A DNA stretch of 64,000 bases, from NCBI RefSeq assembly GCF_018977255.1, contig NW_024704742.1:96412001-96476000 (forward strand). Direction: 5' to 3'. Positions within the stretch are counted from its first letter, which is position 1. Each line of letters starts with the position of its first letter. The translations under genes and the position numbers were made by a program. Source of the DNA: Callorhinchus milii. Lineage: Eukaryota. The notes under the pieces are model-generated. The model saw only the letters and a program-made list of their open reading frames with translations. It was not told where the DNA came from and did no database searches. Shown in pieces: positions 1 through 64,000 of this stretch.

Positions 1-494
1 GATCATAAGATGGCAGAGAACAGTGGTAAATTCTTGTTGTTTGTCTTAATTTTGAAGTCAGTTTTCCCGCAGTTCTTAAAAATAACTGGCTTTCGAACTG
101 AAACTGAAATTAAGAGTTTTACAGAAATTTGAAATTTTAAGACAAAATTATCTTAGGGGTGTAGAATTTGGGGCCTGATGTGTTAATTATCATAAACTAT
201 AATTATCACATTGTTAATCAATGCAACTGAATCAATAACTAAACATTAATCCAAGTGTGAAAATCCCACCAGCACCTCCCAAGAGGATGATTGTGGCCTG
301 AACCAACCTACAAGCCACCAAGCAGCATTAAGTGCTTTGAGACATCCTCCCTTTATGAGACATGCTATAAAAATATAAATTATATTCTGTATTATAATTG
401 TACTTTTGTCTCAAGAACCGTGGCAACTGAAATTAATAAAATACTGTCTTAACAAAATCATCAGCATTAAACTAGCACCTTTTAACAGGTCAAC

Positions 495-945
495 TTATAA
501 TAATAATAATTGCATTGATTATAATGCTTGTCACATGGTCATCATCTCAAGATATTTTAAAGCACTTCACAGAAGTTTACAGATGTGGTAGTCAGACAGT
601 TTGCGTAGAGCAATAACCCACAAACAGCCATTAAAGTGAGTGGCCAATGTTATTTGGGGTATTATTGACTGAGATATCCAGAGAAACTGCCTTCTCTTGT
701 CAAGCAGTGCCATATAGAATCTTTAATGCCCACCTGAACCGGCAAGTGGGACCTTGGTATAAAGTTTCATCTGAAGGACAGTAATAATAGTAACAATGAT
801 AATAATCCTTGCAGTAGCTCCAACAATGCACCCCTCTAACACTGGAGGTGAGTACCAACCTAGATTATGAGTTCCCAAATTCCAACATGGTGCTTGAATC
901 CACAACTCTATGACTTAGTGGTGAGAGCGCTACCAATTGAGTCAA
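495..945 (-). mobile_element. Old Deu-domain-like SINE
   Basis: TCTTTAATGCCCACCTGAAC and the same body. Related copies at ~1385-1610, 7540-7750, 11135-11225 and 30250-30435. Confidence 0.65.
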
Positions 946-3900
946 GATAACAACAATTACAGCACTACATGAGCCAAACATGCAATTGGAGGCTGCAGGT
1001 CAGCTTTGGCTCTATCCATGTCACAGATTCATGGGAGGACAAACTCGTCAGTTATCAATTCTCTTGATCAAATTTACCAACAATGAAAAAATTATCACAG
1101 GTAATACATCCACATGAGTCTAGAATTACTCTAAAAAAAATTGTTTTAAGAATTTCACAAATACAGCTTTGATACTGAAGCAGATTTTCTTTTAAGAACA
1201 ACAGAAAACCAACATCAAAGTTAAGATTAAGTTCAACGATTTGACAAATTCTAGACATTCTAAAATATTATGTTAATACTGTAAATCTAGACCCAATCTA
1301 GACTAGAGCTTAAAGAAAACAATGGAACTAATGTGAAGTAGGAAATCTACAAATAGAAGCGCTTTAATAAATACATTTTAAATAAATGATTCTTGCATTT
1401 GAAGTAGTGCCTACAACATTGAAATGTCCCAAAGCCCTTCAAAGAGCTTTTCTGTAAAGTGTAATGAATGTATAATTTGTATGCAAATATGGCAGTGAAT
1501 TTGCACTCAGCAATGTCCCACAAACAGCTAGAAAGTGAATGATCAATTTTATATGGAGGTTTTTTGGTCAGGACACTGGGAGAAAACTCCCTTCTATGAA
1601 AAGAAAAGAAACAGTGCAGCACAAAGAGGAATACATGTAATAATGTAGGAAATGTAGGAATAAACATAGGGCTACATTCATTAATTACTTTAATAAAATA
1701 ATGGAATCAATACATTTTTTGTATCTTTAATGGTTATGGTTAAATAGCCCTTCGAGAGCTGACACAATTCTCAGTCTCACAAGTATGTTTGAACTGTGGA
1801 TGTGTTTACAGCACAGTGCTTTCTTTGTTAATTGGCTAGGATCACATTTTTCAATTTAGATCTAAGCTAGAGGACTCTGTCTCAACTCGACCTTGAAAAT
1901 CTCTGGCTCACCTACCTCTGATGATCACAGTCCTGCTGCTCTGAACAAGTGGGATGAGTGTGTGCTTGAATGTTCCATGAGGCTTGGCAATTCAGATTAC
2001 AACAATTGATTGCATGCTCAAACCTATGCATTGAGAGGCAGCCAGGTCTTTATGAAGTGTAGGATTCTTATACATTGGTCCCTGTTTTAAAGCTGGTAGC
2101 GTAATGCCTGGGATCTGTTTTGGAACACAAGCATTGCACATAGACCCATTGCGAATTCCATAAGATCATAATGGGGAAGTCAAATGATGGATGTTAGGCT
2201 GAAAATTTCAAGTCCCACAATGAAAAACAATTTAAACTAAAGATAAAACAGTGGCTTTGCTATCATTTTGAATAGCTCAGTACTGTATAAAGAGCAACAC
2301 AAGCATATTGTTTCCCTCCTGGCTTGCACCTATACTTTCTGCCTCAAGTGAAATGTCCTGATATTCTCTTGTATAGTTTTGTATTGTTCAGTCACACAGA
2401 GATCTCTGCCCTGTATGCCCTTCAGCTTCCAATAATGTGTTTTATGCTGGAATGATTAGATGATTTATTTGAATGAGCTTCTTGTGATAAGATAGAAAAT
2501 GTAGTTTTCTTTACCCTACATATTCAGGATGTTGAGTGGAACATGTTTGCTGTCAAACCAAACAAGAACATTTGGACTGTAATGACATTAAGCCTAACAG
2601 ACTTGAATCTGACGTTCCTCATCAGTTTCAAAGCCACCAATTTAATGAAATGGATCTACTCTTCTTTCTGTAGAGGCTTAGTATTGAACCTCATTATTAA
2701 GATCTGATGTAGTCTGGTGGATGGAATGGCTTTTTTGTGAGGTCTGCAGAACTTCAGCCTTGGAACCAACAACCTCAGTCGCCAAAGATTCAACAACTCT
2801 CTGGTTTTTAAATGACTTAAGATCAACACAATTTGTAACCCCAAAAGTACATCAAAAGTTAACTGTAAAAGTTATGTAAAAGGTANTTTTTTTTGCGTGT
2901 CTATGAGGAGGAATGTATTCGAACAAAATGATTATACAGGGATCAATCTATCACCCTGAATCAAAATGTTACACCACAGTCTGGTTAGGCATTTTAGCTG
3001 CACCTACCTAAAATTATCAACACAGATGTTAGCTGCAAAAGAAATAAAAAGGTCACAAAAAAGTAGGAAACAAGAAAATTGACACTACATTGAATATACC
3101 TGCATTTAAATAGAAGAAGAAGATTATTATTTTAATATGAATTAGCCAGATTAAAATTAGCAGTATTTTTTATTAACTGTCGTGAGTATTTTTTGTGTGC
3201 TGAAACTGAAGTTCAATGAATGGTTACATGTTACTGAACAAAACTGAGCACTAGTATCATGTTTAACTTCATAGTGGCTATAATTGAAAGTACCTGATCT
3301 ACAAAATGCCTAAGAGTAAAACATGTGTTATTTTCTAACTTAAATTGTTTCAAAGGTGTTAAATGTATTCAGAATCTTCCCTTTCTGACACTGTCTTGAG
3401 CAACAAGAATTATTCTTTATACAGAGTATATGTGCCATTGTTCCCTGTTCAACAATAATCCTTGTAGAATTATCTGCCAGTAATCTTCTTCTATCTTTCT
3501 ATCTTCTATCTATACTAATAAATTGACACTGTCTGTCCGTGCTTCAAGAAGGATCTTAATAACCGTTTGACATAGAGACACAATTTATTCCTCATCGAAA
3601 AAGTCTTGCACCTGTGAGTGACATGGGCATGTTTGTTTGGTGTATCTCCTATCATTCATGAGTTATGATTTAAAATGTATTTCAGTTTTGTGTTTTTTGC
3701 TGCAGTTACACCTGGTGGCACTGTGCCATCCTACATCACAGAGCATACATGTAGTCAAGCGGTGGTGGGAACAAAATAAAGAACACAGACAAACTAAACC
3801 GCAGCAACAACAACAAAATTACATTTTTAAAGTGCCTTTCACGTTGGAAGGACGTCCCAGTGATTCTAAATTATACATATATATTTATCATTATAAAGAT

Positions 3901-4230
3901 GCTTAAGCAAAAATTAAACCTTTCAAGGATAAGTAAAAATGCTAGACAAAAAAGAGAAGCCTATTAAATGAAACTGAAGAACTGAAGAACAAAGAAAAGT
4001 GCGGCTTCAATGCTGAAAGAATTGCAACAGTGCGCCAAAATGAGTCCTCCCACAGGAGTCCTCCCAGATGAGTATAGATAAAGATGAAATATCTGTCTGT
4101 GTGTCATTCTACATTCCATATTGGATTCTTTGGTTGCAAGCGTAGCTTCAATGGGTACAGGTGGTCAGAATTAACTAGACACCGGAGCTCTGAACAGGTT
4201 TCTTGATTTTATTGTACAATTGGCAAGCTA

Positions 4231-4407
4231 CAGCCAACCTGTCTTCAACAACCTCTCAGGGGACCTTGCTAAAGTGGCCTTTATATAAGGACCGTCTATG
4301 AGTAAGGGTTTGTTGATGTGTGAATGCACACTGAAGGGGCTGTTCCAGGGTGGCTTTTAACAGGTGGTGGTTGCTGAACGGAGATGGTGCTTGAACAGGT
4401 TTGAGTG
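4231..4407. mobile_element. Degenerate Tigger/pogo-like MITE
   Basis: TA at 4229-4230 and 4408-4409. Left end CAGCC-AACCTGT versus reverse-complemented right end CACTCAAACCTGT. Confidence 0.6.
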
Positions 4408-5101
4408 TAATACCTAAATATGCTCGTAATATAATATACAACCAGCGATGAAGTGAATGACCAAATTTATCTGAGGGATTGTTGGCCAGAACACCGGGGA
4501 GAAACCCACTTTGTACATATCTAAGAGTGAGATTACATAGGTATCTAACAGAGGAAAGGTGGTAAGGAAATGTATATTGGTTGGGAAAAACTTCACTAAA
4601 GCAGGGAGGATATCAGACGCGGCACAAACTGATATTATATGGGGCGGGGGGGATATTTCCACACATGATTTATGATGCAATGGAATCAATGAGTCACTAA
4701 CTATGCACCTGGTAAAAAGATTCCTCTGTTATTTCACCAAGGGGATGATTGCCCTTGAAAGGAAGCAATCTTCAGCAAATGCTTTTAGAATCGATGTTAC
4801 ATAAACATTCTTCCTTTTTGTGTTTTTTTTTCCCCCTGCAAAAATATGTGTGCTGATTTGCTCAGCACTCTGAAAAATTATAAACATATGAAGAGGCTGT
4901 GATGTGCAGCTGAATAAAGAATACCTTATTTCACATTTGGGCTGCATCAGTCATATAAGAGCTAGAAAAATATTGACATTTGGGTTACAAAGACTCAACG
5001 TATGGCATAAGCTTTGACACTTAAAATGTAACAGTCATGGTTAACTCAAACACAATCTGAGGGTCACTGAGCTGTTTGTCCCCAATTGCTATTCCAACTG
5101 A

Positions 5102-5256
5102 AAACAATAACAGAATTCACTGGGAACACTCAGCGGGTCAGGTAGCATTTATGGAGAAAGGAAAGTGAGTCAAAGTTTCGGGTCCATGACCCTTCGTCAG
5201 TTCCCAGCGACTTCTGTTTTTGTTTTCAGATTTCCAGCATCTGCAGTATTGTGTGT
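5102..5256. mobile_element. Penelope-like terminal fragment with internal inversion, flanked by a 16-bp direct repeat
   Basis: TTGCTATTCCAACTGA at 5086-5101 and 5257-5272. 5109-5200 is the reverse complement of the 11005-11100 element, and 5200-5256 is its forward 3' end. Confidence 0.75.
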
Positions 5257-5344
5257 TTGCTATTCCAACTGATTTCAATTAACTAGAAATCAAACCTGTG
5301 ATTTATGTGCCATCCTTGCTCGGTTGACACATCTGAACCTTGAA

Positions 5345-5595
5345 CCCATACAGTCTAGACTGACACTCCAATGCTGGGGGTGTGATGCATTGTTGCAGGT
5401 GACAGCCTTTGGATGAGATGTTAAACTAAAGTCCCATTTCACTGTTGAGGTGGATGTTAAAGTTCCACAGCACCTTTCAAAAAGAGTTTCTCCTGATGTC
5501 CTGGCCAACGAGCTCTGAATAAAAAAAGGTCATTCACTTAATGGGCATTGCTGTGTGAAATTGCCTGTTGTGGTCATATACAAAATACACAGCCA
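5345..5595 (+). mobile_element. Old Deu-domain-like SINE (SacSINE1/AmnSINE1-like)
   Basis: GACTGACACTCCA..TTTGGATGAGATGTTAAAC..GGTGGATGTTAAAG..TGTCCTGGCCAA matches my recollection of the DeuSINE central domain. Confidence 0.65.
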
Positions 5596-5599
5596 AGTC

Positions 5600-6360
5600 C
5601 TACTTGACTGAACACCATCATTTTGTCTGCTCCAATGGCTTCTCCTCCCACTCACACCCAGTTACTTACAACATACCCCAAGGGTCTAATACTCAACCCC
5701 CTCCCGTTTCTGCAGTTGAACATGAACAAGATGGAAAACATCCTCCTTGGCTCTCACCAACATCTTCTCACTTCTGCAGCTCTGACTTTCTTAATCTTCC
5801 TGGCCTATCAATCCCCAGTGTCCTTCCTACCCAATATCCGATCTCTGACTAGCAATGCTTTCCTCCGCCTCTGCCACATCACCTGCCTCAGACAACACCC
5901 ATTACTGCTGAAACCCTCATTCATGCTTTTGTAACCTCCTTCCTCAATTTCTCCAATGCATTCCTTGCTGATGTCCCAGCTCCAACATTTACAAGGTCCA
6001 ACTAATTCAAAACTCATATCTTCACCCGAACCAAACTCCATAGTCCTGATCAGGATTCACTGGCTCCCTGCTACAGATGGATCAATTCAAGATCCTCACA
6101 CTCATCTACAACTCACTTCATGTCACCTCCCTACCTCAATAATCTGCTCACACCCACTCCTCTACCTGTTCCCTTCGCTCAGTCGGCTCAGGCCTTCTGC
6201 ACATCCCTTGACCTGTCCGCTCCACTACTTCCCTCTTCAATGGTGCCTATTCTCACCTCCCCTATCTTTCCAGTTCAGCGTCAAACTATGCCATTGTTAA
6301 GCGCTCTGAGATGCTAACCTGCATGAAGGGTGCTATATAAATGCAGCTGATTATTGTTGT
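5600..6360 (+). mobile_element. Degenerate L2 LINE 3' fragment
   Basis: SNGFSS..IPQGS and IHWLP motifs; tail GTGCTATATAAATGCAG..TTGTTG. Confidence 0.85.
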
Positions 6361-6639
6361 CATTACACTTTACAGCATATCCTATGAAGTACTTTGAGGT
6401 GTCCTCCCAATGTGAAAGGCTCTATATAAAATATAAGGGTAATTATTAATCTTCTGTTGTGTCATTTAAACGAATGTATTCTTGTGTATAAACCCAACAA
6501 TAACACAGGACTGGATAAAAAATTCTCTTATTCTCTGCCATCTTCTTGATGCAATGACACATAAAATCATGAACTGTTCTAAAACTAAAGTTGTCTTGCT
6601 CAAGGGTTTGGTGAATAAAGGTACCACCTGGGGTAACAC

Positions 6640-6950
6640 TAAACACACAGACCAGGAACTTCACAGGTTCGATTCCTAAAATCTGCTGAATTACTTGATC
6701 TCAACTGGGATAGCAATTGAGGCTAAATTGCTCAGTGTTCCTGAGCTAAAGAGAAGAAAATTGGCCAGGTTTTCTGCTTTTGATTATTGTCCAGTGACCC
6801 TGACGGAAAGTTCGTGTGTGGATGTTGAGTGAGAACAGGCTTGCTGTGATGCCTTCACAGTTGAATAACTTTCCAACTGTCTGAGGCTCATACACCTGAT
6901 AAATAGCCACCTAAGCAAGGCCTGTCAGTACCCCTAGAATCTTAGCTTAA
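6640..6950 (+). repeat. Unassigned old SINE-like interspersed repeat; further copies at ~25865-26070 (-) and ~26480-26720 (+)
   Basis: B-box-like GGTTCGATTCC, followed by blocks shared among the three loci (GATCTCA.., CTCAGT..CTG.GCTA.., GCCAG..CTGCT..TGAT..T.TCCA). Confidence 0.55.
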
Positions 6951-8839
6951 CAAGAGCCAACACTTTCAGGAAGGGAAGAATGAGGGAATTGTGATGGAGG
7001 GTATGGGTAGGGAAAAACTTATGAAAACAAAATACATTGTTAGACATTTAATGACATTCAAATATACCTTTACATTTTTAATTTGCAGAGAATCCCTTTC
7101 CCTTGGATTCATTCCCTATAGGCATGGGATGCCGTCTGCCTGTGTTTACCTTTTACTGTCACTCCAATTCGGTTCACATTAAAACAATGATGGTGGTCAT
7201 CTAGCCTCCTATCTACAGCAAAGGGAATAGAATTGTTGCAGGAAACCTTTCTGGAAACTTCACGTGAATCTCCTGCTTCACAGTGCAGGAAAAATCTGAC
7301 AGTGAGCCGTGGGAGTTTAACTTTGAACTGTGATTCATTGGAGCAAACGATTCCTCAGTGTTCACACTTAACACATTTATAGCTGTAAATGGGACTACAA
7401 CATGAAGGTTTTTTTTTGCTCAGGGAATGTAGAGATAAAATTTCAGAATTGTTTTTGATTTCTCCTTTAGAATATGTTTCTGCTATACAGTATTTACATG
7501 CGAATGATAACAATGATCCTTGCATTTGATATCTTGCCTTTGACATGGGGATGACACCCCTAATTGCTTCACAGGATTTTACCGTAAAGTGCACCTGAAC
7601 GGCTAGAGCTTGGTTTAACACCTCATCCAAAGGACAATACCTCTAACTATTCAGCACTCCACCCCTCCCTGGTGTCACCTAGCTTGTGAGATGTAGGGTC
7701 TTTCTGAATTAAAGGCGAGAGTGCCACCAACTGAGCCAGGCTGATACCTAATGATAGAACAGTCATTGGTAGTCATTCATCATAGTGAATGATGACACAG
7801 GATTGATGGAAGTCATCCCAGAAGGGAATTGTGCTTGACGAGAAATGTTAATCACTAATTTGAAACATTTATAGGCAAAGTGGAAACTTTATTGTAGACT
7901 TGACTCCATGTTGAATTATGACTGGCAAAAGCAAAACTGTGGATTAAAACAATCTGAAAGTGAAACTCAGCTGCCATCATCATGTCCCCTCGACATGAAA
8001 GGCGCTACACAAATGTAATTTGTTGTTGTTTTGCCAGGATGTAATTTGTAAATCAATTAATTTTACACATAGATTCTGCCAGTGACAACCAGTGTGTATG
8101 TGTGTGTGCGAACCAATTCTATTTATGCATAACTATCTTCTCTATAGACATGTAGCTGGATTTATGACCTGTTGGCTGATGTTTTATGGGACATATTGAG
8201 TTTCCAGGGTGCTGGGTTCAGTAGTGTAGACGGCAAAAAGAAAAAGCAGCATTATGTAAATACAAGGATTATTTATGTAGTTGTTTGCCACATTTCAGAG
8301 CTCATCCCAAATTGTTTCATGGTCATTCTTTAAAGTAAGCCTGCAAGATGTGAAATTATTACATCCATTCCATGAATGCTTTACCACTAACACTGAGAGT
8401 GAAGCTCACTGTGTACTGTTCACCAGTAAAGTGATGGCTTGGCATAGCAATGTATCATGAGAGTGCCACTGTCTATGATCAGTGACCTATCAATGACTGA
8501 ACCATCAGGGAAAGGGACAGAGGCCAACTTTTTTATTGACCACAACAGAATAAAAACATAAGACATACCATCCGGGGAATTCATCTGGTGGCTGGTAAGG
8601 GCCAAGATAGTGGAAAACAGCTGAAGGTCTTGCAAAGTCAGGTATTAATCCCCAGGTATTTCTGTGTGTGTTTAAGCCAGGAAAAGGAATTGATGTGTTT
8701 TTTTTAGAAAAAGAAAAAGACACAGAGCAAGAGCATGTTTATTATGGAGTCAGACAATCTGCAAAACATCTAAACAACATTTTGTGTAAATTCCCTGAGC
8801 TACACCAGCCCTGGCTTGTATCCAGTGCTTGCTTCTGTA

Positions 8840-9960
8840 CAAGGCTAGATTATGTCCAGGTTAGATTACACCAACTCTGCTCACTGGACTCTGCAAGCCT
8901 TTCACACCCATTCTTGTCCAGCTATACTGGCTCCCCATTCCCCAGCGGATTCATTTTATGATCCTCAGCCTCACCTTTAAATTCCTCCATGCTCTTGCCC
9001 CACCCTATCTCTGTGACCTATTCAAACCCGCCCGCTCCCTCCACACAGTGACCACTGGCCTACTTTATATCCTTTACCCCACCACCAAAGGTCTGACTTT
9101 TAGCCTATCTGCCCCCCTTCTCTGGAACTCCATTCCCAGCGACCCTTCTACTCACCCTGCTCTCGCCTCCTTCAAGATAAATCTCAAGACCTTCCTCTTT
9201 AACCAGACTTCCAGACTTGATGTGGGAAAGGACAGAAGCTGCAGAGTTCTGGATGATCTGCAGTTTGTGTAAGGGAGAGCTGGGGTGTCCAGCATGCAGA
9301 GTATTGGTCGTAGTCCAGCCTAGAAGTGATAAATGCATGGTTGAGGATCTCGGTGACCTAAGAGGAGAGGTAGTGGCAGAGGCGGACATTGTTTTCGAGG
9401 TGGGGGAAAGCTGAGCAGATCAGATCATGGATGTTTTTCCGACGTGAAGGTTCCTATCCAAGTGTAATTTGCTGTTGTTGTTGGATGTGGGATTCAAAGG
9501 ACAATTGGGAGTCAAACAAGATACAGAGGCTCCGCTTCAGCTCCACGATGTGAGGTGAGGTGTACATTCATGCAGGTTGATGCAGTCAGCACCTGAGATG
9601 AGAAGGCGCTGACAGTGGCAAAGCAAACGATCCTCTGTCTCGTCAACGTTCAACCAAAGAAAGTTTGTTCTCATCCAGGACTTGATGTCTGACAGCAATC
9701 AATCAGAACAGCAGTGGTCCTGGAGTTGAAGATGGAGGCAGAGAGATAAGATGGGTGTCATTTGCATACGTGTGGACATTGCTAAGTGGGAGCTTATAGA
9801 TAGTGATGAGGAGAGACCTGAAGGTAGAATCCTGAGGAAGGCCACATGTGACTAGAAAGGAGGAGAAGCCATTAGGAGTGCCAAAGTGGAGAAGTGGGGA
9901 CAGGTAATAGTGAAACCAGGAACTGAACCATGTAGGTAGAGCTGAGAGGTGAGGTGGCAG
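8840..9960. mobile_element. Cluster of L2 fragments (+ strand 8840-9205; - strand 9215-9960 with a nested + strand tail at ~9435-9483)
   Basis: ILSLTFKFLHALAPPYLCDL..LWNSIP on the + strand; LHKLQIIQNSAASVLS on the - strand. Confidence 0.85.
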
Positions 9961-11002
9961 AGAGTGGTCAACAGTATCAAAGGCAATCTATTACTAATGA
10001 TTCTCTCTCCATTTTCAAAGCCCACTTCAAAAGTTACCTCTTTGATCATGCTTCCAGTTTTTGCCCTCCTGATGTGACAAAACACTGTATAAGTGTAAAT
10101 TGTATTGTTCATCCAATCAGCCTTTGGACCTATTATTTAACACACATATTCACTATGTTGTGTGAAAATATTATAGGTCTGAAATACCACCAGGTCTGAG
10201 CCTATATATTAAATCATATATTTTAAGGGCACATGTAGTTGTGGAAAATTCTTAAATTCAGTCATAATTTTTAAAGTGTTTATTTTTAAGATATTTTAAG
10301 ATCTGCCTTCCAAAGACATCCCTCTGATGTGCAAGATGCTGTATCAAATGTTGGAATTATTATTAAGCCCTGGCCCAATTCCCCTTCTAAGTCTCTTCTC
10401 TTTTCAGCTCTCCAAGTCACTACACTGCATGAAGGTTTTTTTCAGGACACAAAGCTCTATGTTTCAGAATTACCCTTGTCGTCTTTCTCTAAACCCTCTC
10501 TGACACATCTGATACATCTTCAAATAGAGTAAAGGTGCTGATCCATAGTGGCTGCAGATAGCTAGACAACAGTCAATTGAAAGAGTTTAAACTATGCGAT
10601 GTAAAGTAGAATCTCTGTTTGAAGATTGCAGCTTAAACTCTTGAAATGTTTTGTATTTGAAAACAATGCAGAGGATTCACAGATCATTGCTATTATGAAT
10701 GTTGCCATTTTCCCCATTTGTTTACATCAATATACACAAACATTCTTCAAGCTAGTGAAAAGTGATAATCGGCACATTATCCAATTATCTGTTTAGTCCA
10801 TCAACAGGAACCCAATGTCAATATTTCTTAATGATTGCTCAACAATTAGCTTTGTAAAAAATAACTATACCAGAGCTCATAGGACCGCAGGCATTGATTC
10901 ATGGAGAGTGCTTGCCTCCCGTAAGTTTTCATAGTAGTTGTGAACAAGGCATCAAAGATATTAACGTTTGTCCTTATAATCTGCTCCCTTCCATCATCCC
11001 CC

Positions 11003-11039
11003 AGTTCTGACGAGAGGTCATCAACCTGAAACGTTAACT
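11003..11039 (+). ncRNA. Minimal type I hammerhead ribozyme motif
   Basis: AGUU-CUGACGA-G-AGGU(CAUCA)ACCU-GAA-ACGU-U-AACU: intact core, helix I AGUU/AACU, 4-bp helix II and palindromic ACGU helix III. Confidence 0.65.
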
Positions 11040-11135
11040 CACTTTCGTCTCTCCATAGATGCTGCTTGACTTGCTTCATGTTCCCAGCAACTTCTGTTTT
11101 TATTTCAGATTTCCAGCATCAGCAGTATTTTATTT
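11003..11135 (+). mobile_element. Penelope-like terminal repeat fragment
   Basis: CTGACGA..CCTGAAACGTTAACTC..CTCCATAGATGCTGC..TTCAGATTTCCAGCATC; homologous to 5102-5256. Confidence 0.7.
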
Positions 11136-11984
11136 AAGGGATTGTTGGCCGGGACACTGGAAAAAAATGTCTTCTCTTTTCAAACAGTCATATGGAATCT
11201 TTAATGTCCACCTGAACAGGCATTTACCTTTATAGGCATACAGAATAATGCAAAGTACAGTTCCCTATACTGAAAGAAAGTTAACAAGTGTTAAGTACCG
11301 TATGTGGTAGTACCTACACACCCACAGTTACCACAGAATATTACAGCACAGGAACAGGTCATTGGGCCCAACTAGTTTAGATATTTATATGTTTATACTC
11401 CAGATGAGCTCCACCTTTTCTAATCCCCTCTCCCATTCCGCACTATTCCCTTTTCCCTCATGTATTTATCTCCTTTTCAAACATCCCAATTGATTCTTTC
11501 TCTGAGGCCTTCTGTGTTGGTGCATTCCACATTTTCAGTTTACTCCAATAGCCATACTAGTATTCTACACCAGTTGGTGATTAATGTGCAATTTCCCCCT
11601 TTTTGTATAAATCAAGAATTGATAGCGCTGTCAAATTCAGATCCAATCCAAATCATAAGTAGAATGCTCACACTGTGACTTTTACTGACAGACATTGTCT
11701 ATTGCTCAGTTCTCACTCACTCCATCCCACTACTGGTAGTTGAGCCTTGAGCCACAACGTTACTCCCCACTGGAGCTCTCTTTCAAAATCTCTTTGCCTC
11801 ACTCTCTTTTTCCCTTCCTTCAAAACTCTATTTGAAATACTGTATATATTTTTGATCATGCTTTTGGTCAACATCTATCTCTGACTTCTCCCTCTCTATT
11901 CTAATGGTTAAGCATTTTGAGAAATTCATTCAATGTAAAGGGTGCTATATAAGTGCACTTATACTTATCTCTCAATTACGGAAA

Positions 11985-12516
11985 CCCCTCCTCATCGGTC
12001 TTCCCAACTCTTCCCTTCACAAGCTGCAGATCATCCAAAACTCTGCAGCTTGTGTACTCTCATCTACCAGGCTCCGTGACCCCATCACTCCCACCCGAGT
12101 CCACTAGCTCCCCATCCCTCAGATGATCGGGTTCAAGATCCTCATCCTCACTTTCAAGGCCATCCATGGCCTTGCCCTCTCCTACCTCTCTGAACTGCTG
12201 ACTCCCTACCAACCTGCCCGCTCCTTCCGTTCAGCAGGAGCTCTGCTCCATGTCTCCCGCCCGACCCTCCATACCATCGGTGGCCGGGTTTTCAGCCTCT
12301 CTGCCCCCGCACTCTGGAACTCCATCCCATGGTCCCTTTGTTTTGCTTCCTCCCTTGCTTCCTTCAAGGCTGGTCTCAAGACCCTTCTCTTCAATCGTGC
12401 CTTCCCTCACCCCTACCCTCCCCCATGCTCGGGCCCTGGCACCTGACTGTTCAGCGATTTGGGACGTCCTCCTGATGTGAAAGGCGCTCTATAAATGTAA
12501 TTTTGTTGTTGTTGTT
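11985..12516 (+). mobile_element. L2 LINE 3' end
   Basis: Same ORF2 C-terminus and tail as 63033-63555. Confidence 0.93.
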
Positions 12517-13954
12517 ATATAGCATTGTAGTGAAACCAATTTCAACTCAGTTCAGAAATGAGCAAAAGGACAATCTAGTTTAACTACAACAATTTTACCT
12601 TTCCCATTGGAGGATGTCTCAAAGTATCTCAGAACTGGATCAAAAAGCTTCAAAAAGCTTTGGCCTTCTCTTCCTATCATTCTGCCATGTTAACAGGGGA
12701 GACAAGAGCCTTTGGTGTTTATTTAATTTTTGTTGTACGCTCAGAGGAAAGCTCCTTCAAACTTCCCATGTAACAATTACAAATGGTTGTACATGATTAG
12801 ATAGATATTATTGTTGTGATATTGATATTGAGTTTACATGCACAAAATAAACTAGAAACCCTTGGGCTAGTTTCCATTCAGTGTAGGCTGTACACTGCAG
12901 TTTAGGTCATGATGTAAATCTACTTAAAAGATCCCTCTGGTGCATCCCATCAAATGGCTTTCTGAAAGAAAGAGCAGGCATACAAAAGACAGTCAATATC
13001 TATAAACAGAGTATGGTTTTGTTCATTGTTAGTTGCTCTCTGCCGTCTCAACAAATCCCTCTTATTTTTTTCAGTTTGGCGGAACTGATGTCTCTGGCTG
13101 AGACAAATGCATTGATTTTAGCAGAACAGTATTAGTGGCACACACTAAGCATTTTGTTGGCTTAACTCCCATCTCTAAACTTACTTCAGTGGACGACTGC
13201 TACACCCCTTAAATGCATCAATGCTCATTAAGCACTGCATCTAAAGGGCATAAGAGTGATCAGAATTGCATAGATGACCTGTATTGCTCAGCTGATTGTA
13301 GCATTATTGCTGCCAGCTTAGGAAGCTGTAGCTTCAGAACAGTATTACATAGACCAAGAAGCACAAGATTAAGGACCTGACAAAAGGGGTTGCCATTTGG
13401 ACCATGATCTTATCAAATATGGCAATAATTCTAAAGTATCTAGTACAACAGCCTGTTACCACCAGGCTGTTAAACTAGCAAAACATTTTGAGGCTGGAAA
13501 GCTCTCCCTGCAAAGATGAAATAAATAACATTAGGTAATCAGTATTGATCTAAGGAAACAATAGGTTAAGTAAGTATGGTGTTTTGTGGGATAAATTGGC
13601 ATTTAATATCCAAATGGCAGTAAGGGAAAGCCTGGCTCACTCACCGTCCATGTCCAATTGGCATAGAACTTTGGAAATATCCAATTTTTTATCTTTGATT
13701 TCTCAGGAACAAAGAGGTAAATTGATTAGGTCTTATTTTTAAGATGCAATTATTTTATGACCGAGTTTAGAAGGTCAAAATATTTGAATTTGTTTTGCTA
13801 AATGAGCTTTTGTCCGGATATAATTGATATAATTACTGTTCTTATGGTGCCTCAATTATATCACCAAGTATATTGGTGATATAATTGAGGTACCATAAGA
13901 ACAGTGATTGATTCTGTTCCAGCACATGAACATTCTCTGTCTGTAATAGTAATA

Positions 13955-14250
13955 ATACTAATAACAATAACCCTTCCATTTGGTAGAACGTCATTCACAT
14001 CTGGAGGACGTCCCAAAGTGCTTCACAGAATATACTGTAAAATGGAATGACTGTGTTTGTGGGCAAAATTCGGCAACCAACTTGGACATAGCAATGTCCC
14101 ACAAACAGCCATGAAACTAATTACCAATTTTATTGGGGGATTGTGAGCCAGGACACTAGAAGAAACTCCCTTCTCTTTTATGTAGTGGATCTGAATGTCC
14201 ACCTGAACAGGCAGACAGGATCTCAGTTAATATCTCATCCAAAGGGCAGT
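13955..14250 (-). mobile_element. Deu-domain-like SINE 3' part
   Basis: Tail GGAGGACGTCCCAAAG, body, then GTCCACCTGAACAGGCAGAC..ATCTCATCCAAAGG. Confidence 0.72.
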
Positions 14251-14944
14251 GTATGGTGGCAAAATTAAAAATGAACAGTGTGAAAATGATAAGGAATAAT
14301 AGAGGTTGCCATGCATTATTCACCATTTGCATGTAACAGAGCTGAAAACTGCTCTTAAAAAGCAACAAAAAGTACAATTGAAAACAATTGATGACAGATT
14401 GTTCTTTTAGGCACAAATATGGATATTCAAACACTTTGAGCTTTGCCATCATGGATTTGACTGCCAAGTCTGACATACCCACTGGAATAGAGCAAAGACC
14501 GCACCTGCACAACTATGAGAGTTGTAATATTTACCAACAAAACAATGCATATCAGAGAAAGGCTTGCAGCTTTCTGTTCAACACTGAAATGTAATGGGTT
14601 TTCATGAATAGAGATTCTTCTTAACAAATCCTAAACCTTTTTAGGCATAATTTAAAAAAATTGTGCCTAATGCTTGAACAAGCAAAGAACATATGCATAT
14701 GTGAACAACCAAGTAATGAAACCTTTCGCAGCAGTTCAGGTAGACTCTCAGTGCTGGACATGATGAAGGAATCCATGTGTGGCATGCTTCATAAGTTGCT
14801 TACTACTGTAACTCAAAGTCAACACATTTGCAAAACAGAAGTGCAATGGTGAGGTTGGGTAAGGTGGAGGAGGTAATTGGATATCAAAAAAAGGTGCTAT
14901 GTTGTGGATCTATGGAAGAGTTTACTTATAGTTTGCTCATGTTA

Positions 14945-15615
14945 ATGTCAACTTGCATTTATATAGTTTCCTCCACCCCGGGCGCATCCCAGAGCGCTTA
15001 ACAGTGCCAAGCCTGGGGAGGGGGAAGGTCACCATAGGCATAGTCAAAGAGAAAGGTCTTCAAGAGCAACCTGAAAATGGGGAAAGAGGGGGCAAGGTGA
15101 AGGGATTGAGGGAGGGAGTTCCATAGCTTCGGGGCGTAGTGGCTAAAGGCATGGCCACCGATGGTGGAGTGGAGGATTTGACAGACAAGAAGGAGGCTGG
15201 AGCCAGTAGAGTGGAGGCAGCGGGTAGTGCTGTGAGGAGAGAGGAGTTTGAAAGATAGGGTGGTGCCAAGGCATGGAGGGATTTAAACACTAGAGTGAGG
15301 ATCTTGAAGTTGGTTCGCTCAGGAAGCCAGTGGAGTTTGGCAAGGACTGGGATAATCCGGATGCAGAGTTTAGTGTGGGTGAGAATGTGGGTGGCTGAGT
15401 TTTGGATGAGTTGAATTTTGTGAGTAGTTGTGGAGAGTAGACTGGCGAAGAGGGCATTTGAGTAGTCCAGCCAAGGGGTGACAAAAGCATGGACAAAAGT
15501 TTCGGCACTTGTGGAGTGAGGTATTGGCGGAGATGGGCAATATAGCAGAGGTGGAGGAAAGCAGTCTTGGTCAGGGACCGGATGTGGGGAAGGAAGGATA
15601 ATTGGTGATCTACCA
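14945..15615 (-). mobile_element. L2 LINE 3' fragment (second subfamily)
   Basis: AETFVHAFVTPWLDYSNAL..QLIQNSA..LHWLP..FKILTLVFKSLHALAPPYLS. Confidence 0.93.
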
Positions 15616-16296
15616 ATGGGCATATGTCAGTCCAATTCATGGGATGTCTTAGATAGAGATATTGAATGGATACATACTCACATAATTCAACACTTCCACT
15701 TTGGAGTGAAATGTGAGACATTTCATATAGATTCAATGCCATGATTCTCACATCGAATCTGATATGAAACAATTGAATCTGGCAACAATAATAATCAGTT
15801 GATTTCAGATCTAAATGCTAAAACAGTTTAGAGCCAAAGGTTTGCGCCACTGAAGCCATTTGAAAAATGTTGTCAGCCAGGTCGGATTTGAGCAAACCAC
15901 TGAAATGGTTACAAGAAGAAAGACCTCCAGTTTGTCACTTACTGAAAGGACAAAGCGGCAGTGCTGGACAGGAAATAAATTTCGAAAATTCAAACCTTCA
16001 GGTTTCAGATATTGCTAATTCCAGCATTGTGGAAGAACGGCCTGTGCACGAGAGATCGCCCGGTGAGAATAGTAGTAGTGATTCAGAGCAAGAGTTTCTT
16101 TCCACTATCCTTTTGAGAGAAAGATGCAATTCTAAGACTTCAGAACATAAGCTGCACAAAAAAAAAAGGCAAAGCTAGAAAAACTGAAAGAAATGATCCA
16201 ATGGCAAAACATAAAGAAGAAGATCACACAGTTTGAAAAGTTACCGAACAATTGAAGAAATGCCAAATTAATAATGCTGAGGAACCAGATACTAGA

Positions 16297-16626
16297 TTAA
16301 TAATAATAATAATAATAATCCTTGCATTTGATATAGCGCTTTTCACGTCGGGAGGACGTCCCAAAGCGCTTCACAGAATACACTGTAAAGTGAATTAACT
16401 GTATATTTGTGGGCGAACGCGGCAGCCATTGCGCACAGCAATGTCCCACAAACAGTCGTAGATTGAAAATGACCAATTTATTATTGTTTTTGGTTTTGGA
16501 GGGATTATTATTAGGCTCTGTGTGGAGTAAGGAAACTTGCCCAAGGTTTCGCCCTCTGCCTGGAATTGAACTCAGGTCTCTCGCTTGCAAAGCGAGTGCT
16601 CTAACCACTGAGCTACAGGACTCCAC
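16297..16626 (-). mobile_element. tRNA-Ala-derived SINE, short form, full length, inserted in the RPAP2 retrocopy
   Basis: The reverse strand reads GTGGAGTCCTGTAGCTCAGTGGTTAGAGCACTCGCTTTGCAAGCGAG..GAGTTCAATTCC (A/B boxes, TGC anticodon loop), then the body, an L2-like 3' stem-loop and an (ATT)n tail. Confidence 0.95.
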
Positions 16627-17704
16627 AATTGAGACTGTCTCAAAGTACACAAAACAATTGAGATTGTCTCAAAGTACACAAAACACACAGTTGGCTTCTA
16701 AGCCAGAGGAATCTACACCTCCAATGTCTTCACAGAAAGTCATGGGAAAAGATCAAGCTACTGTTGTGCCTGGAAATTTTACTACGCAAGGTCTAAGCAA
16801 GAAGGGTGCTGCTTCACTGAAAATGCTGATAGCAAAATCAAAATATCCTAGTTCAGGAAGGCACACTTACAAGGTGGATCGATCTGTGAAAACTGATATA
16901 TTGGATTTGCTAAGACAAGCACTAACTGAATGGAATACAGAAGAAACATTAATATTTCTTTACGGTTCTAATTTCAAGTGCAAAACACTAGAATCGAACG
17001 AGTCAAGCCAAGTGACTTGTGTGAGTAAGCAAGAACTTGATGAAGATGACTTGGACAATCTAGAGGCAATTGAAATTGGAGATCCTAATCAGAATTCCAG
17101 AAATGATAATAGTTTGAGACAATGTCCTCCATCCCAAGGGTCAGCGACTAATGTTGGACCACTCCCAGATATGGAACGACTGAAGCCGGAATCTGAATGC
17201 CTTCACCTGAAAATCAGAGAATTTTATAAGGGGCGGTATGTTTTATCTGAAGACATTGATGGCAATACTGAAGAACATTTGGAATCCATAAATTATAAAC
17301 ACAGAAAAGAAAACCCGGTTCTTCCATTGGTGGATTCCAATGCCCAGCACCAGATCAGAAGACGATTTGTTGTGGAAAAACTTAAAAAAGCTTTACCTGA
17401 CATATTGGGGCCTCTTCGACTTACAATGTGTGACATTTCTCCTGAGCTAAACAGACTTGTAAAAACATTCAGGCTAACAAACACAAATATCCTTCACCGA
17501 CCCTCCCAATGGACCCTAATCGCTATTGTGCTGCTTGCAGTACTGTCAGTGAAGATTCCACTTCTTCAGGAGACTCTGCAGAGTGTGACCTCAGAAATGT
17601 TCATATCTACTTTTCTGCAAGAATTTGATGCCCAGATTGAAGACCTGGAAAATTTGAAGAACATCTTCAAATACCATGAGAAGAATGGTGTGGGGGGTCT
17701 GTAA
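16469..17704 (+). CDS. Hypothetical chimeric ORF (411 aa from the first ATG): antisense-SINE-derived N-terminus fused to the RPAP2 C-terminal 349 aa
   Basis: Open frame from ATG 16469 (A at -3) to TAA 17702-17704. No evidence of expression is available from the sequence. Confidence 0.2.
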   Translation: MTNLLLFLVLEGLLLGSVWSKETCPRFRPLPGIELRSLACKASALTTELQDSTIETVSKYTKQLRLSQSTQNTQLASKPEESTPPMSSQKVMGKDQATVVPGNFTTQGLSKKGAASLKMLIAKSKYPSSGRHTYKVDRSVKTDILDLLRQALTEWNTEETLIFLYGSNFKCKTLESNESSQVTCVSKQELDEDDLDNLEAIEIGDPNQNSRNDNSLRQCPPSQGSATNVGPLPDMERLKPESECLHLKIREFYKGRYVLSEDIDGNTEEHLESINYKHRKENPVLPLVDSNAQHQIRRRFVVEKLKKALPDILGPLRLTMCDISPELNRLVKTFRLTNTNILHRPSQWTLIAIVLLAVLSVKIPLLQETLQSVTSEMFISTFLQEFDAQIEDLENLKNIFKYHEKNGVGGL

Positions 17705-17737
17705 AACAAAAGTACAATTACATCTTGTAATTGAGTC

Positions 17738-18059
17738 GTGGAATCCTGTAGCTCAGTGGTTAGAGCACTCGCTTTGCAAGCGAGAGACCTGAGTTCAATT
17801 CCAGGCAGAGGGCGAAACCTTGGGCAAGTTTCCTTACTCCGCACGCCTAATAATATTTCCTCCAAAACCAAAAACAATAATAAATTGGTCATTTTCAATC
17901 TACGACTGTTTGTGGGACATTGCTGTACGCAATTGGCTGCTGCGTTCGCCCACAAATAGGCAGTCAATTCACTTTACAGTGTCTTCTGTGAAGCGCTTTG
18001 GGACATCCTCCCGACGTGAAAAGCGCTATATCAAATGCAAGGATTATTATTATTATTAT
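17738..18059 (+). mobile_element. tRNA-Ala-derived SINE, short form, full length
   Basis: Same head, body and tail as the 16297-16626 copy; starts 33 bp after the RPAP2 stop codon. Confidence 0.95.
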
Positions 18060-19448
18060 AAATGTACATTTTTCCAAACTTAGAGGCAGAAACTGCATTT
18101 ACAGGAGTCAAGCAGCTGTCTTATTTTTAATTGATGAACTCCGTTAGTAAAACTGAAAGTGTAAGTGTACAGAATTTTTATCAGGAATCATCAGGACTGC
18201 TGAGATCTTTGGGTCTCTGACTTCAGATCTAAAGAATAATACAGTGAGCTTCATCAACTAAAGATAGGAAAGCGGATTAACTCAGTGGGTGTGCACTATC
18301 TTATATGAATAAGAAGAATTTTACTCATCACAAGCCTAAAATTCCTTCCCCTCCTGCCACCATCCCTGTAACTTCAGCACAATGTTAGAATCAGAGAGAA
18401 ACCTGATTTAAAAATCTTATTTCTGGACTTCTGAGCGCCGTTTCAACATTTCAGTGCCACATATCAGGAAACCAAACTGAACAAATATCAAATTCTTTGT
18501 AATACGCTTTACTGGCGATCTGCCTTGATAACAGGAGGTCATCAGAAGCTATCCCAATCCAAGATGGTATCTGAGGGAGCTGGGGCCCTCAGGAGCAGAA
18601 TGACAAGAGGACTTGATTGATAGGTCAGTTATCACCAGCCTAAATATAAAGAATGAAATTTGCAGTGTTCCTAAATGTATTCCTTGTGTTATTATAGCCA
18701 CAAACATTATCCCACTTATTCATGATAAAACTCCAATTTCTCTCCTTTTTTAGAATCCTATAATATTGTACCATAATGTTACAGCACAGGAACAAGCTAC
18801 TCAGTCAAACATCTCTACAATGGGGTTTTCTCCACATGGGTCATCTAATCTGATCCCACTCTCCTGCTTGCTTCCCATACCCATCATGTTTCCTGCTCTT
18901 CAAGCATCTGTTTAATTCCCTTTTAAAAGGATTAATGAATTGACTCTTGCATTCTTGCTTTTCCAACTACAGATTGCAGACTGACAATCCGCATTTCATG
19001 CTTCTGCCAATGGGCATCAGCGATTAGCTCTGCCCTCTGACAGCTACAAACTGAATAGATGAAATCTTCTTTAATGTTCTTCCAAGAATTTGGGCTTCTG
19101 ATGAACTAATCAGGCTAAACATCTTCAAAATAAAACTGCTCAAAAGATTTTTGATCAATTGATATAAACAATTCAAAAATAAATGTTTCTTTTGCTACCA
19201 CATGTACTCCCAATTGCAGCAGTGTAAAGCTAGCCACATGGTATGAAAGTTGGTGTTAGGATGTGCTTTGCATATCCATTATATACAGTACATTTATTTT
19301 TGCAAACTATTAGAATGCAAAGTGTATACTAGGTGGTATCTATCGATCTGGGCCTCTCTGAGTGTCAGATAAATGAATGCTGGCACTTGTATCACCAACG
19401 TTGCTTATCCTAGACTCACACTGGCACCTCAGTTACAGGAGGTATTTA

Positions 19449-19665
19449 TATAATAATAATAATAATAATCCTTGCATTTGATATAGCGCTTTTCACGTCG
19501 GGAGGACGTCCCAAAGCGCTTCACAGAATAGACTGTAAAGTGAATTGACTGTATATTTGTGGGCGAACGCGGCAGCCAATTGCGCACAGCAATGTCCCAC
19601 AAACAGTCGTAGATTGAAAATGACCAATTTATTATTGTTTTATTTTGGAGGGATTATTATTAGAC
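19449..19665 (-). mobile_element. 5'-truncated copy of the tRNA-Ala SINE with a 9-bp target-site duplication
   Basis: 3' two-thirds of the SINE, flanked by AGGTATTTA at 19440-19448 and 19666-19674. Confidence 0.9.
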
Positions 19666-20704
19666 AGGTATTTAACTTCCACAACTATTGAATTAATACT
19701 GAAGACAAAAGTATGGTGCCAGAGTTGAGTGAATAATCAGGTTGCATCTCAACATACATGGTATATCTCAAGAAAAATAGTCTAAAAGGTTCAGTCAGCA
19801 CAGTTAATATGGATTGACTGCTAGAAAAATTGAGTCAAGATTTTTCTGACTGTCCAATTTCAGGGGGGCATTTGTCAATGAATAGAGGGTGAGGAGAGGA
19901 AATAAATTAAAGTCTAAGTGATCCAAATGCTAGCCATAGTGTCATGAAAATATTTGACAGGGTTAAAATTTATAACTGAAGCAGACTTGAGAAAAATGTA
20001 AACACATTTTCATTTCGGTGATAGCAGGCTCCGGAATGCCCAAAGTATTTACTAACAATTCTCACATTCCTGTTCCTCTATCAGTTTGTGCTTTTGAGGA
20101 TTTTTGACAGTATCCAGAAAAATGAAAACACTGTGAGCGCTTGTTATTGCAAACTGGTGAGGAATGGTCAATATAGCTCTTATCAGGGGTGGGCTTTATC
20201 AGCACTACGGCTCCTCTCTTCTCTAACCTACAATGATGCTTCAGCCAGAACTATAAGGTGCGTTTGTCATATCAAGGCTTTGTGGTAATAGGATTGACTG
20301 TAAAGAGGCTGAACTCTGCTTGGATCTTTAAAGCATTTTACATTTCAAACTAGTCTGGAGTAAATAACAGGATTGAAAAGCATCTCATTTATTGGTGGGA
20401 ATTTTCAACTTTAATATGTAAACCCGCATACCCCTGTTCAAATGTGGTTTATCCTAATGTTCTGTGTCTCTAGAACATAGTTTGGATTGTTTTATTGCAT
20501 AATTTTATGCTTCTTATTTTGGTGTGGGTGCTTTGAAGAGATAGAACATTTGTGACAGTCAGTAGACAGAGTAAAGCTATGTTTCACCACAAAGATTACC
20601 GCTTTGCAGTAATTACTATCAATCCCATTTCTATCAATTGGAAGAATGTGAGCTGGGTGAGAGGATCAAGTTAACTCATTCATACCACCACTGAGACCCA
20701 GAAA

Positions 20705-21045
20705 ACTAATCCTTGCATTTTTTGATATAGTGCCTTATCACATCACAGACATCTCAAAGCACTTCATGGAAGATATTGTAAAGTGAATTGACTGTATTTT
20801 GTGGCAGGCAATTGCATACAGCAATGTCCCGGAAGCTATGGATTGAGTGAACAATTTTTTTTGGCGGGGATTACTCATGGAAAGCAATCTGTCAATTAAC
20901 TAACAGAGGGATCCTACTTACTGCTTGATAAAAAGAGGGAAGTGGAATAAGGAAACTTGCCTAAGGTTTTGCCCTACCCGAGAATCAAACCCAGGTCCTC
21001 TCACTTGCAAGGTGAGTGCGCTAACTACTATGCTTCGGGATTCCA
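20705..21045 (-). mobile_element. Diverged long-form tRNA-Ala SINE
   Basis: Degenerate head, internal segment and tail, recognisable against the other copies. Confidence 0.85.
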
Positions 21046-21429
21046 AAATATTTTTGGGTACACTGAGACAGCTGAAGTAGGTTTAGAGTTAGAAAGAGCA
21101 ATTTCAAGACATATACCAAAAAAAATTATTTACACAGAGGATATTAAGAACTAGAACAAATTACTGGGAAGGGTGGTTGAGGCCAGGACACTGAACTCAA
21201 TTAAAAAACACCTTGGTGCTGTAATAAGAAGACATTAGGTTGGATATTCTGGAAGACTCGATCCAAATGGACCTTCTTTACTGGATCTTGTGAACTTGTG
21301 AACTCAGTCCAGAAGGGACTAAATCTACTATTTCTTAATAAATTGAATGTAATAATTACGACCTGTGATATCACTCTTTTATCTCCATTGCAGATCGATC
21401 CACAGAAGTACTGATTACTAGGATGAAAC

Positions 21430-21872
21430 CAGGCTGATAGGTGATATTATCAGATAGACTGGATAGGTTAGGCCTTTTCTCGCTAGAGAACAGATATTTA
21501 AGAGGGGACCAAATAGAGGTGTTTAAAATTATGAAAAAGCTTGATAAGATTAGCATAAGTAGGCAGTTCCCAATTGTTGGGGACTCTGTAATTAAGGGAC
21601 ACAAGTATAAGATAGCGCCTAGGGGATCTAAAAGAGAATTTAGGAGGAACTACTTCATAAGAAGGGTAGTGAGAATGCTTAAAGCAGCAGTTGTAACAGA
21701 TAGAAAATATATATTAAGAGATAACTAGATGCACATTGATGTAAAAGGTATGGAAGGATATGAGAGGGAGAAGGTGTAAATATACTCATGGGAGTACAAA
21801 CACAGGCACAGACTGGTTGGGCCAAATGACCTATTTCCATGCTGTACAGTCTATGTAAATCTATGTAAATGT
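21430..21872 (+). mobile_element. CR1-clade LINE 3' end
   Basis: LDRLGLFSLENRYLRGDQIEVFKIMK..GHKYKI..RRNYF; 3' UTR GGGCCAAATGACCTATTTCCATGCTGT; (TCTATGTAAA)2 tail. Confidence 0.9.
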
Positions 21873-22677
21873 GATGCTCTCCTTTACTACATGTATGCTA
21901 ATGATTCAGTGGAAGCATCCTGGTGACATAATGGACTGCAAAGAACCTTGGCTCTGAGGCTGGGCATTGAGATAGGCTTGTACTCTTTATAATAGACATA
22001 CAGCAAAAAATGTGCCAGGGAACTCAAATAGGTCTTAGTTGGAAATAAAAGATTCTTTTTCTTCCTTCGATGAAACTGGATGCAAAAACTGTGGTCAAAG
22101 TTTCCCGAGAGGAAGAAGACTAAAGGGAAATAAAGGATATCAGAGTTCATTAAACCAATATGACAACCATAAGAAATAATCAAAACTGGTGTCAATGCCA
22201 TCAGGAAAGGTGGTGTAATAAAAGCCTTTCTGCTAGCAGTAATGTTGTAGGGTAACATACATTGCAGATAATAGCCTCAGGACGCAAGACACTGAAAACT
22301 TTCATTCTTCAATTGCATTGCCAACTATTTTCAGCATGAGATTTGTTTTCTCCCAATCGCTGTTTTGCTGTTGGGAAATGTAACTATTTGTTGCCAGGAG
22401 TAACTGGGCTGTTTTACTGCCCATATACAGGGCTCCCAACTCTTCTGCATGAATCAGCAACATGGGGATCACATCTCTGCCCTGTACAGACCTTACCACT
22501 TGAATGGGAAAACAACAACAACAACTTGGATTTATATCGGACAGCGTCTCAGAGCGCTTCACAATAACGGATCCCGGGGCCGAGCCAGGGGGAGGTGCAA
22601 AATGCCCAGTCAGAACAAAAAGACACCTTTACCAGTTTCCCAACGGGGTGCTTTCAGCACTTATTTCTTTGTTAGGA

Positions 22678-22795
22678 AAATAATAATAATAATAATCCTT
22701 GCATTTGATATAGCGCTTTTCACTTCGGGGGGACGTCCCAAAGCGCTTCACAGAACACACTGTAAAGTGAATTGATTGTATATTTGTGGGCGAAA
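22678..22795 (-). mobile_element. 3' fragment of the tRNA-Ala SINE
   Basis: (TAA)n-TCCTTGCATTTGATATAGCGCTTTTCAC..GGACGTCCCAAAGCGCTTCACAG. Confidence 0.9.
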
Positions 22796-24205
22796 TAGAA
22801 ATAGGAGGAGGATATTCAACAAATGCAACCAGTTTTGCTTGTTATCACAATGTGACAGATCTTTTAATGCCATTTTCTGCCTTTTCTCCAATCCTCCTTA
22901 ATACTCTTCATTGTTGTGCACAATTCGGCTGCTGGGCTTGCCTACAAATACACAGTCACTTCATTTCACAGTAAATTCTGTGATGCGCTTTGGGATGTCC
23001 TCTCACATGAAAGGCATTACACCAAATGCAAGGATTATTATTGTTACCCTTTACTTCCTAAGTATCCCTCGTCCCCTTTCCTCTTAGCTTGGCGTCCAAA
23101 CTCACAACTGTGAAGCGCTCTGAAACATTATTCAATGTGAAGGGTGCTGTATAAATGCAAGCTATTGTTCCCAAGTATCTCACACTCTCTCTTTTAAATA
23201 GCCCAGCTGATTCGGCCTCTATGAACTTGTGTGGCAAAGTATTCCACAGCTATCACAAACATTCATTTGAATAAATATGTTCTGATCTTATATCTAAATT
23301 TAAGCTCAAATTTTAAGATTTCATTGTTACCAATGTTGTGGAATCTGCTCTATAGTTAAAATGGTTGAAGCAACTCCATAATAGAAACCTAGATTGGGTT
23401 TGTGTTGATCAAAGAATTAAGCCACAGATTCACCTTAGTGAGATGACAGTCAGTTCCACAGTCCATGCTTCATATGGTGAGTCTGGCATTACTTCCAGCT
23501 CAACAAGAAACCTTGACCTCAGGCAGAGGCAGATCCATTAAGAATCACTTTGTCAGCACATCAAACTTATCTGGTTTGAACTTCAGATTCTTTACTTTCA
23601 ATGAAATGTCAAGAGAAATCAATCCTGTAATCTAGCTGCTCAGTCTGAAATGTCAACTGTCACTGTCACTCTTGTTGGTGCCCAGCTAGAGCGGGATATG
23701 GGAAGATTTGGGAAACACCTGTGTACAATATCACACATAATAAAACCGGGGGTATAGCCAGAGAAATGCAGGCAGCTAGAGCAAGTTAGATCATCAGACT
23801 CTCTTTTGGAATGTACATGACAATTTTGAAAGGCAGGCTAATGGTGTCCAACAACACTAAAATTACTGAGAATAACAAATTTTCCATTCATTTGAAGCAC
23901 AGAATAAAGGTGTGTTGCAATACTGAACAGCACATGCTACACCTCACAATTGCATCCAGTCACCTGTTGATTGCAACATGTACTGTGCATTATTTTCTAG
24001 TATCAAGACACATTGCAAAATGTTGTCCACATTTTTCTCTTCCTGTTTGTGTCCTCATTTGTGAAAACTACTAGATATAAAACACAAGATAGCTAAGGTA
24101 TAGATAGCATCTTACCTTACTTACTCTGTCCAATGAGTTTTCTGCTTAAGGAAATTGGTTCTATGCCCCACTTATTCTGAACTGTTAGCATTGACTCAAT
24201 GCTCA

Positions 24206-24525
24206 GTGGAGTCCTGTAGCTCAGTGGTTAGAGCACTCGCTTTGCAAGCGAGAGACCTGAGTTCAATCCCAGGCAGGGCAAAACCTTGGGCAAGTTTCCT
24301 TACTCCACACACCTAATAATAATCCCTCCAAAACCAAAACCAATAATAAATTGGTCATTTTCAACCTACGACTGTTTGCGGGACATTGCTGTGCGCAATT
24401 GGCTGCCGCGTTCGCCCACAAATATACAGTCAATTCACTTTACAGTGTGTTCTGTGAAGCGCTTTGGGACGTCCTCCCGACGTGAAAAGCGCTATATCAA
24501 ATGCAAGGATTAGTATTATTATTAT
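24206..24525 (+). mobile_element. tRNA-Ala SINE, short form, full length
   Basis: Head, body, CTCCC-loop tail and (ATT)n. Confidence 0.95.
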
Positions 24526-25481
24526 GAAGTTTTCAGGTTTATTCAGCTCAAGTTTATATTTAGGGAGAACAATGTGATTTTGACTCAGGGTGGTCGATTC
24601 GGAATGGAATCAATGTTATCAGCTGCAAATGAACTGCAATAATGTTCTCTCTCTGCAACCTCTGCAGGTAATTACTCACTCTTTGTGCACTTTGTAATTA
24701 TTTAATTTTGTCTCTCTCAGTTTTAATATTCTTATTTAAAATTCTCTTTCCTACGACTCCAACTTACAGTGTTGCCCAGCACCTCCTAATCGACTCACAA
24801 TAGTGCTTGTCATGTTGAGGCATTCATCTCGTCAGCAGTGCCGACAATCCATGTTTAGATAATGATGCTTTTGAAAAGCATTTAACAAGACAGCAGGACT
24901 GTCTGAATATCATGACCTGGGCAATGAATCATTTTCTGATGCTTGAGGCATATATCACATCATTTTACTTTGGGGATTCTAGTATGACTCGAAGACTTCA
25001 AATATATTGAAAACATACTTCAAGTTATGTAACACCCGGTGCTATCAACACTGAATTATTATCACATATCTCTTTCCACTTCTTACAGAACAAATATGCA
25101 AATACCATGTAATTTGAAAGCTGACTTCTACTAACAAACAGCATAACTATTTAAGATGAGCTAAATTTTGGATACATGCAAGGCTCAAACTTAAACTTCC
25201 TAAAATTCTCATGATTTAGATCTGAACATTATTTAACAGATGCTGAAGTCAATAGTCCAGACCATTTTTGGAGCTTCAAATCTTGTCCTCTTATATCCTG
25301 GATAGACTTCCTGCAGATGACAATTTATCTGTATTTTTAACTGTAACTTCCTGTTTACAAATAAAAGTCATCAGGCAATATGACCGTTTGAGTGGTGGGT
25401 GGGGGAGGAACCTGGAGTTGGGTGCAGTTGATGTGTTAAATCCTTAGCCGAGCCCAACCTTGGTACCATCCAATATCTAAA

Positions 25482-25858
25482 AATAATAATGATAATCCTT
25501 GCATTTGATATAGCGCCTTATCACGTCTTCAAGGCATCTCAAAGCACTTCACAGAATATACTGTAAAGTAAATTGACTATATATTTTGTGGGCAAAACGC
25601 AGCAGCCAATTGCGCACTCCAGTGTCCCACAAACAGTTGTGGATTGAGTGGCCAAATTATTATTATATTTTTTTAAGGAATTATTACCCCCGGAAAAGTG
25701 ATCTGCCAATCGACTAACAATTGGGTTCCTACTTACTGCTAGATAAACAGAGGCGTGTGGAGTAAGGAAACTTACCCAATATTTCGTCCTGCCGGGATTC
25801 AAACCCAGGTCTCTCGTTTGCGAGGCGAGTGCTCTAACCACTGAGCTACAGGACTCCA
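25482..25858 (-). mobile_element. tRNA-Ala SINE, long form
   Basis: Carries the extra internal segment (CTGTTTATCTAGCAGTAAGTAGGAACCC..TTTTCCGGGGG); the anticodon loop reads CGC. Confidence 0.95.
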
Positions 25859-28513
25859 GAACTCCACCAATCTCAACTGTAAATTTTCTGTCAAGGATAG
25901 TGATCAGGAGCAAGAACATTGGTGAATTTGCATCTTCTACCTAACCCAGAGGGACTGAGGCAAATTGCAGCAGGTCTAATGCCCGTCGGACTGAGATCAT
26001 CAAATGCAGCACAGATAAACAATTGAAGCTACGACCCTCCTGCTTCAGTCAAGAGGGTATGGCACTGCTGAGCTGCTGCTATCACTTTGCCTCTCCAAAT
26101 CATTGCTCTGCACGCCACACCACTCTTTCTTTTCTTTTCTTGACAGGCACAAAAATTCCACAAAAGTTTTAAATTTAAACAACATTTTAACATTGATACA
26201 GCCCTTTTCACATCACGGGGATATCTCAAAGTGCTTCACAGAGTCGATTAGGAGCATGAGAAGGGGGTAGGGAAACTGAGGAAAGTGTGTGTGGGGTTGG
26301 GGGGGAAGAATTTTGTTCAAAAGTGTAGTCAAAAAAATACTCTGGGGAAAATTCTCATTCACACATCACCAAATAAATTGCATTTACATTGTATTTTGCA
26401 GGGAAATCTCAAGGTGCAACACATTAATATTGCCTGTTATAGCCCCAACAGCAACAATTTGTCATGCTTACCTCATACCTCTATGGACTGAGATAATGCG
26501 GTGCTTCGGTTGCTCTCAGCTCTCTTGGTCTATGGGAGGAGGGAAATAAATCAGCCAGCACTGCTGTTCATCATCATCATTCAATTGTCTTTGCTTCCAA
26601 GTGACCATTTCTGGGTGGATTTGGGGAAAAGGAAAATTATCAGACTTTGCTGCAATATAACCTATTTCCGAAAAGCTTAACCCCTCTCACTGAGTTTACA
26701 CATGATGAGGAGCCACACCAATCGATGTCCCGGCTGGCAACCCGAGCTGGAGGGACCGACTGGCATTTCAACGTAAAACCGTGCCTCTCCAATATATGGG
26801 AAGAAACCGCTTGCCGGTGTCTTCACGTGGAGCCCAGCTACACCTCAGCAGTCAGCCCCACTGATGTCTGAGCAATGAGAAACCACCCTCACCTAATTTA
26901 TCAGAAGGCCAGTCAGGAGGCTGCAGATGTGAAAGATTTTTTTAAATCAAAATAAACCATTCGTTATCATTTAGTTCAGTGACCAGCATATTAACCTGCT
27001 CCTTGCAACCAGAGCCTCACTTCAAAGGGGTCAAGTTTCATATGAGATTAAGGTGAGAATAAAGGTATTTATCAGCAGGAAAATAGAGTAACTATCAATC
27101 CAAAATAAAATATCAGATTCTTAATAGCATTTTAATATATTCATTGGGGCTGGTAGCTTTTTATCAACCGTTGAATATTGCTGGAAAACTGAACACAAGC
27201 ATAAACTGAAAGTTTACGTTAAAAGCAGGTTTTGTTGCTGCCCTTACTATTAGAGCACTTAGGATGCAACACAAGAAATATTATCAATAAATTGCAAGGA
27301 GCAAGTCCATAATAGATTCATTTGAATTTTACATGATCTTCGTTTTCATAAGATTTACGCAGAGGGATTTAAGGGATTGGTAGTTAACTGAATGATTTAG
27401 ATAACAATTATAACAATTCACATATATATTATCACTTATTAACGCACTTTTGTTCTGCAGCAATTTAAATTAGGTTCCCCCCTCCCACCACCCAGTACAA
27501 AATTATTGGATGTAAAATTATTCACTATGTGCATCATCCTGATTATTCGTATGCTTAACATAGACTAAATGCTGTTCACATAAGCTTTTTTTTCTATCCA
27601 GCTCCCAGGGGTTTCCAAACACCAAAAATCAACAAGGTCGATTTTGTGTAGTTTCTTAATTAACTTCTTAATTAATAAATCCATTAAGATTCTTACGATC
27701 CATTTCTTAATTAAGATCACTGGAAATCCTTGACGTTGACTCTCGGGAATGTTACACCTACTCTATCCTCACGTTACAATTACCAGGAGCTCCCATCAGG
27801 ATTCCTTAATTAACAAATCCATTAAGAAATACCTCAAAATTCACTCCACCTATTTACACAGAATTACATAGAACATGACAGCATGGAAACAGGCTGTTCA
27901 GGCCAACTAGTTTATGACAATGTTTATACTCCATTAGGGACCTAACGCCTCCTAATCCCCTCTTCATACCTCTCTATTTTCCTATATTTAAATAGCAATG
28001 TTACAGGAATACAATAACGTTTGTTGATTTCCTGCCTCTGGTTGAACGTGGTCAGTTGATTTAAAATTTAGGCTTATCAAGTTGTTTGCTTCTTCCAGCA
28101 AGTTGTGCTCACCTCACCAGTCCTATTCAATAAAGTGCTCCACAGTGATTGGCCAAGTTCTGATAAAGTTCCCTACCTACTGAAAGGTTAACCTATTTGA
28201 CTTAAGATTTTTGACACATTGTGTCATGGGATAAGTAACATCCGTCTGAACAGGCAGATGGGACTTGGGTTTAGCATCTCCACTGAGAAACAGATCCTCT
28301 GCCAATGCAATACTTGCCCAATATCAACTTAAGATACTTTTTTGGCCATTACACACTGAATCCCTGAAACTCTTTGCCTCATTCTTTCAATTTTGCCCCC
28401 TCTTTGCCCTTCTTCAAATCACACCTGAAAAATTTTCTCCTCGGCATCAAGCTATTCCATTGTTAGTTTATCTGTGATGCTATCTGCATGAAGGGCGCTA
28501 TATAAATCCAAGT

Positions 28514-28582
28514 TATAGTATAGTATACATATAGTATATATAGTTTATATAGTATATATATAGTATATATAGTATAGTATAT
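28514..28582. repeat. (TATAG/TATATAG)n low-complexity microsatellite
   Basis: Direct inspection. Confidence 0.9.
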
Positions 28583-28642
28583 CCATCTCTCTCTCACACT
28601 CATTCCATCCCCTGACCCTCCCCACCACGTCTCTCTCCATCT

Positions 28643-28965
28643 GTGGAGTCCTGTAGCTCAGTGGTTAGAGCACTTGCTTTGCAAGCGAGACACCTGGGTT
28701 CAATTCCAGGCAGGGCGAAACCTTGGGCAAGTTTCCTTACTCCACACACCTAATAATAAACCCTCCAAAACAAAAACAATAATAAATTGGTCATTTTCAA
28801 TTCACGACTGTTTGTGGGACATTGCTGTGTGCACTTGGCTGCCGCATTTCGCCCACAAATATACAGTCAATTCACTTTACAGCACATTCTGTGAAGCGCT
28901 TTGAGATGTCAAGAAGACGTGAAAAGCTCTATATCAAATGCAAGGATTATTATTACTATTATTAT
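28643..28965 (+). mobile_element. tRNA-Ala SINE, short form
   Basis: Full head and body; tail loop AAGAA. Confidence 0.95.
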
Positions 28966-29696
28966 AGTACATAGGTAGTTCGGACATATGTGCACGCAAC
29001 CGCTAGGAAGGTGAAAGGCGAATTCAATGGACCTTGGACCTTGGTCTTGTTTTCGTCCAGCATTTCTTATGTTCTTAAGTTGATGTTGCTGTTGTTAAGA
29101 CTACAAGACAACATCCCAACTTGGGGCTTGAACCCATAATCTTTAAACTAGAGATAAGAGTGCAGCAAATTGACCTATGATTATAATTGTGAGAAATGCC
29201 TGTGCTTTGAGCTTTCTCTTTACAAGAAATGCCTATTTTTCAGATGGATTCTGCTGGGGGATAGGACATCAATGTTACAGGTAGTGCTGCTTGTCAGGGT
29301 CTATCTAAGTTAGATTGATTAATTTACTGTACACTCCCGGGGTATTTATCCCAGTCACAGACCAGAGAGAATCCAAGAAAACCATTTGCCCAGCAGTCGA
29401 TTTGCACTGAGAAATGCACACACAGTCCAGCTCAATTTCAGGTGCAGGTATCAGAATAAAATAATATTAAAAGTAATTATATAATAGCCTGCATTGAAAC
29501 ACATGAATCCTCACAAGATGGACAGCACAATATTTACTGTTGTTGATGTTGAATAGTCATTATAGCTAAGCCAGTAGTAGAAGTCTTATAGCAGGAGCCC
29601 TGACCTTCCTAAATATCATTACACAGTCATCAGAATTTCCCTATAATGCACTTCTAAGATTTTTTTGCAGAATGACCTCACAATTATCCCTTTAAT

Positions 29697-30000
29697 CATA
29701 ATAATAATCCTTGCATTTGATAGAGCGTTTTTCATATCTCAAAGCGCTTCACAGAATATGCTGTAAAGTGAATTGACTGTATATTTGTGGGCGAAATGCG
29801 GCAGCCAATTGCGCACAGCAGTGTCCCACAAACAGTCGTGGATTGAAAATGACCAATTTATTATTGTTTTTGTTTTGGAGGGATTATTATTAGGCGTGTG
29901 GAGTAAGGAAACTTGCCCAAGGTTTTGCCCTGCCTGGAATTGAACCCAGGTGTCTCGCTTGCAAGGCGAGTGCTCTAACCACTGAGCTACAGGACTTCAC
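29697..30000 (-). mobile_element. tRNA-Ala SINE, short form, inner tail hairpin deleted
   Basis: Full head and body; the tail lacks the ACGTC-loop-GACGT segment. Confidence 0.93.
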
Positions 30001-32189
30001 TTTAACAGCTGTCCCTGCAAATTCTAGTTGTCAAAAGCTTATTGCCTCCAAATCCCCTGCACCCTCCATATATGCCATCTGTATACATTGATATTTTGAT
30101 ATTCTCACTCCTTGGGGTGGGGGTAAATAGGGTTTCCTTTGAGGATGAGTTAGCTTGGGCTTCAAGGTATCCTGCCTGGCAAGGGAATAATGGAATTGAG
30201 TGTCAATATTCTGTGGAGGTCTCAGTACTAGTAAATCTTGTGTTTGATACACGCCCATAACGTCCGAAAGCATTTCAAGATTTATCTGAAATGTAGTGAC
30301 TGTGTATTTTGTAGCCAAATACAGGAGCTAATTTGCATACAGCAATGACCCACAAACAGCATGAAATGACTGACCAATTTTATCTGGAGGATTGTTGCCC
30401 AGGACGCAGGGAAAATTTCCCTTCTCCTCTCGAGCATGCTAACAATTGAAATAGGCTGGCACCTTGTGCAATCTGATGCCTGATGCAGACAGGTCCATAG
30501 TATTCCAAGCAATATTGATGACAAACCAACTTGCTTCATTCATCAGCAGGATTTGGAGGAGCAGATCCCACTCAACTCCTGTTAATTCTGTAAGCCAAAG
30601 TCCTAACAGGTAAGATAGTCTTACTTGGCCAAGCAGCAAGAAGATGTCCAATCACTGTTTTCTTTGGAAAGCTGTATGGTTTATATTGGTTAAACTCCAG
30701 CAGTAACTCAATATATTACAGGGTAGTATTTAGAAGATATGTGCATTCTCTTGAAACATCGAGAGGGAGAAATTCCACACAGATTTATTCTAATTATGTA
30801 GCATTTCTGAATTCTTAAATATAGCCGTAATTTTCATGATGGTTTTCTGTAGGTTCTTCCAAGATCTACAGAAAACCATCTTGAATGTTGAGATGGAATT
30901 TAACAATTTGGCAAACTCTAGGTGCTCCAGACATCGACATAAAAATCTAAACCCTTGCAATCTATTAACTTAAAAGTCCTGTTGTGGGGGTTGAACCCAC
31001 AACCTTTTGACTCAGAGGCAAGTGTGCTCCCAACTGGGCCAGGCTGGCTGGCACTTTACATATTTCTCCCCAAGTCACAGATCTGGCCACCAGCAGAAGT
31101 CAGTCCTTATTGAGAAGAAAGTGAAGCCCAGGTTTTCAAATCATGTAAATAAATCATCTTTTTATTGTTTAATTTGGACAGCAAATCCATTTTGAACTCC
31201 TGTGCTTGTAATATTCCTGCAACCTTTCAGAATAAAATCATCCAATATTTATGTTTTAAAAGCGTTTGTTGCACAGAGCCATTCTTTTGCTGTAAACCAG
31301 CTCTTAATATCCAGCTTTTTCATTTCATACTTGCATAATGAGCCTTATTATGTGAAAATGATTAAAGCAACACATTAAAAGCAGTAGAGATGGGGATATA
31401 TCAGAAACTAGATAGTGTCTTCATCTTCACCTCCTCAGTCTCTCAGTGTAATATGTCTCCCATTACCCATTGCTCAATGACACACTGAATGTGCTCTCAG
31501 AGGGAGCTCCACCAAATAGCTCAAGTAAAGGTTTAAAGATCCTCCCAGCTCAAAGCAGTATTATCTTTTGAAGCCATGTGGATTATGTTACTCCAACCTG
31601 ACACTTCTCAACACATTCAACATCACTTATTCATGAAAAAATCACTGTTCCATTCCAGGCCCCAGACACTTTCACGTGCTCCACAACATCGCTTTTATTT
31701 GCATTAACAATAAAACTTATTAGAGGAGAATTGCAGTACATTGATTTGAATATCATACCAGTAACTGTCTCACACACCACAAGGAAGACTCAGGGTGATT
31801 GCATAAGGTAGTTAAAGTAAATGCAACAGTATAAGAAGGCCAATGCCATGAAAATGAAAGTAATCATAAATAACACAAAGTGGGTAGGAGATTTTTTGTT
31901 AATACTGGGTGGGTGGGGAGCAGAAAATGTTCATTCCCAAACATTCAGGAAGTCCGAAATGTTCAAAGTTTACAGAAAACATGCTACTGTTATGCCCTTC
32001 ATGTATGTTTCAACCTACTGACTTCACATGGGGATAAAATATTCTGACAACAAACTGAATAAAAAGTCTTTGTGGTCGTTGACCACAATTTGGAAGTGAG
32101 TTTAAATTTGCTGCCAACTTTATATAGCCCAATGTGAAAAACTACAGAAATATCTTCAGAACAATTTTACAATCATAACAATTCACTTC

Positions 32190-32480
32190 ACTCTCCGACC
32201 TGCTTATTCCCCTCGACACCGACCGCTGCCTCCTCTCTGCTGGCTCCAGCCTCCTGCGAGTCCCTCGTCCCCTCCATTCCACCATTGGCGTCTGTGCTTT
32301 CACTACACCCTGAAACTCTCTGGAATTGGAACTATGGAACTCTCTCCACTTTGTACCCTCCTTCCCCATTTTCTGATCACACCTCTAGAGTTTAGACCTT
32401 TCTCTTTGAATGTGCCTACAGTCACCTCCTCTCAGTGCCCTGTGTGAAGGATGTTATATAAATGCAAGTTGTTGTTGTTT
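32190..32480 (+). mobile_element. Degenerate L2 3' end
   Basis: Ends in TATATAAATGCAAGTTGTTGTTG. Confidence 0.8.
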
Positions 32481-33104
32481 ATAAAGCATCCCTCATAAGG
32501 GTTAGTGTCTCAAAGCATTGAACAATGGCAAAGTTTGATGCTGAGCTGAGGAGAAAGAGGAGGTGACTGTGGCACATAGCCACAAACAGCCATGAAGGGA
32601 ATGAACAATTGAATAACCAAAATAACAGAAGAAAATTGATTTTTATTTCAAAAAAGAGACTACATTTAGGAATCTGAAAAGAAAGCATACCTTTATAAAA
32701 GAGGAAGTAAAATGCAAACCACACTGCTGAATATAGAGAACAAAGACAGGATGAACTTGAAGCAGAAATCATTAAAAAAAAGCGAAAGGCAGAGAAGGCA
32801 GGAATTCTTATAAAAATCAGTTGTTGGCAAGTAAAATGACTATTTAAAGGCCAATTGAAAGAGGAGCAAGACGGATTCAAGGAAACAATGAATGCCGCGG
32901 GTGGAGATTTGAAGGCCAGATAGATGTAGATTGAATTGCTATAAGTGAAATTAGAAAATGGCCAGAGTTTCATGAACATTTTACATAATTTTTCATAAAT
33001 TATCACAGTGAACAAAAAGAAGCTAAAGTTTATGGGATACTTTGGATACAAGTTTACAGAATCATAGAAATTTACAACACGAAAGGAGGCCATTCGGCCC
33101 ATTA

Positions 33105-33552
33105 ATAACATCAACAATTTGAATTTATATAGTGCCCTCCACAGCGGGCGGCGTCTCAGAGCGCTTAACAATGGTGGAGACTGAAGCTGAGCTGGGGGAA
33201 GGGGAAGGGGACCGTGGGCGCGGTTGAAAAGGAAGGTCTTCAGGTGCAACCTGAAGATGGGGAAGAAGGGGGCAAGGTGAAGGGGTTGAAGGAGGGAGTT
33301 CCCAAGTTTTGGGGCATAGTGGCTGAAGGCACAGCCACCAATGGTGGAGCGGAGGATTCGGCGGACATGGAGGAGGCCGGGCCCAGTAGAGCAGAGGCAG
33401 CGGGTACTGCTGTGGGGAGAGAGGAGGTCAGAGAGATAGGGGGATGCCGAGGAAATGGAAGGTTTAAACACTAGAGTGAGGATCTTGAAGTTGATCCGCA
33501 CTGTGACAGGGAAGCAGTGGAGTTTGGCAAGGACTGGAGTAATTGGGGTATG
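33105..33552 (-). mobile_element. L2 LINE 3' fragment, same subfamily as 14945-15615
   Basis: RINFKILTLVFK..YLSDLL..TIGGCAFSHYAP..LKTFLFNRA and tail. Confidence 0.92.
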
Positions 33553-36500
33553 AAGTTTGGTTCGGGCGATAACCCATACACAACACAGCTTCAGGCTCCA
33601 CCACTGAGTTGTACGTCAGACACCTGGCTGAACAAAATAAATATTTACTCAATCTATACCATTTCATATTTTATATACCTCATTCAATTCCCATCTGAAT
33701 CATCTTTTCTGTAAACTATACAGATTAAGATTTCTCATAGCTCAATGCTGTTACACTCAGGATGAATCTTGTAGTTGTTTTCTGGATACTCCAAGGGCCT
33801 CAGTGTTTCTTTTATGCTGTGGTGATAAAACCAGAACAATATACAAAATACTCCAATACTCCAATCCATGGATGATGGAGGTTCATCCTTTCAGCTTCTT
33901 TTGTTCAAGATTACCTCTTAGTGCAATGTGTATAAACACTTACACGTTAACTTGGTGCTTCAGCTGTACACATGGAAGATTGTTACATTTCATTAAATTT
34001 CCAAGATCCTGACTACAGCAAATCCTTTAGTTGCAAGGACCCAGTGAGTTCGGTAACATCGCTTTTCACTCCCTCTTTCATAGCCCCAAGGCTATATGTT
34101 CTTATGTACTATATTCTCCCGAAAGTGAGAGTAGGGAAGGGATTTGAGGGAAACTGAGGCAGAGATGAATAAGTATCAGAAAATATAGTCACAAATTCTC
34201 TCAGAGGTCAGCCATCAAGTGGTGCCATTGCTGAGAGCTATGTCAGAAGTCCTTTACTCATTGATGTCCTCGAGTTTAGATCTCGGAGGAACTATTCTTC
34301 TGAAGGGGAGGTTGTGAACATTAGTTTCTAGCACAGTGTGCAGACTGTTTGCATACTGCAGCATTTGAGGAAACTGAAATTCGCACTTACATGCAGAGTC
34401 AAGATTGCAGGCTTCCATAAGATATAACAGAGATATTTACATATTTTCACTTTTAATAACAACAACACGCTTGGGCCTCATTATAGCACTATCTCAGTTA
34501 GACCTCGCTTGTTACATTACATCCAATGCTTTCTTATGGGACATTTACTGTAAACTTGCAACTCATTATTAAAACATTTGTCAGAAATGCCTTTAGATTT
34601 CTGGCAAATTCCCAGTGAATTACAGAGGAAATAATAAAATTATAAAATATTGATATTGAACATATCAATAATTTGCTGACACCAGGTTTAGGATGCATCT
34701 ACGTTCTCGTGGTAAATTAAGCGAACAGATTTAATTTTTAACAAGCCCTTGCTGGTCTTGATTTTCCTTCTGCAAGTACATGAAGCACATAAAATTCATT
34801 CAGGTTGAAAGAAAGGCTAAGTGCCAGTCAATCACCACTCGGCCAGAGAGCAATCCTTAATTTCCAGAAAGCTATTTGCTTAAAAAAGGAGGGAAAATGA
34901 TAATCCATAGTAAACATATGGGATAAATTAATCAAAATCTGGGAACGTTCCAGCAAAACAAAGAATTTCCTGAGGTAACTGTCCTTGACCCGAGTCTTTA
35001 ATCGAGTGAAATTTCATCACTTTATCTAATATCATGCTTCATGCTTCAGGCTCATAGCAATTCTATTTTAGTGTGGTCTAATGGGCAGCTGACATATCCA
35101 CTCAGCACCAGACTGCATAATATGTGCTGACACACGTTGTGGTCTGTGCACCCTATTGAAAGTTGCTTATTTGTACCCCGCAAGGAAGAATTCAGAGTCC
35201 TGCATCTTAGGAAAATGATGTCAATCTCGACTCTTGGGCATTTATGAACTGTGGATTCCAGGCAGGCAGTAATGAGGCTATTCATATCCTGATTCCTATT
35301 CTGGGTTGAAATCCTCCACCCACCACAGCTCTAAGGCTGTCAAACCACTTGCTGTAGTCGTCTGAAATCCACACCTGAGAGGACATAACAGGAGTCCAAT
35401 TGTAACTGCTGTTGTGAGAGACTATTGAGAATTAAAGTCAGAATATTCTGTTGTGGTTTGCTTTTTGTTTGCAGCAGGCTTTGTATTCATTCACAACTGT
35501 ACAAAGATGGCAACTTGGAACCTGCCAGGCTATAAAAGCATGAACCCAGTGCTGAACATCATAAATTTGCATTGTTTTTAATTTAATTTTTACTAGATAT
35601 CAAGTTATTTATGCATTGTCCTTTCAAGAGGGGTGAAACAATGTTGGAAATGAAGGTAAGGATACCACTGCTACATTCAGAAATAATTTAGCCTATTCCT
35701 TTGCTTTTGGCATTGAGTATTATCACAGAGCTGCCTCAGGCCTGGAGTAGTTTCCAAAGGAAAAGAGTAAATTTGTCAGTTTGGAGTGCAGTAGCATAGC
35801 AAAGGTCCCTCAATTGTAAGTTAATAACATGCTTAAATTCTGTCTTAGAATATATCTTAAATCCAGCCCCCAGGAAAGCCGTCTCTACTGCACCAATGTG
35901 ATTTTTGTTTTCAGTTTCCGACACCTACTATCTTTATATTTTCTTTACTGCCCGTTTGCAGTGCAATGGCTCAGTAAAGATCCCTCTATTTTACTCCAAT
36001 GCCTCATATCCACCTCCTACACCAGTATGAATGGATTTATTTCTTACAATAGATCAAGATGTCTCTCTGAGCAAGGCTGCCAATTTATTGTTAATTTCTG
36101 TTGGATTATGGGCAATTTAGAGCTAGTGGGCTAGAGCTCACTGTGACCTAGTTTATGATTATCCAAACTCATTTCACATGGGGGAACTGAAAAATATAAC
36201 ACCTGACGTAATAATTAACACTGGTGTGAATTATCACATATCACATTCTTCACCTCAGTATCTTAATAGCCATCAGAAACAAGAGACTTTCAGCAAATCA
36301 GTCTGGAATGGATTCAAACGCAGCCCACAGAGGTGAAAAGGGTGATTTCTCACTGTACCAGTCTGTTCCTCTTGCTGAAACCTTTCAATAGCACGGTTTT
36401 AAAGATTGACTGTAATATTTCATTGCTAAATGCATGCCAGAGACATTTCAGTTTGCCTCCTTCTGATCTCACAGCTTCCCAATACATGCACAAGTGTCTG

Positions 36501-37212
36501 AAGAGAATAATAAGATAGTTTATGATTGCTTGAAGAGCCTGGAGCAGATTACTTGCATTGGCAATACCTGACTCTTGATAATGGATGAGCAATTAACATT
36601 GCTCTTTAAAACCATTCTTCATTGTGGTACAACTAACAGACTTCCACTGAACACAGCAAGAGTTCACCTGCAACATGCAATGAATGATATATAAAAAGCT
36701 CATCAAGAAGATTTCAACAGGTCAGTACCCAGAAGCGCTGCTGTGATTCCAATTTTTACCCTGTGGGTGTCAATGTCCGAAGATGACGGTCAATGTCACA
36801 ACTTGTAATGTTGCTATGAAGTGTAGAGCGGTAATGATGATACATTCAGAATTATATTCAAACCAGGAAGCAGGCCACTCGGGGGCAGTTCAATGAACAA
36901 TTCTGACTTTGCTGCAGGTCTATGCAGAGATTTATATGGGGAACACCTCCCTCTCCTCTTCCCACCACCCCATGACTTGTCTCTTGAAGCCCCGAGCTTT
37001 CCTCTCCTGAGGTAGCCTTGGTCTCTGTTATAATCGTCTCTGTTTAAAGATTTTTTCTATGTTGCTTGCCTAACAATTAGAATTGCAGGGTTTCACTGCA
37101 ATGGTAACTATTCAGCCATTCCTGCTGATAAAGTAGTCCGGCAAGAAGAAAGTAGGGCTCTGGCCATTTTATTCACATACCCTTAAATACAATAGATAAA
37201 TTGTGTCATTTA

Positions 37213-37741
37213 AGCACTCGCTTTGCAAGCGCGAGACCTGGTTCGATCCAGCAGGGTAAAACCTTGGGCAGTTTTTGCCCTCCTGATAAAAATCCAAAAA
37301 TATAACAATTAATTTGCCCACAAATATACAGTTAATTCACTTTACAGTCTATTCTGTGAAGCGCTTTGAGACGTCTAGAAGACCTGAAAAGCACTATATC
37401 AAATGCAAGGATTATTATTATTATAAAATCCGAACAGAATCACTTTTATAATTTACGGGGCGAATTATTGACAAGTTTCTTTACTCCACACGCCTCTGTT
37501 TATCTAGCAGTAAATAGGAAACCCGGTTGTTAGTTGATTGGTGGATCACTTTTCAGGGGGTAATAATCCCTTAAAAAAATAGAAAAATAGAAAAAATAAT
37601 AATTTGATCACTCATACTACGACTGTTAGTGTGATACTGCTGTGCGCAATTGGCTGCCCCGGTTCACCCACAAAATATGCAGTCAATTCGCTTTACAGTA
37701 TATTCTGTGAAGTGCTTTGAGATGTCTCAAAGACGTGATAA
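37213..37741 (+). mobile_element. Two tandem partial tRNA-Ala SINE copies (37213-37425 internally deleted; 37450-37741 headless long form)
   Basis: Two successive SINE bodies and tails. Confidence 0.88.
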
Positions 37742-38989
37742 TGAAGAGACTACATGTTAACCAAACTGTAGCATTGAAAAAAAGTCTGTACTTTATTCCT
37801 TAAAATCAAAGACAAACGTTTATTCCACTTTGGGTGAAATACATTTTTCATGAAATTCCCATTATTTTTATATGGAATTCAGAGTGGCAATTGGCTATTC
37901 TCAAAGCTATTCCATGTCAGGAGTGGGGCACAGCAATTTAATTAGAATCTTATCAACTTTCTGTGAAGCTGTCGGTAAAGTAAAGGAAGCTGAACTCACG
38001 TTAGTTTGAACTTCTATTTAATCAGAATATTTTTTTAAAACAGTTTAAAGTCATATTTAAGAAGAAGAGGAACTGCTATGTAGGTTGGAGTAGATGGATC
38101 TTATGTAGGGTTCAGTCTTACTGTTTCTCCTGTTGGCAGACAATGCTTACAATACTGAAGCAATATGATTCCAGAACTCAGAGAGCAAAGAATGCAGGTC
38201 ATTGACCCTCCTGCACTCTGAAATAAACATCTCCTAAATACCATGGATACAAGCCACTAAATGTATTTCTTAATTTACAATTCTGGGGTAATATCTTTGT
38301 AGAATCTGCCCAGTGAAGTGAGTGCAGTGATCTAAATATGAGCACAGCACACATAGTACTGTTGAAGGGAGACAATGAGTAGTGCAGTTCATTGAATTTA
38401 AAGGCATTGAAGTAACTCACCCATGGATGGCAGAGATATTCCTTAAAGCCCTCCCAAGAACACCGCTTAGCCCACTTGTATTTAACAGCAGATATAATGT
38501 ACATCAATTAACTCATGATTATAACTGGCCAATTCAGTTGGCTAACACAGGAGGCATTAACAACTGGGCAAAGAAGCATTACTGAAGCATCCACTACCTA
38601 CTAATGATGATAATAATGGTCATTCTAGTAGGTTGACCTCTAAGTAATGAAAGCATTTGGCTAAGTGCTGCCTCCACTACAGTCTTCTCATTATTACCAT
38701 ATAGCAAGTATTTTATTGACGATAATATTGCCTGTAATATACTATTAGTTATCAGTATATCAATATAGTGATTAAGGGATAATCATTAAGCAGATAATGT
38801 CAAACCATTTCACTTCTGCCAGTGTCTGCAGTGTATATCTCTCTGTCCCCGCCCCTCCAAATTTCCTTTTCAGTCTTTTTTTTCTTACATTCCTTGTGTT
38901 CCTTCTCAACATGTATGTCCATTTGCTCCTTTTATTATATAGTTATAAGATAACCACAAGAGCAGAGAAAGAGGAACTTAAGAGGAATT

Positions 38990-39228
38990 ATTTTGACCTA
39001 GAGAATTGTTGGGATGTAGATGCTCTAGTACGGTATGGTGGTGGGGGTGGAGTCCATCATAGATTTTAAGAGGGAAGTAGACAGGCATATGGAAGAGAGG
39101 GGCTTGGAAGGGTATGGGTATAAGGTGAGGCGGTGGGATTGAAGTGATCTCCTTACTCTGTGAGCCGGTGCAGACTCAAAGGGTCGAATGGCCTCCTTCT
39201 GCACCGTAGATTTCCGAGTTTCTAAGTA
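38990..39228 (+). mobile_element. CR1-type 3' UTR fragment
   Basis: GGGTCGAATGGCCTCCTTCTGCACCGTAGATTTC end motif. Similar ends occur at ~40200-40340, 41400-41540 and 53560-53680 (+), and at 11330-11560, 18750-18940 and 27860-27980 (-). Confidence 0.7.
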
Positions 39229-40402
39229 TTAAGGAAGTTAATAAGAACCTGTGACTATTTTGAAATGAAAGATGAAATAGTCAAAGACCATACAAATAAT
39301 AAAGGCAGCCACAATATTCAAAAATAAAATACAAATGTGGTGCCAGCCCAGAAATGCATGAAGGCATAATAAACAGAGTACAAAGAAAGGCTTGCGGTAT
39401 CTAGGCATGCAAAAATTGTGGTACAAGATACAATACACGGCAGTGTCCAACAGCAGGGAATAAATGTTTCTGTGCGATGAAAACAACATTATGCCAGAGT
39501 GTGCATGAGAAGTAAGGAAATGGGCAGGAGTTGGGATACCAAGGTAGAAAGCTCAGACTCATGGCAAAGAGGGAGAGATGAGTTGAGTCTCCAGAATAAT
39601 ATTGCACATTGGTGCCATTGTGGTCTATTGTATAGGCCCATTACCAAAGCAGGCACATCAAAACATTTCTTAAACATTCGCCAATTGGCTCTTATATGTT
39701 CAGAAAATTTTAACTCACTTGGCTGCTGCAGAATTTGTAGGAAATGAGCTTGGTGCATCCTGAATTCATTCCATTTCTCCAGTTGGGTAAATGAAACCTT
39801 GCTCTGGCACTTCATCGGCAAGAAGTCACACTTCCTTCTCCGGTTGTCATATTTCTCTTTTCCTTCACTGTATTTCTCTCAGCATGTATTAGTTTACTTC
39901 TGATGCCATGTTGTGGGACAGCTCTCAAATAAAATGACAACACTTTCCACTCAGAGCTTGGCAAGTTTTCAACTTTATTGTAGGCCCACAGCCTACCTCT
40001 CCTCACTACCATTTCTCTCTGGATTTTTAGCCTGCTATGTATATTTACTTATATTTACATTGGATATTTACTTCCGATTACCTGTTTTACATCTGAACTT
40101 AAGCAACAGCAACCTTTGTGACTAGAGGAGAAACACATCCTTCATACTAGCTTAAACTCAAAGCGTACAAAATTAACATTCAGACCTTTACCATATCATT
40201 GGAAATACCTAGATTGGAAATACATAGGGAATAGAGGGGCATAGGTGAGGGGTGAAGCTTTGTGGGGTGTATAAATTAGCAGGGACCATTGGGCCGAATG
40301 ACCTGTTTCCATGCCATATGACCCTTTGTAACTCTTTGTAATTTCAGCTTTTACTACACAACCTAAAAATCTTTAATTCCTGAACTGAAATTATTTTTCA
40401 TT

Positions 40403-40788
40403 GTGGAGTCCTGTAGCTCAGTGGTTAGAGCACAAGCCTCGCAAGCAAGAGACCTGGATTCGATTCCGGGCAGGGCGAATAGTTGGGCAAGTTTCCTTTC
40501 TTCACACGCCGCTGTTTACCTAGCATTAAGTAGGAACCCAGTTGTTAGTCAATTGGCGGATCGCTTTTCCTGGCATAATAATCCCTTCAAAACAAAATTT
40601 AAAAAAAAAATTATTCGGTCACTTAATCTTTGACTGTGAGACACTGCTGTGCGCAATTGGCTGCTGCGTTTCGTCTACAAAAATATCCGGTCAATTCACT
40701 TGACAGTACACTTTGTGAAGCGCATTGAGACATCTAGAAGATATAAGGCGCTATAACAAATGTAAAAATTATTATGTATTATCATTAT
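40403..40788 (+). mobile_element. tRNA-Ala SINE, long form
   Basis: Head with CGC loop, internal segment and TAGAA tail loop. Confidence 0.93.
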
Positions 40789-41545
40789 TTATAAAGCCAT
40801 TCTTACCTCTCTAACCTCTAGTCAAAATTAAGTGTTGTGAAGGAGAGAGAGTACACACTACATGCTAGGCATATGGAAATTTCCATGCTAATGTAGAATA
40901 CTCAGCAGTTTGCTTTGGTTGCTCCTAGGGACGATGATAGGTTTCTAGCTGATCAAAAACAAATCGGTTTCAGTACCTCTCACATTACACCTCCCCCTCC
41001 CTCCACCCCCATCCTAAGCATTGCATTGCAACTGGATCTCCTTGGATGATTTGCAACCATCTCAAACTAGTTCTCAAGAGCCATGGTACCTCACAAATTT
41101 GACACTATACTGGCAACTTCATGCACAGTGGCCACAGAATGATTCATAAAACAATTGGAGAGTGTAACGAAGTGTGTAAGTAGGGTGTAGGTGGAAGCAA
41201 GTAACTGGGGCAGAGAATTTATTCTACATGTAGGCATTCTGTACATTACCTGAGAATATTTGAAGGTGGCAATCGATTTCTCATTTCTAAGTTGCTGTAC
41301 CTAGAAGCAAAATACATACCACTGTTTGAAAGCCTAAAAGGGAAAAGGTTATACAGTGTTAGCAATCCACACCTATGTCAACACAAATTATAAAAATTGT
41401 GCAGTTTAAAAACAAGATAGACAGATACTTGGATAGTAGAAGTATTAAGGGGTTTGGCAGAATGGTTTAAAAGCTTTGTCAAGATCTAATAAAGTGGTAG
41501 AATAGGCTCATTTGCCTGAATGGCCTCCTTTTGAATGGCCTCAAT

Positions 41546-43747
41546 CCCTAACCGCTGCCTTGGAGTCCTCTGAACTCCTCTCCCGCTAGCCTTCAACCCT
41601 CACCGACCCTTCTTCTGCTCCCACCCTCCTCCACAACACCCTCTCCTCCACACTTGACACTCTTGCCCCTATCACCTCCCGTACTGTCTCCTACTCTCGC
41701 TCCTCCCCCTGGTTCACCACCCACCTCCGCTCACTGAAGAGCCAGGTGCGGGCCGCTGAACGCACCTGGGTCAAATCTGGCCTAATGGTCCACCGACAAA
41801 TCTGGCTGGACCTCCTCAAAATCTACCGCTCCACTCTAGCCTCGGCCAAAGCGAAGGACAACCCCAGGCTACTGTTCTCCACCACATCCCAACTCCTTCG
41901 TCCACCCCGCCACCCCACGCAGGTCATCTCCTCCAACCTTCACTGTGAGGAGATGCTGGATTTCCTTGAATCCAAGATCAAGGGAATTCGCTCCGCGGTC
42001 ACTTCCCCTCCAACATCCACCCACCACCCACCCCTTCCCTCCCACACTCCGACTCCTACCCATCCTCCCCTACACACCTTCGTACCCATTTCCCCACCCT
42101 CTGTCACCAAACTCATCCTATCCCTGAAACTCACCACCTGCTCCCTTGACCCCATCCCCACTCCACTCCTTATCTCCCAGCTCCACCTCCTTGCCCCACA
42201 TATCACAGACATCGTCAACCTGTCCCTCTCCTCTGGCTCTATTCCCATTCCCTTAAAAACTGCCACCATCACTCCCACCTTAAAAAAACCCTCCCTTGAT
42301 GCGTCGCAGCTATCAAGCTACCGGCCCATCTCCAACCTCCCCTTCCTGTCCAAGGTCCTAGAATGAGTTGTCGCCTCCCAGCTGCGCTCTTTCCTCTCCA
42401 ACCATTCACTTTTCGAACCCCTTCAGTCGGGTTTCCGTGCTGCCCATAGCACAGAAACTGCCCTGGTCAAGGTCACCAATGACATCCTGACCATCTGTGA
42501 CCAGGGCTCCCTCTGCCTCCTCGTCCTCCTCGACCATGCTATCCTCCTCCACCGCTTGTCCTCCCACCTAAACCTTCAAGGCCCTGTCCTTGAGTGGTTT
42601 AGGTCGTACCTCTCCCACCGTCTTCACTTTGTTTCCACGAATGGTTTTTCCTCCGGCCCCCGCACTGTCTCGTGCGGTGTCCCTCAAGGCTCTGTCCTCG
42701 GTCCCCTCCTCTTCACCCTCCATATGCTCCCCCTTGGTGACATCATCCGCAGACATGGGGTTAACTTCCATGCAGATGACACCCAACTCTACCTTTCCTC
42801 CTCTACCCTCAACTCCACGACCACCAATGTCCTGACAGCCTGCCTATCCGACATCGAGTCCTGGACAAGAGATAACTTTCTCCAGCTCAACGTGCGCAAA
42901 ACTGAGGCCCTCCTGATTGGCTCCTCCGCACCTCAGGCGCTGACAGCATCAGCATCCAAGGCTGCACTCTCCACCTCTCAAAGCCAGTCAGGAACCTCGG
43001 GGTTCTGTTCGACCCTGAGCTGTCCTTTCTCCCTCATATCCGCGCCACAACTGGCACCGCCTTCCATCACCTCCGGAATGTCGCCAGACTACGGCACTAC
43101 CTCACCCCTCACGCTGCTGAAACTCTGGTCCACGCCTTTATCACCTCAAGGCTGGACTATGGGAACTCTCTCCTCGCCGGCCTTCCCGGCACCTCCCTCC
43201 ACAAGCTGCAGGTCATTCAGAACTCTGCAGCTCGTGTACTGTCCCGCACCAGGACCACATCACTCCCACCCTCGCTCGCCTCCACTGGCTCCCCATCCCC
43301 CAGAGGATCGAATTCAAGATCCTCATCCTCACCTACAAGGCCATTCACGGCCTTGCTCCCTCCTACCTCTCTGACCTACTATCCCCCTACCTACCTGCCC
43401 GTACCCTCCGTTCCTCTGGCTCCGGTCTGCTCCACATCCCCCGCCCCAACCGCCCTACCATCGGTGGACGGGCCTTCAGCCTCTCAGCCCCGAGGCTCTG
43501 GAACTCTATCCCCCAGTGCCTTCGCCTTGCTTCCTCCCTTTCCTCCTTCAAGGCCGGTCTCAAGACCTTTCTCTTTGACCGTGCCTTCAGCTCCCCTCTC
43601 GACTCTCTACCCCCTCCTCGCTCCCTCCCTTCCCTCCCCTCACCCTGACCATTTCCCCCCTGCTCGGGTCCTGACCCAACTGTACAGCGCCTTGGGATGT
43701 CCTCCCGACGTGAAAGGCGCTCAATAAATGGAATCTTGTTGTTGTTG
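41546..43747 (+). mobile_element. L2-clade LINE, 5'-truncated (~2.2 kb), disrupted ORF2 reverse transcriptase
   Basis: Peptides [36 protein letters not shown] and [22 protein letters not shown] (a 6-nt deletion removes the two codons before ADD, i.e. the MY seen in the 62.3-63.0 kb copy). Stops and frameshifts present; 3' stem-loop and (GTT)n tail. Confidence 0.95.
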
Positions 43748-45616
43748 TTTTGTTCCTGTTTTTCTACATTCCTATGAAAGACACCAAAGTGTGAAACAAG
43801 TGGGTAGCAAAACACCATTCTGACTTCAAATCCTGTGGAAAACATCACAAGTTTAGACCCCATCATCTCAAGATTACAGAAAACGTATGAGGTTACATTC
43901 TTTGCTGTGGTAAATATTTCTTGAGTAGCTGGCTAGGATGGAGTTATTTCTACATTGAAAGGAGCTCAGTGTTGCTGATGAAATTTGTTTAATTGTTCAT
44001 CCAGATCTGTGCTGTGCTGAGTCTTTTTTACATGGATTGAAAAAAACGCTCATTGAGAAAACAGGAGTGTAAATGGGGCCTCAATTCAGGTAAAATGTCT
44101 ACTGCAGAGAATCCCTTGTACATGACTCTGACTTACAACAATTCAGCTCTGACCTAAGATCTCCTCGGAGCAGAGAAACCACGAGTCAGAATAGAATATA
44201 TGAGGGTTCCAGCAGAGGAAACATTTAACATCTAGAGATGCTTTTCCTGGTATGAGGCACCATTTACTCTGACATTTTCCCAAAGGACAATGTTTAAACC
44301 CCCATGGATTTAGGATGATACAAATTGATGTGCAGAATACACTTTGTGGGGTAGTGTGGTGATACCTTCTGATTGGCTAAGCTTTAGTAAAGCTCGGGGA
44401 TTGCACAGTGTGCTTTAGCCATTAAATGATCATTTTCTTTGGAATGAAAAAAGTCAAAAGGGACTAACATTCACGTAATGTGGCATAATATCCTAATGGC
44501 TTCTAAATGATACGTTTTATTGGATGAGTTTGATTGCTAGGCACACCATCACATTGGCGAGTTGATGGCAACGCTAATTATTTAAAGTAGGTTTTACTGA
44601 ATTCTCATGGAAATAAGTTGGTCCAGAATTCAATCCTTGTAAGTCAGTTCTTTATCTGCAGGAAGAGGAGATGGTCTAGTTTTTGTTGATTACTACACTT
44701 GAACTGCATAGGCAAGTATTTTTGATTTTTTTCAAATAAACAGATAATGGTTAGGAAAACATAACCCAACTATCACTAACAAAAATTATGGCATGTGATG
44801 CGACTATTTCCGCTAGTGATAGTTATCACATCACACGTCACATTTGTCCACACCTAAGTTAGTCCAAAAAAATCTGATGTTTAGGAAAATTTCTTTGGTT
44901 TCTTTCCTTCAAAAATGTAAAAGGCAGGGCACCACCAGAGGTGGAAAGAGCAGCAGAGAAGATAAGATAGAGGGGAAATGATGCCAAGCTAGGACTTTAA
45001 ATGACTCAGATTGTAGAAGGATGAGAATGTTGATTGACAGATAGGTAGCTTGGAAGGAAAGCTATAATAACCAGCGCCTTTCACGTGGGATACACATCTC
45101 AAAAAACACTTCACAGAGATGGAAGGGAGTGCCTTTCAACAGGAGAGCAAGAGTGTAAGGGTGTCAACCGAATGTATGCACAAAGAGATCTGTTTAAAAA
45201 CAGTTTAGGTGTTAAGGAGAAGGAGCGAGGGGAAGGGATTTGTGGAGAGTTCCAGAGAGTTGAGGTACATAGTGGCCATACATACATTACATCTGAGAAT
45301 GACACTGTTGGCTTATTCTTCAAGTTGCTTAATATAGCAATTGACTCATTCTCTGGAACTCTCCTTTGCAGTTTCTGGCCTAATTATTTAAAATATTGAG
45401 TTAAGAGTAATTTAAGATAATATTAAATGTGTTTTCTCTATTTTAGCTGTGCTCACTTTTTGTGTTGATTTGTGTGTCCTTTGTGTGAGATCAGTACATT
45501 GTGATTATTCATGCTAATGAGTCTGGATCAAATAGACCAAAATAATAAAAGGTAAATTTGATAAACCACAATAACTAAAATAATTACCCTTTCTATATAA
45601 AAAAAAGGTATTAATT

Positions 45617-46095
45617 GTGGAGTCCTGTAGCTTAGTGGTTAGAGCACTCGTCTCACAAGCAAGAGGACCTGGGTTTGATTCCCGGCAGGGCGAAATGTTG
45701 GGCAACAACAACAACAAAATTACATTTGGAAAGTGCCTTTCACGTTGGGAGGATGTCTCAAAGCATTGGGAAGGCGCTAGCAAGTTTCCTTAATCCACAT
45801 GCCTCTGTTTATCTAGCAGTAAGTAGGAACCCGGTTGTTAGTCGATTGGCACATCGCTATTCCGGGGGTAATAATCCCTTAAAAGAAATCCCCCCAAAAT
45901 AAGTAAATAATAATAATTTGGTCACTCAATGCACAATTATTTGTGGGACACTGCTACGTGCAAATGGCTGCCGCATTTTGCCCACAAAATATACAGTCAA
46001 TTCACTTTACAGTATATTCGGTAAGCACTTTGAGACGTGATAAGAAGATGTGATAAGGCGCTATATCAAATGCAAGGATTATTAGTATTATTATA
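45617..46095 (+). mobile_element. tRNA-Ala SINE, long form, with a nested antisense L2 3'-tail fragment (~45703-45780)
   Basis: The SINE is split between TTGGG and CAAGTTTCC by (CAA)n-AATTACATTT..TTTCACGTTGGGAGGATGTC. Confidence 0.92.
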
Positions 46096-46975
46096 AAACA
46101 GTGGAAAATAAGAAGAGGAGTAATACGTTCAACTCATTGAGCCTGCTCTGCCAATTTATTAGTTCATGCTAGCTCTAAATCTTTTAAATCCTATCTTCTG
46201 TTCTGCCTGTCAGTTTATCTAACCTCCATACACCTCAATCAATTCTCCATCTGAGGCCTTCTGAAGTAAGTACATTTCCATTCTCGTATTATTTTGTGTG
46301 AACACGTGCTTTCTGGATTAACTTTTAACTGATATTAGCTCCGTGTTTAAGATTATTATTTTGGTTACACATTGTGAACCACTGACTCAAGGACAATAAG
46401 AGCCACTTGTTTGGAAACATTAGAATTCTCTCATCTGGCCATAATGGCAATTCTATTTTCCCTGATCTCTAATGTGTATCATTCATGTGTATCATCCAGT
46501 TCTGATGATGGGGTTCAGAGATCCCATAAATTCAGCAACATTCATTATTTAAGACTCCTTTGTGTCTTCTGAATTTACAACATCTGCTGGTTGTTCTTTT
46601 CTTTTCTAAGTCGTAGTTATGATCTCTTTACTCATACCCTTGGTTGACAGGTGCACTTGTTACTTTAACTATTAGCAACAACTTGTCACTATGGCTTTGG
46701 GTGCCACTATGTCAGTGTAGGAGAGGGAACAAAAACAGATTTCAAACCCCACACTGCTCAGCTCCCGATCTGAACTGAGAGTTGCAGTGTGGAAAAAACA
46801 GGCAGAGAAGGTGGGAGGAGAGAAAATTGTAGAGCAGGACTGTACCTGGATAGTCTGGTTTCTCATCAGTGGGTGATGTGACACAGCAACAGAGGTTTGG
46901 GAGGAAGCAACATGTCCTCCTTCTGGGATGCAGGCAGCAGAGCAATAAAATAAAGCAAATAAAAATTGAAAACTT

Positions 46976-47351
46976 ATAATAATAATAATAAATAATCCTT
47001 GGATTTGATATAGCGCCTTATCACGTCTACGAGACATCTCAAGGTGCTTCACAGTATATACTGTTAAGTGAATTGACTGTATATTTTGCGGGCAAAACGT
47101 GCCAGCTAATTGTGCATAGCAGTGTCCCACAAACAATTATGGATTGAATGACCAAATATTTTTGTGGGGGGATTATTACCCCCAGAAAGCGCTCAGTCAA
47201 TCGACTAACAACTGAGTTCCTACTTACTGCTAGGTAAACGGAGTCGTGTGGAGTAAGGAAACTTGCCCAAAGTTTCACCCTGCTGGGAATCAAACCCAGG
47301 TCCTCTCGCTTGCAAGGCAAATGCTCTAACCACTAAGTTACAGGACTCCAC
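46976..47351 (-). mobile_element. tRNA-Ala SINE, long form
   Basis: Full head, internal segment and tail. Confidence 0.93.
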
Positions 47352-48562
47352 TTTGTCATGAAAGCAAGAAAAATCATAGGCTACAACAAAATATGATTAG
47401 CATAAATTGGGTTTACGCCCATTATTGTTTACACAGTGAGATTCTGATCTCAGCCTGGTCAGAAGGAAACAACGAGCATTGCCTTTACACTTGCCCACAT
47501 GCTGTGGAGTGCGGGATGAAACAGACAGAGTAAGTAGTCAAGGACAGCGCATGAAGCAAAAGGCCACCAAATAAAATGCTGGGTCAGCAAAGATGAGAGA
47601 ATTACACCATATACTTAATCCATCTTTGGAGAGTTTTCATTACCCTTTCAAAGATCTCATTCCGAGTTGGATCCGCTATGGGATCATATTGAGAGAATAC
47701 TGGTTTTGAGTCTTTTCTCATTTCATTACAAACAGGATTTAAGAAGCCAATAGTGCAATAGTCCAGTGTGGTTCTTTACGCCCATTCAATTTCACTCTCC
47801 GTGCTGCAGAAATACAATTAGCAGAGATTAAAAGTCTTCACCAGCAAAACCCTGGAATTCCAGCCTTCTTGTGAAGTGAGCCAAGTTAGGCTGATTTTGC
47901 TTATTAGAGCAAGCACTATATAGCTTTCCAGATTTGTGCTTTGCCAGGCAGACCTACTGATTGTTTCATCGCTCTAATTGTGATGACTTTAACCCAGAAA
48001 ATCTCCTCCATCTAAACTGGCATGGCTGAGGGAAATTCATTTAGACAAGACCAGAGACAGGAATCAACAGGAAAGGAAATGACCATTGAGTCTAACTGGC
48101 CAGGCTCAAAACCCAGTTAACATTTTGCATAATTAGCCCATTTTTCATATGTGCCACAATGTGGACATTCAGTTCAGTTTCCTGGAAAAGATTAGAGTTG
48201 GACCCTATCTGATTACCTCCCTTGGAAATACTGCACTTTGAATCCATGTATTGAAGACATTAGCACTGAAGACCACTTGTCTGTTAAGTAAAATCTCATG
48301 TTAAAATGTTGCTTAAATGATTGAATCATCTCCATTGTTTCATTGTATAATGATTTGTCTCTACTTTTAGTCCATAATTTGATAAACCTTGATTACCCTG
48401 CACTCCTAAATACAAGTGGTGTTTCACTGGCTCTCTCCCCCACCCGCCTTGTCAATTGTCTTGTTTACACTAACCTCTGCCATATTTAGACTACAAACCT
48501 ACCTCTGCTGCATTATTTTAATTCCACATGCGCACAGTCACACACTTTCAAACATTCGCAGC

Positions 48563-48730
48563 CTCTGTCTTTCTTTCTATCCTCACATCTCTCTCTCTCT
48601 CTCTCCAGTTCCTTCCCTGTTGTGCTCTCTCTGCCTCTTGTCCCATTTTCTCTCTCTCCCTGCTTCTCTCTCTCCCGTATCTCATTTTCTCTCTCCTTCC
48701 CCATCTCTTTTCGTATCTCTCTCTCCCTCT
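48563..48730. repeat. CT-rich degenerate microsatellite / polypyrimidine tract
   Basis: Direct inspection. Confidence 0.9.
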
Positions 48731-50981
48731 CGATGGCAATATATTAGCAAGAAAGAATGGGACTCTTTTAAGGAAGAAGGTAAAATGAAGGGAATCATTC
48801 TAATGGGCATCAAAGAGAATAAGGATATAAGAAAACAGGTTATCAGAAATGGGATTACAGCAATTCAACCATTATGGTCACACAGAACATGCACGATCTA
48901 CAAAGCTGCACTTGTTTTGAGATTGCAACCCAGAACCTTACACATTATTAGCAAGATTCCTTCAGCACGAATCATACTCCTGTATCAATGAGCCACTGTT
49001 GACAGGATGGTGGAGGGGGAGTTGGAAAGTTGTGTGCAGATGAAGCAAACAGGAGGGAGAAAATAAAAGGTATAAAGGGAAATATGCAGTATCTGAGACA
49101 GCGGGAAGGGGAAAGGAGTGGATCAGAAGTGTGAGGGGCATAACAGTAATGAAGTCAGGGGGGTGGGAAATCAGGTAGCAATTTGGATGAGCCAAAGGGA
49201 CTTCTTTATCCAAACCAATCTTGTGAACGACTTGTATTTTGTTTTGGTTAGCTGGGAATCATACGGAAACCTATCACCATGCTTAAGAGTATCCAAACCA
49301 AACTACTGGGAGTTTCACATACACATGGAAATTTCCCTTTGCCTGTAGTTCTTTTCACATATGATCATCTCAAAACACAATGGTGGGAATGATAGATGCT
49401 GAATAAGAAGTGGTATTAGTGGGAATAAAATGTTTTAAATACCTTGGGACATCCTCCTGAGGTGAAAAGCGATACTAAAAACCCGGCTAACTGAACTAGT
49501 GAGGGGGGAGGGAAGAGATCTGGTGTGAGCCAGTATAAGTACAACTAGTAATGGCTTTCTCCATATTTTGTATGTGCAAATGTACTGTAATTAAACTTAG
49601 CTATCTTCTGCTCACTCACCACAACAGGCCTACACACGAACACTGTGATGGCTGGCCACTGTGAAGGACGATGAGGCGAGAAGCTATGGGCATCATGTGG
49701 GCTGCTCAGGGCAGCGATTGCACACACTAGGAGACTCAATGGCACGCATAGCATTGGCTAGCAGGAGCCTAACACGAGTCTGCAGAAATATTTGGCCTCA
49801 GAAATATTTTATAGTTTTTCGGCTTTGGGCCTGGTCCATCTAGGTTCAAATTCTGGATCCTCCAGAGGAGGTTACTGCACACAAATGGAAATCTGTTGTT
49901 GTTGGTGATGTTGCAGGAGTTTACAGGAACAAAGCCACAGCCCAGAAAATTTAGATTTTTTAAAATAGCAGGGAGAGAGATAGCAAGAAAAAGTGTGGAA
50001 GAATGTTCTGGACAATATCTCAGACTCAAACTACCTGGGTGTTTCACTTAATTTATCGAGTATCGTGAAGGCTTTTATTCCAGAGCTACATTTTAATATT
50101 AAATTTAGGTTTTAATCTTATTTTAAAAGAGTGCGTGACAAAGCAGGGTTGAAATGCTGCACCAGCAGCTAGCAATATTTTAGGGACCCAAATCCCCGAG
50201 ACCTTTTTTTAAAAAAAAACAAGTGAAATTATTCCCAGTCGTGGAAGCAGCAATTTAACGCTGAGAGGTGTTCGGTTCTCCTGCAGTAACTTTGATCTTT
50301 GCAAGACTTCCTTTTGTACCTGTGCCCAGAGCAACAAGCAATTTGCCCCAGTGCAAAATGAGTTAGCGACACTGCCAAGAGATTAAATTCAGGCACAATA
50401 TGTGGGAAATGAGTTGCAGAACTTTGGTAATAAATGCTGTAAAGCAGAACTTGAGGAATTCAAGGTTCCAGGTGGCACGGTGCCACGCAGCAAGTTAGAA
50501 CTCTAATGCAGTGAGTAGCAGGAAGCACATTCAATCATTGTGATTATTCCTCACACAGCAAGGAGATCACTCTCTCCAGCAGAGCTAATGCATCGACATT
50601 AGTAACAGACACCTAGATTTTACCACAATTAGCACACGTGGCAGAGTGCACAGATTCTGATAAGTGGAGTATTACCCCCAAGTTCCTGATCTTAACCTAC
50701 AGTGTCAGGGAGTTTCCTGAAGGGAAAGTGAAAAAAAAAATCTATTGAAATGCAATAGTTCGAGGAAATGGAAAATCTCATTAAAAGTTCACACAGTCGA
50801 TTAAAGGAGAAACACCAGCCTCCCCCCATCGCACCCCAACTCAGAATAAAATGCTTGTGGAGCTTTGAAAGATAAGAAATATAAGGTAGCAAGGTGTGGA
50901 TTACTACTGTTATAGCAAAGGGCTGTTTGGAAAGCACCTGCCTTAGAAAATTCTGTCCTGATAGTTTAATGGATAAGGTTA

Positions 50982-51380
50982 GTATAATAATAATAATCCT
51001 TGCATTTGATATAATACCTTAACACGGTTGAAATATTTCAGTTTTCTGTAAAGTGTAGTGACTGTAAATGTGTAAGCAAATGCAGTAGCCAATTTATGTC
51101 CAGCAATATAACAAATGTATGATCTCTCTCTGGGGAATTGATGGCCAGGACATTGAGAGAAACTCCTTTTTCTTTTCAAATAGAGCCATGGGATCTATAA
51201 CAACCACCCGAACATGCAGACAAGATTTTAGTTTAGCAAAGGATGGCACGACTAACAATACAAGGCTCCTAAGCACTGTACTGGAGTGTCAGCCCAGACG
51301 ATGACTGACAACACAGGGCTTGAATCCACAATTTTCTGACTCAGAGACAAGATTGCTAACAACTAAGCCAGGATGACACT
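50982..51380 (-). mobile_element. Deu-domain-like SINE, near full length, degenerate
   Basis: (TAA)n tail, GGCCAGGACA..GCCATGGGATCT..GTACTGGAGTGTCAGCC, and a tRNA-like head remnant. Confidence 0.7.
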
Positions 51381-54300
51381 TCCAGTACATTATGTGCTTT
51401 ATCAGGATTGTGTCTGGCATAGCATGTGGCCTGGGCTGTGCTGATTCCAACCCATATTATTGTTTCTCAATAATCTGCAACTATTTATCCAAATCCAAAA
51501 TGTATCCATGCTGCATGCTCACTCTCTCAGCCAGGCCAAAAGAAATGCGTATCTATTTAAATACACAAATTTAAGCCTTATTGGGGGGGTTCCTTAATTA
51601 ATGAAGACTTCAGTTTTTCTGCCATTTTAATTATTTTGTTTATTAAGATCTACCGCAGCTCTGAAAGGGTTACACAAAGCTGACTAGTTTGAACCAAATT
51701 CCTTTTTTAGCGGGTCCCCTGTCCCATAATAGCCATAAGACATTACAAAACCTAAAATGGCAGATACAGATGTCCTCCAAATATTTATACCTCAGTTATT
51801 CAGTTTGAACAACGTGATCTTCAAACACTGTGTTTTGTTTCAAATAAGAATTTGTGTCTCAGCGGAGATGTGATGTGTCCCCCGACAATCCAGTTTAAGT
51901 TTTTAAGGGAACAAGAGTATGCAATGCAATCGGATACACTGACATTTTGCAACCTTCGGCAACAGAAGCACTTTGAACAGGAAACAGCATTTTCAAAGCT
52001 GAAAGTGTTTGACCATGCTGTCATGGGCAATCTCCATAAATACATTACATCCAGCAGAAAGAGACCTTGTGTAAACAAATCAAGCCATGCAGAAATACTG
52101 CCAAGAAGCTGATCGTCTAAGGCCTCTATGCTGACATTGGATGCAGAGCCAAGTTTTGATGTAGTTTAATGGCTGACCTCCAGTTCCTGACATATTCATT
52201 ATATTCCTGTATGTTGGTCATGGATCTCAGAGAAGGTGATGACAGCTACAAGACAGCCAATGAGGATTATGGACATTTTGGCAACAGGTGGCCTTTTGGC
52301 TGCACTGAAAAGTTAATCTATTTTATCATCAAAGTATATTGCATTTTAGGAATGTAATGTTTCAAGGATTCTGGTTGCAGATCAAAAAAGAGAGGTATTT
52401 GAACACACAACGTGACATTTCTGACTAAAGCTTTCAAGCTGCCTACCATTGTGTGTATGATANTTTTTTCTTGTCAGGGAACAACAGAGCTTTTCATACT
52501 TATTAGCTGGTATGGATGGGCAGTTCCAAAGCAAGTGTCTGCTGTCACACTGTGAGTGGGCAAATACTTGACCTCCAGATTCAAGTTTTACGAGAAGAAA
52601 GAGACAGGACAGCATTTGTCAGGCCCCTTAAGATACCAGTCAACATTCTTAACTCATTCTCAGCTTGCTGCAGTTGTCGCTTGCTATGGATCAAATCCAC
52701 TCTGCTCAAGTGCCGCAGGAAATTTTTCAAGGCAATCAAAAGCTGCAGGGAACATGACAACAAATGATATCTTTGGTGATGAGCGGCTACTTTGAAAGCT
52801 AAACCACTATTCACAAACCCAGTCTGCTAGGACCATAAGAACAGGAGGAGGCCATACAGCCCATCAAATGTGTGCTACCATTTTGTCAGATCATGGGAAA
52901 TCTTTTAATCTAATTTCCTCCATCTTTTCCTGCATTTCTCTTAAAACCCCTACTTCACACGTATGTATGCATCTCCCTTTTAAACCCCCCAACAGATTAC
53001 ATCTCTGTGGCTTTCAGAGTCGGGGCATTCATACCTTTGCAACCATGTGGGTGAGGAAATGCTTTCACCTCACATCTAACTGTGTTAGCTTTAATGGTTC
53101 CCAAAATTGAGGTAAGCGGTAACCACACAGCACTTTCACTTGGGGTTTAGTGCTTCAGGTCACAGGGTTTAAAACATCTCTGTGCAGCATCATTGAAGAT
53201 CCCAACATGCTGGTCAACTACCAACAATGCCTTGAGGCACTGAAAACCTGCCTGGCTTAAACACTACAACCCCAGTGAGGATGATTCCCATTTTATCATC
53301 CTTGAAAAGGCTGAGAAGACTGACAGGTACTAAAACTCAAAAACTTTTGGGCACAAGTCAAGAACTGAGATACCAGTTGGATCAAATCAAAACAACAACA
53401 ACTTGCAATATAAACAACAATTTATATAACACCCTTCAAGCGGGCAACTTGGAGCAAATAGGTTTGGGAATAGCTATTGATGGTGTGTCATGGTTGGATG
53501 AAGCTACACAGTAGCAGTGGTTGAGGTAGAATGCATATAAGCTTTCAAGCGAGAACCAGATAGATAACTAAAACTGAATAATTTGCTAGGGAAAAGTAAA
53601 TAGGACAGAAATGAATTGCTGTTTGAAAGAACCAGCGTAGGCACAATGGACTGAATGGGCTTTTTCTGTGCTGCAAAATTGATTGGCTCTGCACTGGTGG
53701 CTGGCAAAGCAATGGTTCACAGTGAGATTCTTTCCCCATTCTTTAATGGGAAATTCTGCCAGTAAATTAGTGTGTCATGCAGAATCCCTGCTCCAAAGCA
53801 TCACACATAGATTGCAAGGTACCCAAGAGTGGTCCATGACGTATTGACAGATACTGCCGATATTTCTTGTCACCAAGTTTCATGGATGGTAAACCTCATT
53901 ATAAAACTCTGCTTTTTGGCCTCATCGTTATCGTACCCTGGATATCAATTGCATAATAAAACATCTGATCGAACGATTTCCCAGCTGAGCAGCAGTAAAA
54001 GTGGTCAGATTTGATTACTTTTCCATGAGGTGGTTTTATTTGCTGTCTCTCTGCCAGTGTAATCTGAGGGCCATGAGTTGTTGCTTGTACCAAGATCAGC
54101 AATTCTAGCTCTTCATTACACTGTGGCACTGAGCAGTGCCAGCAATATATAAGTTATGTTAAAAGCCACTTGTGGCACTATCGAATACCAAACCCATCAT
54201 TTTAACATTAGTCCCAAGAGACCTCAAGGTAAGACAGCATTCTCTCTCTTCCCACTCCAAGAGTTTTATCCCCTAATTAATTTCTCAATCTTTTTTTAAG

Positions 54301-55059
54301 TTATTGATTGTTCTTTTTCCTTTTCTTTTTATGAAAAAGTTTATCCCCTTTTTAAAAAAAAAGCTTCATACAATGTTTTTAATGGGTATGTCAAATCAGC
54401 ACACACACTGTATCCGGTAGAAATGAAATATCTTAGCTGATTTGTGTGCTGACATTGTTCTCTTTGCTCTCATCCTCACTTTCCCCTTTGGGATCTTAGT
54501 GGGAATATAATGCAATATATGTAGTGTCCTCCTGAGTCCCTTCCACTAGCAAGAATGGCTGATCTGAGGGGGTGAGCAGAAATAGAGTCTATTGCTGTAA
54601 GGAAAAGTATTAGAATTCATTTTTATCTCAGTCCACAGCCTTGAGAACACAGTAGTTCTTCTTGACAGACGACAATAGCTTACATATCCTTTAATGAGAA
54701 AGATTATCAGCAAAAGTCAAATTGGGGCTCAATTTGTGCCATTTATAAGTCCGATTTAAATCTCTAATTGGCCTTTTGTCTACACATCTCCCAACCTCTC
54801 CACTCCACCATGGCATGTCTTCAGCCTCTACAACCCCTCAGAAACTCCCATCCTCAATCCCCCCACCTTGCTCCCTCTTTGCCCAAGTTCAAATTGCACG
54901 GGTAGAAGCCACCTTTGCCTGTCTTCAAATCGTACCTTTCCTCTTTGATCGTATCCATGGTCACCTCCATTTTCTTGCCAGTTTGGGTCAAAGTCTGCCA
55001 TTGTTCAAAGAGTGAACAGGGTGAAAGGTGCTACATAAATGCAAGTTGTTGTTGTTGAT

Positions 55060-55385
55060 AGGCTTGAGGAGCCTGATATGGAGCAGGACATGGGCTGCAG
55101 AGGTCTAGATAGGATAGTCTGTAGCTTGTTATAGGGTAGAGCTAGGGAGTCTGGCAAGTGAACCTTAATAAAGTCAAGCCTGAATGTGATGTGGAAGAGT
55201 GGATGAAGACCTTGGCGGCCTGAGGGCAGACATTTAGGCAGAAGCGGGCAATGTTGCGGAAGTGAGGGAAATCTGAGCACAGACGTGAGGTTTAATTGAC
55301 AGTTGGAGGTCAAACAAGAGACCGAGGTTGGGAGCACCAGCTTCACAAGGTGAAATGAGCACCCGTGCAGGTTGATACTGTCAGT
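55060..55385 (-). mobile_element. Degenerate L2 fragment
   Basis: Aligns by eye to 62390-62690. Confidence 0.75.
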
Positions 55386-57099
55386 GCAACAAGATTTCAA
55401 AGAGACATAGTTTCGAGTGCAGCAACAAATGCAGAACAATTAGGAGTAAATGTCATGTCATGGTAACGGACTGCTCTTTGATTCAGAGTGCATGTATCAG
55501 GCATTTCTTAGCCCAGTAGCAGTGGCTTGACTTTGAAACCATTCGTTCCGATACGTTACTGAGAGCCACTGCAATGTCGCCCTGCTAAATATCAATGACA
55601 ACAAAATCAGTCACCAACCAACCAACCAACACTTGGTGACATTGTTGTCTTGCAAAACACTTATGTTTGATCATCCAGACGATGCAATGAGTTTCTTGAT
55701 AATGGAATATATTACATATATATATATATATATAAATAAATTAACAATCTAGTTAAGATGAGATTTGTTCTCCTCACATTCTTCTGAATTCCCTTAAAGA
55801 AACTGAGAAGATAAAAGAAATGCTTTACTCACCACAGGGATCTTCCCACGAGACGCCTTCTGCTATAGAACCAATTCTTTGAGTTAATTATTGCTATCAG
55901 ATTGTGCGTCTTTTCAAAATGAAGTTCAATTTTTACATTATAATGGCCCGAACCACAGTTCTTTGTGAATTTCAGTAGAAGTCTGCAATCAGTAACCTGC
56001 CTCTGATTTGTCCTGGTCAAATGAGTGCATTGGTACCTTCTTAAAGGAGACGTCCTTAGCATTTTTGTAACAGACCATTTAATTCATTCAACAGTAGTCG
56101 CTGCCAAGTACAAGGTGCCTTTAACTGGCTTCATGTAAAGCAGGTCTCATTTACCTACAAAACTCACAATCACTACACCCTTACAATATATCCTGTGAAG
56201 TTCTTTGAGTCATCCTCCCGGTGTAAAAGGCACTGCATAATACGTAAGGATTATCTTGTCTACAAAAAAGTGTTTTCCAATGAGGACATTAATGCAGCTT
56301 TCTTTAAAAAAAATGCAGCCTTGGAAAGTCCGCGCGCTGAAAGGTTTGTTAGTAAGTCGCCGGGATCATGAGACAATCTGTATGAGCTGATTGATGGGAG
56401 TCTGGGGCTCTCCCACTGGAGCTAGTAGCTGCACTAATTACACAGCAATGTCTAATTCAGTTCACAGCAGTTCACTGAGACTGAATCTGTCAGTATAAAT
56501 TAGGAACACAGTGAACATAATGTTCTGCTTTGAATATTTATTCATAAGCATTTGACTTCAGTTCAAAATTTCACACTAATCTGAATATTAGTTTAAACTC
56601 GCCTACTTTAAATGTTAACATTACATTTTCCCCATGATAGCTATTGGAAAAATCAATGATAGCGAGAAAATATAAACCTCTAGAAAAGCTGTGCTTCAAA
56701 TTGATTTTGCTTGAATTAAATAACAATGCACCAACATGTCATGGTCTGGTTACCTTTATGGGTCACAGCAATTACCTCAAGGCTTGGGCGAGGGCTCCAT
56801 TCAGTGCTGGTGATAATCCAGTTTAGGCATCAGTGCCTGTGGCATTACAGAGGTTTTGGTTCATTTGTGTCTGTCCAACTACAATGTCAAAGGTGACCAA
56901 TTCCAGCGATCCATGACCAGTGTTGTGGTTAAAAAAATAAGGCAGGAATTTTTTGCTCAGGACTGCTATCCATTACCCACTGCTTCAAGTAGACACGAGT
57001 GAACACCTGAAGCCCGAAATTTCTCTCAGTCGTAGGTTCAAGCCCATTGTCATAAAATTTAAGTCATGCAGAATTTGGGAAAATTTGTAAATAATAGAA

Positions 57100-57925
57100 A
57101 CGTAGAAGCATAGAAATTGGATATTGTTTACCCTAACAAAACATCTCAAGATTTTGTACACCTCAATCGGGTCCCCCCTCTGCTCCAATGAAAACAGACT
57201 CAGCCTCTCAAATCTCTCCTCCTAATTATGGTCCTTCATACTGGAATCATTCTCATAAACTCTTCTGCACCCCCTCCAATACCCTAACATCTTTCCTATG
57301 AGCTGCCCAGAACTGAACACAATGCTCCAGTTGTGACCTAACCCAGCTTAAAAATCCAGTACACTGCATGCCTTCTTTACAGCCTTTGTCACTAATGATG
57401 CCCTTCCATAGGTACCTGCTCTCCCAAATATCTTTATTCCTCAGCTCCTGGCAAGATGCTGCCATTCAATATATTCAATACTCCCTTCCCACCAAAATAA
57501 ATCGGCTCACATGTCGCTTCATTTAACCTCATCTGCCACTGATCAGCCCATTGTGCTAACCTGTTTAAATCCTCTTGCCTCATCACTAATCACTATGCTT
57601 CTTGGCTTGGTATCATCCACAAACTTTGATACTGTATCCCCACATCCAAACTGAGGCCATTGATATAAATGGAAAAATGGAGAGACCCAAGCAGGTGACA
57701 TGCCACAAGCTACTTTCCTCCAATGAGAAAAACAACTTTTCAGCCCTACTCTCTGCTTTCTGTCCTTCAACCACCCTTCTATCTATACTGTCATATTTCT
57801 CTTTGTTCAATGTGCCCTAAGTTTCTTCACCAATCTTCCATGCAGCACCTTAACAATACCTTTTTATGAAATCCAAATATACTACATCCATAGAATTACC
57901 TTCATCTACATTTGAGGTTACCAAT
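57100..57925 (-). mobile_element. Degenerate CR1 LINE RT fragment
   Basis: DRKQRVGL, SKFVDDTK, VRSQLEHCVQFWA, LEGVQK and RGDPIEVYKILR. Confidence 0.88.
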
Positions 57926-57980
57926 TTATTTTAAAAAAACAGAAAACAAGCTTCCAAATTAATAATTTTCCCAAATTCTG

Positions 57981-58200
57981 TAATAATAACCTTTGCATTT
58001 GTTATAGCGCCTTATATCTTTGAGACTATAAAGTGAATTGACTGTACATTTTGTGGGCGAATCGCAGAGGCCAATTGTGCACAGCAGTGTCCCACAAACA
58101 GTGAAGGATATAGTGACCAAATTATTATTATTGTTATTTCATTATTTTGAAGGGATCATTATCCCCAGGAAATGCAATCTGTTAATCCACTCAAAAATTG
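57981..58200 (-). mobile_element. 5'-truncated long-form tRNA-Ala SINE
   Basis: Tail and body present, head absent. Confidence 0.85.
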
Positions 58201-58924
58201 TGCAGCATTAATCGAGGTTAATGCTGTACAATTTTAAAATTTTTCTTAAAACGAAAAGCTTGAGAAATTTTGGGTCCCAGGTATGGAGATGAGGCTTGCT
58301 GATGCTCACTATGTGGCCTCACATATGTTGAATGGCCACTTCCTTGGATGAAATATGAGACTTACTAACACGTGAGATGGAGGGATAATAGGGGAAAATT
58401 GGAAAAGCAAGAAATAATAACTCCTGGCATGTTCTGCATTGTACATGTTGGAAAATAATAGCAATGCAGTAATAATTAAGTTTAATAAATGTATAATAGT
58501 GCAAAATACAGTTTGCAGTAATTATTAATGGAAATCCTTAAGAAATCTAAATTGAGCAAATAGGAACTCCATCTGGAAAATGGAAGTCTATTTTCCCAAT
58601 ACACAGGAATGTTACTCCAGTGCAAACTACTTCCAAAATGAGTCCCAGGGAAATCTTAAAAGATTCTTTATTTGGAAATCATTGGAGAGAGATTCTACCT
58701 CTAGAGTTACTCTAGTTATGTAACATTTTGGAACATGCAAATACCGCCTTAATTTTGGAGCTTTAAGAACTACAGAAAACTGATTTTAAAATTAAGACTG
58801 AATTCAGCAATTTTGCAATTTCTGGACACTCTAAATATACTTAAAAAATAAAGTAAATCCAATCATTCTTTCCCTATCAGTTCCGACCAGTATCCCAAAT
58901 TAGATCCCATATGCCAATACAGAT

Positions 58925-59240
58925 AAATAATAATAATAATCCTTGCATTTGATATAGCGCATTATCACGTCTTCTAGACGTCTCAAAGCGCTTCACAGAA
59001 TATACTGTAAAGTGTAGTGACTTTATATTTTGTGGGCGAAACGTGGCAGCCAATTGCACACAACAGTGAGTGTCCCACAAACAGTCACGGATTGAAGTGA
59101 CCAAATTATTTTTTTTGTTGCGGGATTATTACCAGGCGTGTGGAGTAAGGAAACTTGCCCAAGGTTTCGCCCTGCTGGGAATCTAACCCAGGTCTCTCAT
59201 TTGCAAGGCGAGCACTCTAACCACTAAGCTACAGGGTTAC
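58925..59240 (-). mobile_element. tRNA-Ala SINE lacking the internal segment but with a long-form-type tail
   Basis: Head and body present; the tail reads GAGACGTCTAGAAGACGTGATAATGCGC on the minus strand. Confidence 0.93.
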
Positions 59241-59544
59241 CAGAGTAATGGAGCTACACTTACAGACACCTCTTTTTCAACAAATATGGATGATGCCATT
59301 CTTCTGAGCAAAGTTATTTTCAGTGAAAATAGTTATGTTCAGGGTTAATACATGAAATAGATTCCGGCAAATTTAAATGATGATTTAAATATGCCGGAAT
59401 AAATCTATTTATATAGAAAATAATTCTATTTTCAAAATGAGCAAAACATCTGAACTTTTCATTACTTTTAAAACTTATTTGTTCAACAGTTACTTTCTCT
59501 TATATAATGCCATTCACATTGCACAACTTCTCAAAGTGCTTCAT

Positions 59545-59806
59545 TTTCTTGTCATGTTTGATCCTCAACTATCCTTTCTCATCCACATCTATGCCATGAC
59601 CCGCTCTGCCTTCCTCCACCTCTGCAACAGCGCCCGGCTCCGCCACTGTCTCACACCGAAGGCCACCGAGACCCTCATATAGGCTCTCATTACATCCAGG
59701 CTCATCTAACAAACTGCCTGCTTGTCGACCTCCCCAACTCTTCACTCCTTAGGCTGCAAATCATCCAGAACTAACTCTGCAGCTCGTGTCCTCTCCTGCA
59801 CCAGGC
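59545..59806 (+). mobile_element. L2 fragment
   Basis: FDPQLSFLIHI..RSAFLHL.N.ARLRHCLTP.ATETLI. Confidence 0.88.
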
Positions 59807-59807
<1 letters not shown>

Positions 59808-59837
<30 letters not shown>

Positions 59838-59838
59838 T
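59808..59838. repeat. (TTTA)n microsatellite
   Basis: Direct inspection. Confidence 0.9.
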
Positions 59839-61029
59839 AGAATACCACCATACCTTCTGATATTTCACCAGCCTTTACCAAACATATTATAATAACATAT
59901 TAATAATAATATCCTGTCCATTTGCTTTACAGTTGATAAACAATAATAATAATAATAATAATATTAATATAATTCTGGAAAGGGAAACAAATTAAAAATA
60001 CCTTTGACTAAAGTACACTTTTCTTTCACGATCTGAACCTTCATTTTATTTCCAACAATTCTTAAGTTTTTCACTAAAGGCTGAGATCAGTCAAAGCTGA
60101 ATAATAAAACACTATAAATGCCCGGAAAATCTTGACTTAATCCCGGACATTTTATATATCTGTTCAAATGCAGATGTCTCTCCATCTTCGTCAGCAAGTG
60201 TTCTACAAACTATAGGTTACTGCACATACTGTTGTGATGGTTAAAACACATACAATTGTTTGATTTTTTTGCAATAGAAAAAAAGAACAATCCCAGCAAG
60301 ATCTATGAAGAGGATAGCTGGAGTCACCCACAGGAAACCACCCAATCCACGTTATGTTAAGTCATGTAAAGTGGAGTTCACGACTCTGACTCGGGGAAAT
60401 AATCCGGTGAACTTGAAAGCTTCCAGCTTTTCAAAAGAAAGTCTCTCTTAGCTTTGGGCCTCACCCACTTATTATGAGTTATCGTTGCACTTTAACATTA
60501 GTACAAGAACCAAGATGTATATAAATCAGCTCTACTCTATTACAGTGTCATCAGTAGCCAAGCTAAAAAATGTTCACACGTCTGTGAATATGATTAATGT
60601 TCATGTCACTTTCCTGTAGATATAGAAGAAATCTGTTGAAAGTGATCAGTGGGACAGTGGCCACATGTCGCTGTACATTCAAACACTACCACAGCACAAG
60701 ACCTCCAGGTTTTCTGGAAGCAAAATGCATGTATGAGTCTTCATTTATACATGAAATGAAATAAACCAATGGAGAATTTGTTTCGAGTTCAGAAAGTACT
60801 GATGTTTGAGAGTTCCTTTAATGCTTAAGTGAGTGCCGTCCCAAATTCATAATGAAAAATTAACTAGGAAAAGTTTGCCTATTACTAGAGAGAAGTACAC
60901 CTTGGATGGTCAGTAGCAACAGAAGTTCAATATAAATAAATGCAAGGTTTCTGAGTATTTATAAATAGAGTATTTATTTTGTAGGTAGGCTAGAATTTGT
61001 TCAGGGGGAAGTTGAAATGGACCTAGGGG

Positions 61030-61805
61030 TGTTAGTTAACCATGTTCAATCAAAATGAGATGGCAATAATCAAGTGAACCGAATGTTAGATCAGTATTAC
61101 CAAATCAATTGAATTCAGATATTCAGAAGTCATGCTCAAGCTGTGTCATGTTTATCAGGTCACATCTGGAGTACTGCGTTATAGTTGTGTTCTAACTGTT
61201 ATAACTACAGTTGTTGTGACATAAGAAGTGCTTCAGCACTTTGGGACATCCTCCCGACGTGAAAAGTGCTCTATAAATGTAATTTTGTTGTTGTTGATAA
61301 GGCAGTTTCTTAGGCTGTAAAAGCAATACAGAGGAAGGCAAAACAGCTGTTCCCAGTTTTAGAGACATGAACAATGAGGAACAAATAAATAAACCAGGGG
61401 TTTTCAACCTCAAAATAGACATTGGTGTATCTATCTGATGCTAAAATAGATGATACTAAATGATAGAGGAAGTAAATACTGCACAAAACATTGTTTTCGG
61501 ATACACAAAAGTAAAGTGCTCAAGTGCAGGGTTGGTAATATAAGTTCAGAACAGATACCTGGATATATTTCTTTGCAGAAAGGGTAAACAATAGATGGAA
61601 CAGATTACGAGGAAGAGTGGAAGACTCATTTAATAAATGAGTAGATATAATGCACTATAATAATTTACATTTACATAGCATCTTTTATGATTGGAGGACA
61701 TCGGGAGTAGATGCTGTGATAGGAATTGTAGGGTGATGGTAGGGTTAGTGTTCTGGAAGGATGAGATGAAACAAGCCTTCTTTATCCAAACCTCTCTTGT
61801 AATCA
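61030..61805 (+). mobile_element. Degenerate CR1 fragment interrupted by an L2 tail (~61230-61297)
   Basis: CACATCTGGAGTACTGCGT (HLEYC) and a CR1-like 3' region; the insert reads CACTTTGGGACATCCTCCCGACGTGAAAAG..(GTT)n. Confidence 0.7.
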
Positions 61806-62269
61806 TGTGAAATGCAATGCCTAAATTAATTATTCGGAAAGCGACTCAACAATGCAGTGCAGCAGCGTGTATAATAGCAATAGAGTGTGTGCAAATAGAA
61901 TTGATAGATATTAGGTAATAATCAGTTTTTGACCAGATTGTTTCTATTACACTCTTATACCATTTCTCTACCGGCCTACCTTCCTTCAGTCAGCAGCTTG
62001 GTTCATGTTCAATCACAGATGAATTTAGAGTCGATGTCAACACCGCTTTGTGCTGCACAACAGGAATGCTTTGGGGGGCACAACAGCTCTCCACTCTCAT
62101 CGATCCCGATTTAGAGGCCTACATCAGTGGTCTGACAAATAGTAAGCCTGACCAGAGAGACCTGCCTAAAGGCCCACATTCCAGTAGGTTTTCTGGATTA
62201 GTCTTAGATTGTAACTGTAAGGTCCCTAAGAAGCTTCATGATAGATTCCAAGCACTGGACACTTTGGTC

Positions 62270-62965
62270 CAGTTAAATGATAGTTTGGTCTAAAGCATGA
62301 TCTTGAACTGTATCCTCTGAGTGATGGGAAGCCAGTGGATGGAGTCGGGTGAGGATGGGGATGATTGGGTCATGGAGCTTGGTGAGGGAAAGGACATGGG
62401 CTACAGAGTTCTGGATGATCTGCAGCCTATGGAGGGAGGAGTTGGGGAGGCCGTCAAGCAAGGACTTTGCCTAGTCAAGTCTTGATGTTATGAATGCACG
62501 TATGAGGGTTTCGGAGGCCTGCGGTGTGAGACAGTGCTGGAGCCGGGCAATGTTGCGGAAGTGGGGGAAGGCAGAGCAGGTCATTGTGCAGATGTGGGGT
62601 AGAAAAGATAGTTGAGGGTCAAACAAGATGCCAGTGTTCCAGACTGGCTTAGCAAGGTGGCGTGTGTGTCCTTGGCTGGTGATGCTGTCAGCACCTGAGG
62701 TGAGGAGGCGCTGATGGGAGCCAATCAGGAGGGCCTCGGTCTTGCTGATACTCAACTGAAGAAAGTTAGCTCTCATCCAGGACTTGATGTCTGACAGACA
62801 TTTTGTCAGGACAGAGGTGGCCCTGGAGTCAAGGGTGGAGACAGAGAGCAAGAGTTGGGTGTCATCTGCATACATGTGGAAGTTGACCCCATGTCTGCGG
62901 ATGATGTCACCAAGAGGGAGCATATAGATATTGAAGAGGAGGGAAGCAAGGACAGAGCCCTGAAG
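62270..62965 (-). mobile_element. L2 LINE RT fragment
   Basis: [47 protein letters not shown]. Confidence 0.93.
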
Positions 62966-63032
62966 AACTCACTTAAACAATAATCTTAATTGAAATGGGA
63001 CAGTAGATAAGGAAAGGTCAATTACATTAATT

Positions 63033-63555
63033 CCAAAACTCTGCAGCTCGTGTGCTCTCATGCACCAGGCTCCGTGACCCCATCACTCCCACCTTCACCC
63101 GACTCCACTGGCTCCCCATGCCCCAGAGGATCGAGTTCAAGATCCTCGTCCTCACCTTTAAGGCCATCCATGGCCTTGTCCCCTCCTACCTCTCTGACCT
63201 GCTGGCTCCCTACCAACCTGCCCGCTCCCTCCGTTCAGCGGGCTCCGGTCTGCTCCATGTCTCCCCCCCGACTCGCCCTACCATCGGTTGCCGGGCTTTC
63301 AGCCTCTCTGCCCTCACACTTTGGAATTCCATCCCACGGTCCCTTCGCCTCGCTTCCTCCCTTGCTTCCTTCAAGGCCGGTCTCAAGACCCTTCTCTTCG
63401 ACCGTGCCTTTGGTCTCCCTCCCACCTCTCTGCCTTCTCTCACCCCTACACCACCCCTCCCCCATGCTCGGGCCCCAACAGCTGACTGATCAGCGCTTTG
63501 GGAAGTCCTCCCGACGTGAAAGCGTTCTATAAATGTAATTTTGTTGTTGTTGTTG
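63033..63555 (+). mobile_element. L2 LINE 3' end
   Basis: [37 protein letters not shown]; tail GTCCTCCCGACGTGAAAG..(GTT)n. Confidence 0.95.
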
Positions 63556-63809
63556 TATTAATTAACTATCATTTTTGCCATGATCTGATTTTCAAAGGTG
63601 AATGGGACAAAAATAAACATAATGCAGAGATATAAATCTCCCAGAGAAATATGTAGTTACCTATAAAAACAGACACATTGTAACCTTAAATTTCAATAAA
63701 GGAAGCCTAAATGTTAAATTTAATTCAATATCAAAGCAATTTACAGCTTAGAATGCTATTTGGCTCATTGTGCCTATGCAGTTCTTTGAAAGAGCAATCC
63801 ATTCTTTTA

Positions 63810-64000
63810 GGAGTCCTGTAGCTCAGTGGTTAGAGCACTCGCTTTGCAAGTGAGAGATCTGAGTTCAATTCCAGGCAGGGCGAAACCTTGGGCAAGTTTC
63901 CTTACTCCACACGCCTAATAATAATCCCTCCAAAACCAAAAACAATAATAAATTGGTCATTTTCAATCTACGACTGTTTGTAGGACATTGTGTTCTGTGA
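63810..64000 (+). mobile_element. tRNA-Ala SINE, short form, runs off the end of the window
   Basis: Head GGAGTCCTGTAGCTCAGTGGTTAGAGC and body. Confidence 0.93.

Follow-up and report, generated by a model that had tools for sequence, protein, structure and literature searches.

Several described systems come close to the locus reported here, and they are given below as the available portions of the cited papers describe them. First, the CmiSINEs that Callorhinchus milii, the elephant shark, carries (SINE2-1_CM and SINE2B-1_CM), whose tails match L2-2_CM, are mobilised by this LINE (Luchetti et al. 2017, PMC5499810). A CmiSINE was reported in 104 C. milii mRNAs and SacSINE1-CM in 34, in every case within the 3' UTR; these UTR SINEs were interpreted as miRNA targets, and the available text contains neither of the strings 'retrocop' and 'pseudogene' (PMC5499810). 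Second, ZfL2-1 and ZfL2-2 end in a 3' hairpin followed by short repeats, and their assays used the LINE's own RNA (Hayashi et al. 2014, PMC4176376). Third, L1 processed pseudogenes from genes with an Alu or B1 in the 3' UTR are intronless, 5'-truncated and present in multiple copies with the UTR SINE, terminate in poly(A) and possess longer TSDs, the Alu being statistically enriched only (Farre et al. 2016, PMC5199112). Fourth, in the platypus snoRNA-RTE chimera (Schmitz et al. 2008, cited in PMC5499810), a small non-coding host RNA acquired a LINE-type tail by template-switch fusion and multiplied to up to 40,000 copies. Stringent LINEs, according to the accessible parts of reviews, restrict hitchhiking RNAs, hence the few retrocopies in CR1/L2 genomes (PMC5470649, PMC3136929). 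A 2026 survey, in its available portion, counted 14,081 retrocopies in cartilaginous fishes, included MIPOL1, SUDS3, SDF2L1, SLU7 and ZNF276 among the top parents and credited CR1 or Tx1 content by correlation, with no sequence mechanism given there (bioRxiv 10.64898/2026.06.26.734816).

The RPAP2 retrocopy analysed in this study resembles each of these systems in part. Like the CmiSINEs, it ends in a SINE with a tRNA-Ala head, an L2-type LINE tail and a very high copy number, but unlike the CmiSINEs alone it carries as cargo, upstream of the SINE, a spliced Pol II mRNA. With ZfL2-1 and ZfL2-2 it shares the 3' hairpin and the short repeats that follow, and a LINE in the window (the whole 64-kb stretch of DNA analysed here) keeps the tail-binding spacing; the C. 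milii case, in contrast to those assays, concerns a host mRNA and is known from sequence. Its intronless, 5'-truncated, multi-copy form with a UTR SINE is that of the L1 products, whereas the SINE tail here takes the place of poly(A). A host RNA that multiplies on a LINE-type tail recalls the platypus chimera, from which RPAP2 differs in being protein-coding, in receiving its tail by genomic SINE insertion and in numbering about a dozen copies. The proposed mechanism would extend the known SINE/L2 trans-mobilisation to an mRNA; our literature search, in which subscription journals were thinly covered, found no report of mRNA retrocopies ending in a UTR-borne L2/CR1-type SINE tail.

The copy, at 15906-18059, is a young, 5'-truncated, intronless and broken RPAP2 pseudogene. 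Its 339-aa query matched C. milii RPAP2 (P0001) at 99% identity and 100% query coverage, and tblastn recovered parent aa ~140-616 in the 64-kb window, with nothing above noise there for aa 1-131; aa 1-139 are missing from the copy, which constitutes the 5' truncation. The coding sequence lies on the + strand in two intronless parts, 15906..16298 (parent aa 140-271; tblastn identities 85/94 and 43/47) and 16661..17704 (parent aa 270-616 plus stop, in open frame, 99% to P0001), and terminates in a TAA at 17702-17704 (+). No intron interrupts it at the 11-aa stretch that isoform P0114 skips, and it is continuous at both ends of the 23-aa exon of aa 541-563 (17473-17541), which is marked by P0115 and by the shark isoform P0012. 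Intron loss, an expressed multi-exon parent, and 5' truncation with disabling changes, the hallmarks of a processed pseudogene, are all present. The P0001 match, the tblastn hits and the isoform-marked boundaries bear out the sequence-only reading of an intronless, 5'-truncated RPAP2 coding sequence; its identity as RPAP2 stood, while an uninterrupted reading did not, the frame being disabled by a frameshift in the A-run 16158-16167, a TGA at 16234-16236 and an inserted antisense SINE with 34 extra nt. A Pfam search of stop-to-stop frames of at least 75 aa (113 of 142; the 29 left out overlapped SINE, LINE, RPAP2 or low-complexity sequence or, in one case, held an N) gave no host gene or second retrocopy, although short exons would escape it; the same screen returned one RVT_1 match and one match below threshold.

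At the 5' end, clean RPAP2 homology begins at 15906 (TGG, W140). The copy had been read as starting at 15888, and protein comparison alone moves this boundary to between 15891 and 15906, since the S-K-P-L encoded by 15891-15902 resembles the parent's S-K-S-P-L only loosely. The junction zone 15871..15905 (+) consists of flank or extra nucleotides in which the back-translation test fails past ~4 codons; within it, CCACTGAA at 15897 repeats 15847 (probability 0.038 for a local 8-mer repeat to arise by chance). AAATGT at 15865..15870 (+) and at 18060..18065 (+), the latter at the start of the flank, had been offered as a candidate TSD. This hexamer precedes the clean junction by 35 nt and is found at 55 places on the window's + strand, and a match of 6 or more was reached by 11.7% of 20,000 random 60-nt windows (P=0.117); it is no better than chance and was dropped as evidence. 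In the literature, L2 junctions show a short TSD, blunt joining or truncation of the target, and extra 5' bases are common (PMC4245944); a 6-bp candidate with 35 nt between it and the clean junction resembles this pattern, but again at P=0.117. As far as 32000 there is no direct repeat of greater length, the best exact match of the 5' flank in 17700-32000 being 11 bp at 24017.

At the 3' end, the stop codon is followed by the parental 3' UTR of exactly 33 nt (17705..17737, +), the length previously claimed, with gap-free cover from contigs 17 and 25 of the RNA-like runs as well as DNA records 6, 7 and 14. The copy then ends in a full sense, tRNA-Ala-headed SINE of CmiSINE type (17738..18059, +), as delimited by Rfam, alignment and contigs and colinear with five other near-full copies and one partial copy in the window alignment. 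Its tRNA head matches RF00005 at 17746-17808 (43.5 bits, E 3.9e-8), and the anticodon loop TTTGCAA, with anticodon TGC, indicates tRNA-Ala. The segment 17812-17840 looks CORE-like and may be part of a CORE-type body. The first canonical poly(A) signal past the stop, AATAAA at 17879..17884 (+), is internal to the SINE and colinear with the other window SINEs, and the copy runs through it without any A tract. No A-run of at least 8 was found between 16168 and 21117 (10 such runs exist in the whole window), in agreement with the earlier observation that no poly(A) lies nearby. The two features expected of an L1-type retrocopy, a 3' poly(A) tract and a TSD of ~15 bp (PMC4245944), are both lacking, the 3' end giving just a 6-mer. 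What the copy does end in, as expected of L2-mobilised sequences, is a tail common to L2-type LINEs with hairpin and short repeats.

This tail (17985..18059, +), delimited by alignment and folds, comprises a hairpin at 17992-18027, AAATGCAAGG, followed by (ATT)5AT at 18043-18059, and is the likely priming site. About 70 nt of the SINE 3' end align with all four LINE 3' ends tested (near 43680, 63485, 12447 and 14950-15010), the repeat unit being ATT in the SINE and GTT in the LINE. Of the previously described L2-type stem-loop and (ATT)n, the LINE-shared tail and the repeats stood, whereas folding of the copy's own hairpin above shuffles did not (z -0.63; 53/200 shuffles equally good); a G>A at 18005 disrupts one inner pair. 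Hairpin z values of -1.8 and -1.9 were obtained for the antisense SINE and for a LINE tail, compared with -0.35 and +0.35 for two older LINE tails. The longest LINE in the window contains an RVT_1 domain (E 2.6e-16) and the L2 tail-binding (cTBR) spacing P-W-x15-E-x2-W at 41707, its sole match in six frames, the motif being taken from the available part of PMC4176376. The LINE with the SINE-like tail is a candidate L2: the RVT_1 domain and the cTBR spacing would fit that clade, and L2-2_CM is the LINE named in the literature.

A second SINE of the same subfamily, absent from the sequence-only reading, lies antisense within the RPAP2 coding sequence (16299..16626, -) and is 95.4% identical to the terminal one. 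AGATT flanks it at 16294-16298 and 16661-16665, and the parent protein runs D-T-R-L-S across the insertion site. Next to it are 34 extra nt (16627..16660, +; TRF period 29, 2.1 copies, 16625-16685). With one substitution and two indels not common to other window copies, this SINE is younger and entered the coding sequence after the copy arose. Its 5-bp TSD and flank-derived extra bases fit the published L2 junction style (cf. PMC4245944).

The parent corresponds to the P0001 cluster with its alternative isoforms. Two public runs from two studies, X3 and X8, are RNA-like, a label that is our guess as neither is recorded as such. Their contigs (X3 record 17: 2017 nt with 7 other letters and no gaps; X8 record 25: 1913 nt, 8 and none) both cover 16690-17765; they pass into the SINE head at the same junction and stop after 28 nt of it. 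They extend 941 nt (X3) and 837 nt (X8) upstream, where 836 are required for a full coding sequence, and together with the P0001 isoforms show a separate, expressed multi-exon gene. Both bear the P0001 letters at 16767, 17100 and 17366, and the P0112 changes at 17412 and 17589 are marked in no row of them. The expectation that the parent has the SINE 33 nt after its stop codon was thereby supported by parent-type contigs in 2/2 RNA-like runs, through 28 nt of the SINE head (a bridging record needs 31 letters). At 17841, the depth without the A was 27.7 against 85.8 for the mRNA contig in X8, and 139 against 47 in X3; this may reflect incomplete read-through or an A at that position in the parent. 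Over 18070-18621, X3 and X8 have depth 0 while the DNA runs continue, a lack of cover that gives at most a weak hint and was left out of the evidence.

In both DNA-size runs, the flank past the tail forms one contig (18038-19440) with a depth of 7.8 in X1 and 9.0 in X2. The depths of the RPAP2 records, from 5' to 3', were 23, 32.9, 96.8, 97.6, 90.3 and 95.2 in X1 and 49.3, 42.6, 54.8, 97.4, 114.7 and 122.6 in X2, i.e. approximately 3-12 flank-depths in X1 and 5-14 in X2, contig depth being a rough proxy and not a copy number. The depth of the spliced coding sequence thus climbs towards 3', starting at 23-49 and reaching 90-123 where UTR and SINE meet, so that there are apparently roughly a dozen RPAP2 copies with a common 3' end and differing 5' extent. 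X1 record 7 (17698-17761, depth 95) holds the stop, UTR and SINE head together, with 24 SINE letters, under the 31-letter rule. Records 4 and 12 (depth 97) span the exon junction 17472/17473 with short sides of 29 and 25 letters, and one end of each (17444 and 17497) is where an intron-bearing parent would fork. The drop from 90-123 to the single-depth flank means that the common homology reaches no further than the SINE, stopping either inside it or at its end. To that extent the predicted stop at ~18059 held; the SINE interior was flooded in the DNA runs (~60,000 contigs per run, 119,174 pieces), with some differences uncounted and 702 loose ends and 90 joints unlisted. The siblings presumably end at the same tail. 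Neither of the findings named in advance as fatal, a parent without the SINE or a poly(A) with a TSD further downstream, was encountered. This multi-copy family had not been foreseen by the first reading.

Besides the parent cluster, the gene models P0112, P0116 and P0119 each have their own substitutions, and P0112 sits on another contig (81 vs 69 Mb). In X2, the change 16738 A>C, with a depth of 11.7, corresponds to the N295 of P0116; this model and P0112 could represent a single locus in two assemblies. P0117 was rejected as a sibling: it has the same 5' junction and antisense SINE as the copy with several residue differences, and is probably the same locus in another assembly. No short annotated 3' RPAP2 fragments were found at E 1e-40 among 523 candidates. 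P289, V305 and R416 are common to the copy and P0116 and absent from parent proteins; T16767 and G17353 occur at 2-5 flank-depths, and E405 is common to X8 RNA and P0119. Old parental alleles explain this pattern just as well as copies seeding copies would.

The terminal SINE appears to be older than the copy that it ends. In 309 columns it shows 10 substitutions that the other 6 window copies do not share, and the unshared differences span 17743 to 18005, with nine at 17841-18005 and six (17927-18005) 3' of the AATAAA. Comparison of the RNA contig with the coding sequence and UTR gives 6 differences in 1048 positions (Fisher p=7e-4 against 10/309), and the later antisense SINE has 1 unshared substitution against these 10 (p=0.011). 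The SINE is thus ~5 times more diverged than the coding sequence and predates the copy, where changes count as private against the 6 window copies only and part of them could mark the subfamily; if the SINE rate is taken to be 3-fold higher, the excess falls to p=0.044.

Taken with the structure of the locus, we consider it quite probable that an L2 reverse transcriptase was primed on the SINE tail inside a read-through RPAP2 mRNA, and repeatedly so, giving the family. A CmiSINE-type SINE would have inserted in sense 33 nt past the stop of multi-exon RPAP2. Spliced transcripts reading through the internal AATAAA would then carry the SINE tail, with a hairpin and repeats like those of the genome's L2 LINE, so that the parent's SINE is presumably complete through its tail. 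A putative L2 ORF2 protein may bind this tail in trans and prime on (AUU)n at a genomic nick, copying through SINE, UTR and coding sequence and halting near codon 140. Recurrence of the event would yield roughly a dozen copies with the same 3' end and varied 5' extent, and the present copy would later have decayed by frameshift, stop and second SINE. Weighing against this reading are the disrupted inner pair in the copy's hairpin, the ATT repeat of the SINE beside the GTT of the LINE, a candidate TSD no better than chance, the depths at 17841 and the LINE1 reported from every vertebrate lineage (PMC4350176). The recruitment of L2 to RPAP2 mRNA by a SINE tail, as originally proposed, is supported by RNA contigs that enter the SINE and by the single-depth flank, with the L2 enzyme still a candidate.

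The strongest alternative, in our view unlikely, is a template switch, in which L2 starts on free SINE RNA and jumps to RPAP2 mRNA through the common SINE sequence. The mRNA might then end at the SINE's AATAAA (17879), and the process would still depend on SINE and L2, the mRNA no longer being the primer template. The parent transcript is tied to the first 28 SINE bases only, X8 has little depth without the A at 17841, and template-switch chimeras are the accepted origin of SINE modules in the available text of PMC5499810. However, RNA from an active master is expected to lie close to the consensus, like the antisense copy, whereas 6/10 unshared substitutions lie 3' of the AATAAA; the alignment shows no seam, and each of about a dozen copies would require its own switch.

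Two further explanations are both very improbable. One invokes a relaxed L1- or Tx1-type enzyme that primed on a since-lost poly(A) or internally on the A/U-rich repeat, with the SINE as cargo. LINE1 is reported from every vertebrate lineage (PMC4350176), and the L1-free 64-kb window is uninformative on the whole genome; in the available portions of the sources, retrocopy number follows L1 in non-mammalian chordates (PMC3136929) and 3' UTR Alu is enriched among parents of L1 retrocopies (PMC5199112). Against this, no A8 or longer run occurs within 3 kb downstream although the copy is just ~0.6% diverged, the copy ends exactly at the L2-type repeat, whose AUU units are not A-rich, and no ~15-bp TSD exists, the longest exact 5'-flank match lying 6 kb off. 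The other holds that a cDNA or RNA-templated repair product recombined homologously with a SINE already at the target, the tail belonging to the locus. Dense SINEs (42 other blastn hits in 64 kb), the lack of a clear TSD and a terminal SINE older than the coding sequence agree with it; yet such rare events would be needed repeatedly, the SINE has no seam, and the flank repeat at the 5' junction resembles L2 joins (weakly, p=0.038). That an ordinary retrocopy received the SINE in its UTR later, as did happen at 16299-16626 amid a high SINE density, is scarcely credible and largely refuted by the same UTR/SINE junction in parent-type RNA contigs and the depth-95 DNA record, by the single-depth flank and by a terminal SINE more diverged than the copy.

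If priming on the SINE tail is the correct reading, the RPAP2 locus offers a concrete route for mRNA retrocopying by a stringent LINE. It is possible, at slightly under even odds, that a sense SINE/LINE tail in the 3' UTR is a general licence making mRNAs substrates of stringent LINEs in the elephant shark and probably in other L2/CR1-dominated genomes. Were this true, tail-bearing genes and not expression level would set retrocopy number, which could account for the many retrocopies and the unusual top parents in cartilaginous fishes. In its boldest form, some RPAP2-SINE copies would themselves be sources, constituting a nascent mRNA-derived retroposon family. Parents with a sense 3' UTR SINE tail are predicted to have many copies ending there, and the 138 mRNAs published in the available text of PMC5499810 allow a direct test. 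Current C. milii annotations should be used with caution, as they include retrocopy-derived RPAP2 models.

From the protein comparison, the RPAP2 sequence of the window is a processed copy. The open frame 16661-17704 is 99% identical to the Callorhinchus milii parent protein P0001 (616 aa) over the entire 339-aa query, and the next-best species reaches 54%. Tblastn placed parent aa ~140-225 at 15906-16163, aa 225-271 at 16159-16299 in a different frame, and aa 270-616 at 16661-17701, and found no trace of the N-terminal Rtr1 domain (aa 64-135) within the 64-kb window. The parent gene has introns, because isoform P0115 diverges past LLAV (aa 563), isoform P0114 lacks the 11 aa following WLQEE and a shark isoform (P0012) lacks aa 541-563; the window sequence runs unbroken across every one of these boundaries, which bears out the earlier claim of an intronless copy. 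The locus is dead, because it carries a frameshift in the A-run 16158-16167 and a TGA at 16234. A 501-aa model, P0117 (UniRef A0A4W3I327), apparently lies on this pseudogene, splicing round the frameshift and using SINE sequence; it probably represents the window locus and is likely an annotation artefact, with several residues unlike those of the window.

The TAA is followed by 33 nt and then by a SINE beginning with GTGG at 17738 (12 SINE heads compared). Its head contains a tRNA with anticodon TGC (Rfam, 17746-17808), and the element seems to fit the tRNA-Ala CmiSINEs, whose tail is reported to match L2-2_CM (PMC5499810). Its last ~70 nt could be aligned to all four LINE 3' ends tried, the repeat at the tail end being GTT in the LINEs but ATT in the SINE. 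The longest LINE of the window contains an RT domain and the single six-frame match to P-W-x15-E-x2-W, described as the L2 tail-binding spacing (PMC4176376). The tail hairpin (17992-18027) has a z of -0.63, with one pair broken by G>A at 18005; the antisense SINE of the CDS and one LINE reach -1.8 and -1.9, and a further two LINEs, older ones, -0.35 and +0.35. No A8 run was found between 16168 and 21117, in agreement with the reported lack of poly(A) near the copy. Decayed 5'-truncated LINEs sharing the SINE tail lie at 41590-43750 (+), 62299-63558 (+), 14949-15610 (-), 11980-12521 (+) and 33103-33543 (-), one such LINE standing ~250 bp upstream of the retrocopy; a young 5'-truncated SINE tail (19442-19663, -; 94% to the terminal SINE) stands inverted 1.4 kb downstream.

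Four of 24 public sequencing runs were examined over 16690-19440, namely the DNA-size runs X1 and X2 and the RNA-like runs X3 and X8, from different studies. X3 and X8 each gave one gap-free contig (2017 and 1913 nt) spanning 16690-17765, with 941 and 837 nt of further upstream sequence (the CDS requires 836). These contigs represent the parent transcript, because they bear the P0001 letters A305, K416 and I505 and hold no row for the changes of P0112, a further RPAP2 model. Both stop at 17765, 28 nt inside the SINE head. A 31-mer assembly graph is expected to break about here on entering a repeat with a reported copy number of some 300,000 (PMC5499810). The sequence-only reading proposed that a SINE already present 33 nt after the parental stop could have recruited the L2 machinery, so that the mRNA would be reverse-transcribed without L1. 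The junction and 28 nt of SINE head are present in both contigs, these 28 letters lying within the head and falling below the 31-letter rule of the tool for a bridging record. The observation is real, and the idea passes the test it set itself.

That account overlooked a further SINE from the same subfamily, antisense within the RPAP2 CDS (16299-16626, -), which serves as an internal control because the parent protein fixes its pre-insertion site. It is flanked on both sides by AGATT, a 5-bp TSD (16299-16665 region), together with 34 additional bases that were copied from flanking sequence, the same style as in zebrafish L2 inserts, which are reported to have 5-bp TSDs and, at the 5' end, extra bases taken from the flank (PMC4245944; PMC2666801). 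The window contains 42 other SINE or tail matches. The antisense element shows that later SINE insertion into the copy is a real possibility, and the order of events therefore needed testing. Over 309 columns, 10 substitutions of the terminal SINE (17743-18005) occur in none of the other six window copies. CDS and UTR together show 6 differences from the X3 contig in 1048 positions, a seventh difference being placed at 17743 by inference; the SINE excess is significant (Fisher p 7e-4), with a small comparison set and p=0.044 under a 3-fold faster SINE rate. The antisense SINE, which must postdate the copy, has one substitution (p=0.011). By these comparisons the terminal SINE had aged over its full length before the copy was made, which argues against the later insertion named as the refuting alternative. 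The two SINEs face each other head to head in inverted orientation, 1.1 kb apart, and have in common a 2-bp insertion (GGCAGAGGG) missing in the other four full copies aligned. AATTGAG.C (+ strand) adjoins both heads (16627-16635, AATTGAGAC; 17729-17737, AATTGAGTC), which may reflect chance or a target preference.

The region 18038-19440 forms a single contig in X1 and X2 (depth 7.8 and 9.0), and per-record depth climbs along the CDS. It goes from 23 up to 95 in X1 (~3 to 12 times the flank) and, in X2, from 43-55 up to 123 (~5 to 14 times the flank), contig depth being a rough guide and not a copy count. One X1 record (depth 95) holds stop, UTR and 24 SINE bases together. Depth-97 records span the exon junction 17472/17473; the start of one (17444) and the end of one (17497) are where divergence from an intron-bearing parent would be expected. 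Because depth rises 3'-ward and records cross this junction, the extra copies are spliced and biased towards the 3' end, as is typical of 5'-truncated retrocopies. The flank is unshared. The RPAP2-SINE family probably numbers about a dozen copies. The protein records point the same way: P0112 lies on another contig, P0116 and P0119 each have their own substitutions, and one P0116 change appears as a depth-11.7 variant in X2. P0112 and P0116 are full-length second RPAP2 models of C. milii keeping the Rtr1 region; they may be an intact retrogene, or a single locus represented in two assemblies. Over 16690-17740, the different 5' ratios of X1 and X2 (~3 vs ~5) may reflect polymorphic copies between individuals or graph simplification.

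P289, V305 and R416 are common to the window and P0116 and missing from the four parent-cluster proteins; the shark has S289 and A305, and T16767 and G17353 occur at 2-5 flank-depths. Repeated copying of an old parental allele could account for this, and so could a copy that itself served as source. E405 is common to X8 RNA and P0119, so parental alleles were sampled.

The simplest account, which we regard as likely, is that L2 ORF2p bound the SINE tail inside a read-through RPAP2 mRNA and primed on its tail repeat. It is improbable that the enzyme switched templates from a free SINE RNA, since 6 of the 10 SINE differences lie past the AATAAA within the element. A route through L1/Tx1 is very doubtful: LINE1 is reported from all vertebrate lineages (PMC4350176), but the copy has no poly(A) and no long TSD. 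Recombination into a resident SINE fits worse and is just as doubtful, and later SINE insertion, which also fits worse, is the least credible. Priming on the SINE tail would make the RPAP2 case a variant of SINE/L2 trans-mobilisation, with the mRNA cargo as the new part, and the RPAP2-SINE copies make a standing question, the origin of retrocopies in L1-poor genomes, directly testable. Stringency is described as the usual explanation for few retrocopies in CR1 genomes (PMC5470649, citing Suh 2015; PMC3136929), and shared-tail SINE mobilisation is reported as established (PMC3747384; PMC1845163). Alu in 3' UTRs reportedly favours L1 retrocopies (PMC5199112), which, unlike the RPAP2 copy, end in poly(A). 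For cartilaginous fishes, a 2026 vertebrate survey gives a total of 14,081 retrocopies, the top parents being unusual ones, and its accessible portion does not mention RPAP2 or Callorhinchus; the accessible portions of PMC7245038 and the VGP phase I preprint had nothing to add. In the incompletely covered literature, no prior report was found of copied mRNAs that terminate in a stringent SINE tail carried by the UTR.

At the 5' end, AAATGT, proposed as a candidate TSD, is separated from the clean junction by 35 nt and does no better than chance (P=0.117). The intervening bases repeat CCACTGAA, which stands 50 nt upstream (p=0.038), and also loosely code the S-K-P-L of the parent; an annealing-type join would fit. 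Elsewhere in the window, long frames near 32740-32820 gave no Pfam match, and this stretch (+) is purine-rich around the A-run 32774-32781 and looks like a short coding exon.
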